Assembly (NCBI GenBank): GCA_964016885.1
Contig: OZ024740.1
Coordinates: forward strand, 382,726,001-382,790,000
Length of the DNA stretch: 64,000 bases
Reading direction: 5' to 3'
Source: Eledone cirrhosa
Lineage: Eukaryota
Position numbers and translations under genes: made by a program. Positions within the stretch are counted from its first letter, which is position 1, and each line of letters starts with the position of its first letter. Below the pieces are notes generated by a model. It saw nothing but the letters and a program-made list of their open reading frames with translations. It was not told where the DNA came from and searched no databases. Below are positions 1 through 64,000 of this stretch, in pieces.

Positions 1-660
1 ATGATGGCTAGTAGATCACTGGTGATGGATAGTCCTATTTCTAATTCTTCATTTTAATTTATAAATATATATTTACACACTCCCTATATATATATATATA
101 TATACATATATAGGCGTGTGTGTGTGTATGTAAGTATGTATATGTGGGAAGTGTTTGTATGCTTATGCAGTTGTATATCTAATTTTAAAATATATGAAAG
201 TAAAAAAATAAATGGATGAAGAAAACGATTGTTGGTTACACCGAATATCAGAAAAATACACATCAATGTTTAACAGGCTGGAATCATTTCATTGCAATCA
301 TTTTTTTAAAAAATAGCATCACTGACGCGGTCGTTGTCAAGTTGGTAAGATAGTATGACGAAATAAGTTTTAGTTTGTTTCGACAGCATTTCCTTGAGCC
401 AAACGGAGCCTGTGTCTCAATTTTAAATGAATTCAAATATATTTTTCTGGTTACATTTTATATTTCTTACATATAGACTTTCTTCTAAAATATATACATT
501 TGATTGATTTATATGATTTCTTATCTATCCCTTGCGATGATACAAATATGCTACACGAATATATATGTATACGAAACGATCGTAAAATAATGATATGAAT
601 AGGTAAAGTAACTTGACTTTGTTTTTATTTTCATCGGTAGTTTAATATATAATATATATA

Positions 661-870
661 TAGTTATGTAATAAACAACATAAGATAATTATTTCATTTA
701 CCAGTTGTTTCTTGAAAGCAAACAAAATTTGCTTTCAGTCATCAGAATGAAAAAATCCTGGTGTATGTATTAGCAGTGGATTTTAAAAACAAAAATATAA
801 TCTATATGAAAGTGAGGCTGGAAAAGGAAGAAGGAAAGGAAAAAGAATAAATATAAAAGTAGATAAGCAC
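661..870 (-). repeat. Inverted copy of PLE pLTR family A (partner at ~4345-4554)
   Basis: ~210 bp that is the near-exact reverse complement of 4345-4554; contains a hammerhead motif; lies upstream of a PLE body. Confidence 0.85.
692..752 (-). ncRNA. Type I hammerhead ribozyme motif, family A (slightly degenerate copy)
   Basis: Minus strand: TTTCATT-CTGATGA-CTGAAAGCAAA/TTTGCTTTCAA-GAAA-CAACTGG-TA-AATGAAA. Confidence 0.75.
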
Positions 871-920
871 ACACGCACACACATATATACATACACACAT
901 ATATACATACATATATATAA

Positions 921-999
<79 letters not shown>

Positions 1000-1009
1000 C
1001 ACACATATA

Positions 1010-2030
1010 TAATCAATACTTTTGCTAATATTAACCTTAAAATTACTATAGATACGAACCTTACCAATGCTAACTTTCTTGACATTAATCTTCATCTACT
1101 TACTGCCTCTTTTAAACCTTATCATAAACCTAACGAACATCTTAGATATATATACACAAAGAGTCTTGCCATCCCCCTATAGTTTAAAAAAATCTTATTC
1201 TCAACATTAGCCGTAGGATTTCTACCTTATCTTCGTCTCTAGACATTTTTAACAAAGCGGCCGCTTATTATAATAAAGCCCTTAATATCAGCGGATTTAC
1301 AGAACACATTAAATATTTACCTACTCCTCCCCCTAAAACTAACCACAATAATAGGAAAAGGAAAATTATTTGGTTTACCCCCCCCCCCCCCCCTTCTCTC
1401 TAACTGTCAAAACTAATGTAGTAAGGAAATTCCTTGACCTTTTAGACAAACATTTTCCTCCTAATCATAGATATTATAAGATATTTAATAGAAATGTAGT
1501 TAAAATCAGTTACCCTTGCTGCCCATCAATGAGGTCTAAAATCACTAATTCTAATCGTACGAGAATAAATCTAGGATGCAGTTGCAGGAAGCCGGATGAA
1601 TGCCCATTACAGGGCAAATGTAATATCAAATACGTTGTATATGAGGCCAAAGTGACACCTTTAATTAACAACCAGCCAGCCAACCAGGAGTGAACGATAT
1701 GTTGGCATGACTCAGGACAGGTACAAAACCAGATTTTATGCACATGTCGCTTCTTTTAAACACTCTGATTAAAGAACAGCAACGGCTCTCGCAAATAAGG
1801 TGTGGGAATTCAAAGATAAAAACATCCCGTACTCTATCGATTGGTCTATTTTAGACCATATGATGGAATACCAAAGAGGCACATATAATTGTTCTTTTTG
1901 TACCACTGAACAATTTAGGTTTCTACAAAACTTGAAAGCCACTTCAACTTGCCTGAACTCCAAGACCGAGATCTTCAGATGTTGTCCTCACCCGAAATCA
2001 CATCTGAACTTAACTGGATTGACATTCCTA
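1010..2030 (+). mobile_element. Penelope-like element (Neptune-like), 5'-truncated and frameshifted: RT C-terminus, Cys linker, GIY-YIG endonuclease
   Basis: Translations [54 protein letters not shown] across several frames. Confidence 0.9.
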
Positions 2031-2268
2031 CGATGACTCAACCACCTTCTTCTCTGTTCTGTACGCCTTACATCCACTACGATTTTTATTACTGTCTGAA
2101 TTCACTTTCTGTACTCTTATATTCTTTTTCTCCCTTATCTCCCCTTATATTTAAACTTTTTCCTATGTTATTTATTTTCCTTATTCCCCCCTACTTTCTA
2201 CCTTACCCTTTACATACCCACCTTTTTTATTTATAGATATTTATTTATGTGTGTATGCATGTGTTGTG

Positions 2269-2350
<82 letters not shown>

Positions 2351-2469
2351 GTAGGAGGTGAGTTTTATTGTAGTACAATAAAGCAATGCAGATATCGGAT
2401 AAGAAGCACTCTACAGTTTGTAGGACTGGAGTATATATAATATCAAAAGATGGTTAAATGAGTTCCATG

Positions 2470-2540
2470 TATTTTATTATGCGCATTTCAAAAACAAATA
2501 TCATCATGCAATAACATTTGTGTTTTCATCAGATAAAATA
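2470..2540 (-). ncRNA. Type I hammerhead ribozyme motif, family B
   Basis: Reverse complement of 3721-3791. Confidence 0.8.
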
Positions 2541-2902
2541 GGAGGACATGATATGAAGGTTAAAAACACTTGTGGATAGTGCAGTTTTAAATCAACATAT
2601 GAAAAGTAGTTTTAGATTAATGTGTGATATTGGGGAAAACATTTTTTTGAGAGGGGGTGGGGTGGAAAGGATGAAAAAGAGGAGGAGATGAGAGTAAAAA
2701 GTGGAGGTGGAGGAGTATAATGAGGAAGGATGAGATAGGAGGAGAGATAGCTGATAGAGAGAGAAAGATAGCTTTTATAACTGAGAAAAATATATTGTTT
2801 TACATAGAGACGTTCAAAAACCGTTGGAAGATAATGTATAAATTAAAAGAATTTGAAAATTAACTAAGAGAAAAATAATGTAAAGTTAAGGTTTGTATAT
2901 TG

Positions 2903-3072
2903 AAGGGTTTAATAATATGTGCGATGAAAAGTAATTGTTAATATGTATTAAGAATAATATTTAAGGGTTTAATAATATGTGCGATGGAAAGAAAATGTTA
3001 ATATGTATTAAGAATAATTTTAAGGGTTTAATAATATGTGCGATGGAAAGAAAATGTTGATATGTATTATTA
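2903..3072 (+). repeat. ~59-60 bp tandem repeat, about 3 copies
   Basis: AAGGGTTTAATAATATGTGCGATG.AAAG unit at ~2903, 2963 and 3022. Confidence 0.9.
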
Positions 3073-3720
3073 AATAAACAGAAGTAATGTAAGTAAGGAT
3101 ATATTGTGAGATGAGCATGAATAAGTTAGATGAAAGTGAGAAAAAAATAATGAATAGAGGATGAATAATCTAACGTCAAAAAAATGTTTATGTTTACGAA
3201 GGATTTTTTCAAGGTGATATAAAGTAAGAATATAGTGTATTGTGTAATAATTGTTTCTATGTTAGGCACAGTGAGAAAAGGTACAGATTAGGGTTAGAAA
3301 TTAAAAGAAAAAGAAAAGAAAAGGAAAAGGAAGAAAGGGAAGTGATATTATTAAACCCTTCAATATACAAACCTTAACTTTACATTATTTTTCTCTTCGT
3401 TAATTTTCAAATTCTTTTAATTTATACATTATCTTCCAACGGTTTTTCAACCTCTCTATGTAAAACAATACATTTTTCTCAGTTATAAAAGCTATCTCTC
3501 TCTCTATCAGCCATCTCTCCTCCTATCTCATCCTTCCTCATTATACTCCTCCGCCTCCACTTTTTACTCTCATCTCCTCCTCTTTTTCATCCTTTCCAAC
3601 CTCCACCCCTCAAAACAAATTTTTTCCCCAATATCACACATCAATCTAAAACTACTTTTCATATGTTGATTTAAAACTGCACTATCCACAAGTGTTTTTA
3701 ACCTTCATATCATGTCCTCC

Positions 3721-3791
3721 TATTTTATCTGATGAAAACACAAATGTTATTGCATGATGATATTTGTTTTTGAAATGCGCATAATAAAATA
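3721..3791 (+). ncRNA. Type I hammerhead ribozyme motif, family B, palindromic stem III
   Basis: TATTTTAT-CTGATGA-long stem II-GAAA-TGCGCA-TA-ATAAAATA; 8-bp stem I. Confidence 0.85.
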
Positions 3792-3821
3792 CATGGAACT
3801 CATTTAACCATCTTTTGATCT

Positions 3822-3885
<64 letters not shown>

Positions 3886-4173
3886 GTGTATATAATTATA
3901 TATATATATATATGTATGAATAATTACATACAGAGTGAATTAATGTTTATTTTCATTGATTATTTGCTCCAGGAACTTCTTGAGTGCTCTAAATCAATTA
4001 TAAACATTTATACCTTTATCTATTTATTTATTTATTTATTATTTGTCGTATTCCCAACTATTTGTTTACCCCTTGCACCTTTTTATTTATATATATATAT
4101 ATATGTTTGTGTGTGTGTGTGCGCGTTTGTGTATTTGTGTGTATGTGTATGTATGGATATGTATATATGTATG

Positions 4174-4204
<31 letters not shown>

Positions 4205-4221
4205 ATGTGTATATATGTGTG

Positions 4222-4294
<73 letters not shown>

Positions 4295-4462
4295 GTATAT
4301 GTTTGTGTGCGTGTGTCTATGTGTGTATGTGTGTGTGTGCATCAGTGTTTATCTACTTTTATATTTATTCTTTTTCCTTTCCTTATTCCTTTTCCAGCCT
4401 CACTTTCATATAGATTATATTTTTGTTTTTAAAATCCACTGTCAATAAATACACCAGGATGT

Positions 4463-4523
4463 TTTCATTCTGATGACTGAAAGCAAATATTGTTTGCTTT
4501 CAGGAAACCACTGGTAAATGAAA
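4463..4523 (+). ncRNA. Type I hammerhead ribozyme motif, family A
   Basis: TTTCATT-CTGATGA-CTGAAAGCAAA-TATTG-TTTGCTTTCAG-GAAA-CCACTGG-TA-AATGAAA; 7-bp stem I, 11-bp stem II. Confidence 0.85.
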
Positions 4524-4624
4524 TAATTATCTTATGTTGTTTATTACATAACTATTAAGCTCTGTAACCTACATAGATCACTCTTTTTTTCTGGACCTTT
4601 CCCACGGAATTACTTCATTCATAC

Positions 4625-4654
<30 letters not shown>

Positions 4655-4657
<3 letters not shown>

Positions 4658-5203
4658 TTATTAAAATAACAGATTAAAGTTTAAGCAAATAATGGCTGCT
4701 TTCACCCTTAACGGGATCTTCTGAAACTAACAAAGTCAATCTGTAAACGCAGAACTGGATATTTCAAAAAACGTTGAAACCGGAGGAAGAGAGGAAGACG
4801 ATACTTTGGTTCGTGGGTTTGTCTTTGCGTGCTATTGTTCTCCACGATCCACATATGACGTATTATTTTCGTTTTTTCGCTCAATGCCAGAGAACGTCTC
4901 TATGCACCACCTAAGAGAACATTAGTCTACGACCTGTTTTATACCATAAACGTGGTTCTGTCTTTGCGCGTAATTGCTTTTCACCGCTCCTATTAATGAC
5001 GTATTATTCGTGTTTTCCCGTTCTTTGCCAGCGAACGTTTCCACGAACCAAAGTATCGTCTTACTGTCTTCCTCCGGTTGCAACGTTTTTTGAAATATCC
5101 AGTTCTGCGTTTACAGATTGACTTTGTTAGTTTCAGAAGATCCCGTTAACGGTGAAAGCAGCGATTCTTTGCTTAAACTTTAATCTGTTATTTTAATAAA
5201 TAT
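4655..5203. repeat. Inverted-repeat element (~160 bp arms 4655-4816 / 5041-5203) with internal diverged direct repeats; probably a PLE pLTR remnant
   Basis: Arms are reverse complements; adjacent to (TA)n; hammerhead-like variant in each arm. Confidence 0.7.
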
Positions 5204-5286
5204 TTGCTCTACGGTTCTTATATATTTGATATATATCTATCCTTATCGAGCCCTCTTTGGATTTTAGTCTTCAAATTTATTATTAT

Positions 5287-5358
<72 letters not shown>

Positions 5359-5586
5359 CTATATATGTATATATATATATAGCTATATATGTATAGACGA
5401 CCAATTTTTTGATTTCGAGATCTCTGCAATCAAGGCTTGTCATGCCATCATTCATTCCATGATTAAACTCTCTTGGGCTTCATTATTCATAATACTTTGT
5501 TTGCATAGTATATGAGGTGAAACAAATTAAAATAGACAGGATACGGCACCACTAGATACTCATATATTTTGCTTTTTACTTTAGAG

Positions 5587-6610
5587 TAGGGGTCACCAAA
5601 CCTTTTTCACAGTGGGCCGGAAAACTGAAAGAATGACGAGCGCGGGCCGCATAATCTGTCTGTTCAATACTTGCAAGCTAGAACAAAAGCTCTGGGAAAA
5701 AAGACGAAACACTGCGTTTAGCATTCCATGTTAATCATGGGTGAGTGGGGTGCAAGGCACAAAAAACAAAGACAATCAATATATTTATTTACTAAAAAGT
5801 TATCAAAGAAGTCGCCGCTAGCAAAAATATAGTTACATCAGACCTAGTGTGCACATATCCGAATCTTACAAAAAAAGCAGCAAAAAAGGTTAGTGAGATT
5901 TGTGAAACTCACGTTTGGCTTTCAGGATATCATCAATGTTTGAATTGGAATTGATGCATCCAATCAAGAGAATTGCTTTCAAATGTTCATCAGTCAATCT
6001 CGTTCTATGTGTTGACTTCACATACTTCATTTTTGAAAATGTTTGCTCACAGACATAAGTTGCTCCAAACAATGATGCCATACCGTCGGCAAATTTCTTC
6101 AATTTCGGAAACTCAACATCAGGTAAGAAGCGGTAAAATTCAACAAGTTTTCCTTCTCTGTGCTTCTCTTTCAACAAGTCACTGTTATTCAAATGGCACA
6201 TCATCAAGGTTACAATCAAACGGATTCTGGAACAGAAGAATGTCACTCAATTCTGTCGATATCTGAAAATCTCTAAAAAAAATGCTTCTTCAGGTCACGA
6301 ATAATCTTTTTAAGAAAATCGAGGTTGACATCTTCAGCAATTGTAGCGCAAAACTGTTTGAAACAGTGAAAATGAGTTGTGCTTCAAACAACGACAGCTT
6401 TCTCCGAAATCCTTTGATGATTCTGTATAGATCACAGACGAGATTATCCTTTCCCTGAAGTTTCAAGTTCAGTTCATTCATATCGAATGTGATGTCCACC
6501 AGAAATGATAACTTTGACAGTCGGGTAGGATCTGACAGCTGTGGATCAGCTCTATCTTTTTCAGTGAGAAAAACATCTATTTCGTTTCGGAGCTTGTAAA
6601 GACGAAACAG
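5587..6610 (-). mobile_element. hAT (Buster/Charlie/SPIN-type) DNA transposon, 3' part with one TIR
   Basis: LNLKLQGKD and LFGATYVCEQTFSKMK..RTRLTDEHL dimerisation motif; TAGGGGTCACCAAAC end preceded by CTTTAGAG (NNNTANNN-type target). Confidence 0.9.
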
Positions 6611-6672
6611 TCACGCTATTTAGAACATGACTTGGCAAACCATTTAGAACACTGGTTTGACAGCTTTACTTC

Positions 6673-6707
6673 CCTCTGAAGAAAAGATATTATCTCGAAA
6701 ATTAAGG
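6673..6707 (+). ncRNA. Putative minimal hammerhead, family E (stem III reduced to AATT)
   Basis: CCT-CTGAAGA-AAAGATATTATCTC-GAAA-AT-TA-AGG, ~120 bp before a long (TA)n. Confidence 0.5.
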
Positions 6708-6821
6708 ACATTTAAATAAATCTAAGGTAAAAGACTAATTGTCAACAATAACTTTTGTATTTGCATTCTTTATTCTATGTCCATACCTGCATTGTTTTGG
6801 CTTTATTATACATATACAAAC

Positions 6822-7040
<219 letters not shown>

Positions 7041-7353
7041 CATGTCTATGTGTGTATATCGGCTTTCATATTCTAAAATCTAAATTTAGTTTTATGTCCA
7101 GGAAAAAAAAACTATTGGTTCCTATTACACGGTTAAACTAAATATAAGACTAGTTACTTGGTCCGTGACATTTTATTGCAGAGCCATTAAATGTGTTTGC
7201 GACACAAAACGTAAAGCAATATATTCGAGACGAAATTCCATCAATGTTCTCGCATTCCTAAATCATCAATTGTTATTGTCTTACATCACATTTCTTAAAA
7301 GTTTCGTCTCAGTATCAATAGTATTTATTTCCAAGTAAAAATTTGCCAATGTT

Positions 7354-7396
<43 letters not shown>

Positions 7397-7482
7397 CATC
7401 TCTAATATACACCTACAAACACACATAGATATATACACACACACGCACAAACAAATATACACACAGACCCAGACACATATAT

Positions 7483-7518
<36 letters not shown>

Positions 7519-7644
7519 GTAGGAGGTGAGTTTTATTGTAGTACAATAAAGCAATGCAGATATCGGATAAGAAGCACTCTACAGTTTGTAGGACTGGAGT
7601 ATACATAATATATAAGAACAAAAGATGGTTAAAAGAGTTCCATG

Positions 7645-7715
7645 TATTTTATTATGCGCATTTCAAAAACAAATATCATCATGCAATAATATTTGTGTTT
7701 TCATCAGATAAAACA
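7645..7715 (-). ncRNA. Hammerhead family B
   Basis: Reverse complement of 7751-7821. Confidence 0.8.
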
Positions 7716-7750
7716 GGAAGACATGATATGAAGGTCATATCATGTCTTCC

Positions 7751-7821
7751 TGTTTTATCTGATGAAAACACAAATATTATTGCATGATGATATTTGTTTT
7801 TGAAATGCGCATAATAAAATA
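7751..7821 (+). ncRNA. Hammerhead family B
   Basis: TGTTTTAT-CTGATGA...GAAA-TGCGCA-TA-ATAAAATA. Confidence 0.8.
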
Positions 7822-7849
7822 CATGGAACTCTTTTAACCATCTTTTGTT

Positions 7850-7884
<35 letters not shown>

Positions 7885-8013
7885 CGTTTCTGAATTTGTT
7901 TAGTAAGATTCTTTATCTGAAATCGTGTGTTGAAACCGATATTGTCATACTTTGGGAGGGTCATGTTGCCAATAAGAAACACACGCATATATATATATAT
8001 ATTTATATATATT

Positions 8014-8162
<149 letters not shown>

Positions 8163-8175
8163 ATTTATATATATT

Positions 8176-8253
<78 letters not shown>

Positions 8254-8263
8254 AGCCAGTAAG

Positions 8264-8357
8264 ACCCCGACGGCTGAGCTGAAGCCGTTTCGACGGCTAA
8301 TTCTGGACTAAATGAAAATTTATCCTGGTATTTAAATAGCCGATCTTCTCAAGGGGT
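8264..8357 (-). ncRNA. Hammerhead family C with U3-A8 core (sense to the PLE ORF)
   Basis: Reverse complement of 11047-11140 with one substitution in stem III. Confidence 0.75.
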
Positions 8358-9469
8358 AATTCCATATATGGTCAAAGTGATTGTCAAAGTCAGTAGTAAT
8401 TCTGTGATTGCAAATTAGTGGGGGAGATGATGGCTAAACCTGCCAGTAGGAGAAAGAGTGCCAGCTACAGCTGGGCATGAGGTCAAAGAAGATACTGGGG
8501 AGGGGGAAGGGGAGGAAGTCGGAACGGTAGGTAGAACAATGAGGGGTAAAAATATATATGGAAGAAAAAATACTGAGAGTGAAGAAAAGCGAATAAGTGT
8601 AAAGAAAAAAGTAAAGCAAGTTCTACGACCTAAGTCTCTAGCTATTGTTAGGATAAATAAATAAATAAAGAAAGAAAGAAAGAAGTAAAGAAAGAAATAA
8701 AGAAATAACGGAATAAGTAAATGAACTAGGTGGGACGAATAGGCAAGGACACTTTTAAGAGGTATAAGTACGTAAATCATACGGTGACAGGTCAACAAAT
8801 GGGGCCAAAATACTAAAGAGACTACCACGAAATAAATAATAAAGGTTTCTATCCCGGGCACAATGCCAGCAACCACCCAGTGTAGCAAAGTAAACTAGTA
8901 CGAGATAATAATTCTGAGTCCCGAAAAAAATATATACTAATGCTAACTCTAAAAGATCTTAAACAAGCTACATGAAAGTTCGTACGAAGTAAAGGTAGAA
9001 TACGGAAAAATAAATTCAGAATCCACCCCGCCCAAAAGAAAAGCGAAGAAAGAAATACTGAAACGAGAAAATAAGGCATAGTGCCACTAAGAAATATAGA
9101 AGGCACGGAAAATAGTGGGAGCGGTCGAAAAAAGGGGGCAAGTATCCGGGGTCTAAACCAACTGCTATAAAAAGCGGAGTCCGCCAAATCTATCATAGAC
9201 TAGGGGAGGGGGTGGGGGTACTAAGGCTACAAGGGGCCAAAGGGCAGCCTCGGGTGGGCGAGAAAAGACGCCGACAAAGAAGAAGAGCTGGGGTAGAAGG
9301 ACTAAGGAGGGATGGGGGAAGGAAATAAAGGAAGCGATAAAAGAATAAAAAGAAGATCTTACGTCTCCCTTGGCAAGCAGGGGTTACCCATTGCAAGATC
9401 GGCAAGTGGGGTGTTATAGCCCTAGTCTACCCCCCCCCCGGTCATTATGGGGTTTGAGGGCGAGGTAAG

Positions 9470-10665
9470 TCCTACGCAATCTATGTTTACATGCAGTAAC
9501 CAGTTCATCTTTCTTGTTTAGGAGTTGGTCCGTCGAAAACAGCATTTGTAAAGTTTCCTCCGAGCATAAATTGCACGGACGGCGTCTTCCCGTGTAAGAA
9601 TTGGCTCTGGACAGTAATCTCCAAGTGAGATCATAGGTGATGTTGTTGTCCTTGAGGTCCCATATGTGGCCCGAAAGTGTAGTGGCGTGACGCCGGGCCG
9701 GGTTTCGGAAGGTATGTCTATGTTGGTATAGCCGGGTTTGAAGTCACATGCGGTAAGTCCTATATAGGCTTTGTTTGAGGTATCCGTCCTCACGTTGCAC
9801 TGGTAGATCACATTACGGTCTCTGCATCTATTGTCGAGTGGGCAAATGGATCTATCCGGACAGTTACACCTCCTGGTCGGATCTCCACTGCTATTTAGGT
9901 TATTTCTGCCATCGGGGTTGAGTTTTTTGTTGTTAGAGGAGACGATGTTTTGTGCGAAGTTTGGTGTAGTGCTGTAAGAGAGTTTGATGGTATTTTTGTT
10001 AATTATGTTGTGGTAGCGGTGTTGTAGTGGGAAGTGTTTTTCAATGAGCCTAAAGAATAGTTTACCGATGGGAGTTGTCACCTCTGCGTTGTGGGGAGGA
10101 TTGAACCATGTTACATTGCGTGAGAGGCGGTGTCTCCTGCTGGTTCCGCTAATGGGAGCTGGACAGTAGGATATTTCCTCCCGGAAACCACTCCGCTTGA
10201 GGGCCTGGTTGTAATACGTCGCATGTTCATCGAATATCCGCTCATTAGCTGACAAACGGGATATGCGGAGGGAGATGTTTTTGACCAGGTTGTTTGTGAT
10301 GTTCCTAGGATGGTTTGATCGGCGGTGGATGTAGTGCAGGTTGTCATTAGGTTTCCTGTATGGGTAGTACAGGTCGTTTTCGAGGTCGAGGGTCACGTCC
10401 AGGAAGTTTACTCGGGTCAGGGACGTTTGTAGGGTTATTTTAAATCCCCAGTCGCGGAAGAAGCTGATTAATTGTTTCCGGACCCGATCTGTACTACTGG
10501 GGTTGTACCGTTTAAGGGTAAGGAGCCCATCATCACGGTACAATCCACCACCGAATGCAGGAAACATATCAGTGAGTTTGGCTATTAGGAATAATCCTAT
10601 AAGATCTGTGACCTCCGCCGAATCCTTGGCGCCCATGCTGACGTCGAAGGGTGAGTCGGGGGCTC
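9470..10665 (-). pseudogene. PLE reverse transcriptase (C-terminal half) plus GIY-YIG endonuclease, one frameshift near 9730
   Basis: FDVSMGA, GLYRDDGL, NFLDVTL, CNC..CPL..C, VIYQC..YIGLT; continues in another frame as HIWDLK..CNLC..LNKKDEL..CKH. Confidence 0.92.
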
Positions 10666-11046
10666 TTTTTATCCATTTTCTTTCTTTACTTCTTTCTTTC
10701 TTTATTTATTTATTTATCTAGCCTAACAATAGCTAGAGACTTAGGTCGTAGAACTTGCTTTACTTTTTTCTTTACACTTATTCGCTTTTCTTCACTCTCA
10801 GTATTTTTTCTTTCATATATATTTTTACCCCTCATTGTTCTACCTACCGTTCCGACTCCCCCCCTCCCCAGTATCTTCTTTGACCTCATGCCCAGCTGTA
10901 GCTGGCACTACCAACGCTTGATTGGGTCTACTCCACCCCCTCCCCTCTTTCTCCTACTGGCAGGTTTAGCCACCATCTCCCCCACTAATTTGCAATCACA
11001 GAATTACTACTGACTTTTGACAATCACTTTGACCATATATGGAATT

Positions 11047-11140
11047 ACCCCTTGAGAAGATCGGCTATTTAAATACCAGGATAAATTTTCATTTAGTCCA
11101 GAATTAGCCGTCGAAACGGCTTGAGCTCAGCCGTCGGGGT
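11047..11140 (+). ncRNA. Hammerhead family C with U3-A8 core
   Basis: ACCCC-TTGAGAA-GA(T)CGGCTA...TAGCCGTC-GAAA-CGGCT-TGAGCTC-AGCCG-TC-GGGGT. Confidence 0.78.
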
Positions 11141-11231
11141 CTTACTGGTTCCTATTACCCACTCTACTACCCCAAGTATTGAGTACTTTGGTGCGTTATG
11201 GTCCACCTGGTTCCTTACCACATTTCCTTCG

Positions 11232-11274
<43 letters not shown>

Positions 11275-11275
<1 letters not shown>

Positions 11276-12006
11276 ATCTAAGGCGGGTAATATTCCCGAG
11301 ATCCATGGATGAGTTCTCTCCAGCGGTCTCTGTCCCTCATTGTCGCTGCCATGTCCTGCATCTCCAACAGACCAGTGTCTGTCCTTAGGGCATCAACATA
11401 CGTTAACCTTGGTCTTCCTCTTCTAGTGTGCCCATGTAGGGGCTCCCAAAGGAGTACTGAGTGCAATGTCAACTCTGGATGTCGGTGAGCATGTCCAGCT
11501 AACCTCAGTCTCCTCTGTGTCACTTTTGAGCTGACTTTTGGGATGCTCCCATACAGCTATGAGTTTTTCATCCTCAGTGTATACTGATTAACGTTCAGAG
11601 CCATCCTCAGCATTCTCTGATGAAGATCTTACAGGCTTATGGAATCCCCAAAAGATAGTGCACCTGATATCACTGCTCTACACCAACACCAAAGCCCAAG
11701 TCATTACGCCTGATGGGATGACAGAGTTCTTTGAGATACTGGCTGGAGTGCTGCAGCGAGATACATTGGCTCCCTACCTTTTTATCATCGTAGTGGACTA
11801 TTGTATGCGCCTTGCACTGGAGAAACACCAGGACTCTGGCTTTACTATAGCACCGGCTCAGAGCAGGAGAGTTAAGGCGAAAAAGGCATCGGATGCTGAG
11901 TTTTCTGACGACATAGTTTTGGTGACAAATACAGTGAAGGAGGCAGAGGATTTGATGCGGGAGGTTGAGACTGTGTCGATGAGTGTGGGGCTGAGAATGA
12001 ATGAAC
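11275..12006. mobile_element. RTE-clade LINE fragment with internal inversion (3' end on minus 11275-11616; RT segment on plus 11617-12006)
   Basis: RRLRLAGH..RGRPRLTY on minus; GVLQRDTLAPYLFII..FSDDIVL on plus; (TA)n on both sides. Confidence 0.85.
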
Positions 12007-12031
12007 GAATATATATATATATATATATATA

Positions 12032-12500
12032 TTAGAAAGTGAGTTTTTTCTTACAAATTGAAAAATAACCGAGGTGTCCTACACGAGTGAAAGTATAAAG
12101 AGAAAGAGATGAAATCGAAAATCCAACTGGAGTCTTATTTTTTTTTTTTTTTTAAATATATATATTTATTTGGTTCCTTTACCGGTTTCGCAGTTCTTCT
12201 GCTTTTCAAAAGGTGAGTTGAGATGGAGGGTCTGTGGTTTTTCTCACATCTGGTTGGTCTCTGAATGTTACTTGTTTTATATGGAAAAAGTGGCTCGAAA
12301 TGCCAGGTTTTTCGAGAAGTAATTTGATTGGTTGGTCAATAATTATAATAAATTTCGCGCCAGTTCGCGTTACAATAGTTCTTCAAATAAGAGGGGGGCG
12401 GTTGTCACAGGTTGCTTTTTCATATATGAGTGTTTGAATTTCTTTTTACTTGAAAAAAGGGGCTCACGAAGGCTTTGCACGATGGGAGGGGCGATAAAAG
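12032..12500 (-). mobile_element. pLTR-like repeat family D (second locus at 45031-45390)
   Basis: 12032-12252 matches the 45 kb palindrome arms; contains a hammerhead; abuts (TA)n; extent beyond ~12252 is inferred. Confidence 0.7.
12176..12213 (-). ncRNA. Minimal hammerhead family D with U3-A8 core
   Basis: CCTT-TTGAAAA-GCAG-AAGAA-CTGC-GAAA-CCGG-TA-AAGG. Confidence 0.78.
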
Positions 12501-12504
12501 GAGC

Positions 12505-13860
12505 TCTAACCAAATGCTCATCCCACACAAAGCCGACCAGTCTACCGCGGCTGATGATTTTACCCTTCCAAGCGGTCGAAACCAACATAATAGAAAGAAG
12601 AACTTGATTATTGGCGATTGGAATGTGCGCACCCTCATAGACAGGGAAACCTCCTTGAGGCCAGAGAAAAAGAACAGCCCTCATAGCGAGGCAGTTAGCG
12701 CGCTACCGGATCGACATAGCCGCCCTCTGCGAGACTAAACTCGCCGAATAAGGATCAGTAGCAGAACCGAAATGTGGCTTCACCTTCTGGAAGGGCAATG
12801 CAAAGGTCTGGCAATCAGGACTTCGCTCTGCAAACAGCTGTGAGTGAGCTGCTGATGAAGCTCCGCTTCCCCCTCGACCCATCTCGGCATGTCACAGCGA
12901 TGAAGCAAAGGACGCTTTCTACGGGGAACTCAACCCACTCGTAAACTGGGGGACTTCATACTGGGGGACTTCAACGCAAGAGTCTGGTCGACAGCAGCAA
13001 CTGGAGAGGCGTGCTGGGACCTCACGGCACAGGGAAGCTGAATTCTAACGGCCTCATACTGTTGAGTTTCTGCGCCGAGAACGACCTCACCATCACCAGC
13101 TCACTGTTCCGCCAAGAAGACAAGTTCAAGACGACATGGATGCACCCGAGATCCCAAAAGTTGCATCTGATTGACTTTGCCATATGCTGCAGGAGGGACA
13201 TCCATGACGTCAGTATAACCAGGGTCATGTGTGGTGCAGAGTGTTAGATCGACCATCGCCTTGTCAGGAACATCTTATCACTGAATATCACCCCGACACA
13301 TCGCAAGACTCCGAAAGTCTGTAGGCCAGCTTTCAACGTCGCACGACTCAAGCAGCCAAAGCATCGTGATGCGTTCGCGGAAGACCTGGACGGCCGGCTG
13401 ACTGCCCATGGACCACTGACCGGACCCCCAACTCAACAGTGGGACCAGTTCAGGTCGCTGGTGACAGAGTCAGCCAAGGCAACCATCGGGCCGTGGAAGA
13501 GAGCCCACCAGGACTGGTTTGATGAATACAAAGAGCACATCAGACAACTCCTGGACGAGAAGAGGAGGGCTTTCATTGAGTGGCAGAATGACAGCTCCTC
13601 CACCTCGAAGCGCGACCGTTTCAAGCACCTCCTGAGGCAGACCCAAGCAGCGCTACGCAGAATGCAGGACAAGTGGTGGGAAAAGAAGGCCGAATAAGTC
13701 GAGAGACACGCTGACACAAAGAACTCTAAGATGTTCTTCAGCGACATCGGGGACGTATACGGATCCCCGAGCCTGTCACCACACCGCTGCTGTCTGCTGA
13801 CGGCTCGATCCTGCTGAAGGAGAAGAGCAGCATCAACTCGAAGTGGTGAGAGCACTTCAA
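12505..13860 (+). mobile_element. RTE-clade LINE, 5' part (APE endonuclease), decayed
   Basis: IGDWNVRTL, DIAALCET, LGDFNAR, TWMHPRS..HLIDF, DHRLV. Confidence 0.92.
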
Positions 13861-14360
13861 CAATAATAATTTTATTCAGAATTAGTAGTATGTTAGTATC
13901 ATGTCCTTGTTTGGGTTTTTCATATGGTGTTAAGATGAAAAGTAATACACTTTAGTTAAGGTCATGACCTTCTGAAAGGAATGGTTGAATGGTTGAATGG
14001 TGTTAATAGTAGAATTGGCATAACAATATATTAGGAGGAAAGGGATTGTCAAACTGATAGTTGAATGTATCTGGTATAGTGAAGTTTAAAAGGAATGTAA
14101 AAATAAATGGTGATTAGTGTTGTGTTGAGTTTTTAGGTGAATATAAATTAAGTGCATATATCCACACTATATATAGAGAGGTACAGTTATATTGATATCC
14201 AACCAAAGATATACATACGCACAAATAGATGCAAACCTAAATACACATTTACACATGTGCACATAATCATATACACACATATCCATACATATATATATAT
14301 ATATATACACATACACACATATACTCACATGTACACACGCACACACATACAAACACACAT

Positions 14361-14407
<47 letters not shown>

Positions 14408-14514
14408 TATATGTGGATGTACACACCTCATACATGTACACACACTCACATATAAACACTCATACACATATACTCACATATACACACACGCACACACACA
14501 CATACATATATATG

Positions 14515-14592
<78 letters not shown>

Positions 14593-14761
14593 TTTACATA
14601 TACATAAATGTATATATACACACATACACACACATAAATATATTTCCATATCATACATAGATATTTAGTCATGCAATTTCGGGTGATTGTGTACCATGTT
14701 GCCCTTAGTCATTAACGCATAAACCTAAGGAAGCTAAAACATTAAAAGGTAAAAAATAACC

Positions 14762-16195
14762 CGCAGCACGATCGACACGATCTTCTCTGTACGCCAGGTG
14801 CAGGAGAAGTGTGTCGAGCAGAATATGGACCGCTTTGCCGTCTTCATAGACTTGACTTAGGCCTTCGACACTGTTAACAGGGAGGCCCTCTGGTCGATCC
14901 TGTTGAAGTTTGGATGCCTGACAAAGTTCGTGAACCTGATACGGCATTTCCATGATGACATGACCGGGAAGGTGTGTTCGGGTGGAGAGGCATCGGAGCC
15001 GTTCGGAATCACCAACGGCATCAAACAAGGACGCGTGCTGCTCCCGTCCTCTTCTGCCTGTTCTTCACCTGCGTGCTCAATCATGCAGTCAGGGACCTCG
15101 AGCACGGGGTGTATCTGCGATACAGACTGGACAGGTCCCTGTTTGACCTGCGGGGCCTGACGACCAAGACAAGAACCGTGGAGAGAATCGTCCTGGAGGC
15201 ACTTCTTACTGACGACTGTGCCCTCATGGCGCACAGGGATTCTGATCTCCAAGTCATCGCGGAGGCATCCGGTCCAAGTTCGTGGAGGCATCCGGTCTCT
15301 TCGGTCTCACAATTAGCCTTGACAAGACTGAGGTCCTGTTCCAGCCTGAACCTGCCGCCGTCGCCCACCCTATTTCCATCTCCATCGGAGGCACCCAGTT
15401 AAAGACGGTGGATGACTTCAAGTACCTCGGCAGTGTCATCAGCGGCGATGGGAGCCGCGACAAGGAGATCAATGGCAGGATCTGTAAGGCCAGTAAAGCC
15501 CTTGACTGCCTGAGGACACGTGTCCTGAACCAGCACAACATCAGGCAGTCCACCAAGATCAAGGTGTACATAGCCGTTGTTCTCACTAGCCTCCTCTACG
15601 GACGTGAGACATGGACCCTGTACAGAAGGCACCTGAAGCAGCTGGAACGGTTCCACATGTGCAGCCTGCGGTCAATCATGAACATCAAATGGCAGGACAA
15701 GGTCTCCAACTTCGAAGTTCTTGACCTGGCGGAGACAACCAATGTCGAAGCTATGATACTGAAGAGCCGACTTCGATGGGTGGGACATGTCATCTGAATG
15801 GACGATCACAGGCTTCCGAAGCAACTGATGTATGGGGAACTCTGTTCGGTGAAACGAAAGCGGGGAAGGCCTCTCAAGAGGTTCAAAGACTGCATGAAGT
15901 CCAGTATCAACAACACTGGAATCGCCCGAACCAACTCTAGTCCCATGCTCAGGACAGGACTGAGTGGCGAGCGCACCAAAGCTCTTTTGAAGAGAAGAGA
16001 CGGACAGAGATCACTGAGGCCCGTGAAAGGAGGTGAAAGGACGGAACAGCTGCCCCAAGCGATTCCGGTCCTTCCCCTGCCCCCACTGTCTCCGGACCTG
16101 CAAGTCAAGGATCGGCCTCCACAGACACCTTCGTGCCCACGGCAGACGGGAACTAAAATAAAGAAGATGTCATTATCGTTTACGATGGACAACAA
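14762..16195 (+). mobile_element. RTE-clade LINE, 3' part (RT, C2H2 finger, 3' UTR hairpin), decayed
   Basis: FIDL..AFDTVNR, GIKQG, TDDCAL, FKYLGS, RLRWVGHV, CPHC..HLRAH; 3' TGTCATTATCG/CGATGGACA stem. Confidence 0.92.
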
Positions 16196-16446
16196 AGAGA
16201 TATTGAGTTAGAAACCCAAAATTGTCTCTTACAATTAAATAGCTGAAGGAAAGAGATTTTTCCGAGCCGTGTAATATTATTGAATATAAAAGAGAGATAA
16301 ACACAGATATATACATATATGTGTTCAAAACGTAAGGCACCAGTTTGGCTAGTGTGAAAAAAAACATTAACTATGAACAATACGGTTTGTAAGACTCAAT
16401 TTGAAAGAATAAATCAAGAAAAGAAATACAAACCGATATTGTGGCA

Positions 16447-16534
16447 ACTGCCAGACACCCAGACAGCTTTTGGTAATGATGTTTCGGAATTTTAATGAAG
16501 GGAATTACCAATTCATTTGCTCATCAGTTGGAGT
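16447..16534 (-). ncRNA. Possible degenerate hammerhead (family F) between short inverted repeats
   Basis: CTGATGA-G...C-GAAA-CATC...GGTG-TC; stem I imperfect; inverted repeats 16275-16345 / 16612-16680. Confidence 0.4.
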
Positions 16535-16702
16535 AAAATTAATAAATCCTTCATTTCTAAGTATCTCAGAAGACTGAATAGTGTGCGTATATGAAATAAA
16601 GCATGTGGCGTTTGGTCCCTTATGATTTGAACACATATATGTATATATCTGTTTATCTGTTTTTTATATTCAATTATATATGCATATATATATATATATA
16701 TT

Positions 16703-17300
16703 GACTAGGCCTTCGACAAGGTTGTCACAAACTACGTATATTTGGCATAGTGAGAAAACTAAGTAAATGGCTTCATGACATATTAAAAGACAGATGTGAG
16801 GTTGTTGCAGCCAACAGGGTCATCTCAAAGGAAACGACATTAACAAGCGACGTGCCCCACGGAACTGTCTTGTGGCCACTATTGTTTGTGGGGGGCTCAG
16901 TGTCATGCCCTCTGTAATACGGACACCCTACTTCGACATTAAAGGAAGGACCACCCCACGAACAGGACGCCCTTGTGTAGTGCCAATGTTTCCATCTGTC
17001 GCATTGAGGATAAGGAGCACATACAATAGCATGGGATTCAAGGGAACCCAACATTTTAAAAATCATTAAAAAAATGAGAGAGATCTACAAGGTGTGCATG
17101 TAGATGGTTTCAAGAGACATCTCGACATTCTATTGACAAAGATACGTGATGACCCCCAGCACGAGGCGAAGCACAAATAAGAGCAGTAGCAACAAACTCC
17201 CGTTTGCATCAATGACCAACCGAAGAAGGTTGGCTATAGAAAATGTAGCATCTGTGGCGTTGCCCCAGTATGGGTTCAGCCCATCGGCTGGACCACGTAA
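16703..17300 (+). mobile_element. CR1/L2-group LINE relic with internal deletion
   Basis: AFDKV, KWLHDILKDR, DVPHGTVLWPLLF, then C-terminal FKRHLDILL..DDP. Confidence 0.7.
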
Positions 17301-19810
17301 TAGAATATATATAAAGAGAGAGAAAGAGAGCGAGATACAGAGAGATATACATTTATTTCTTCTCATCCAACTTTCTCTCTCATAACGGACTCTGCAAATT
17401 ACTAGCTCAGATAAAAACAAAACATAGGTCGAACAAACTCAACAGTACACAAATCAGCTCGGAAACAAAATATCAGTCCGCAATAATGTAAATCTATGAA
17501 AGCTTATTAAACTTTTTTTTCTTTTATCTTTTTGATTTCAAATCATGCCACGCAAAAACATAAATATTTTGTTCAGTCTGGTGATTCATAAATGGCTTAA
17601 CAGAGGTGATGATGGATATTTCCTCAATTTCGACGAAGAACATTAACTATGAATAAACGACTCATTTACTTACCGTGTAAATGATTATGTACTTGGCAGT
17701 CACGATAAAACTTAACCTTTTTCCTCATCAGCGTGACAGATAAAGTAAGAAGTCAGGTACAATTCTGGTGACGGGTTTCTACGCCTTTTCCTCACCTCAA
17801 TTTCACTTACAAGACATACTTTGATACGAGTTGGTCTTAACAAAAGCTGAATACGATGTAACTTAATGGTATCGAACAGAGGAGGTCCGGTTTTGAATGT
17901 AGACTTTTTACACACCCTTTACATACATGTTAAAATAGATTAACATTTCCTTAGTTTATGCCTTGTCTATATTATATCGGAATTTTGTACGAAAAAATAA
18001 AAGTATTATAACATCACACGCTACAGAAGGAATATTGAAAATCAAATATAATCTACAGATAGTAAGGTGTATTGATGTTTTTCAAATCTCAAATTTTCAC
18101 AACGGAAATACCAAGTGTTTTTTCAGATAAGTACAGAATGCTCACTTATACTTGTTCGTATATATACCCGCACAGTATGTATGCTTTTATGAGCATTTTT
18201 GTATGGATGTATGTGTTGTCTGCGTGTATGTGTGAATAAAACTGAGAAAGTGAACATAGACTATCAAATAGAATGTAAGAGAATTGTATTACTATGAGAA
18301 AACCATTGTAAAAAATATTCCTTATTCTAAAGTATGTAAAGCAATTATTTGCTTGCGAATATTCACTTGATACAAGAAGCCAGCAAACAGTACTAAAAAC
18401 ACGAAGAAATAAAAATAGCGTTTACACATTTACAATCTAAAAGCAGTAAGTTCCAATATTTGATGGATTTGACGATATATATAAATCAAGGCGAAAGGAA
18501 GGAAATTCAATTTACTAATTTATAGATGTTAGGACTGAACCTAATTTTGTAAAACGGTGCTGAAGATGCGAATAATGCGAATATAGTTTCTTAAAAGCAA
18601 ATTTGACAATGAATATAAAATCCAAATTAATTTAGCCACATACAAATACGTCAATGGTTAAACTATACACAAAGGAAATAAAGATGACAATAATTGTTTT
18701 ATCCATTTATATACACTCTAAACCATATTACTATTAATGTAAAACAAAATTTATATTTTCATGTTTTTATAAGTGTGTTTACAGAATAGGCTAACTCAAA
18801 TTACTAAATCCAAGCTATGGAACCTTGTATTGGATTCCATTTAAACGAAAATGATTTACTTGCCCAAGTTTCTATTCACTTAAGAAATTTCTTAATCACC
18901 CTACTGTGCTGGTGCATATTAAATGCCACTCAAATTATTTCAGTAACTTTCAATTAATTCAGATATATTTCCATAATTGCCCTGTGATTTAACTATATTT
19001 TCAGACTAATAATTCCAACAATACTTTAAAATGTTTTTTCATTTTCTCCAAAAAGGAACGAATTCTTGAATATCTATATCAATTTAATGTTTTAAACTGA
19101 TTTCACTTCTAGTCTCTAGATTTCTTCTTTCTCTTTATTCTATTTTATATCAGTCTTTCTCCCTGCCTTTTTCTCTAACGTTCGTTATCTGTATGATTCT
19201 CTCACCCCCCCCCCATCCTCTCCTCCCCTCTCTCACTCTCTCACTCGAAATTGCTTTAAAATTTTGCAAATGCAGTAATTGTTGTTCCCCAGACAGTTAT
19301 ATATATATTATTTGTACACATTTATTACATCGCTCACATTTGTTGATAATTTGTTTTCTCTGCGGAAGCGACGTGAAATTATTTCCCCATTATTTTATTA
19401 CTTGTATATTCATTCTTTTCATATTTATATGTTGCTTTATATGTTTCGATAATCGGAAATGTTGTTTCTTAGCAGCTGCTCTAGCAGTGAACATGGTTTT
19501 TATATGTTGTAACCATTTGACCCTCAATTTGTACAAAATATATACAAAATGAAAAACGTAATACCCACACAAAACGAGAGGAAATATAATGTCGAACATG
19601 AAAGCTAAATATATACTGAAAAGAATATAGCTTAAGTAAGATATGAAATAAAAGAGAATTAAGAATATCTTCAAGTGAAATGTTTCTTTATGAGTTTCAG
19701 ATTAATATTTCATGAAGTTTGTGCTGTAGTCAAATGTTCAGTCTCATGGGTGATATTTTTTCTATTTATCTATCTGCCTGTGTATTTCTTGCGCATATAA
19801 TGTTAATAAT

Positions 19811-19907
19811 AATAATTGTTTCTACTTTTGGCACAAGGCCAACAATTATCCCAGTGTATTACTGGTACTTTATTTTATCGACCCCATAAGGATGAAAGGC
19901 AAAGTTA
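19811..19907 (-). mobile_element. tRNA-derived SINE, 3' fragment
   Basis: TTTGCCTTTCATCCTTA.GGGGTCGATAAAATAAAGTACCAGT core and (TTA) tail. Confidence 0.85.
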
Positions 19908-19954
19908 TGATCTCTGATTACTGCACAAGACCTGCATTTGTTGGGGAGCTAAAC

Positions 19955-20225
19955 GCGACGTTGACAGCACGCAAACCCTACAAAGACCAGATTACTGAAC
20001 TAGTTTATCGGGCTTTGACGGGGGCAATCGTCAACAACAAATGGTGGTTTGCCCTGAAGGCTGCGTTGTCAGAGCTAGGGCGTGTGCTCTCAGAAACGAG
20101 GGAACGAAAGCCGTTCGATGGGCCCGAGTGGCGGAGGACCACGACGTTCGCACGTTAGTAGAACCCGAGCAAATGTGTGAGGGTTTTCAGCGGCACTTCA
20201 CTCAGCTGTTTGGGAGCAGAGAGGC
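19955..20225 (+). mobile_element. Tx1-like LINE ORF2 internal fragment
   Basis: RALTGAIVNNKWWFALK, matches ~32590-33060 with deletions. Confidence 0.85.
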
Positions 20226-20235
20226 GTCGTTGTTC

Positions 20236-20846
20236 TTGGAGTCTCAGTCATTAATGTTATTTAAATGGAAAGTTTGTTCAAATAAACATCAAGCTGCTAC
20301 CTGCTGACTCAGATAATCAGGACGTATCGGGGGTAATTTCTGTTCCCGGCAAACATGCCGTTTGAAGTGTTCAAAAAAAAGGTTGACTGGAGTAATGTTC
20401 TTTACCCATCATTGAAAACGCTTTGAGTTAGTACCTAGTGTTCCTATGATAATCAGGACGACCTTGATCTCATGACAGTCCCAACTCCTTTTAAACTCCC
20501 ACTTTAAATCCTGGTATCGGTTAATTTTATCCTTCTCTTTTTTTTGAACTCTTGTGTCAAATGGGCAGGCTACATCTACAATCAGGCACGATCTTTATTT
20601 CTTCTTAGAAATCGCCAGATCAGGCCTATTGTTTTATAATTGCTTGTCCGTCTGTATCATGGCATCCCATAGCACCTTCGCTTGATCGTTTTCTATCACC
20701 GACTCTGGCTTACCACTGCTCAGAATATGGTAAATTATTCAGTTTGCATAAATGCCAGTGAATCACCTTTCCAATTATATCATGCTTCCATCCTTTATAG
20801 TGAGTCTGGGCTAGGTGTTTACACTCGGATACGATGTGAGCCATAG
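20236..20846 (-). mobile_element. R4/Dong-like RLE LINE 3' fragment
   Basis: HIVSECKHL, NRPDL, VDVACPFD, RYQDLK; 3' UTR homologous to the 21057 and 35545 copies. Confidence 0.85.
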
Positions 20847-20906
20847 TCGGTGAGGTAGCCCTCTCCTTGTCAATATCTGTGTATTATTATTATTATTATT
20901 ATTATT

Positions 20907-21041
20907 ATAGTTACGTCCCTTTACGGTCTGAGTTCAAATCCCGCCGAGGTTAACTTTGCCTTTCATCGTTACGGGGTCGATAAAATAAAGTACCAGTAAT
21001 GTACTGGGTATTTGCTGGCCTTGTGCCAAAAGTAGAAACAC
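20907..21041 (+). mobile_element. tRNA-derived SINE, 5'-truncated, between (ATT)n runs
   Basis: B box GAGTTCAAATC plus family core. Confidence 0.88.
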
Positions 21042-21056
21042 TTATTATTATTATTG

Positions 21057-23153
21057 TTCTTTGAGTCTCAGTCTTTCATGTTATTTAACTGGAAAGTTTG
21101 TTGAGATGAATATCAAGCCACTACCTGCAGCCTCAGATATTCAGGAAGTATTGGAGGGTTCTTGCTGTTCCCAGCAAGCATGCCTTTTGAAGTTTTCCTT
21201 GGAAACTCTTTGAGATAGTACCTAGTGCGCCTATGACAATCGGGACCACTTTGATTTCATGGCAGTTCCAAATCCTGTTTACCTCCCACTTTAAGTCCTG
21301 GTATCGGTTAATTTTCTCCCTCTCCTTTTCTTACACTCTCGTGTCGAATGGGCAGGCCACATCCACAATCAGCACGATCTTTTTTCCTTGTCCCAAACCA
21401 CCAGGTCAGGTCTATTGTGTGCCAGCTTCTTGTCCGCCTGTATCCTAAAATCCCACAGCACCTTCACCTGATCGTTTTCTATCACCGACTCTGGCTTATG
21501 CTCATAACACTTCTCAGAATGTGGTAAATTGTTTACTTTGCATAGATGCCAAGGGATCACCCTGCCCATCACATCATGTCTCCAGCCTTTATAGTGAATC
21601 TGGGCTAGGTGTTTACACTCGGATACAATGTGAGCCACAGTCTCCTCTATCTCTCCACATATCCTACACAGTGGGCTAGCCTCCTCTTTGTAAATATGAT
21701 GTTTCAGCCACTTCGTTTTGAAGGCCTGCTCCTGCGCAGCCATTAGCATTCCTTCTGTAGCCTTTTTAAGGTATCCTTCTTTCAACCAGTTCCATGTCTG
21801 TGGATCTCTAAATTCCGTTTTCTCAAAGAAGGTACTATGAAGGGATTTTTCATGAAGGTTGCTCTTCCTCCTTGTTATTTCCTCCTTCGACATCCCCTGG
21901 TCTATTGTCCCCTCCTTCAGTACAATTCTGAACATTGGCTCCCTACTATCTGTCACGTATTTTTGTAGGTTGTTTTTTTGCATCTGAACATAGTCCTCTA
22001 TGCTGATAAATCCTCTTCCACCTTCAGATCTCCTTAAGTAGAGTCTATCGACATCACTCCTCTTGTGGTACATGTTGTAGATAGTCAATAGCTTCCTAGT
22101 CTTCCTATCCATTTCTTTTTGTTCAGCAACATTCCATCTCAGAATTCCCGCACTGTACCTAATAATAGAGACAGCTCGTGAATTTACTGCACTTATGGCA
22201 TTCCTACTGTTCAGGTGTGACTTTAATACGCTCCCTACTCTCCGAATGTATTCAGATCTTATCAATTCCTTCATTTTTTGTTCTTGATGTCATCAGCCTC
22301 CAGAACACCCAAATACCTGTATCCTTCTTCAGTGTCAATTTCCTTTATCATATCACCTGTTGGTACCTGGATTCCGTTGCTTCTGCTCAATTTACCCCTC
22401 TTCATTACAAGGACTCCAGACTTACTAATGCAAAATTGCATACATATATCATTGCTGAAAATACAGACAGTGTCAACAAGCACATCCAACTCCTTCTCAC
22501 TCTTCCCGAAGAGCTTAAGATCGTTCATGAAGAGGAGGTGATTGAGGGTAAGGTCTCCCTTTCCTAACTTGTATCCTCTCTCACTTTTTAAAGTATAATG
22601 GTCAGGGTCATCAGGGCAAGGACAAACAACAGAGGGGACAGGCTACCTCCCTGGAAGATACCTCTCTTGATCTTCACGCCTCCCAAGGATTCTCCAGCTG
22701 ATGTTAACGCTGTTTACTAGGACTTCATACTTTTGCCCAACAACTGTCTGATGTTATCTGCCACCTTGAAGAACTCTAGGATTTTGGTTATCCAAGAATG
22801 AGGCACCATGTCAAATGTCTTTTTGTAGTCTATCCATCCCATGGCAAGACCAGTGTGTCTCCTCATGCAATTCCTCATTACCATCTTATCGATAAGTAAC
22901 TGGTCCTTTGTACCACGTGACTTCTTTCGGCATCCTTTCTGTTCGTCCGGTAACAAGTTGTTTGTGTGGAGGTGATGGTAGATTTCCTCAGACATAATTC
23001 TTGTCAACAGTTTCCACATTACGGACAAACATGTGATAGGTCTATAGTTGGTAACATCATTACCCTTGATTCGGTCTTTCATTAACAGAACTGTGGTACC
23101 TTTTGTCGACCAATCTGGTACCTCACCTGACATCAAGCAGTCATTGAACATGG
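21057..23153 (-). mobile_element. R4/Dong-like RLE LINE, 5'-truncated
   Basis: YRPITCL, EQKGC, WIDYKK.FD, GIFQG, CRIC..H..C, RPDLVV; (TAA)n at both ends; same family as 61880-64000. Confidence 0.92.
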
Positions 23154-23167
23154 TTATTATTATTATT

Positions 23168-24510
23168 TCACTGAAAGGTCGCGCGGAGGTAGCGAATGCG
23201 TACATCGCGTCCGTCATCTATTACCGCCTAACCGTCGTGCCTTGCCCCCGTCCGCGCCTCGTCAAGTTGGAACGGCTCCTCTTCAAATTCTTGTGGAGGG
23301 GACAAGTTCCGTTGGTGAGGCGGTCCATCTGCTGCCAGCACCCTCTACGCGGAGGGCTGGGCATGCCGTGGCTAATGATGCGCAGACATGCGTTGAGGCT
23401 GCGACATCTGCAGATATTCTGCCTCAATGGTGAACAGGTGTGGTCGCCGTTTATCAGACGGGCCTTTCCGCAGCTCATTTCTTTGACTGAGCTGCAGTCC
23501 TGGGTCAAGAAGAGACCGAGACCGGGTGACTGGCACCTGGAATGTTGCCAGGCACTCATTGCCCTCTAACAAGCGGGCAATGCGATCAGTGGAACTTCCA
23601 CTCTCGAGTTCTATAGAGGATTAGTGGTGGGCAAGTGCGATGACGCACTCGGAGAAGCTTTGGGCCTCGACTAAGTCGAACTGAACAGTCTGTACCGGAG
23701 GACTTTTGAGCTGGGGAGGATGGACAATTTCCAGAAATCCCTCACTTGGCAGTGCTACCGGGGGGCACTGCCGGTTCGGGATAAACTCTACAGGCACGGA
23801 AGTGCTGTCAGACGGACCAGCCCAAGATGCGCACAGAACGACGAAACCGTTCAGCACGCACTTGTGCAATGTCCGTGCATTACTGACTTGTTGAATTATG
23901 TCGAACAGCTACTGTCGCGTGTGGAACGAATCTGGTTATCGGCCGATTACATAGTGAAGATCGAGCCGCCACCTTCCTTAGGTCAGGAAGAGCAGGACAT
24001 TTTCCTCTGTCTGGTGGCAGTTGCGAAAGAGATTATATGGTGGACCAGGTTGAAAGGACTAAAGACAGACACTTTTCTCTTCGGCCAATCCCTCATCAAC
24101 TTCTTCAAGTTTCACCTGGAAAGGAGGGTGAGGGTGGAGAGAGAAGTGCTGCCCCCCAGTACATTTGCTAAAAGGTGGGTGAATGTGGCGAGAATGGCTC
24201 GTGTGAATGGGCCTACTCTGGTCATGCGCCTATAGGCTGGCTAACTTGAGGAGAGGGGTGCTCTCCTGGGTGCCCTAGAAGCGCAGGGTGGTTCAGGATT
24301 GGTGGGGTACCCGAATCACCCCAGGGTCGTCCACCCCCTATCGGGGAATTTATTTTGTTATATTTTGCATTGTTTATTTTATATTTTTATATTTTCATTG
24401 TTAAATTAGTCTTGCCATTGTGCACTTTTACTCGACCTTATTGTAAACCCCCACTGTCCCTGTCTTTGTATTGTCCCCTACATGTCGGCCCTTGTGGCTA
24501 ATAAATGAAA

Positions 24511-24512
<2 letters not shown>
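23168..24512 (+). mobile_element. Tx1-like (L1 clade) LINE, 5'-truncated copy 1
   Basis: GGLGMP, C..C..ETVQHALVQCP; 3' UTR ends AATAAATGAAATC then (ATT)26. Confidence 0.9.
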
Positions 24513-24590
<78 letters not shown>

Positions 24591-24816
24591 GGCCGCATAT
24601 GTGTGAAGACAGACAAGTCTGCGGGGGAAAATGTTCGTAGCTTTAAGCTGTTTTAAAGCGTCTTTTTTTTGTATTTTCTTGTCATTAACGAAACTTAAGG
24701 TATACATCTTGATTTAAAGAGAGGGATACCTCTCAATATTCGGGCTTTAAGCCCGAATATTCAGATTTATTTTTTTAAAACTTCGAAAAAAATCGCTTCC
24801 CCACCAAAAGAAAATT

Positions 24817-26760
24817 ATGGAAATGTTAGATCTTGAAACGGTAAACAACGTTCAGGTCAAAAGTTTAAAGGCAGCCACTGCAGATTTCACCACGACTACG
24901 ACGGCTACAGTCATGCCTGTCATCCACTCTACTGAATGTGAAGGCAAAACTAAAAAGCTACCATCACAACCTTCTGCCATAGCAGCAGTATCATCTGAAA
25001 ACGACATCACCACCACCGCCACCACCACCACCACCACCACCACCACCACAACAACAACAACTCAGAGCAATAACGACAATACCACCGACAGCTTCAATGT
25101 AAACAAGGATGGCGGTGGCAACAGCAAGAATGACAACAACAACAATAAGAGCATCAGAAACACCACATTTGCTGCAGCAGCAGCAAAAACAAAGCGCTTA
25201 TTGAATATTGATATTGATATTAGCGATAAAGACGAACAGTTGGCCAAAGCGTGGAGGCTAATTAAATGGGAGAAGTCCTGGGCAAACCTGACCATCCTAG
25301 ACGAGGCAATAGCGGCCATGCAAAGGAGGACGGTGCTCTTTCGATGTATTTCGGTGCAGACACGAAAAGTGGAACTTGCGAGCCAAGCAGAGGTTGAGGC
25401 TGCTTTGGAGTACATCGGAAGTAACATAGAGTACAAAGCAAGAGGCAAACAGTTCGGTACCATCTCGGTACTGTTCAAAACCGAGGCCCTCGCTATTAAG
25501 CACTCGGTGATCCCCTGCAGAACGGAACACATTATCATGCATCCGTCCTATATGGGTAAAAGGACAGTGAAGGTACGCATTCCCAGCATCCCACCAGGAA
25601 TAAACATATGGTGGCTGCTGGGATGCGTAATCGAGGAGGGGACAGACACCACCCTCCTGGACATCAAAAGGACAGAGAGAGAGGACTGGTCCGGAATGGA
25701 TTTGGAGATTCTTCTCCAAATGAAACCGGAAGACATGAATAACATCCCAGATTTTGCCCGCCTGCAGGACGGGACAACAATCCAACTAATGATTGACGGA
25801 AAAGGCCACGCTGCTTCGTTTGCGGGGAAGCAACGCATCTTCAAGCCTTCTGCCCTCAGCGCAAAAATGCAGGGGGTCGCAAACCTCCTTTGTTGCCAAC
25901 GCCAGTGTCAGCACGGAAAGCTGCACCACCACCACCACCAAAAACAACATCAACAAAAACACGGACACCAACATCAAAAGCAGCCGGATCACCACCAACA
26001 CCAAAACCAATCCAAGGAGAAAACGAGGAAAGCTCTCCCACTCCCCCTACCCCCCCAATTATACACATAGACAAAAAAAAATAAATAAACGCACACACAG
26101 ACACAGAGACACTCACAGACACAGACCCTTTGTCTTCCAGCAGCGAAGATGAAGAAAAACCCCAAAGTGCAAAAAAACAGAGAAAACTCACACAAAAAAG
26201 CCCCAACAAAACATAAAAACACACACAACAAAAAATACAGACACCACTAACGCAAACACTTCCCCAATAACATCAGCACCATCAGCAACATCGACACCAC
26301 CTCCACAATCCACGAAACGCAAACAACCTAAACCAACACAAATACAAATAAACACACAAATACCTGAAATTGCAGACACCACACCTACAACAAACATAGA
26401 CATACCCGAAACAACACCACCAAAACCATCGCCACCACCTTCACCAAAACGAAAACAAATAAAACCACACCAACAAAATGTTAAAAAATTCGTGCTTGTC
26501 AGACGGGCCAACGATAAACTGATGGCCCTCTTAGCGCGAAGCGAGGACATTCAAACAGAGGGGGAGATTTTTGAAATGAGCACATTTTGCGTGCCAGAAA
26601 ATTTGCTTCTGGTCCGAATGTCACTCAATTCCTTCAAAGAAATTCGAGAGAGGTTTCCTCAAGACGTGGGAACCCCGAATGTGAAACCCACATCAAGACT
26701 TTTAAAGGGGTTCCCAAAAGAAACCCCACCAACCATGGAGGTCGAACCACCCGACCTTCA
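24817..26760 (+). pseudogene. Tx1-like ORF1 (low-complexity N-terminus, RRM-like region, CCHC knuckle after a frameshift)
   Basis: KRTVKVRIPSIPP; frameshifted RPRCFVCGEATHLQAFCP at ~25803-25860. Confidence 0.75.
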
Positions 26761-29712
26761 CATGGCCATATTAAGAGTAGGAAGTTTAAATGTTCGCGGC
26801 CTGGGGTCACCCTGGAAGCAGGGTCGCCTGCTCAACGACCTCCGGTCGCTGGAAATGGATGTGATTGCTGTAAGCGAGACCAGAATTTCCGACACGCGCG
26901 CACTAGCCCCTATTTTCGACAACTATCAGATCTTCTCATCTGTTAGCAGGCCGGGAATGGGGGGTGGGGTGGCAGTGCTGTTTAGGAAAGGACTGGATCT
27001 CGAGGTAAGGTCGATCTTCCGGGACCCGCACGGTAATTTGGTGGTCTTGGATGTGAGCAGTAGCGAAGGTGGTGCCTTTAGACTGCTGGCCGTCTACGCC
27101 CCTACAGGGACGGGACGACCTGACTTCTTTAGGCGCCTGGAGACCTTTCTGCGTACGTCTCGCCCTTTACTGTTAGCGGGCGACTGGAATGGCATCTTAG
27201 ACGCACGCTGGGATTGTGTGGGAGTAGCCGATAGGAGCGGGGGGGGGGGGGTGCAAAAGCCTCAAGCACCTACTCAGCCAGTTCCAACTGTCTGACAGGT
27301 ATCGACTAGATTTCCCCAATGTGCCAGTATGGACATGGACCAACCGAATGGGTCATCTAGATCGTATATAGACAGAATCTTCATTAGGAAAATCGATAGA
27401 AATAGTGTGGGCTGTGCACTTTTTAAAACGGTCACCTATTCAGGTCACAAATTTGTGATCTGTACGGTCGACCTAAATAAAACGCGTAGGTTAGGACCGT
27501 GTTACTGGAAGCTGAACATGTCATTTCCGGCACGTAAGGCTTACAGGGACCGAGTCAACAAGTTAGTTAAGCAAAAGTTGACAGGGGGGATCATCAACAA
27601 CAGATGGTGGGGGGCTCTCAAAAGAGAGATTAGAGTAACTTCGATAGAGTTCAGCAAAGAACTAGCGTTAGAGAAAAATAGAAAGGAGGGGGAGCTGGTA
27701 GATAAGTTAGACGAGGCTATTTGTAGTGGCACGCAACTGACGTGCGAGCGGCGAGAATGGCATTAGACCATTTCTTCAATGCCAAACACGAAGGTTGCAT
27801 TGTCAGAGCTAAGGCGCGTGCGCTGAGAAACGAGGGAACTAAAGCTGTTCGATGGGCCCGCGTGGCGGAGGCGCAGCGTGGTAATAAAACCACAATTCGG
27901 TCTTTGGCGGACCGAGACGGACACGAGATAAGCGATTCCAAGCGGATGTGTGAGGCCTTTCGCCAGCACTTTGCTCGGTTGTTCAGGGAGAGTGGCGAGT
28001 CAGAGAGAGTAGCGGATTTCAGTCCCTACCTTGACGGCTTGCCGCGCATCTCGACGGTCGACGCTGAGCGCTGCGAAAGGCCGATTACTTCAGCCGAAAT
28101 TCAGGACGCCCTTGTCGGCTGCATGAGGCGCAAGTCACCCGGTTTGGATGGCCTGCCCTACGAGCTTTACGTAAATATGCCAGACTTGTTCTCCGAACTC
28201 CTCGAAGCACTCTACTGTAACTGGCAGCATAATGGGAGTATTCCCAGTTCTGTGAGCAGGGGAGTGGTGACGCTGATAAGGACAGACGAGAACAAGAGGG
28301 ATACATTAGACAACTTCAGGCCCATAACTCTGCTCAACACAGAGTTTAAGATTTTGGCCAAGGTTTTAGCAAAGAGATTGGCGCTTGTCGTCGAGGATTT
28401 TGTTGGGGAGGCGGAAACTTGCGCAATCCCTGCCAGGTCCATACACGACAATCTCCACCTGATGCGATACATCATAGAGAGGGTGGGGTGTAAACCTGGC
28501 TTCGGTGGGGGCACTGATCAATTTAGATCAATCGAAAGCATTCGATAGTGTCGACCATCGGTATCTGGAGTTTGTCCTCAAAGCAGCTGACTTCGGCCCT
28601 ATCTTTAGAAGCTGGATCCTTGCAATGCACAGCGGCACACGCTCGGTGGTCAAGGTTAATGGCCACCTCTCGGAACCATTTCGGCTCTCCCGATCGGTCC
28701 GTCAAGGGTGCCCTCTCTCTTCCCTTCTGTACGTATTGACTCTCGAGCCTTTACTGCGGAAGCTGGAGTTGTTGCAGGGCATCCCGCTCGAAGCGGGACG
28801 TGGAAAGGCGGTGTCGGCTTATGCGGACGGCATCACCGTGATGGTGTCGAACACCTCAGAAATCGAGGTGGTCGGCACCTTATTGAAGGAATATTCTGCC
28901 TCAATGGTGAACAGGTGTGGTCGCCGGTTATCAGACGGGCCTTTCCTCATCTCATTTCTTTGACTGAGCTGCAGTCCTGGGTCAAGAAGAGACCGAGACT
29001 GGGTGACTGGCACCTAGAATGTTGCCAGGCACACACTGCCCTCTACCAAGCGGGCAATGCGATCAGTGGAACTTCCACTCTCGAGTTCTATAGAGGATTA
29101 GTGTTGGGCAAGTGCGATGACGCACTCGGAGTAACTTTGGGCCTCGACGAAGTCGAACTGACCAGTCTGTACCGGAGGACTTTTGAGCCGGGGACGATGG
29201 ACAATTTCCAGAAATGCCTCGCTTTTCAGTGCTACCGGGGGGCACTGCCGGTTCGGGATAAACTCTACAGGCACGGAAGTGCTGTCAGACCGACCTGCCA
29301 AATATGCGCACAGAACGACGAAACCGTTCTGCACGCACTTGTGCAATGTCCGTGCATTACTGACTTGTGGAGTTATGTCGAACAGCTACTGTCGCGTGTG
29401 GAACGAATCCGGCTATCGGCCGAGTCCATAGTGAAGATCGACCCGCCCCCTTCCTTAGGTCAGGAAGAGCAGGACATTTTCCTCTATCCGGTGGCAGTTG
29501 CGAAAGAGATTATATGGTGGACCAGGCTGAAAGGACTAAAGACAGACACTTTTCTCTTCGGCCAATCCCTCATCAACTTCTTCAAGTTTCACCTGGAAAG
29601 GAGGGTGAGGGTTGAGAGAGAAGTGCTGCCCCCCAGTACATTTGCTAAAAGGTGGGTGAATGTGGCGAGAATGGCTCGTGTGAATGGACCTACTCTGACC
29701 ATGCGCCTATAG
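26761..29712 (+). pseudogene. Tx1-like ORF2 (APE endonuclease, RT, CCHC), frameshifted
   Basis: SLNVRGL, VSETR, AGDWN, YIDRIF, YWKLN, KSPGLDG, FRPITLLN, DQSKAFD, VRQGCPLS. Confidence 0.92.
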
Positions 29713-29988
29713 GCTTGCTAACTTGAGGAGAGGGGTGCTCTCCTGGGTGCCCTAGAAGCGCAGGGGGGTTCAGGATTGGTGGGGTACCCGAATCACCCCA
29801 GGGTCGTCCACTCCCTATCAAGGAATTTATTTTGTTATGTTTATGCATAGTTTATTTTATATTTTTATATTTTCATTGTTAAATTAGTCTTGCCATTGTG
29901 CACTTTTACTCGACCTTATTGTAAACCCCCACTGTCCCTGTCTTTGTATTGTCCCCTACATGTCGGCCCTTGTGGCTAACAAATGAAA

Positions 29989-30020
<32 letters not shown>

Positions 30021-33000
30021 GAATGCTATGGTTGACGGAGGCTCGGCTCTGTAAGGTATTGTAAATTTTGACCGCTATAACAATTGTAAATTGTTTAAAA
30101 CTTTAACCAAATTGTAGACAAAAACACCCTGCTCCTCGTGAGAGGGGTCTTTCTGTCCGTTATTTGGCCCTTCAGGGTTAAATAACCGCTTATTGGGGTT
30201 TTGTGCCCAATATTTATTTTAAACGAAAAATAATTTTCACAAGTCACACCCACTCATTCCGTCTTCTTCCTCAATCGTCACTACAGCAGAATGAAGATTT
30301 TCTCTCTCTCTCCCTTCTCTAAATGTGTCTCTCTCCCTCCCTTCTCTTTCGCAAGCGACGCCAGTAAAGAAAAATAGTTTACAAAATCACGTGCAAATCA
30401 AGGAAAATTTCTCCACGACGACAACAACGACGAAAAAGGTGTGCGGGAAATACGAAAACCGATTTCATTCGTCTGACGTCATAAATAATAGCAGTAGCAG
30501 CCGTAATAACAGCAGAAGCAGCAAAAGTGACAAGGAAAACAACAGTAGCAGCCGCAACAGCATCAGCAGAAGCATAAAAAACAACAGCATTAGCAGCAGC
30601 AGCAACAACAACAACAACCACAGCAACAGCGGCGGCGGCAGTAGTCGTAGTACCTGCAGCAACAACAAAAGTAACAGCAGCTCTGACGACAACAACAACA
30701 ACAACAACAACAGCAGCAAATAAAAACCAATCTCGTTTGCAGGTATCGCAAAGAACCTGGAAACCATCCTCATAATACATGAGGAATTACAGGAAGCGAA
30801 GAAGATGGTGACGAAAACCTGACACCGAGGAATCAGCAAGGCAGCCGACACATTTTTCGAAACCCAACAGCAGTGTACGGTCACGTCCCGTACAGTAAGC
30901 ACAAAATCCCGTAGAGTTGAAAGAGCCACAGAGGCTCAAATACAAAAAGTCTTAGGGTCTGTGTGGCAGCGGAAAACGCATATCACCCGAGGCAAGAAAT
31001 ATGCCACCGTAGACGTGCCACACCCCAGGAGGCAAAGGCTCAATCATTAGTGACCCTAAGGAGCGAGGAAATGGTGTTGGTGTCCTCCTACTGCGGCCAA
31101 AAAATTGTGAGGGTCAGACTGACCCACGTGCCCCCCCCCCCCCACAGGATGGCCCCTTCTTGGCTGGCTGCGTCTGTCCTCGTCGGAATCGAGGACAAAA
31201 CAACTGTACTGCAAGTACAGAAAAAAGTAAGAGAAGATTGGGTCGGCACCTCCATTGAGATGTTAATCCAAACCAACCAGGAGTGCATCAAAGCTATCCC
31301 GGATGTGATAGACTTCGATAACGGCACTCAGCTGCCCATAAGTGTTGAGGGCAAACGCCCGAAATGCTTTCGCTGTGGATCGAAGACACACCTCAGGGCC
31401 TTCTGCAACGAGAAGACCCTGAGAAAGGACCACGGCTACCAGCAGCAGAACAAGTGGCAACCAGGAACGATAGGTCCGTGGCTCCCATACCCACGTCACG
31501 GAAATCAAGAACAGTAGCAGCAGTGGAAGTATTAACAACAACAGCAGTAATACCAAATGCAGCTGCAACAGAGACTCCACTGCAAACATCACCAACAACA
31601 ACAAGTGAAAGAGTGGAGCTGGTACCCCTCCCCGACCTCACAGAATCAGACATGGAGTGTGAGGTGGGAGAGGGATGGCAAAAGGTCGTAAGAAGGCACA
31701 AACGAAGAAGCAGCACATCGCCGACTTCGAAAAGGGAGGAAAGAAATGAAAAAAGGGTAAAGTCTACTGCAAAGGATGGAGAAACCATCCTTCCTCTACG
31801 AAAAGTACGGTAAGTGGTCGTTCCCATCTTTTCCACTCCATTTTAAACATTGATCTCACTCAGAATAAGCAGCATAAATGCGCGTGGCTTGGGGTCGTCA
31901 TGGAAGCAGGGTCACCTGCTCAACGAGCTCAGATCACTAAACATAGATGTAGTGGCCATCAGCGAGACCAGAATCTCCGAAGCACAGGCCTTCGCACCGA
32001 TCTTCGGCGGCTACGATATGTACGCATCTCCCAGCCGTCCTGGATCGGGGGGAGGAGTTGCTGTGATTTTTCGGAGGGGTTTGCATCTCGCCATACGGGC
32101 CATCTTCCTGGACCCAGAGGGTAAGTTGGCGGTGATGGACGTGACAAGCGGAGACGGGCAAGCTTTCAGGCTAGTGGCCGTCTATGCCCCGACAGGAGCA
32201 GGGCGGCCTGATTTCTTCCGGCGTCTGGAGACCTTTCTTGGAACGCACCGCTCTTTAGTGTTAGTGGGCGACTGGAACGGGATCTTAGATGCACGCTGGG
32301 ACTGTGTGGGATTAGCGGATAGGGGTGGAGGGTGAAAAAGCCTCACCAACCTGCTCAGGCGTTTTGAACTGTCTCACAGGTACCGATTGGATTTCCCGAT
32401 AGTGCCAATGTGGACTTGGGCAAATCGCATAGGGTCATCCAGATCATATCTAGATAGAGTATTTTGTAGGAAATCGATAGGTCTAGTATAGGCTGTCCAC
32501 AATTCAAGATAGTCAGCTACACGGACCACAACTGTGTGCTTCACTTAGATAGGCTTCATAGACGAGGACCCGGCTACTGGAAGCTAAACGCGTCCTTACC
32601 AGCGCACAAGGCCTACACAGACCGGATTAGCGAACTAGTTAAGCGGGCGTTGACGGGGGCCATCGTCAACAACAAGTGGTGGTTTGCTTTGAAAAGAGCG
32701 ATTAGAATAGAATCCATTAGGTTTAGTAAGGCTTTCGCAATAGAGAAAAATAGAACAGAGGGAGAACTAGTTAGAAAATTAGACGAGGCGCTTAGTAAAG
32801 GTATCGCGATCGACGTGCTTCCGGCGAAATTGGCCCTTGACCAATTCTTCAATGCAAAGCACGAAGGCTGCGTTGTCAGAGCTAGGGTGCGTGCTCTCAG
32901 ACACGAGGAGACGAAAGCCGTTCTAGGCCCGAGTGGCGGAGGCGCGTCGTGGCAACAAAGCCACGATCCGGTCTTTGGTGGACCACGACGGGCGCATGCT

Positions 33001-35482
33001 ACTCGATGCCGGGAAAATGTGTGAAGTTTTTCAGCGACACTTCGCTCAGCTGTTCGGGGGCAGCGGTGGGCCGGGTCGAGGGATGGACTTTAGTGTCTAC
33101 CTCGACGGACTGCCGCGGCTCTCGGCCACTGAGGCGGAGTGTTGCGAAAAGCCGATAACAGCAGCTGAAGTACGGGAGGCAATGACTGGCTGCATAAGGG
33201 GTAAATCGCCTGGTTTGGATGGTCTGCCCTATGAACTTTACGTACAGATGCCAGACTTGTTCGGAGGCCTCTTGGCGGACGTCTACTGCAACTGGCAACA
33301 TAACGAGAGAATTCCCAGCTCTGTGAGCCGAGGAGCGGTGGCACTGCAGAGAAAGGATCCGAACAAGGGGGATAACATAGATAATTTCAGGCCCATAACT
33401 CTGCTAAACACAGGGTTCAAGATTATGGCCAAGGTGCTAGCAAAGAGGTTGGCGCTTGTCGTTGGTGGTCTGGTGGGCGAGGCGCAGACGTGCGCCATTC
33501 CCGACAGATCCATCCAAGACAATCTCCACCTCATGCGATACATCGTAGAGACGGTAGCTAGGGAACCTGGCACGGGTGGGTCCTTGATCAATTTAGATCA
33601 GTCGAAAGCTTTCAATAGGGTCAACCATCGTTACCTAGCGGCAATCCTGAGGGCGGCTGGCTTTGTGCGCGTCTTCAGAGGCTGGATCGCTCTGTTGTGA
33701 GACTGAACGGTCACCTTTGGAACCGTTCAACATCATGCGCTCGGTCCGCCAAGGATGTCCCCTCTCGTCCCTCTTGTACGTATTGACTCTCGAGCCATTA
33801 CTGCACAAACTGGAGACGTTGAGGGGCGTCCCGCGCGAACTAGGATGCGGAAGATCCGTGTCAGCATATTCGGACGATCTCACCATAGTGGTGTCGAACG
33901 CCAAACACATGGAGGCGATCGGCACTACACTAAGAGAATACGAAGCGGTGACAGGAGCAATGATCAACCAGGAAAAGTCAGTGGGCCTGCAGCTCGGCAC
34001 CTGGAGAGGCAGATCCATGCCGTCCAACAGCGTCGTCGGACGCTGGACGGACGGACCGGTTAAATTGCTAGCGGTATGGTTCGGTCCGGACCTCCAGACG
34101 GACAAAAACTGGGACGAGGTGACGTGCAGGGTGGCTTCTCTCACCCAGAAATGGGCGGAACGGAAGCTATCCATGAAAAGTCGAGCGGAGGTGGCTAACG
34201 CGTACATTGCGTCTGTCATCTGCTACCGCCTGACCGTCGTAACTTGTCCTAAGCCCCACCTGACTGCGCTGGAGCGTATGCTCTTTCGCTTTTTGTGGAA
34301 GGGACGCGCTCCGATGGTCAGGCAGTCCATCTGCTGTCAACACCCACTACGTGGAGGGCTGGGCATGCCGTGGCTTATGATGAGTAGACACGCGCTCAGG
34401 CTACGACATCTCCACCTCTTCCTCGACGGTGATCAGGTGTGGTCGCCGTTTGCTAGACACGTATTTCCCCAGCTCGTTTCCTTGACGGAGCTGCAGTCCT
34501 GGGTCAAGCGAAGACCGAGAGGGAGCGCCTGGAGACTGGAATGTCTTCAGGCGCTCACAGCCCTCGATCAATCGAGCAATGTGATCGGTGGAAACTCCAC
34601 CTCGGCGTTCTATAGATGATTAGTGGAGGGGAGGAGCGACGACGTACTTGGGGAAACTCTAGGCGTCGACGAAAATCAACTAGCCAATCTCTTCGGAAGA
34701 ACTTTCGGGCCGGGGCCTATGGACAACTTCCAGAAATCTCTGGCCTGGCAGTGCTACCGAGAAACCTTGCCAGTTCGGAATAAACTCTACAGGCATGGAG
34801 GTGCCGTCAGCCGGGCATGTCCGAGATGCGCGCAAGGCGACGAAACCGTCCTGCACGCACTCGTCCAGTGTCCGAACATTGCTGACTTGTGGGTTTATGT
34901 CGAACACCTGCTGTCGCGTGTAGGACGGATCCGGCTATCATCTGAGTCCATCGTGAGGATTGCCACACCCTCTTCCTCTAGCCGAGAATGGCATGCAGTT
35001 TTTATCTGTCTGGTGGCCATGGCGAAAGAGATAGTATGGTGGACGCGTTTGAAAGGGCTGAAGACGAGCACTTACCTCTTCGGTGATGCCCTGATTAACT
35101 TTTTCAAATTTCATTTGAAAAGGAAAATCAGGGTAGAGAGGGAAGTGTTCTCTTCCCAGCATTTTGTTGAAATATGGGTGAGAGAAGCAAGAATGGCCCG
35201 AGTGAATGGGCTTACTCTGAGTATGTATCTGTAAATTAAAGTTGGAAAACTGGGAGAGGGCACTTGCCTTGGTGGTCAGGGTCACTGTGGTCTTTTACTG
35301 GGCTTTCTCCACAAATGTCCCTCCGAAGTCTCCCCCCTATTGGGGAATTTTTCATTGTTTTTTTTTGTTACATCCTCTGTTTTTGTTTATTACACGCAGA
35401 AATGCCCATTTGTACCGTCCTGTATTTTCCTGCACTGTCCTTAATGTCTACTTTATGTAAACCCTTGTCGTTAATAAAGAAA

Positions 35483-35484
<2 letters not shown>
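30021..35484 (+). mobile_element. Tx1-like LINE copy 3 (diverged sister family), apparently full length
   Basis: ORF1 with CFRCGSKTHLRAFC; ORF2 31850-35234 with all domains; ends AATAAAGAAATC then (ATT)n. Confidence 0.92.
31850..35234 (+). pseudogene. Tx1-like ORF2 (APE-RT-CCHC) with stops and frameshifts
   Basis: SINARGL, GDWN, TDH, YWKLN, YSDD, CPRC..HALVQCP. Confidence 0.92.
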
Positions 35485-35538
<54 letters not shown>

Positions 35539-35544
35539 GTTATG

Positions 35545-36101
35545 ACTCTTTGAGTCTCAGTCATTGATGTTAGTTAACTGTAAAGTTTGTTGAAATGAAT
35601 ATCAAGCCACTACCTGCAGCCTCAGATATTGAGGATGTATCGGAGGGTTCTTGCTGTTCCCAGCAAGCATGCCTTTTGAAGCGTTCCAAAAAGCGTGAAG
35701 GGGCCAATTTTCTTTAACCATCCCTGGAAACCTTTTGAGATAGTCCCTAGTGCGCCTATGACAATCGGGATCACTTTGACTTCATGGCAGTTCCAAATCC
35801 TTTTTACCTCCCACTTTAAGTCCTGGTATCGGTTAATTTTCTCCCTCTCCTTCTCTTGCACTCTCGTCTCGAATGGGCAGGCCACATCCACAATCAGGCA
35901 CGATCTTTTTTCTTTGTCCAAAACCACCAGGTCAGGTCTATTGTGTTCCAGTTTCTTGTCCGTCTGTATCCTAAAATCCCACAACACCTTCACCTGATCG
36001 TTTCTATCACCGCCTCTGGCTTATGCTCATACCACTTCTCAGAATGTGGTAAATTGTTTACTTTGCATAGGTGCCAGTGGATCACCCTGCCCATCACATC
36101 A
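35545..36101 (-). mobile_element. R4/Dong-like RLE LINE 3' fragment
   Basis: LWDFRIQTD..NRPDLVV..VDVACP..K..RYQDL RLE domain; 3' end abuts (TAA)n. Confidence 0.92.
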
Positions 36102-36276
36102 TGGCAGTATCGGTAGGGGGTCGGACGCCAAGCTTTCCAGCATATTTACGTCACTTTACGATCTGAGTTCAAATCCCGCCGAGGTTGACTTTGCCTTTCA
36201 TCCTTACGGGGTCGATAAAATAAAGTACCAGTAATGCACTGGGTGATTGCTGGCCTTGTGCCTAGAGTAGAAACAC
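36102..36276 (+). mobile_element. tRNA-derived SINE with (TTA)n tail
   Basis: A box TGGCAGTATCGG, B box GAGTTCAAATC, family core. Confidence 0.9.
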
Positions 36277-36582
36277 TTATTATTATTATTATTATTATTA
36301 ATATTATTATTATTATACTACAACTTCTTCTATCCGTCTCCTTGTCAATATGTGTGTATGATTATTCTAATACATCTACTATTACTTCTTCTTCTACCCT
36401 GTCACATTCTATTGCATTTTTGATTAGTTCCTTGCTAGAAAAAAAATAGTTCTGCAGATATTGAACATTTATGGATAAATATGGCAGCATGTAATAACTT
36501 AATATTATTTGTATACTGCCAAAGGAACACACGTAAACATCTTCTGCTAAAAAGTCTGAACACAAATAAACTCATACACACG

Positions 36583-36725
<143 letters not shown>

Positions 36726-37902
36726 ACACACATTATATACATATGTGTGTGTGTGTGTGTGTATGTATATATACCCAAGTATATTTTCTTACACATTTGC
36801 TATTGTGAGCGTATTCGTGTATTCATGCGTGTGCGCAATAAAAATGTAAATTGGCTCATCTTCTACTGGAGCTAAACTGATCTAACGCTAAAGAAATTTT
36901 CCAATATTGAATATTCATGGTGGGAGAGTTCTTATAATGTTACAAAATTTCCTTATCAACATTATTTTACTTCAGTACTGTGCCTACGAGAATTTGCTTA
37001 TCTGATTAGTAACGAAAGACTTTAAAAATATTCTCCGCCTGATTAGAGAATTGCGATCAAAATTACAATTTTTACAATCATCATATACGCACACTGGTAC
37101 GTTGCCATCTTAGACATTCTCACAAATACATACATTAATGTGACGTTAGTTCGTATTATTTTAATCAATACGATTAGCATTTAACCCATAATTTATGAAC
37201 TCTAATTTAGAATTTAGAATATATAATGCATTTGTGTCCTATTTATTCACAGAAATGCACCTTGTCATAAGACGTGGGTGCCATAGCGAGCAATTTGTAA
37301 ATGGGACTTTGAAAACTATCACAAACAGATTATTGAGCAGTTATCCCTTCCATTCTCCCCTGTTTAAGGGCAATCAATTCTCTCGGGCAGAACAACACAT
37401 ATTCGATAAATAAAAACAATTTATAATGACATACCACATTTGCACCTACGTGGCGTAACGTTTATTGGGTATATGATATGAGATGTATCGACTGAGTTCG
37501 CCATGTATGTAAAGATATGTAAAAATAAAAGCTAATTAATAATGATGACGCATAAAATCAATATATATATTTGAAAGATGTCACTACTATCCCATTTGAA
37601 AGTTCTTTACTTTTTTTTTTACCTCAATTCAATCTAAAACACTTCATAAAAGCCACAAACATATCAGACTTTACTGTTAATTCATTCATGAATAATTAAG
37701 AATGTGATATTAAATATGATTCTATTCCCGAACTAACGTGCAATAATTCAAATGATGTATTCCCCAAAATGATAGGCATTCTGTAATCACCTCTACAATT
37801 CTAACATTTATCACGATTACCCATTGATGTTTAGGGTTTTATCAATGGGTTCAATAAGAAATTTATGTATGTATTTACGTATGTATGGTCTTCTGGTTAT
37901 AA

Positions 37903-38634
37903 TCTTTATATATATAAAAGCGAGGATGTGTGTGTGTCTGTGTACAACTTTGCAAACTTAAACTTTTACAGTTACCAACTGAATTTGAACAAATTTTCTG
38001 TGCACGTTGCACAAGTCGCTAGGATTGTCACATCACAAACATTTTTCAAATCGACCGACGTTGAGCAATAACAAATCGATATCAAAATTATCGGTAGAAA
38101 AATGAGGTAAGGGAGATAACAAACTTTATTGACAATCCTTATAAAAAAGGGAGATAACCAACTTCTCAATAATATAAACATCACATTCATTTGAAGATAA
38201 ATCACTAATATTATCGTTTGACATATCAATGAATATGTCATGCAGGATATTTTGGATTATAAGTTAAAAATTTAACCATACACAGCAAAGGAATAGATGT
38301 TCTCTTATTCTACTCTCATTGTTTTTTTGTTTGTATACAACTCTGGTTTCATTACAACTTTTTGTACTTTAGCAAAACTGCCTGTTTTTTTTACAGATTT
38401 GCAACATGTATTGTCTTTGATCATTTGTATAACTACATCCTGTTCAGTGTTTTCATTCATTATCACCATAGTTTTATGTGTACAGAGATTGCACTAAATA
38501 TTCGTTTGCATTAATGATTGAAGACTTCTGCTTATTTTGACAGGTTGGGGACAAATAATGTTCTTCTTTTACTTCCTAGCTGTATATTCTTAGCATAATT
38601 TCAAACCCCGAGCAACGCCGGGTAAATATGCTAG
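37903..38634 (+). mobile_element. Non-autonomous Helitron
   Basis: 5' TC start (TCTTTATATATATAAAAG), 3' hairpin CCCGAGCAACGCCGGG then CTAG, inserted between A and T. Confidence 0.75.
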
Positions 38635-38954
38635 TATTTTATAAATCTCCACCAAAGTTTGAGAGCAAGTTTTTTACAGAAATAAATCACTTTCAGTGTA
38701 ATTTAGGCATCAACTAGATAAAAACACGTGTATATGTTTAAGTATAGGTTTTATTGCTTGTGTGGGCCTGTATGTTTTGTGTTATATGTGTAGGCATGCG
38801 TATGTTTCTGTGTCTATATATGTGTCTATATACGTGGATTTCTTAAATGTTTTACATAGTATTAACATTTATGAATCTACACGAATATATATATATATAT
38901 ATTCCAGTTGTTGTCTTCCTGTCTCTTCTACAACTACAACGGCATGCGATATTT

Positions 38955-39107
38955 TGGCAGTATCGGTAGAGGGTCGGACGCCATGTTTGCAGCACAGTTA
39001 CGTCCCTTTACGGACTGAGTTCAAATCCCGCTAGGTCGATAAAATAAAGTACCAGTAATGCACTGAGTAATTGCTGGCCTTCTGCCATAAGTAGAAACAA
39101 TTATTAT
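38955..39107 (+). mobile_element. tRNA-derived SINE with internal deletion
   Basis: A and B boxes and 3' end match the family. Confidence 0.85.
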
Positions 39108-39209
39108 CCTGTTGCTGTTGCCTTCTTGACTGGAGAATCGGGTCAGTGGCTTTCGGCATCATTTGGCAGCGCAACGGCAAATAAATATATTCTCTATTTT
39201 TTTTTTGTC

Positions 39210-40212
39210 TTTTCTTTCTCTCTGTCTAATCTGATTCAAATTATTTGGCAGTGAATTGGTGGTCGGTTTTGTTATGTTTTGTTTTATGTTTCCATTTGTT
39301 TTTATTTCTTTCTCTCGCTCTTCTCGTATGTTTCGGTGCGTTAAATGTGTGAGGTTCCTAGCAGTTATTATTTGAGGTTATACTTCCATTCTAGGGTGTA
39401 TTCCATCATGATAGCACATACTGCTTTCCAGCATCATGGATCAAGCTGTGAGTTAATGACGCGAATGTTTGACTATTGGGTAATCAGAAAATCCAAGCGG
39501 AAAATCATCCATCTAGATATGAATAGAGTCTAGTGGATTTGACAATGTGTTAGAGATGATGAAGCAGCGTGGTAAATGTTTAAGATAAAAGTTCATTAAC
39601 TCAAGAGGGTTGGTATCTGATGCAGGCAAATTTCCTTCATCGATGTCAGGATCAACATCTTTATGGGCTTCACGTGTTGAGTTACGTAAGGCGAACTATA
39701 ATGTTTAATAATTCGCGACTAGTATAATAGCTCTGTACGGCTCTCATTCTATGGGATTAAAAAGCCTGTAAATGGGTATGGTTGCTCCAAGGAATGGCAA
39801 AATATTAGCATAGCACATACATGTATGCCCACGTACATATGTGTGTTGGTATGTCAAATACACACATATATGTGTGTATATCGGCGTGGGGAGCAACACG
39901 TGTTGGTTTGTTTTTAATTTTTATATTTTCTCTCTTTCTAATCCGATTCCCCCAAGAATTATTTGGTTGTGAATTGATGGTCGTGTTTTTTTGTCTCCCT
40001 TTATTTTATTTTGTTTTTTTTCTCTCGCTCTTCGCGTATATTTTGGTGCGTTGTATTTGTGAGGTTCCTATCAATGTTTAATAGCATTTATTATTTGTGG
40101 TTATGTTTCCATTCTAGGATGCATTCCATCATAGCAGCACATTCTGATTCCAAGCATCTTGTATTAGACGCAAAATTATTTGAGTAATGGGTAATCCAAG
40201 CGTAAGATCATC
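39210..40212 (+). repeat. Diverged ~300 bp direct duplication (39210-39510 / 39930-40212)
   Basis: Shared blocks TCTCTCGCTCTT, GTGAGGTTCCTA, TTCCATTCTAGG, TGGGTAATC, ATCCAAGCG in the same order. Confidence 0.8.
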
Positions 40213-40650
40213 AATGTATGGTAAACAAATCTTAAATAGAGCTTGGAGCAGATATTACGTTAAGAGAACATTCAGGATGTGGAAAAGTTGAAAATGTTTA
40301 CTTCGTTGAGTGTTGAATTTGTAGTTCCAGAAATTTTTTTTTTCGATCACAGGAAAGTGCACACACATACATATAGGTATATATACAGGTACATATATTA
40401 ATGAACTTTTATTTCACGTTAAACAAAGAGGGACATCAGTAAATAATAATAACGATATTTAGATATGAAAATATAGATGTACATATCTCTATTTCGGGGT
40501 TATTTTTTTTCCATGTGTGTATAGCAACACGTGGTTATGTGTGTTGCTGCTGACTCTAGCAGAGCCCAAGAAAACACGTCTATCCTCCAAGACCAGTAGC
40601 TTCCTAACTAGACGCGCCGTTTCTAGTTGTTGGAAGACTATGTATGTATG

Positions 40651-40684
<34 letters not shown>

Positions 40685-41274
40685 TGTATGTATGTATGTA
40701 TGTATGTATGTATGTATGTATGTATGTATGTATGTATGTATGTATCTATGTGTGTATACGAGGTTCTGAAAAGTTCATAGGCTGACCAAGATACTCTCAT
40801 GGAACAGTTGGAATTAATGCATGTAAGTTTTTACAGCTCTAGCAATCCTTCATAATCAGCCTATATATAAATGTAAAAGTACTAAACCCTCTGTGTAGAA
40901 GTCGGGTGATGCGAAATGGAATAAGTTGTTTAGAAATAAGCTACACAGGTACTGAGCATATAAAAAAATCTAAATTATTAGATTGATCAGCTGTAAGGAA
41001 ATATTTCTTCAATTTCTTCATATATTCAATGGTGAGAGCTAAATATTTAACATGTTGCTGTTTAAGCTGCGCAAATTATTTGTTAGTATTTTTTTTCTCA
41101 TTTAGCTTGCCAGCCTCTTTGATTATTTATTTATTTTTGTGTTCATTTCTGTTCTTTATCAGTTTGAATTTCTGCCAATAATTTATTTTAGAAGGTCCAA
41201 CTGCATACGAGTGTAAAACTCTCTCTCTAAAAAAATATTATATTATATACACACACATATGCACTCTCCACCCG

Positions 41275-41367
<93 letters not shown>

Positions 41368-41371
41368 TCTC

Positions 41372-41456
<85 letters not shown>

Positions 41457-41840
41457 GTTAAAGCGTACAATTATTTATTTTCTATGTACAAAAGCAACCG
41501 ATATTTATCTTAAATTTAAAAAAAATCGAATTGATAGGAACAAAATACAACTTGTGTTATAGAGAGCGTTTTGGCTTCCATGAATCAACTGGTGTCCGAC
41601 CATCGCGAAAAACGATAACAAAAGAAAACTACTAAATATATAGTCGTAAAGAATAATTGAAAATAAACCCCATGTGTGGCTTACGTTTTCATTAGAAACC
41701 ACAAAATGTCATGAATATATTTAGGAGAATATATTTTTTTTAAATGGCGTTTAGAAATGTGCATAAATCGATTAAGTACATTCTCTAATGTTGCTTTTTA
41801 CTAAGTTTCTGAATATCCAGGAATATAATAATTAAATCAT

Positions 41841-42030
41841 AATAATTGCTCCTACTTTTGGCACAAGGCCAGCAATTACCCCAGTGCATTACTGCTGCTT
41901 TATTTTATCGACCCGGTAAGGATGAATGGCAAAGTTAACCTCGGCGGGATTTGGACTCATACTGCAATGGGCCGTAGCTCTATGCTGCAAAGCATGGCGT
42001 CCGACTCTCTACTGATACTGCTAATCCACG
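41841..42030 (-). mobile_element. tRNA-derived SINE
   Basis: Reverse complement of the family sequence. Confidence 0.85.
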
Positions 42031-42505
42031 GACATATAATTAAATAATAATAAGGATTATAATTATTTATTGGAGGCAAACCACATAAGATATGTAAATT
42101 TTAAGAAGTGTTAAATGAATGTGGAGAGATACATTTAATAAAGTTTGTATGGAAAAAAATCATTATACGTTAAACTGGAAATACATTTAAGCAAATCATC
42201 TTCATAGGTTGTGGAAGCTTCAATCTAAAGTTTAACGGATCAGGGTAACTCAATACTCCAACCATTTTCCAATCAGAGCCCCATTTGCAATGACCTGGTT
42301 TTTTGATATCTTAAAAATGACGCCCGCTTCAGCACTATGTCAGCATTGTTTTCATAAAAACACGATCTTGTATGTAAAGAATACTCATATATTGTAGAGG
42401 ACGAGATAGACAATGAACATGGAGTTGAACGCACGAATTCATGATTGGCTGAAACATTACATTCGTTTTAGATCAGAACTACTAGTATTAATTTTTAACA
42501 AACAA

Positions 42506-42690
42506 GGGCGGTGGATTGGCTGTATCGGTAGAGGGTCGGACGCCATGCTTTCCAGCATAGTTACGTCCCTTTACGATCTGAGTTCAAATCCCGCCGAGGT
42601 TGACTTTTCCTTTCATCCTTACGGGGTCGATAAAATAAAGTACTAGTAATGAACTGGGTAATTGCTGGCATTGTGCCTAAAGTAGAAACA
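42506..42690 (+). mobile_element. Full-length tRNA-derived SINE with 19-bp target-site duplication
   Basis: ATTAATTTTTAACAAACAA at 42487-42505 and 42691-42709; A and B boxes; core resembles the MetaSINE-type central domain (from memory). Confidence 0.92.
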
Positions 42691-42790
42691 ATTAATTTTT
42701 AACAAACAAATACGGTTTACTGGAATTAATCTCTACACGAATAATTATGGTTGATAACTATATTATGTTTTACATATACACACGAAAACC

Positions 42791-42833
<43 letters not shown>

Positions 42834-43222
42834 AGAGAGGGGGGTATGGGGGGGAAAGAGAGAGAGAGAGTAGTCCAGGACGAAAGAAAGTGAAATTGAA
42901 TAAGAGTTAATACGAAATATTTAAAACAAAAATTGGAACAGAATTCTGAAAAATTAAGACACGCCTTTGCCAATATATTTCGAGAAATATCATGACAATG
43001 TCTATACAATGGAAATATTTACCCCGGATAGAATTGGAAGAAGGGATCTGATGCTTCAGGTGGAATACTTTATATAGTAAGATTTAGAAAATAAAAGAAT
43101 AACAAATACGACATAAAAATAGGAACGATACCTTGTTGAAAAGATCAGATATATTTTGAATAGGTCTATATACAAAAAATCCTATATGCGTGTGTGTTTA
43201 TGCGTGTTAATCGGTCTCACTA

Positions 43223-43266
<44 letters not shown>

Positions 43267-43419
43267 GTCCTGTAATTTCATATTCCGTTTTTAGTGCATA
43301 TTTTAAACCTAGGGGAACCCATCACTCTACAGGTTTCAACACACCAGAAATTCTCCCGAGAAGGATAGAGAGAGTGAGAAGGTGAAAGTGAGAAAGAGAT
43401 ATAGAGGAAGGACCGACTC

Positions 43420-43565
43420 CCGTACTTGATTGGTACATGTTTATCGATCTCGAATGGATGAAAGACAAAGTTGACCTCGGTGGGATTGGAACTCAGAGAG
43501 CAGAGAGCGGAATTGAATACAGCCATGCATTCCATCCACCGTTCTAACGAATCTGCTAATTATCC
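43420..43565 (-). mobile_element. Related, older SINE subfamily
   Basis: GAGTTCCAATCCCACCGAGGTCAACTTTGTCTTTCATCC on minus. Confidence 0.7.
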
Positions 43566-44547
43566 TCCTTATATATATGTGCCTATATAAGAATGATTAT
43601 ATATACACGGCTACGTATCTATATATGTTACTCTGTATGAATGCATAAGATATAAGTGTTGAAAAATACTAACAATGTAAAATATATTAACAATTGTCAA
43701 GGATCTATAATAGCCGTTACACTGTTTTTTGTTTTTTTTCAATAATATAACAAAGACTTTCGAGAAATCGAATAATATAAAACATTTTGAATAATATAAT
43801 ATATTTCAATGAATAGAAGTCACCAGAAATGTAGTCTTATTGAGTGTTGACGGAATTAATGTTAAAAACTAACATACAAAATAAAAAAAATAAATTAACA
43901 AAGAATGCAAATAGCAATACAACCAAACTATTTAATTGGTACATATTCTTAGCATTAGTATAATATGTTTAAGGAAATAAAATAATATAATCAGAATTTT
44001 GTTTAGCAAGCTAACATGCGTGCTAAGAAGTAACATACTGTTTCAGCACTTTAAATATGAAGAAAGAAATCTGAAACCAAGATAATCACAACATCAATGA
44101 TAAAACGAACAATGTTATCACTAAATTAGAAAGTTTTAAAAAATCAAAGTCAAATCTACAATAACGTTAGTCAAATCTATAAAACAACAGCATGTTATTT
44201 ACATTAATACCCACAGACAATTGTGGTTAGTAAACAAAATAACAAGAGGAAATTTATTAGCTAACCACTTGCTTGGAGGAATTCTGTATCGTGTCATGAT
44301 TGCTTATGTCTGGATAAGTTTTGCTTCACTTTTGCAATTCTTCATTTGCTTATAATTTGGCTTTCTTCAATTTTTCTTCTGTATTTTCTCATTTATTTTT
44401 GAACGAGTAACAATGTACATATTTTATGTCAGGTTAGGTATACACGTGTGTGCATATATATATATATATATATATAGGAACGAGTAGGACGCAGACGGCT
44501 TAGCTCAAGCCGTTTCGACGGCTAATTCTTGACTATATATATATATG

Positions 44548-44637
<90 letters not shown>

Positions 44638-44685
44638 CAATTGTGTGAATTGCTTTTACACCGCGGTGTACTAGGCACGTTAAAG

Positions 44686-44731
<46 letters not shown>

Positions 44732-44986
44732 GACGTAAAATAAGAAAATTTTAAAAAGAATTTAAAAAATTAACTTACTTACTAAAATTTTCCCTCTAAC
44801 TAATTAGTTTCTGCTATGGGATAAAGACAGTTACGTAATATAACCGTCGAGAATTCATTGCGTCCCTGATATTTCATATTATTGTTCTGCATCCTCCTGC
44901 ATTGAAACACCTAGGTACTATGACATAACTTATGTATTTGCTAGCATTAGCGTACATCTGTACGCATATGTTAGTAGATATACTAA

Positions 44987-45033
<47 letters not shown>

Positions 45034-45100
45034 AAAGAGATGAAATCGAAAATGCAACTTGAGTCTTATTTTTTTTTAAATTCTATATATTTATTTGGTT

Positions 45101-45138
45101 CCTTTACCGGTTTCGCAGTTCTTCTGCTTTTCAAAAGG
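45101..45138 (-). ncRNA. Minimal hammerhead family D (U3-A8)
   Basis: Identical to 12176-12213. Confidence 0.78.
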
Positions 45139-45213
45139 TGAGTTGAGATGGAGGGTCTGTGGTTTTTCTCACATCTGATGTGAGAAAAACCACAGACCCT
45201 CCATCTCAACTCA

Positions 45214-45251
45214 TCTTTTGAAAAACAGAAGAACTGCGAAACCGGTAAAGG
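45214..45251 (+). ncRNA. Minimal hammerhead family D (U3-A8), two substitutions
   Basis: TCTT-TTGAAAA-ACAG-AAGAA-CTGC-GAAA-CCGG-TA-AAGG. Confidence 0.65.
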
Positions 45252-45394
45252 AACCAAATAAATATATATATTTAAAAAAAAAAATAAGACTCCAGTTGCA
45301 TTTTCGATTTCATCTCTTTTTCTTTATACTTTCACTCGTGTAGGACACCTCGGTTATTTTTCAATTTGTAAAAAGAACCTCACTTTCTAATATA

Positions 45395-45450
<56 letters not shown>

Positions 45451-45487
45451 CTTTAGCGTGCGGTGTAAAAGGAATGCACACAATTGA

Positions 45488-45622
<135 letters not shown>

Positions 45623-45623
45623 G

Positions 45624-45662
<39 letters not shown>

Positions 45663-48264
45663 ATAATAATAAATTTGAAGACTAAATTCCAAAGAGGGCT
45701 TGATAAGGATATATATATATATATGTATATATATATAATGTACATCTTTATCGTCTATTTCCTGTTTCTCCTTTCAATTGCTGTAATAGTTCAACAACTG
45801 CGTACATGCAGTTTTCCCGGTGCACGAAACTTAGATTTTCTTTCCTAGTAAATCATAACCAGGACCAATAAACCAGATTTATTTTGTTTTTGTTTTCTCC
45901 AGAACAATCTTGTATTTCCTTGAATTCCACTACGATATATCATGTGATTACGAACTTAAATTATTCAGATCTATATTTAATTTGGTATTAATAATTGTAT
46001 ATTTATAATCGTGTCTCCGCTCAAATCTAACATCTCACCTCACACAATCTCATAAGTATTCACAATCTATAGTTACTATTTTGCCATGTAGTATCCTCGA
46101 GAATAGTTCTTTAGAATTTTCCCAGTATATTCATTTACATTATATTCCTCCTGGCTCATTTCCTTCTATTCAGAGATAATATCAAATATGAACATGTTGT
46201 TCTTTCCACTATCGCTTAAAAATAACTGATATTCCGTGGGCAAATACGTCGGATTGATTTTTCTTTTATAAAAGCAAATTGATTCACCTGGGAAAATGCT
46301 AGCTATAAAAGAATATTCACTTTAGCTCTTGTTCAGATTGTTACATAAAATATAAAATAATCAAATATCAAATTTACATAAATGTTTTTGAACAAAACTC
46401 TAGATTATTTTATATATTGTTTTCAATTTATGTTCATGTTTACACAACTTTATGTTGTATATGTTTTTTGAGTTTATTCAATATTGTGTGTTATCTTTTC
46501 GTTAAACAATTCATTTATGTATATGAAAACGTATATACGTCTGGAATTGTAGATAAAAATACTATAGATAGACAATTTGAAACAATGTGAAACAAATGTT
46601 GAGCTATAGAAAGCAATAAATATTTATATTAATGTCAAAAATAGAAAGTTTTTGGCAAAAGAAGAAAACAAAATTAATCAATAAGAAAAATTTGCATACG
46701 AAAATTAAATAAAAGAATACCCTTTGTATTTAATCACTCTTTGACCGTAGCTGACAGCTAGGTCATACCTATTCTACTTTGGAAAAAGGAACAGTATTTA
46801 ACATGTACGAAATTAATGTCTTCGAGGTGAGACATTTGGGGCAAGTTTATCTCTCCTCCTTGAAATATCTTTCAATCAATCGTACTTAGTTTAGTAAGAA
46901 ATCAATTTTTCTAATATACTCAAATTGGTATCCCATTGATTCGGAATGTCCAGCATGATTGTTTGAAGTAATAATGATTCTCACTCTTTCCAAACCAAGT
47001 AATTAATGCAACCATTTACTAGATGAATGGTAAAGCTTCTAGCAAAATGATGGTAGGTAATTGCATGGAGACCAGGACATCCGTTTCAAGTGTAGTCATC
47101 TATAAACATCAATTATATTTCCCATATAATTAATTAGAATATCCAAAGTGTACGCATAGCTTTAATCGGATATAGAGTCAGCTAATGTCGTTTAACTAGT
47201 CCCGCTATTTACACTGGATGTAGCTTCCAAGATATATCCCTTTTTATGCGGTAATGATTATAATGTTTATAAATGAAATACATTTAACATTTTTGATAAG
47301 CGTTTTCATTCCTTAAAGTTGATACTGCTTCAATGTTGATCAAAAACAAAATCCTTTGTATTCCTGAGTTAAAGACAAAGAAAATAGATGAAAATACATT
47401 TCAAAGGTTTTGCGGGTTAATATTTCTGTCATCATACAGTAATCTACAGATATTTTATTTAACTAAAATACAAGTGTTACTTTCTTTATTTATGTATACG
47501 TCGTCATAATATATATTTATTTCAGATGCAAAAAGACGATATTATTTAAATAAAGAGCCATTTTTAGATCTAAAAACTTGTTACGATTTTCATTTAATAT
47601 GAATCCGGGAACGAATAGCAAATCCCCTAAGGTGACAGGATGAAATAATTTTAAATAGTTTGTCCACAGAATGAATTATAAATATATTAGTTGGAAATGT
47701 TTTGATACAAAGGTAAAGTCGTGAAATAGTCACAATATATATCACAGTTGGTATTCCCATTCAAATAGAAACACCATGAAATTATCCACCTGGGCAAAAT
47801 TTGTCATCCCATGGTCTATAAGACGGAGCAGGTAAATCTTCCTTTAATACCTCCCCTACTTCGTCATTAAAAAGGATAGGACACAATGGTTGTAAGGGTC
47901 ATAGAAGAATTATCTAAAAAGAAAGATTATTCAAATTTGGAGCTCTCTTTCATCATATTGCTAATTAAATTATTGCTGATGTTGTGCTAACAATTCTAAC
48001 ACTATATTAACTTTTTTGTTGATATTTAAAGGAGATCAACCTTGCTTGAACCTTCCGTATTATTGTGCATACATGTAGTGGATACATACTCTCTCTCTCT
48101 TGGTCTCTCATACCCAGAGAAAATGGGAGATAGAAAGAGAGAGAAGGAGAGAGAGTATTTGGTCTAATGTGACTTTCAGGTGTGGAATTTGGATGCTATG
48201 CATAGTCGATGGGATAAAATATTTCTTCTCTTGCTGCTTACATTTTAACACTGATACGAATTGG

Positions 48265-48304
<40 letters not shown>

Positions 48305-48724
48305 ATCTTGTCAAGAGTTCAAACGATTCTGATTATATTCATCATCAAGTTATCACTTACCTTCCAGTAAAAAACTTATAAAAGTATATCAATACTAGAC
48401 CACTTGAATTGCGTTTTATCCTGAACGTGCCTTAATTCGAAAGAGAAGATCAGTTTTCTGTACCATTGCCGGATATGTACGGATGTGAATTGGAAAAAAT
48501 CGTGCCTGCGCTGTATATATTGGCACCATCTTTCGCTGCTTACAGAACTAAATGTAAATATAGCTTTACAATCCATTGTTATTGGTTATTCTTTGTCCTC
48601 GTTAACTACATACACTTTCCCTTACCAATATATATCGATAAAGACGCCAAAACAGTAATATAAACAGATATATTCATCAGCTAATTTAGATCACACGCAC
48701 CACGGATAGAATTGGCATTCATGA

Positions 48725-48764
<40 letters not shown>

Positions 48765-48793
48765 CGTGTGTACATTTATTTATATACATATAT

Positions 48794-48925
<132 letters not shown>

Positions 48926-48951
48926 ACATATATATATGGTGTAGAGAGATA

Positions 48952-48997
<46 letters not shown>

Positions 48998-49269
48998 TGA
49001 GAGGGGAATTAGGGTTATTTCCCCAACAAATTAGCAAACTATACTCGACGACGCCCGTTCATCGAGAGGGAATTCAACCGGTTTATAGCTGTGGGGAGAA
49101 CTGAATTGTAGATGAGCTGACTGGATTCCGCGCGATTGACGGCGATATATTGGTGATAAGGGGGACAGCTGAAACTAGACTGATGCAGCGGAGATAATTT
49201 TTGTTTGAGTTAGTTCATTCAGGGTAAAATGTATGTTTACCCCGGCTGTTTCCATTTACGTAACAGATA

Positions 49270-49860
49270 CTTTACAGCATGGGTGCAGCGACTAAAAAAA
49301 AAATAGTTCATTTTTTTACTGCACGTACCATTACGTACCCTCTGCAAGTTATTCTCTCTTTCATAAACACACAGCTTACAGGACATTTCTCCATGTCTGT
49401 ATGGCCAAGAATACACCAGAACATTCCAATCGATGTAGTAAATCACGTTGCCATTAAAAATGGTCACGCCATCACCGTTTTAGATAAAAACCCATAACCA
49501 AGTTAAGAATTAAGATCACCGTAACCACAAATCTGACAAACGTAGATTATTTAGACACCCATTAAAGACTTTCGCATTCACACATACACTCAGATCGTTC
49601 CACAAACTTAATGGAAAATTAAATTAAACACAATGACGTATGTCACCCACCTACGATCTTTAAAAACTTCGTTAAACACATCAGAAGTAGGATTTCTAAT
49701 CTTTCTTCTAACAAGACCATTTTTGAGAGAGCGGCACTTTACTATAATACTGCGTTAGCGAACAGCGGCCTCTACGATAACATTTCTTACTCCGAATCTC
49801 ACTACAAATAGAATAAGAAATAGAAATACAAAATAATTTGTTTCAGCCCACGCTTCTCAC
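49270..49860 (+). mobile_element. Old Penelope-like RT fragment
   Basis: KITVTTNLTNVDYLD, PPTIFKN..RISNLSSN..YYNTALANSG, homologous to the 1010 and 9470 PLEs. Confidence 0.75.
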
Positions 49861-49939
49861 ACTTGCTGTTCGATCTCCTGGCACAGTGGCAAGGCTTCTA
49901 TGTAAACGATGCATCGCACATCGGAGAATGGACTTAACA

Positions 49940-50280
49940 TAACTTTGACTTTGAACTTCAGCTGTTTTGCTCACTTCGGCCACGGTAACTTCGGATTTAT
50001 CCTCTGATGTCTCTGTCGTTTGGTCTCAGGCTGGTTCCCGAAGATCTATGTCTCATCACCGGTGATGACTCGCCCCCACATGTGTTGTTTGGTTTCAATA
50101 ATATCCTGGCACACCTGCATGCGCCGCTCCTTGTGGTCATCGTTTAGCATCTTCGGCATTATCTTCGTGCAGATCATTTGCACGACAAATCTTCAGTGAT
50201 AATCTTCCAAACGCTGTTGCAATTCATACCCAGCTCACCGGTGATCAGATAAACAGTCAGCCAACGATAGCCACGCCCTC
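49940..50280 (-). mobile_element. Mariner transposase fragment
   Basis: ELGM..SVWKIITEDL, MPKMLNDDHKERR, VITGDET. Confidence 0.8.
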
Positions 50281-50767
50281 CTCCTCCTCCCTCACGGACT
50301 CAACGCTCTCAAATCCGTACACAGATATTCCCCGGATATTATGTGTCACATGGTGACACAATTCAATAATCTTTACTCCACTCATAGCTCATGCAGCATA
50401 ACAAGATCTGTAATTATTCTGACAAACCACATATACAGTCTCATTTGTTAGAACAATCAATTGATAGGTATATTGCCATGCGTTGGATTCACGTTAGCTC
50501 GTTGTATGTTTGTGCAAGAGTCTTTATTTCACATTGCTCCAGCTCAACCAGAAGACAAACATTAGTTGTTCCTGTAATTGAAATGGCTAGTTATGTCACA
50601 CATTACCTTTAAAGATACTCAATACATACACACATTTATTCAAATATTATCACAGATACGTCACATAAAGTACTGATACATTTATACATTAAAAATCATT
50701 TACAGTTTCATTTAACTAAATTGTACACCATGATATGTATGAACAAAAGTCAAATTAATTTACACTT

Positions 50768-51266
50768 ACGAGTGGTATCAAGATGTTTCCCGACTAGATC
50801 TGTAAAGCACCAACATATACCAACACACAGTTGCTCGGGCATTGAGATCTAGCAGTCATCTACCTGCGCCAGTGTGCCAAGTGACATGGCTGTGTTCACT
50901 TCCCAAGTTGTGAAATTTATTTTTTTGTGATCATGTATATGACGTAGTTTGCGATTTTGTCATGAACAGGAAGCTGGAACAAAAACTAACGTGGAAGTTT
51001 ACGTTCAAATAGGGAAGCCTGATACAAAGACAATGAGTACGCTTCGGCAAGGGTTTAACACCGTTGCCGAGATCCATAAAAAATTCAGCAGGTCCTTGAC
51101 TGGATTTCGGAAAACGATGTCAAGGCTGGATTCCAAAAGAGCATGTATGCTGGATCAGGCGTATTGCTGCGCAAGGTGACTATTTCAATGGAGATAATAT
51201 TAAAAACTAGGTAAATATATTAGATATTTTATAACTAGTCCGCGAACATTTTTGATACTACCTCCT
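50768..51266 (+). mobile_element. Non-autonomous mariner (internal deletion derivative) with imperfect TIRs
   Basis: TACGAGTGGTATCAAGATGTTTCCCGACTAG versus reverse complement at 51233-51266; remnant GDYF C-terminus. Confidence 0.7.
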
Positions 51267-51835
51267 GAATGTTAATATAATGTGCGTATGCATAAGTGAA
51301 TATATGCGGAATTGCTAGGTGTATAAGTTACCTGATTATGTGAGCAAAGATAAATATCTTATATAATTTATTAAAGTTCACTTTCATCATTTTATGCCTT
51401 TAAATTCGCAGCTGTATACAATCCTTTATTCTAATCGGCGAACGTTTGGCGCCATATTCAAAGTAGTTTCAGGATTATTACAATTTAAATGGCTAATGGA
51501 AGAACATTTGTGACACAGCAGGTTTGGGAAAGAGTTTATATATTTAAAAAAATTACGGAAATATTGCACGTATATATCATAGATGATTAATGGACCTAAG
51601 TAATATGAACAAACATTAGGTGAATGCAGGCAAAAATCTTTTTATTTTATTAGTTGAAATCGCCAAACGTGTAAATGATTGTTGGTATGTCTAAACACTT
51701 TCCGATAAATATAAATAGATTAATCATCAATTCAGTCCCTTCGATATGATAACTCTGAAAATTAAAAAAAGAATAAATGATCTTCAGTAATATTTGTATA
51801 TTCATCCATCGATACTAGGTAATTATATATTATAT

Positions 51836-51920
<85 letters not shown>

Positions 51921-53048
51921 TGTGTGTTTGTGTGTATATATATATATACATAGGAAATGATTATGTATCCCGAAGGCTGCTTCCACAGCTAGATCCGAAC
52001 ATACATATATATATATATGCATCATGTATGTATGTATGCATGTAGCTATGACCTATTTGAATAATTTCAAATTTAGACGTCCCAATATAGACTAATATAA
52101 TGATAGTTTTACACTACTTACAACAGTTGAGAGAAACCAGATATTTATCTGATGCCTGTCTAACGTATACCTGACTGCAGATTGGTATCTGCATAGGGCC
52201 TCCATCAATTCAGACGCCGAGTGTTTTCGTTGTTGGAACAACGGAACAACTTGCTCATGAGTTTAACGAGCTCGGGTTACGAAGCATCAAAGTCCCCTGC
52301 AATTTTAGTATAGTTTTCTGGGAGATTCTCAGTGTGGGATATATCTGGTACTTTGTATTCTGGCTCTCATTCTTTCCAGTTGTTTGGACTAGATCAACGG
52401 GAAATAAATTGTCTTGCATATGAGGCCGTGAATGGAAATCACAATCTTATGATCTTGTGCCCTACCACGAGAAAGAAGTTAAATAATATTATGCAAATTA
52501 GCAAATACTGTCTGGCATACTATTTCCAATTCGTTTTGATTCTCTATTAATGGTATTGATTGTCAATGGATGATAATTTAGGTTGGCATATGTTGCATAT
52601 AAACTAACAATATTTAAACGTCCGATCTTCGTTTTTTGAAGTGTCAATTGCAACCCAAACCTTATTGTAATCTCGTAAATATTGGTATAGTTATAATTAG
52701 CAAATCAAATTGTGTTCCTAAAGGATTATTTCTCGTAAATACAAGATTAATTTGATACAACTAACACTAAAAGAGCGTATGCACATTTGCTTAAACTTAA
52801 ATTCCGATTGGGTTATTTGGAATAAATTATTTCTTTGGTAACAAGAATTATCATGGAATCAACAAATGAAGATTGAAGATTTGGAATTCTGTTTACGAAA
52901 GCCTAATAGTCTTAAAAATGATTTGTTATTTAGACACTAAGCCTCATATGTTACCGGATTACAAATACGAAGCAGTGGTCATGGGATTCTACAAGGTCAT
53001 TTGATCGACTAAAAATATCTGGCAATTCTCTCACTGACAATGTGACAG

Positions 53049-53232
53049 ATAATTGTTTCTACTTTTTGGCACAAGGCCAGTAATTACCCAGTGCATTACT
53101 GGTACTTTATTTTATCGACCCCGTAAGGATGAAAGGCAAAGTTAACCTCGGTGGGATTTGAACTCAGAATGGCAAGGGCCGTAACTCTATGCATCAAAGC
53201 ATGGCGTCCGACCCTCTACCGATACTGCCATA
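53049..53232 (-). mobile_element. tRNA-derived SINE
   Basis: Reverse complement of the family sequence. Confidence 0.88.
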
Positions 53233-54639
53233 ATAGGTGGTGGGATGGATGTAGTTAGATTGATGTTGACGCTAGGTCTTCTCCACCAGAAGTAGACTCT
53301 AATAAATACAGCAACATTAGCCTCTCAATATTGATAAATATTGAGAGGCTAATGTAATCAAACAATATTGATAAATATTGTTTGATTACATTGCCATAAA
53401 TATTCAATTGGGAAAAGTGCAATTTCATCACATTTAAATCTTTGTGTATTGTAGCATTTAAATTGTCTTGAAACGGGTATGTATTATATATCATAGAAAG
53501 GAATCATATGTACAAAAGCTTTCATGTATATCTATAATTGATTTGTTACAAAGACGAGTAAACATATTTGCAACATATTTCATATATGTTAGTATGCATT
53601 TCGGTAAGCCATGCAAATGTTTTTTCTTTGTCGTCAGAAGGGAGGAACAGTGCCTGAGAGTTATGTAGGTCTTCTAAGACTGGGGAGAAATATATGAGTG
53701 GTTTTCAATTTGAACATAATTGAAGATATAAGACATAATAAGACTATATCTGCAAAAGCGTAGACGGCAAGAATTTTCCAAAGATTTTAAGTCCTAATTG
53801 CAAAAATGACATAGTAGTTATTAATTGAAGAGGAATAGTTCACATATGATTTGAGCATTTGTATTGACCAATTTGAAATATTTATATTGTATTACAATAC
53901 CATTTCTTTAGGCCCGAGTCAACTGCCAGAAGTTTCTTGATTTAAGAATAGTGTGTCTAGACACCTTTAACCAACATTTCCTTACTTCGTTTTTCAAGGC
54001 ATTAGGAAGCAATTTCAAAGAATTATCTTATTATATATATTACGGGAACAAACCATATATATTTTCTCTCATTTAATGCTTCTAATTCTTATCTGTACCT
54101 CTATTCCTGAAAAAGTTATTGCTTTACGTGGTTAGATCGGTGGTAAGGAAAAGGCTATACTGTTTCACAGAACAGTATTAATGCTAAGTAGAAAACATCC
54201 CATATATAAATTTAACTACGAATTATTTTCAGGTAAGATACTTGACTGAAACCAGTAATAGCTATATTTCCATACACATTTCTTAGGTCAAATCCACTCA
54301 AAATTAAATATTGTGTATAACGGGTCGATAGCATGTGTAGAAATAACCCACGCAAGTTGATTAAAGAATGTATGCTAATTTCATAGGTAAGTAACATTGT
54401 GTGCATGTAATGAATAGTTATATATTTTGCAGATTATGGGTTAAATATTCGAAATTCCATCAAATTGTACATTCAGATTATATTGTATCAGTCCATTCCG
54501 GAACAATATAATGATTTATGGATATCCCGCATTGCAATTTAAGCTATATGACATTATTGCTGCAGTAATTGTGATTTCGATGTAGCGTTTTGCTTCTGAA
54601 AACATTTCAAAAATAACTTCCATTCAGAGGCCTCAAATA

Positions 54640-55672
54640 TATCAAATCATCCTATAAGTGATGTCCGACCTTAATTGTTTCCGAAATATAACGGCATTTT
54701 ACAATGTATAATGGCATTAAGTAATATTTATATCGATTTAGACATATTTAAACTAATTAAATATTAATTTACAAGATAATGTTTTTTTTTTAAATTTGAC
54801 TATTCATAGCGATTTAAACATAGAAGTGCCTAAGGAGAATTTGAGGCAGTTAATGATTTGTTTAGTTCAAGAAAGGGTAGTCATTAAAACCATTCAACTG
54901 TTCACCGTCATGTTCAACAGCTTGGAAATGTTCCAAAATTCGGACAATGGGTGCCTCATGAATTTTCTGAAGTTATCGGCAATCCCCGCACATCTGCTCT
55001 ACTCTTCATTCTCGTGAAATCTCGTCTTATTTTATAGACTTGTGACTGGTGATGAAAGATGGGTCTTTTATCAAAATGCCATGCGTTGTAGACAATGGCT
55101 TTGTAATGGGAAAAAAGCCCCAAAACAAACAAAAATGGAACTTCATGCGAAGAATGTTCTTCTCTCTGTTTGTTGTGATTTCAAAGGAGTCATCTACTTT
55201 CAGTTGCTACCAACTAATGCAACAAGCAATGCTCATGTCTACTGTCGTCAACCACAATCATTGAACGCTGCTTTGAAGAAAAACAGACTTTAGTGAATCG
55301 AAAAGGAGTGGTGTTTCATCAGCGCAATGCACGACCTCACACTGCAAACAGCACATCACAGAAGATTGAAGAACTTGGCTGGGAGAAAATTGCACATTCG
55401 CCTTATTCCTCAGACCTTGCTCCTTGAAACTACCATCTGTTCTGTAGTTCACAGAATTACTTGAATGGAGTAACTCTAAAAACCACTAGGAATTCGAAAC
55501 TGACCTTTCAAAGGTTTCTCGAAATCGAAAGATTTTTCATCTAATGGGATTAAGAAGAAGTCATAATTAATCATGAAAACTACATTAATTGTAAAATTTC
55601 ATTAAAATGTAAGTTATGATCACTAGTTTTCCTTATTTAAAATCCGGACATTATTTCTGTGATGGCCTGGTA
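54640..55672 (+). mobile_element. Decayed mariner element with degenerate TIRs
   Basis: WVPHE, VTGDERW, HQRNARPH, HSPYSSDLAP motifs; TA-bounded ends ..GTGATGTCCG / CGGACATTAT.. Confidence 0.88.
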
Positions 55673-55850
55673 TTTGTATCATTATGAGATTTAGAAAGTC
55701 ATGAATTACATAACGTTATTTATGATAATATGAGGGTCACCAGGCATCAAATACTTTCTTTTTAAAGAAAAGAAACGACCTTTACGTAGGATTCTATGAC
55801 CCCAAATTTTCTCGATTCAGACCTTACATTAAATCATCAGATACACGGTG

Positions 55851-55970
<120 letters not shown>

Positions 55971-56516
55971 CTGTGTGTGCGTGTGTGTGGGTGGGTGTTT
56001 ATGTGTCTGTGTGTATGTGTTAAAACTATATGAAAAAAACATCAGACAATGTGGTTCAATAAATATATATATATATTAGTTTCACGCTAATATTCATCAG
56101 AATATAGAATGAAAAGTTAAAGAGGAAAGTATGCAGGAGAGGGACCAGATGCAAAAAGCAGGTCTGTTCATTTCACCATCTCTTGGAAAACTGATGATAG
56201 GAGTATATATATATAAATTACACAATTATCAAAGTTATGTTCAAATCATGTATAGGAGGTTAATCATATATACAAACATTGATAATGCTTTGATGACCGC
56301 AAAAGAAAGTTTGGAAGAAACGATTGTCAGCAATTAAGTAATTTGAACATAACTTTGATAATTGTGTAATTTATATTCCTGCTCTGTAAAACACCTGATG
56401 TTCTTACATTGAGCTATTTCTCTTACTGGGAATAATGTAGTAGGAAATTACTGACCTTTCCTGTTTATAGTTGTTTATAGTATATACATAACTATAAATA
56501 GTATCATTATTATTAC

Positions 56517-56700
56517 GGACGGTGGATTAGCAGTATCGGTAGAGAGACGGACACCATGCTTAGAAGTACGTCCCTTTACGGTCTGAGTTCAAATCCCTCC
56601 GAGGTTAACTTTGCCTTTCATCCTTACGGGGTCGATAAAATAAAGTACCAGTAATAACTGGATAATTGCTGGCCTTGTGCCTTAAGTAGAAACAATTATT
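56517..56700 (+). mobile_element. tRNA-derived SINE with (TTA)n tail
   Basis: A and B boxes and family core. Confidence 0.88.
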
Positions 56701-56733
56701 ATTATTATTAATATTATTATTATTATATATATA

Positions 56734-56772
<39 letters not shown>

Positions 56773-57360
56773 TATGTAGTGAAGGTGCATGGCTGGTTAT
56801 ATAATTGAATTTACATTCGTGAGGATTCTAGTTCCATTTCTGGACCGGATGATGCGTTTAGTCCTGAAGCAACAGAAAAATCAACGGAAACATTGTTTCC
56901 TTGGTCCCGTTGGACACGTTCCACTCAGTAATCGAGTGAGGTTTTGGACCATATCTCTCTCTCTATATATATATATATATATAGGAAAAGAGTCAGAGCT
57001 CAAGTCGTTTCGACGGCTATTTCAATTACTTAGTTGGTTGTCAGTGAGAGTTCCAAGCAACGACTCAGTGAACAGATGTAAGCAGATAAAATCTCCCCAT
57101 GGCAATCATAATATAACAAGTCCTACAACGGCGATCGAACTCGACCGTGTATTTTTGTATGAATTAACTTTAGACAGCACTTATCATATTTGTCAATAAT
57201 CCATAGTTCAGTGACACAAGTGTGGAGCGATTATACAATCATAACAACAGGAACCAGCACAACACGTATCATATATACATATATATGTGTGTGTATGTTA
57301 GTAAATATATATATACATATATATTTACTAACATAAATATATATGTATTTATGTTAGTGA

Positions 57361-57434
<74 letters not shown>

Positions 57435-57493
57435 ATGTTAGATTATATATTATACATACATCTAATACATACTCTCACACAGTCACACACACA

Positions 57494-57538
<45 letters not shown>

Positions 57539-58677
57539 GTTACACAATTTATATAACAGTTTGTATCTCCATCTACCGTCTCCTTTAGCGTTATTTCTCC
57601 GGTTGAGATATTTCTATATTCGAATTGGTTGTGTTAAAAGATGTATCATTTCCATTGATGTTTTAATATGCATCTAAGTTATCTGCGAATACAAACTATG
57701 GTATCATTCATCGTCGATATTTGAGAATTTTATTTACCGATGATCTTATTAAAAATCTATTGCCTTACAATATATTACTTTAATAAAAGTAGGGGAGTGA
57801 TAAGTTCATTCTTTTTGTTGTTGTTGGTATTTTCTGCAACACACTTGTGAATTTTTACATAAAAACATTAAGCATACATTTCGTAAATTAGGATGTTTCA
57901 TCACTCTAACCAATATCTATGGATATATACACAACTTATTTCTTTCATAAGTTCGCCTGAATCACTTTCTTTGGTTGATATAAATGATAGGTACTATTTA
58001 TACCGCTGTTAATATACTATTAGGTAGTCTTAATATTCTGACATCATTGTATCGTTGGGAATGGAAGCTTCAGCTTTGAATATTTCCTTTTAATATCATT
58101 TTGAAAGAATAACAAATTATCTTTACATTTCATCAATATAAGCTCCAGAATGATATTTTGAATGAGATAAACCTTTGATTGTTTTATTCCACTATAAACA
58201 TTTGGCAATATCAGAGAGATGTTACGGAAAGCATATGATATGAGTTTGTTTTACTTTTAGATCAGTGTAGATGTTATGGAAGGCTTCGTATTAGCTTGTT
58301 TTGTTGAATTATTCGTCTCTCATTTCCAAGCAAGAAATTACTCTGTATTTTCTATACTTCTAAGCAAACACATTAATACTCATCTTTATAAGAAAACACA
58401 ATTATGATGTGACGACTATTTTGTACAACCTCCCACAGGGAAATGGTAATTTGATATATTCTTCTCTACAGTATTAACACAATGCTCAGTAATCTAACAC
58501 CAGCTCTCTCTAGCTAATTACATCCATCTCTTGGAAAACATATATATTTCATATATATATATATATATTTATATATTTATATATAGGGATTGTATCGTCC
58601 AGTTACTGTAGGTTGATCAGAGTGAGTACTCGATGCGTAGTTTTCAGTAAGTATGTGGGTGTAATACTAAGGAGAGT

Positions 58678-58714
<37 letters not shown>

Positions 58715-58716
<2 letters not shown>

Positions 58717-60902
58717 GTATAAAATGTTAACATCAGTCCTAACTGAATACACATATGACCACCTGATAACAAATGATCTATTTCCTATTGAGCAGAAAGG
58801 GTGTAAACGAGGCTCATATGGCTGTAAGGATCAGCTTCTAGTTAACAAAATGATACTGGAAGATTGTCATAATAGACACAAAAATATATCGATTGCTTGG
58901 ATAGATTATAAAAAAGCATTCGATAGTTTGCCACACAGTTGGATTGAAAAATGTTTAGAGATTTTCAAAATATCCCCCGTTGTCAGGAGGTTTTTGTCAT
59001 TCAGTATGAAGACATGGAAAACGACACTCCTTTTGAATAGAGAAACAAAATCACTGGAAGCTGGAGAAGTTAATATTAATTGTGGAATTTTTCAGGGTGA
59101 CTCTTTATCACCGCTTTTATTCTGCATCGCACTTATACCATTAAGTAAAATGCTCAATGAAACAAAACATGGATATAAAATCTATGACAAAACCATTAAT
59201 CACCTGTTCTACATGGATGACCTGAAACTATTTGCAAAAAATGATGAACAATTGCAAGGGCTATTATCCACTGTGGAGCAGTTCAGTGATGACATTAAAA
59301 TGGAGTTTGGACTAGATAAATGCGCCAAAGCAACGTTCACCAGAGGAAAGCTGCTGAAGAGTTCAGACATTAATCTTGATCGGGGGAACGTGATAAGAGA
59401 ACTTGATCAAGAAAAAACTTACAAATATCTAGGTGTTTGTGAAGGAGACGGAATCAAGCACTCGACAATGAGGGAAAGGATAAGGAAGGAATGTTACCGC
59501 AGAGTAAGAGCAATCTTAAGAACGGAATTGAATGCAAGGAATAGGATCGATGCCTTAAACACGCTTGCCATACCAGTAGTAACCTACAGTTACAATGTCA
59601 TCAACTGGTCAAGCACAGAGATCCGTAGGCTCGATACAAAAATTCGAAAATTCTTAACCACGCACAGAATGCATCACCCTAAAGCAGATATAGATAGAAT
59701 ATATCTCCCTGGGAAAGAAGGAGGACGTGGGTTAATCCAGTTAGACATTGCGTTGAAAACTGCAACAATTGGATTATCTACATATCTAAGGGAATCACAT
59801 GGTTGGATGATCAAACTCGTTTTGAAACACGAAAGCATCAAAAGATCATATTCCATTACAAAAGATGCACAAAGATACAGTAATGGACTACAAATTTCAG
59901 AAGTCCCATTTACTGCTGAAATGGAAAACACAGAAAAAGCAAAGCAGGTAAAATTACTGCAAAGAAAGAACTGCTACAGAAACTGGCTAAGAAATGGCAA
60001 GAAAAGCCTCTGTATGGAAAATATCTAGAGCGAGCTAACAATCCTGATGTTGACAAAACTTTAACCCATCAGTGGTTGGCATCCTCTGGACTGAAATAGG
60101 AGACTGAAGGACTGATTATATCAGCACAAGATCAGTGTCTGCCAACAAAAAATTACCAAGCCAACATAATAAAAATGGATGCAGCCCATTATGCCGTGTA
60201 TGCAAAAAACAACCAGAGACCATTGACCATATAATTTCAATGTGCAGTCCTATAGCTCCAACCGAATACCTAAACAGGCATGACAGAGCTGCACAATACA
60301 TACATTGGATAATGTGTAAGCATTTTGACCTGCCCCATCAAAAGAATTGGTAGGAGCACCAACCACCTCCCATACTTGAAAACGATCACATCTCAAACTT
60401 GTGGAACTTTAGCATCCAAACAGACCGAAAAGTAGATGCAAATAGACCTGATATAATATTGAAGGACTTTAAAAAGAGGGTATGCCTGCTAATTGATATG
60501 TCTGTTCCAATAGACAAGAATGTATCTATAAAAACATTTGAAAAATTGAGCAAGTATAAGGACCTGGAGATAGAAATTGGAAAAATGTGGAAATTGAGAA
60601 CTAAAACAATACCAGTGGTTGTAGGCGCTCTGGGAATGATACCTAAGGGGTCTAATGATTACTTATCGCAAATCCCAGGAAACGCGCGTATAGGAGAAAT
60701 ACAAAAGATAGTACTAATGGGAACTGCCCATATACTAAGGAAGATTCTGTCAATATAAGTACATCACATGTCTAAACACTAAAGATGCATGTGTGAGTAT
60801 GTATGTTCTTTCTTGAACATGGCGGACCTTGTTGTCTCTTGAGGTCACTGGTGGTGACTTGGTGATAACTCGTATGAACATAAAGCAAGATAAATGCAAC
60901 TG
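58715..60902 (+). mobile_element. R4/Dong-like RLE LINE (second family), 5'-truncated, embedded in (TAA)n
   Basis: EQKGC, WIDYKKAFD, GIFQGDSLSP, YMDDLK, CRVC..H..C, RPDII..IDMSVP; (TAA)n at 58679-58713 and 60903-60923. Confidence 0.93.
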
Positions 60903-61879
60903 TAATAATAATAATAATAATAAGGGAAGAAGACACACGAGGTGGTAGAATGTCATGAAATCGCTCCCGTAAGTTTGGAATTTTTAACATATTTTTAATA
61001 TATTTAAATCATTTGTGAAATAACAACTCTTAGTACAAATGCTATGAGCCCCCAAAAAATTCGGACCCAAAATATATTGTTATAAGGCTCAAATATTCAA
61101 ATATTCAACTTTGTATTGTACATTGTATATTCAAAAAAGAAAATGGCTATAAATGGAAGAAGAAGAACCCCCCTCCTCTGTCTACACTATATAGAATAGC
61201 CAAACAACACCAATCTCACCAACACCAGAAACTAGATACACCACCTACCCCATCACCTCTCTGTGTACACTAAACACAACAGCCAGATAACGGCCACTGC
61301 CATCATTACTACCACTATCTCATCACCGCCGCCACCACTCCTTCATTGCTACCACCGCTACAACACCATCACTACAGTAATACGATCACATCACCACCAC
61401 CACTGCCTCAGTATCGACATCACCACCACCACTGTCTCAGTATCGCTACTGCCGCTATTCTCTCCCATTGCTTCCTGCTAGTTGCTGCCACCACATTATA
61501 GAATTCCTACTAAAAAAGAGGAAGGCATCAAAATATATAGATAGACTCAAAAGAAAAAAACAAACATTAAAACCAAAGCAGCACAGCAACAACAACAAAA
61601 AAATAAAAAAAACAAACAGAGAAAAACAAAAACAAAAAAAAAACGTAAAGGAAATAAGAATGAAGAGAGAAACAAGCGGACGGACAGAGAAGAGAGGGGA
61701 AAAACTAAGTCAGACATTCGAACACTACATTACAATGAAACTTATGCTTATTCATTTTTTGGGGTTTTTCTGCCCGTTTGTTTGTTTGTTTATTTGTGTT
61801 CACCTACAGCGTGGTGATAATGCCACACAAGAGCCAAGTGGAGCGGCGCAACCACCGGAGACGGTGAATCCACAGATGA

Positions 61880-64000
61880 TTATGTAACCATACATTCGCC
61901 AATCCTCGATAAGAGTGTTTAAATATCGAACCTAAACAGTTCGAATAACGGTGAAATGGAGACTAGAACGTCATGTGACAGACACTCACCCAACGGGTGC
62001 TCCCTGGCTCAGCAGCAGGAACCTGGCTGTCAACCAGATACTGCTGGTGTCGGAGGAAAAAGAAGAAGGAAAGGGACCAGAACCAACTGGACGAAATAAT
62101 TGAATAGAACTGTTATGCAATGTTACCTGAAAATTAACCCCAAGGAGAGGGGCTATAGAAGACGGATGCATAACATCTGGAACGAGATTGGTCTATTTAA
62201 ATTAGGTGAACAAAAATTGGCCGGGCAGGCTCGGGTAATAAGAACTAATGGGTGGATAAGCGAGCTGGAACTGGAGGAACTGAGCAGAGAGATTAGCTTG
62301 GAGGTGGAGGGTGGAGTATGCAAGGCAAACGAGCCAGTGGGAAATGAAGGTGAAGAGGTCGAGAGAACGGAGGAACCACCCAAAGCAGACAATGATCTGA
62401 ATACTGAGATAAATAATACCTGGAACAGAGATACGGCCACTGAGAAGATGAATGCTGACGGGCTAGGACAAGATTCGGTTGACATCCTAAATTTAGTGGT
62501 AGATGAATTGAACAATGAGGGTGGGAGACCTATGAACCTAAGATTTGTAGACAGGAAAAAGTTAAAAGAAACAACAGCTAAGGTAAACAAAGTCATCCCA
62601 TACCTTGAGACGAGGAGCCTTCACCAGTGCAACAATATCCTCAAAGCAACAGCAAATAGGTGAGGAAACTACTTGGTATAAAAGCGAGAGGAAAGAACAG
62701 ACAAGAAAGAACAGACAAGAAAGAGCAGAGCCTTGGTGGAAGAAACGACTGAGTGGTCAAATCAGGGAAATGAGAAATGACATTGGAAAGCTTGAGTCAC
62801 TACTGAATGGGACACTAAAAAACATAGGCACTAAAAATAGACTGGAAATAAAGTACAAAACTAGGAGGAAAAAGCTAAATATTATCATAGAGGAACTGAA
62901 GCAACGCATTGTAGCAAAGAGTGCAAAAATCAGGCGATACAAGAACAGAGTCAGTCAGTATAAACAGAACCGCATGTTCGACACCAACCAGAAGATGCTG
63001 TTTGGAGAGCTTGAGGGGAAAAAAAGAGGCAACGACTTGATCCCTGAGGCGGAACAAACTAAAACATTCTGGAGAGGAATATGGGAACAGGATGTTAGAC
63101 ATAATGACCAGGCAGGGTCGATTGAGACAGTACAGAGGGAGATCGATGAGCAGGCACACCAACAAACTGATTTGAGTATCACAGTTGAAACTCTTAAGGG
63201 GCAGGCCAAAAAGCTAACCAACTGGAAATCACCAGGCCCAGATGGTGTGCAGGGGTATTGGATTAAAAATATAACATCCCTCCACCCGAAACTGACAACC
63301 ATGTTCAATGACTGCTTGATGTCAGGTGAGGTACCAGAGTGGTTGACAAAAGTTACCACAGTTATGATAATGAAAGACCGAATCAAGGGTAATGATGTAA
63401 CCAACTATAGACCTATCACATGTCTGTCCGTAATGTGGAAACTGTTGACGAGCATTGTGTCTGTGGAAATCTACCATCACCTCCACACAAACAACTTGTT
63501 ACCGGACGAACAGAAAGGATGCCGAAAGAAGTCACGTGGTACAAAGGACCAGTTACTTATTGATAAGATGGTAATGGGGAATTGCAGGAGGAGACACACT
63601 GATCTTGCAATGGGATGGATAGACTACAGAAAGGCATTTGACATGGTGCCTCATTCTTGGATCACCAAAAGCCTGGAGATCTTCAAGGTGGCAGATAACT
63701 TCAGACAGTTGTTGGGCAAGAGTATGAGGTCCTGGGAAACAGAGTTGACATCAACTGGAGAATCCTTGGGAAGCGTGAAGATCAAGAGCGGTATCTTCCA
63801 GGGAGATAGCCTGTCCCCTCTGTTGTTTGGCCTTGCCCTGATGCCCCTGACCAGTGTACTGCGAAAAGTGAGAGCAGGATACGGGTTGGGAAAGGGAGGG
63901 CTTACCATCAATCACCTCCTCTTCATGGACGATCTTAAGCTCTTCGGGAAGAGTGAGAAGGAGTTGGATGTGCTTGTTGACACTGTCCGTATTTTCAGCA
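61880..64000 (+). mobile_element. R4/Dong-like LINE, N-terminal domain and RT, cut by the window end; 5' boundary approximate
   Basis: NRTVMQCY..GYRRRM..W..EQKLAGQAR N-domain, WKSPGPDG, YRPITCL, GIFQGDSLSP, FMDDLK. Confidence 0.92.

What the first reader, a model, noticed from the sequence alone, without database searches (positions are those of the whole stretch)
11047..11140. PLE hammerhead with non-canonical U3-A8 core (UUGAGAA)
Seen: 5-bp stem I, a G-C-closed stem II with a long loop, near-palindromic stem III and a GUC cleavage triplet, but the core reads TTGAGAA. The mirror copy at 8264-8357 has the same core. Established: positions 3 and 8 form a Watson-Crick pair in the active fold and U3-A8 is a tolerated, uncommon swap. 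Inference: a compensatory double change implies selection for activity, and CUGANGA-based searches would miss it. Here it is attached to a clear Neptune-like RT/GIY-YIG ORF.
Basis: partly seen in the sequence, partly recalled or inferred. Interest (0 to 1): 0.75.

Follow-up and report, generated by a model that had tools for sequence, protein, structure and literature searches.

The report
Penelope hammerhead lost, regained core pair
This is a real hammerhead-shaped RNA motif at the end of a very abundant jumping gene and its U-A core pair is already published, but the family kept multiplying while that pair was mismatched and likely regained it later, so self-cutting is likely a side activity rather than a requirement for jumping.

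Summary
Observation confirmed. 11047-11140 (+) is a type I hammerhead motif with U3/A8 (11052/11057) and C17 at 11135; its mirror at 8264-8357 differs at one loop base. Both arms come from one insertion.

The element is Hydra-clade, not Neptune (CxCX5C linker, DKT, TA target). U3-A8 is already published for PLE hammerheads (PMC4209133).

An ORF tree of 32 copies forms one age-ordered ladder: U3-A8, then C3·A8, then U3-A8 again. The pair was therefore dispensable for amplification and was likely regained. About 415 of about 16,400 tailed arms start exactly at the predicted cut site (about 164 one base later), often both arms at once, which likely records occasional cleavage. Most arms cross the site uncut. 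This copy is truncated, frameshifted, and its 11047 arm is antisense to the ORF.

The scan found this family before elsewhere in this genome, including the mismatch and the footprint; the age order was not in the notes I saw. No cleavage assay or RNA data.

The parts
11041..11152 (+). Type I hammerhead motif including distal stem I, on the inverted 5'-truncated arm (antisense to the ORF of this copy)
11052..11058 (+). Core strand U3-U4-G5-A6-G7-A8-A9
11133..11136 (+). GUC triplet; predicted cut between C11135 and G11136, where an excess of family arms begins
11085..11110 (+). Loop II / stem II zone where most short family arms begin (inferred transcription start or RT stop)
   Evidence: 19 of 30 sampled arms; distribution of 90 arms
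10677..11155 (+). Inverted arm: last ~480 nt of the element (3' UTR / pLTR with hammerhead)
11156..11233 (+). One-sided tail (start of the next tandem unit), followed by (TA)n
   Evidence: matches the sequence after the hammerhead in tandem units; same end point in most sampled arms
8264..8357 (-). Second hammerhead copy, in sense at the 3' end of the ORF-bearing arm, abutting (TA)n
8252..10676 (-). 5'-truncated Hydra-clade PLE copy (RT fragment, linker, EN, 3' UTR)
9414..10676 (-). ORF remnant from about residue 302 of 717: RT motifs, CxCX5C linker, GIY-YIG; frameshifted within the EN region
44476..44534 (-). Short solo arm of the same family (3' half of the hammerhead only) in (TA)n

Best explanation
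This motif is the pLTR hammerhead of a young, very abundant Hydra-clade Penelope-like retrotransposon; it likely cuts its RNA only occasionally, and the element likely copies itself mostly from uncut RNA, so the U3-A8 pair is likely useful but not required. Inferred cycle: the RT-EN protein nicks both strands of a (TA)n target and primes two cDNAs at two internal sites just downstream of the hammerhead (after TTCC, and at the tail end). The cDNAs run 5'-wards across C17 and are joined head to head, giving two inverted arms with a tail on one side. Most arms stop in loop II (likely the transcript's 5' end), a few percent stop at the cut site (likely ribozyme-made 5' ends), and long arms such as this one likely come from read-through tandem transcripts. 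Shown by counts and tree: the family carries U3-A8 and C3·A8 subfamilies on one ladder. Inferred from copy ages and an outgroup: the order was U3-A8, C3·A8, U3-A8. This particular copy is dead as a transposon.
For: Anatomy and Hydra motifs. Intact 784-codon frames and a tandem array of 3,531-bp units, each with the UUGAGAA core (5 of 5 motifs). Core counts 3,530 / 1,134 / 13 / 4. ORF tree of 32 of 52 copies: mean terminal branches 0.059 (old U3, n=8), 0.033 (lineage-B U3, n=7), about 0.021 (C3, n=10), 0.015-0.021 (U3, n=3), 0.003 (youngest U3, n=4); a single U3 clade is rejected (deltaL 119, p-AU 2e-6). Protein outgroups root within the old U3 group. The oldest subfamily has U3 in 97 of 100 listed and C3 in 0 (counted by eye). 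Both states occur within one loop-II subfamily (8 C3, 11 U3), so the return was a point change. With all 7 core positions left free, A8 held in 100 of 100 and U4/G5/A6/A9 in 98 of 100, while N7 varied (by eye). Arms that keep C17 number 15,127, against 745 with another base there. Cut-site starts: 39 of 70 sampled from the 745, giving about 415 (323-504); one base later 10 of 30 of 492, giving about 164 (85-260); 5 of 90 over the nine positions 11126-34, giving about 93 each. In 14 of the 39, both arms end exactly at the cut with 1-6 extra letters between them. In vitro precedent: in an anole PLE, hammerhead mutants did not affect insertion, both target strands were primed, and RT began at two internal sites bounding the tail (PMC11167929).
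Against: No cleavage or RNA data exist here. Three of 90 sampled arms start at 11135 (about 500 if scaled), which fits RT stalling at the base of stem III as well as cleavage plus a chance C. Cut-site starts were not significantly enriched in U3-only subfamilies (24:12 against 51:37; p=0.42), although the comparison class mixes C3 and U3. The U-C-U order rests on terminal-branch ages from few copies and on an outgroup at about 50% identity (support 69-97, long-branch attraction possible; a site count gave only 5 against 3 and 3 against 4). The AU test used 2,000 replicates and printed a warning. A return transition beside a C-run could be neutral. Structure covariation in 17 distinct copies does not exceed shuffles (54 of 500). 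Copies were found by patterns that fix much of the stems, so stem conservation is partly built in.
Confidence: 0.62

Rival explanations
1. Cleavage is essential to the element and U3-A8 is a strictly maintained compensatory pair; C3·A8 copies would be defective passengers moved in trans, or rescued by a C·A wobble or by the protein.
For: The rest of the core is unchanged. The oldest and youngest subfamilies are U3-A8. There is a cut-site excess. The anole PLE hammerhead is protein-assisted.
Against: C3·A8 copies number 1,134 in four loop-II types and form the backbone between old and young U3 groups, spanning at least about 0.049 of about 0.16 substitutions per site (summed by hand), with their own ORFs in cis. 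They were therefore masters, not passengers. All single mutants of this core region had low activity in PMC9901934. Three natural copies of the middle subfamilies fold the hammerhead helices poorly (II 0.17-0.45, III 0.10-0.43, the two C3 copies lowest) against 0.75-0.99 for three others.
Confidence: 0.15
2. The hammerhead is vestigial. The sequence is conserved as a promoter and as the RT binding/priming region, position 3 drifts, and the starts at 11136 are RT stalls or joins favoured at the G-run.
For: Most arms begin inside the motif. Positions 3 and 8 are independent. Starts at 11135 may be as common. There is no U3 enrichment and no significant covariation. U3-A8 was not a rescuing swap in one pairwise scan.
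Against: Both arms end on the same base, with non-templated letters between them, in 14 of 39 cases. N7, the free core position, changes along the ladder while U4, G5, A6, A8 and A9 do not. A stem III change in the youngest subfamily keeps pairing as G·U.
Confidence: 0.18
3. C3·A8 is the ancestral half-way state from C3-G8, and U3 arose twice to restore the pair.
For: All 26 Hydra hammerhead rows in the PMC8557442 supplement are CUGANGA, so C3 is ancestral for the clade; the unrooted ladder allows it.
Against: The most decayed subfamily is U3-A8 and the outgroups root there.
Confidence: 0.05

Closest known systems
U3-A8 minimal hammerheads of Cercyon PLEs, Schistosoma mansoni (Cervera & de la Peña 2014, PMC4209133; parts 1-2 of 4 read)
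   Same: Type I hammerhead in a PLE pLTR, U3-A8 core missed by CUGANGA descriptors, over a thousand dispersed copies, G10.1-C11.1, inverted pairs.
   Different: Here stem III has 5-6 bp (predicted to fold as a monomer), loop II is long with a sub-hairpin, there is no extra base between 9 and 10.1, the clade is Hydra, and a C3·A8 phase is recorded.
Hydra clade of C-terminal EN+ PLEs (Craig et al. 2021, PMC8557442; section 11, passages and supplement part 2 read)
   Same: RW[K/R], DKT, CxCX5C linker, CxxC and CxH in the EN, no CCHH, (TA)n target, inverted truncated arm with a one-sided tail.
   Different: The unit is 3,531 bp (Hydra elements are generally under 3 kb); the core is non-canonical, whereas 26 of 26 listed Hydra rows are CUGANGA; copy number is in the tens of thousands. 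The 13-mer GCCGTCGAAACGG does not occur in that supplement.
PAc (Poseidon) PLE of Anolis carolinensis (Frangieh et al. 2024, PMC11167929; parts 1-2 of 4 read)
   Same: Two internal RT start sites bounding the tail, both target strands primed, AT-rich target, hammerhead dispensable for insertion in vitro.
   Different: PAc has a C3-G8 core, and no RNA ends were found at its cut site; here an excess of DNA copies starts at the cut site.
Natural U3-A8 hammerheads (Perreault et al. 2011, PMC3088659; passages read)
   Same: The same covariation, reported in several natural ribozymes and cited there as active in vitro.
   Different: The passages read do not describe an amplified C3·A8 mismatch class.

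Membership tests
Type I hammerhead ribozyme | Three helices around the core, ends in stem I | tested here: met
   93% of cells paired against 25-51% for slid controls
Type I hammerhead ribozyme | Core YUGANRA / GAAA / NUH with 3-8 Watson-Crick pair and A15.1-U16.1 | tested here: met
   U3-A8, GAAA and GUC in this copy; not met in 24% of counted family copies
Type I hammerhead ribozyme | Match to an Rfam hammerhead model | tested here: not met
   no hammerhead family among 45 matches at E<=1 in 1-30000; the long loop II and variant core may explain this (inference)
Type I hammerhead ribozyme | Covariation of stems across copies | tested here: inconclusive
   stems are almost invariant; score reached by 54 of 500 shuffles
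Type I hammerhead ribozyme | Loop I - loop II tertiary contact | not tested
   an internal loop in stem I and a long loop II are present; the contact was not modelled
Type I hammerhead ribozyme | Self-cleavage after N17 | not testable with these tools
   only indirect: excess of arm starts at 11136
Hydra-clade PLE | Single ORF, RT with C-terminal GIY-YIG EN | tested here: met
   717-aa protein in a natural tandem unit; 2,049 homologues, best full-length about 42%; the local Pfam scan gave no hit
Hydra-clade PLE | RWK and DKT motifs | tested here: met
   RLRWRTF (K to R, as in 3 of 5 homologues shown) and HSDKTGN
Hydra-clade PLE | CxCX5C linker; CxxC and CxH around the EN E and N | tested here: met
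   CNCPDRSIC, PCNLCSEE, TACKH
Hydra-clade PLE | CCHH motif absent from the EN | tested here: met
   only one Cys between VIY and YIG (by inspection; the motif's position is recalled)
Hydra-clade PLE | (TA)n insertion | tested here: met
   both ends here, and most sampled copies
Hydra-clade PLE | Generally under 3 kb with a canonical hammerhead (typical, not diagnostic) | tested here: not met
   3,531-bp unit and U3-A8 core
Hydra-clade PLE | RT tree placement with named Hydra references | not tested
Neptune PLE | CX2-5CxxC zinc-finger linker | tested here: not met
   pattern absent from the full protein
Neptune PLE | CCHH motif in the EN | tested here: not met
   by inspection

The most novel reading that the evidence does not exclude
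The genome holds a dated natural mutagenesis of a ribozyme: one retrotransposon lineage broke its hammerhead's 3-8 core pair, spread for a long stretch with the mismatch, then restored it by reversion, and each subfamily's rate of insertions starting at the cut site is a fossil read-out of its in vivo cleavage.
Probability: 0.35. Interest if true: 0.62.

Novelty: new member of a known kind. Interest (0 to 1): 0.38.

Why it matters
What PLE hammerheads are for is still open (PMC8557442 calls their function unclear; PMC11167929 found them dispensable in vitro). This family supplies matched natural variants (paired, mismatched, re-paired) with copy numbers, relative ages and a candidate cleavage footprint, so the question can be tested directly with sequences that exist in nature. 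The U3-A8 core itself is not news.

Tried and rejected
Rfam gave no hammerhead hit. Pfam gave no hit for the truncated or the full ORF. A DNA search of the genome with the motif returned nothing, and the tool says it skips very common words. A search for a canonical-core relative in this genome gave 64 matches, mostly chance CTGANGA upstream of truncated arms plus about ten scattered single-change family copies, and no subfamily (read by eye).

No RNA holder was listed. Contigs of a second organism's run showed no other letter at positions 3 or 8 where they covered the core, but coverage was thin (21 contigs laid in all), so this was not used for rooting. Contigs of run X1 show C at 11052 in about 25% of depth, but X1 may be the source sample and is not independent.

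An alternative register for C3 copies (N7 deleted, CUGA-GA-A) was considered and not adopted: it needs a 6-nt core strand and fails in the CUGAAAA and CUGAUAA copies. The 5' starts of 13 ORF-complete copies were mixed; 1 lay at the cut site. Divergence within the hammerhead region alone did not order the subfamilies (0.049-0.059 for the four oldest) because those columns were fixed by the search. One search used a mis-registered structure and is superseded; one pair index (distal stem I) was also off and is ignored. One search printed nothing.

Papers not held: Przybilski & Hammann 2007 (seen only as a reference), Lünse et al. 2017 (reference only), and one id tried from recall. Searches for G8A/C3U kinetics gave no rate for C3·A8. 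A search for PLE copies starting at the cut site returned one review whose passages do not report it. These searches cover an open-access library only. I saw part 2 of 59 of the PMC8557442 supplement plus two term searches, and no supplements of the other papers.

Full report
Observation. The motif is present as described: stem I 11047-51/11136-40, core TTGAGAA 11052-58, G10.1-C11.1, GAAA, stem III and GUC with C17 at 11135. Folding adds a distal stem I and a hairpin in loop II. The mirror at 8264-8357 differs at one loop base. It is the other arm of one insertion, not an independent copy (7 substitutions in 437 nt). The fold is not more stable than shuffles (z -1.28) and Rfam does not report it. 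The motif is real because of its exact core geometry and its family, not its energy.

Element. From left to right: (TA)n, a minus-strand copy 8252-10676 truncated within RT and frameshifted in the EN, an inverted arm 10677-11155, a tail to 11233, and (TA)n. The hammerhead in the finding lies on the inverted arm, antisense to the ORF. In a fold of the two arms together, 93 of its 94 bases pair with the other arm. The family is young: the best 150 scored matches were the window's own copy and 149 at 96-97% identity, many in frames of about 784 codons, and one array has 3,531-bp tandem units, each with the UUGAGAA core. The protein has RWR, DKT, CxCX5C, CxxC and CxH and lacks the Neptune CX2-5CxxC linker. 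This fits the Hydra clade as defined in PMC8557442 section 11. I did not place it in a tree with named references.

Prior art. PMC4209133 reports U3-A8 instead of C3-G8 in S. mansoni PLE hammerheads, missed by the first descriptor, with about 1,300 hits. PMC3088659 reports natural U3-A8 covariation and cites in vitro activity. [quoted passage not shown] All 26 Hydra rows in the PMC8557442 supplement are CUGANGA.

Covariation test. With the seven core positions left free, 4,876 copies matched; in the first 100, A8 was invariant and position 3 was C in 20 (by eye). Fixed 33-mers gave U3-A8 3,530, C3·A8 1,134, U3·G8 13 and C3-G8 4. The expectation for C3-G8 under independence is 4.1 (p=1.0). These are exact-match counts of arms, so they are lower bounds and many insertions count twice. 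No canonical-core subfamily was found. The compensatory change from C3-G8 predates all copies seen.

Order of events. I fetched 80 longer regions and recovered 52 copies with ORF in cis. The tree used 32: 18 had under 780 nt of ORF and 2 did not reach the ORF end. It is one ladder, and terminal branches shorten along it: old U3-A8 0.059, next U3-A8 0.033, C3·A8 about 0.021, U3-A8 0.015-0.021, youngest 0.003. A single U3 clade is rejected (p-AU 2e-6, 2,000 replicates). The most decayed subfamily has U3 in 97 of the 100 listed (176 matches in all) and C3 in none. Protein outgroups root within it with modest support, and a direct site count is equivocal. One loop-II subfamily holds both states, so the return to U3 was a point change. 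The inferred order is U3-A8, C3·A8, U3-A8, with the mismatch phase at least about 30% of the lineage's length (summed by hand). In the middle subfamilies the hammerhead helices are also predicted to fold poorly; in their majority folds the core strand pairs with stem III. The reversion suggests selection but does not prove it, since one transition beside a C-run could be neutral.

Does it cut? Most copies cross C17 intact: 15,127 tailed arms keep C17. Only 7 of the first 30 15-mer hits have the 5' half of the ribozyme, and most arms start at about 11091-11101. An earlier scan note suggested that this zone is a transcription start; I confirmed the clustering but not its cause. Among 745 arms with another base before the G-run, 39 of 70 sampled start exactly at 11136 (29 were point changes or G insertions, 2 deletions), which scales to about 415, or 2.5% of tailed arms. 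The comparison values are about 164 one base downstream and about 93 per base over 11126-34. In 14 of the 39, both arms end on that base with 1-6 extra letters between them, as expected if RT ran off a discrete RNA end. Against this: 3 of 90 arms start at 11135, and U3-only subfamilies are not significantly enriched (p=0.42). No RNA run was available.

Mechanism. Shown: architecture, counts, tree shape and start positions. Taken from PMC11167929 by analogy: priming on both target strands, two internal RT starts bounding the tail, and insertion from uncleaved RNA. Inferred: transcription from loop II yields the many short fold-back insertions, tandem read-through yields long ones such as this, and occasional cleavage yields the minority starting at 11136. 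The ribozyme is likely a weak or conditional cutter that the element can do without for long periods.

Novelty. The motif is a new member of a known kind. Earlier scan notes on other pieces of this genome describe the same or similar families, the mismatch class and the footprint. They are unreviewed and are not counted as support. My core counts and tree were made before reading them; the start-site test was prompted partly by one of them, and the footprint notes were seen afterwards. The age-ordered loss and regain was not in the notes shown or in the papers searched. Interest 0.38.

Noticed in passing
G000 genome-wide; L001-L030, L308-L337, L368-L427: Tens of thousands of short head-to-head insertions of about 60 + 140 nt consist only of the 3' half of the hammerhead plus the tail; they could be misannotated as MITEs.
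   Followed up: partly
L168/L169 (G000:C1:437198500-437215500); also C1:91.47-91.49 Mb: Head-to-tail arrays of near-identical intact 3,531-bp units; the reading frame is open for 67 codons upstream of the first Met, starting within stem III of the hammerhead.
   Followed up: partly
copies: The distance from ORF end to hammerhead grows along the ladder, from about 630 nt (oldest) to about 1,100-1,170 nt (younger subfamilies).
   Followed up: no
L302: ORF-internal sense sequence joined directly to the post-cut G-run; it could be a template switch or a ligation onto a cleaved end.
   Followed up: no
window 7677-7789: A long near-perfect palindrome of about 113 nt between TA runs, probably another fold-back insertion (gives spurious miRNA hits).
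   Followed up: no
window 660-1011/4204-4555, 2433-2809/3452-3828, 4654-4816/5041-5203: Further long inverted repeats, possibly other PLE-type inversions or MITEs.
   Followed up: no
window 21369-35234 and 58715-60028: Several LINE-type fragments (Exo_endo_phos, RVT_1, zf-RVT hits) with (ATT)n tails, in a repeat of about 5.5 kb.
   Followed up: no
one search matches such as L131, L133, L134: CTGATGA/CTGACGA-AGGAC motifs upstream of family arms look like pieces of other canonical-core hammerhead families sharing TA targets.
   Followed up: no

What the first reader, a model, noticed from the sequence alone, without database searches (positions are those of the whole stretch)
19800..36320. 16.5 kb retroelement train linked by (ATT)n with family-specific orientation
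Seen from 20883: (ATT)n-SINE(+)-(ATT)n-Dong(-)-(ATT)n-Tx1(+)-(ATT)26-Tx1(+)-(ATT)10-Tx1(+)-(ATT)n-Dong(-)-SINE(+)-(ATT)n, preceded by older SINE, Tx1 and Dong pieces. Tx1 and SINE 3' ends run into ATT; Dong 3' ends run into TAA on the opposite strand. Established: Dong/R4 elements target TAA repeats. Inference: an APE LINE, an RLE LINE and a SINE share one trinucleotide niche, and each insertion regenerates the target for the others. This self-extending array parallels the (TA)n/PLE niche.
Basis: partly seen in the sequence, partly recalled or inferred. Interest (0 to 1): 0.7.

Follow-up and report, generated by a model that had tools for sequence, protein, structure and literature searches.

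The report
Opposite-strand LINEs stacking on ATT repeats
Two unrelated kinds of jumping gene sit in (ATT)n repeats throughout this animal genome in fixed, opposite directions, and they likely pile up into chains like this 16-kb one because each insertion would leave fresh repeat on both sides; the short element in the chain prefers only the five letters ATTAT and likely borrows the enzyme of one of them.

Summary
The train is real and exactly as described. It is one example of a genome-wide pattern in a probably octopod genome. Full-length Tx1-like (APE) LINEs start in (ATT)n at 56 of 57 copies, and Dong/R4-like (RLE) LINEs at 17 of 19 on the other strand. Polarity holds at 180 of 183 5' ends that abut a tract. 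The SINE does not share the microsatellite niche. At blind sites it inserts at a dispersed ATTAT with 10-20 bp target duplications and is no more often in long tracts than ATTAT sites are. It shares a CUUGU-loop hairpin with the Tx1 3' ends, with compensatory stems, so Tx1 likely mobilises it. Target regeneration is inferred from linker lengths. Each ingredient has a published precedent: Dong in (TAA)n, Kibi/Koshi, SART/TRAS, SINEU/Tx1-Mar. An (ATT)n-targeting Tx1 sharing a target with an RLE element was not found in 7 paper searches. This scan has already noted the same system on other DNA of this genome (8 notes listed). Verdict: new variant of a known kind.

The parts
19817..19905 (-). 3' half of the SINE; its tail runs into (ATT)4 on its own strand (19805-19816)
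19944..20219 (+). old, internally deleted Tx1-like ORF2 fragment (69-83% to Tx1B)
20230..20878 (-). 5'-truncated copy of an older Dong subfamily (78% to Dong1; best relatives elsewhere 87-92%); no ATT tract at its 3' end here
20862..20891 (.). left copy of a 30-nt duplicate (28/30 identical to 36337-36366) that brackets the train; its first half is old-Dong sequence
20883..20906 (+). (ATT)8 linker
20907..21043 (+). SINE, 5'-truncated
21044..21055 (+). (ATT)4 linker, SINE tail to Dong tail
21056..23155 (-). Dong1 (R4-like), 5'-truncated and broken by stops/frameshifts; RT, CCHC and RLE-type motifs
23156..23167 (+). (ATT)4 linker, head to head
23168..24512 (+). Tx1A, 5'-truncated (3' 1.35 kb)
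24513..24590 (+). (ATT)26 linker
24591..29990 (+). Tx1A with both ends: ORF1 with one CCHC knuckle, ORF2 with APE, RT and zf-RVT; broken frames; about 475 nt missing near 28890 compared with other copies
29991..30020 (+). (ATT)10 linker
30021..35484 (+). Tx1B with both ends (72% to Tx1A in ORF2); ORF1 CCHC, APE, RT, zf-RVT; broken frames
35485..35538 (+). (ATT)18 linker, tail to tail
35539..36103 (-). Dong1 3' fragment, young (98-99% to best relatives)
36102..36278 (+). SINE lacking its first ~10 nt, joined directly to the Dong 5' break with no ATT
36279..36314 (+). (ATT)7 AAT (ATT)4, right border
36337..36366 (.). right copy of the 30-nt duplicate

Best explanation
The train is a stack of separate retrotransposon copies joined by (ATT)n, in which Tx1-like LINEs read along the ATT strand and Dong-like LINEs along the TAA strand, as they do across the genome, and it likely grew by repeated independent insertions into one microsatellite. 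Shown: target association, polarity, neighbour sharing, SINE insertion at ATTAT with target duplications, and a shared 3' hairpin in SINE and Tx1. Inferred from the target-primed reverse transcription model: Tx1 would nick the (AAT)n strand and prime on its (AUU)n tail, and Dong would nick the (ATT)n strand and prime on its (UAA)n tail, which fixes opposite orientations. Each insertion would leave repeat on both sides through target duplication, tail synthesis and slippage, so occupied tracts stay targets and chains grow by rich-get-richer without any partnership. The SINE is likely carried in trans by the Tx1 machinery, needs only ATTAT, and enters arrays because tracts are dense in ATTAT.
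For: 5' flanks, which the queries did not contain: Tx1A 27 of 28, Tx1B 29 of 29, Dong1 17 of 19 have >=3 perfect units within 30 nt; Dong1 3' ends 28 of 29. Orientation at 293 tracts: Tx1 183 of 185 ends, Dong 145 of 146, SINE 70 of 72; 5' ends alone 91/92, 64/65, 25/26. Across the tract from a full-length Tx1 5' end lies a Dong, Tx1 or SINE in 45 of 57 cases, against 10 of 35 blind tracts (34% when weighted by length), so the tracts predate the insertion. LINE-LINE linkers have a median of 30 nt (n=103) against 15 nt for isolated blind tracts (n=21; p=4e-6). The train holds 81 units, while the longest isolated blind tract is 42 nt. A second array with the same polarity lies 22 kb away, and Tx1 and Dong lie together in 3 of 55 blind 10-kb stretches. 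SINE: 45 of 50 3' flanks begin with ATTAT, and 26 of 50 have a duplication >=12 nt against 1.3 in shuffled pairings. CUUGU loop with a >=3-bp stem, mostly 16-17 nt before the tail: Tx1A 35/39, Tx1B-like 48/55, SINE 101/121, Dong 0/84, 2 of 2417 other ATTAT sites. The stems differ in a paired way (GGCC/GGCY, AACC/GGUU, AGCC/GGCC, UGGC/GCCW).
Against: 5'-truncated Tx1 junctions are less clean: 12 of 18 counted by eye have >=3 units. Two of 19 full-length Dong1 5' ends abut (GAA)n. Tail-to-tail linkers (median 31.5 nt, n=30) are barely longer than head-to-head ones (27 nt, n=27), so tail synthesis is not shown. Tx1 target duplications cannot be measured inside a repeat. The hairpin is not thermodynamically special: z -1.1 to +0.5, and it appears in the minimum-energy fold of 3 of 6 ends. 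The LINE loci are the best 19-29 matches among 271-1729 candidates, so they favour young copies. Nick positions were not tested.
Confidence: 0.8

Rival explanations
1. The (ATT)n are element-made tails and 5' leaders, not targets: the elements insert at short sites and bring the repeat with them.
For: 3' ends always run into the repeat; full-length Tx1 5' ends are cleaner (56/57) than truncated ones (12/18), as a co-transcribed leader would give.
Against: Two thirds of truncated junctions still have the tract. In 45 of 57 cases the far side of the tract is another element's end. Silkmoth Dong self-cleaves at its exact 5' end (PMC3774820, passages), so at least that Dong RNA carries no leader.
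Confidence: 0.08
2. Arrays spread as composite units, by read-through transcripts, 3' transduction, unequal crossing over or segmental duplication.
For: Some duplicated units exist: L188/L189, L003/L005, and three Tx1B copies at ~6.05-kb spacing on C1 near 57.09-57.10 Mb.
Against: Units in this train are 72-96% identical to each other and face both ways. Neighbours and truncation points differ from locus to locus.
Confidence: 0.07
3. The SINE has a different partner (an RTE, CR1 or L2 family) and only looks like Tx1 at its 3' end.
For: The SINE is far less repeat-specific than Tx1; the shared stretch is only about 27 nt; only 550 kb of blind DNA plus the fetched loci were screened for other LINEs.
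Against: The RTE-like LINEs seen end in (GAT)n or a TA-rich run, not ATT. Loop, spacing and polarity match Tx1 and not Dong. SINEU-1 and -2 also show weaker target preference than SINEU-3 at the target shared with Tx1-Mar (PMC4494074, passages).
Confidence: 0.2
4. Insertion is broad and selection or deletion removes copies outside tracts; or the array is an assembly artefact.
For: No contig or read listed bridged the junctions of this locus.
Against: Selection would not fix orientation. Other LINEs and the SINE persist at dispersed sites in the same stretches. RAD reads of another study show Dong 3' ends running into ATT (1904 reads).
Confidence: 0.03

Closest known systems
Dong (R4 clade) of Bombyx mori, Darwinula, molluscs and cnidarians
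   Same: Single ORF with RT and C-terminal CCHC/RLE-type motifs, no APE; (TAA)n at both ends on the sense strand. PMC7998251 (passages) states that (TAA)n is the Dong target in most insects, molluscs and cnidarians.
   Different: Nothing essential. At least three subfamilies share the target here. No named Dong sequence was available for a tree.
Kibi (TC)n, Koshi (TTC)n, crocodilian Tx1 (TTCC)n/(TTTC)n, Tx1-1_ACar (telomeric)
   Same: Tx1-like two-ORF LINEs with APE that sit in simple repeats and stack in tandem (PMC4494074 passages and section 15; PMC10088271 passages).
   Different: The target is (ATT)n, not named in what I could read. A sister family here uses (ATCT)n. Relation to Kibi/Koshi was not tested.
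SART1 and TRAS1 in (TTAGG)n of Bombyx mori
   Same: Two families insert into one repeat in opposite directions (PMC7265360 passages).
   Different: Both are APE elements of the R1 clade (recalled) at telomeres. Here an APE and an RLE element share interstitial microsatellites on many chromosomes.
SINEU families with Tx1-Mar LINEs (crocodilians)
   Same: A SINE likely mobilised by Tx1, found at the LINE's target, with weaker preference in some families (PMC4494074 passages).
   Different: SINEU have snRNA heads and poly(A) tails and target a Mariner element. This SINE has tRNA-type A/B box-like motifs (recalled consensus), an ATTAT site and a 3' hairpin shared with Tx1.

Membership tests
Tx1 clade | Two ORFs; ORF2 with N-terminal APE, RT and C-terminal zinc finger | tested here: met
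   Pfam Exo_endo_phos, RVT_1 and zf-RVT in both long units; CCHC knuckle in ORF1
Tx1 clade | RT closer to Tx1L than to L1 | tested here: met
   P0002, a homologue 77% identical to the Tx1B RT frame, scores 279 bits against Xenopus Tx1 ORF2 (P0173) and 174 bits against human L1 ORF2p; score comparison only
Tx1 clade | Placement in an RT tree with Kibi, Koshi, Keno | not tested
   only one named Tx1 reference was retrieved
Microsatellite-specific Tx1 families | More than 20% of flanks are one repeat type (criterion in PMC4494074) | tested here: met
   56 of 57 full-length 5' flanks; 12 of 18 truncated ones
R4/Dong clade | Single ORF, RT plus C-terminal CCHC and restriction-like endonuclease, no APE | tested here: met
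   motifs read in translations (motif patterns recalled); best solved relatives are R2 proteins; 0 of 120 listed homologues carry PF03372
R4/Dong clade | (TAA)n target on the sense strand | tested here: met
   3' 28 of 29, full-length 5' 17 of 19
R4/Dong clade | RT tree placement with Bombyx Dong and nematode R4; N-terminal Myb-like domain; 5' HDV-like ribozyme | not tested
   no named reference among the homologues
tRNA-derived SINE | Short, non-coding, high copy, target duplications | tested here: met
   about 185 nt; 59 intact 3' ends in 550 kb; duplications >=12 nt in 26 of 50
tRNA-derived SINE | tRNA-related head with Pol III boxes | tested here: inconclusive
   A/B box-like motifs by eye from a recalled consensus; no Rfam match on the window copy, which lacks its first ~10 nt
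Microsatellite-specific SINE | Flanks enriched for long tracts beyond its short motif | tested here: not met
   (ATT)>=3 in 8 of 50 vs 8.8% expected (p=0.07); (ATT)>=4 in 1 of 50 vs 5.4%
Named octopus SINEs (OK, OR1, OR2) and SINE superfamilies | Sequence match to the published consensus | not testable with these tools
   no SINE library is held

The most novel reading that the evidence does not exclude
One Tx1 enzyme gives two insertion patterns: its own RNA lands almost only in long (ATT)n tracts, while a SINE with the same 3' hairpin lands at any ATTAT. The endonuclease would then read only about five letters, and microsatellite specificity would come from the RNA (a long AUU tail annealing to the target) or another cis-acting step. 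Sister families that changed to (ATCT)n, and an RLE element on the opposite strand, would make this genome a natural test bed for how target specificity is encoded and switched.
Probability: 0.3. Interest if true: 0.65.

Novelty: new variant of a known kind. Interest (0 to 1): 0.45.

Why it matters
It names an insertion rule for two LINE groups that a 2026 annotation lists among recently active octopus families without describing targets (PMC13282606, parts 1-2 of 3 read). It gives a simple cause for local element pile-ups and for long AAT tracts. Closely related Tx1 families with (ATT)n and (ATCT)n targets, plus a SINE passenger with relaxed specificity, make the split between endonuclease and RNA-tail contributions directly testable by swaps. 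The biology is an extension of known microsatellite targeting, not a new mechanism.

Tried and rejected
Laying public data on the array: the contigs break in the repeats and the RAD reads come from other copies, so nothing bridged the local junctions and no empty allele was seen. Dating along the array: best matches were 98.9% (Tx1A truncated), 97.2% (Tx1A long), 96.6% (Tx1B), 98.6% (right Dong), 89.7% (3' part of left Dong) and 96.6-96.9% (SINEs); the oldest pieces are at the left edge, but the comparison sets were chosen with some of these units as queries, so no order of insertion is claimed. A chimeric origin of the 23168-24512 piece was rejected: the long Tx1A copy has the deletion, not this one. 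The tail-length test gave no clear difference. RNA folding gave no significant z-scores. An RTE partner for the SINE was sought and not found in the DNA held. The lead Tx1-1_ACar proved telomere-specific, not (ATT)n. PMC3124438, PMC4824008 and PMC8967140 (passages) did not bear on targets. Kojima and Fujiwara 2004 is not held. The 395-aa ORF at 9518-10705 stayed unidentified.
Full report
Setting. The window lies at G000:C1:382726001-382790000 in a 3.0-Gb assembly. The closest named homologue of the Tx1-like RT frame is from Argonauta hians (63% identity), so the host is probably an octopod. That is an inference.

Observation. The train holds two SINEs, two Dong1 pieces, one truncated and one long Tx1A, and one long Tx1B, joined by tracts of 8, 4, 4, 26, 10, 18 and 7+4 units. 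The right Dong and SINE are fused without ATT; a deletion at a 5' junction is the likely cause, and similar direct Dong-Tx1 joins occur in L175 and L176. All LINE copies have broken frames. A 30-nt duplicate (28/30) brackets the train, and its first half is old-Dong sequence. This suggests, but does not prove, growth inside one ancestral site.

Identity of the LINEs. The Tx1 units carry APE, RT and zf-RVT domains and an ORF1 CCHC knuckle. A close homologue scores 279 bits against Xenopus Tx1 ORF2 and 174 against human L1 ORF2p. The Dong units show RT, CCHC and RLE-type motifs (patterns recalled). The RT of Dong2, a related family from the second array, matches R2 proteins best among solved structures, and none of its 120 listed homologues has an APE domain. 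No tree with named clade members was built.

Genome-wide test. I searched G000 with element ends that contained no repeat and read the flanks of the best matches. After removing the window's own copy and one duplicate, at least three perfect units lay within 30 nt at 27 of 28 Tx1A 5' ends, 29 of 29 Tx1B 5' ends, 17 of 19 Dong1 5' ends and 28 of 29 Dong1 3' ends. The Tx1A miss is a degenerate tract; the two Dong 5' misses abut (GAA)n. These are the top matches among 489-1729 candidates, so they favour young copies. For 5'-truncated Tx1 copies whose junction lay inside the locus I counted by eye 10 of 12 (Tx1A) and 2 of 6 (Tx1B, one duplicate dropped); copies with internal deletions or junctions out of view were left out. 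Over 293 distinct tracts in the loci then held, Tx1 faced along ATT at 183 of 185 ends, Dong against it at 145 of 146 and the SINE along it at 70 of 72; for 5' ends alone, where a tail cannot explain it, 91/92, 64/65 and 25/26.

Arrays. Across the tract from a full-length Tx1 5' end there is a Dong (21), Tx1 (14) or SINE (10) in 45 of 57 cases, against 10 of 35 tracts in 55 blind 10-kb stretches taken at round coordinates. 'Other' includes Tx1 subfamilies missing from the library, so both figures are minima. A second array, Dong2-Dong1-Dong1-SINE-Dong2, starts at window 58680 with the same polarity. Tx1 and Dong lie together in 3 of the 55 blind stretches (L103, L118, L135), and L106 holds a Dong-Dong-SINE chain. 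Linkers between LINEs are twice as long as isolated tracts (medians 30 and 15 nt). Simple splitting of one tract would shorten them, so repeat is being added or long tracts are preferred. Intact 3' ends in the 550 kb (Dong 7, Tx1 4, SINE 59) imply very roughly tens of thousands of each LINE and about 300,000 SINEs.

The SINE. Among 50 blind copies with an intact 3' end and >=84% identity, 45 are followed by ATTAT, 32 have a target duplication >=10 nt and 26 one >=12 nt (shuffled control mean 1.3, maximum 5), mostly starting at that ATTAT. Only 8 are followed by (ATT)3 and 1 by (ATT)4, against 8.8% and 5.4% of all 2747 ATTAT sites. It is therefore a short-motif inserter that also falls into tracts. 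In arrays, some SINEs have ATT on both sides and others have unique 5' flanks, so it can be a late guest or a seed. SINE and Tx1 share a CUUGU loop 16-17 nt before the tail, closed by stems that differ in a paired way between Tx1A, Tx1B, a third Tx1 subfamily and the SINE; Dong lacks it. Both of the 2 background hits look like SINE remnants. I had noticed the 3' likeness; the hairpin reading was prompted by note e1-10319827 and then tested. Folding energy does not single the hairpin out.

Mechanism. By the established target-primed model, the nicked strand primes on the RNA 3' end. An element ending in (AUU)n must use the AAT strand and one ending in (UAA)n the ATT strand, which gives the fixed opposite polarity. 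That step, and regeneration of the repeat, are inferred.

What is known. Dong in (TAA)n is published, including for molluscs (PMC7998251, passages). Microsatellite-specific Tx1 families and a Tx1-mobilised SINE are published (PMC4494074, passages and section 15; its Fig. 3 and supplements, which list further targets, were not seen and may bear on novelty). Opposite insertion into one repeat is published for SART/TRAS (PMC7265360, passages). Dong-R4 and L1-Tx1 are listed as recently active in Octopus vulgaris with no target analysis (PMC13282606, parts 1-2 of 3). PMC4640811 and PMC3774820 were read as passages. Seven searches found no (ATT)n-targeting Tx1 and no APE/RLE pair on one microsatellite; Repbase reports and the 2004 survey were out of reach. 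Within this scan the system has been noted repeatedly on other DNA of the same genome; those notes are not independent evidence.

Verdict. Real, genome-wide and mechanistically coherent. New target and new pairing within known kinds. Interest 0.45.

Noticed in passing
window 58680-64000, continuing in L131 to at least 10000: Second array: (AAT)11-Dong2-(AAT)6-full-length Dong1-(AAT)18-truncated Dong1-(AAT)10-SINE(-)-(AAT)6-Dong2, same polarity rule.
   Followed up: yes
L102 8120-10000 and L231-L249: A sister Tx1-like family sits in (ATCT)n: about 9 of 12 visible 5' truncation junctions, by eye. The query held ATCT units, so the 3' flanks are biased.
   Followed up: partly
L132-L133 (G000:C1:57.085-57.104 Mb): Three Tx1B copies head to tail at about 6.05-kb spacing with (ATT)8-10 linkers; sequential insertion or tandem duplication not resolved.
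   Followed up: partly
L166, L183, L194, L205, L207, L251: At least three further 5' ends, followed by Tx1-like sequence in most cases, begin directly after (ATT)n, so more Tx1 subfamilies likely share the target.
   Followed up: no
L115, L126, L138, L112, L141: Abundant RTE-like LINEs end in (GAT)n, often followed by (AT)n; one family has a tandemly repeated ~120-nt unit in its 3' UTR.
   Followed up: no
L096 4119-4487, L098 7197-7835, L137, L141 3706-4397: Tandem SINE runs in which each copy repeats the same ATTAT-started duplication.
   Followed up: partly
window 8249-11155: About 450-480-nt inverted repeats (89% alike) inside TA-rich runs enclose a 395-aa and a 159-aa ORF without Pfam match; possibly a DNA transposon.
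   Followed up: no
L257, L258, L179, L191: A few Dong and Tx1 ends abut (GAA/TTC)n or mixed AAT/GAA tracts.
   Followed up: no
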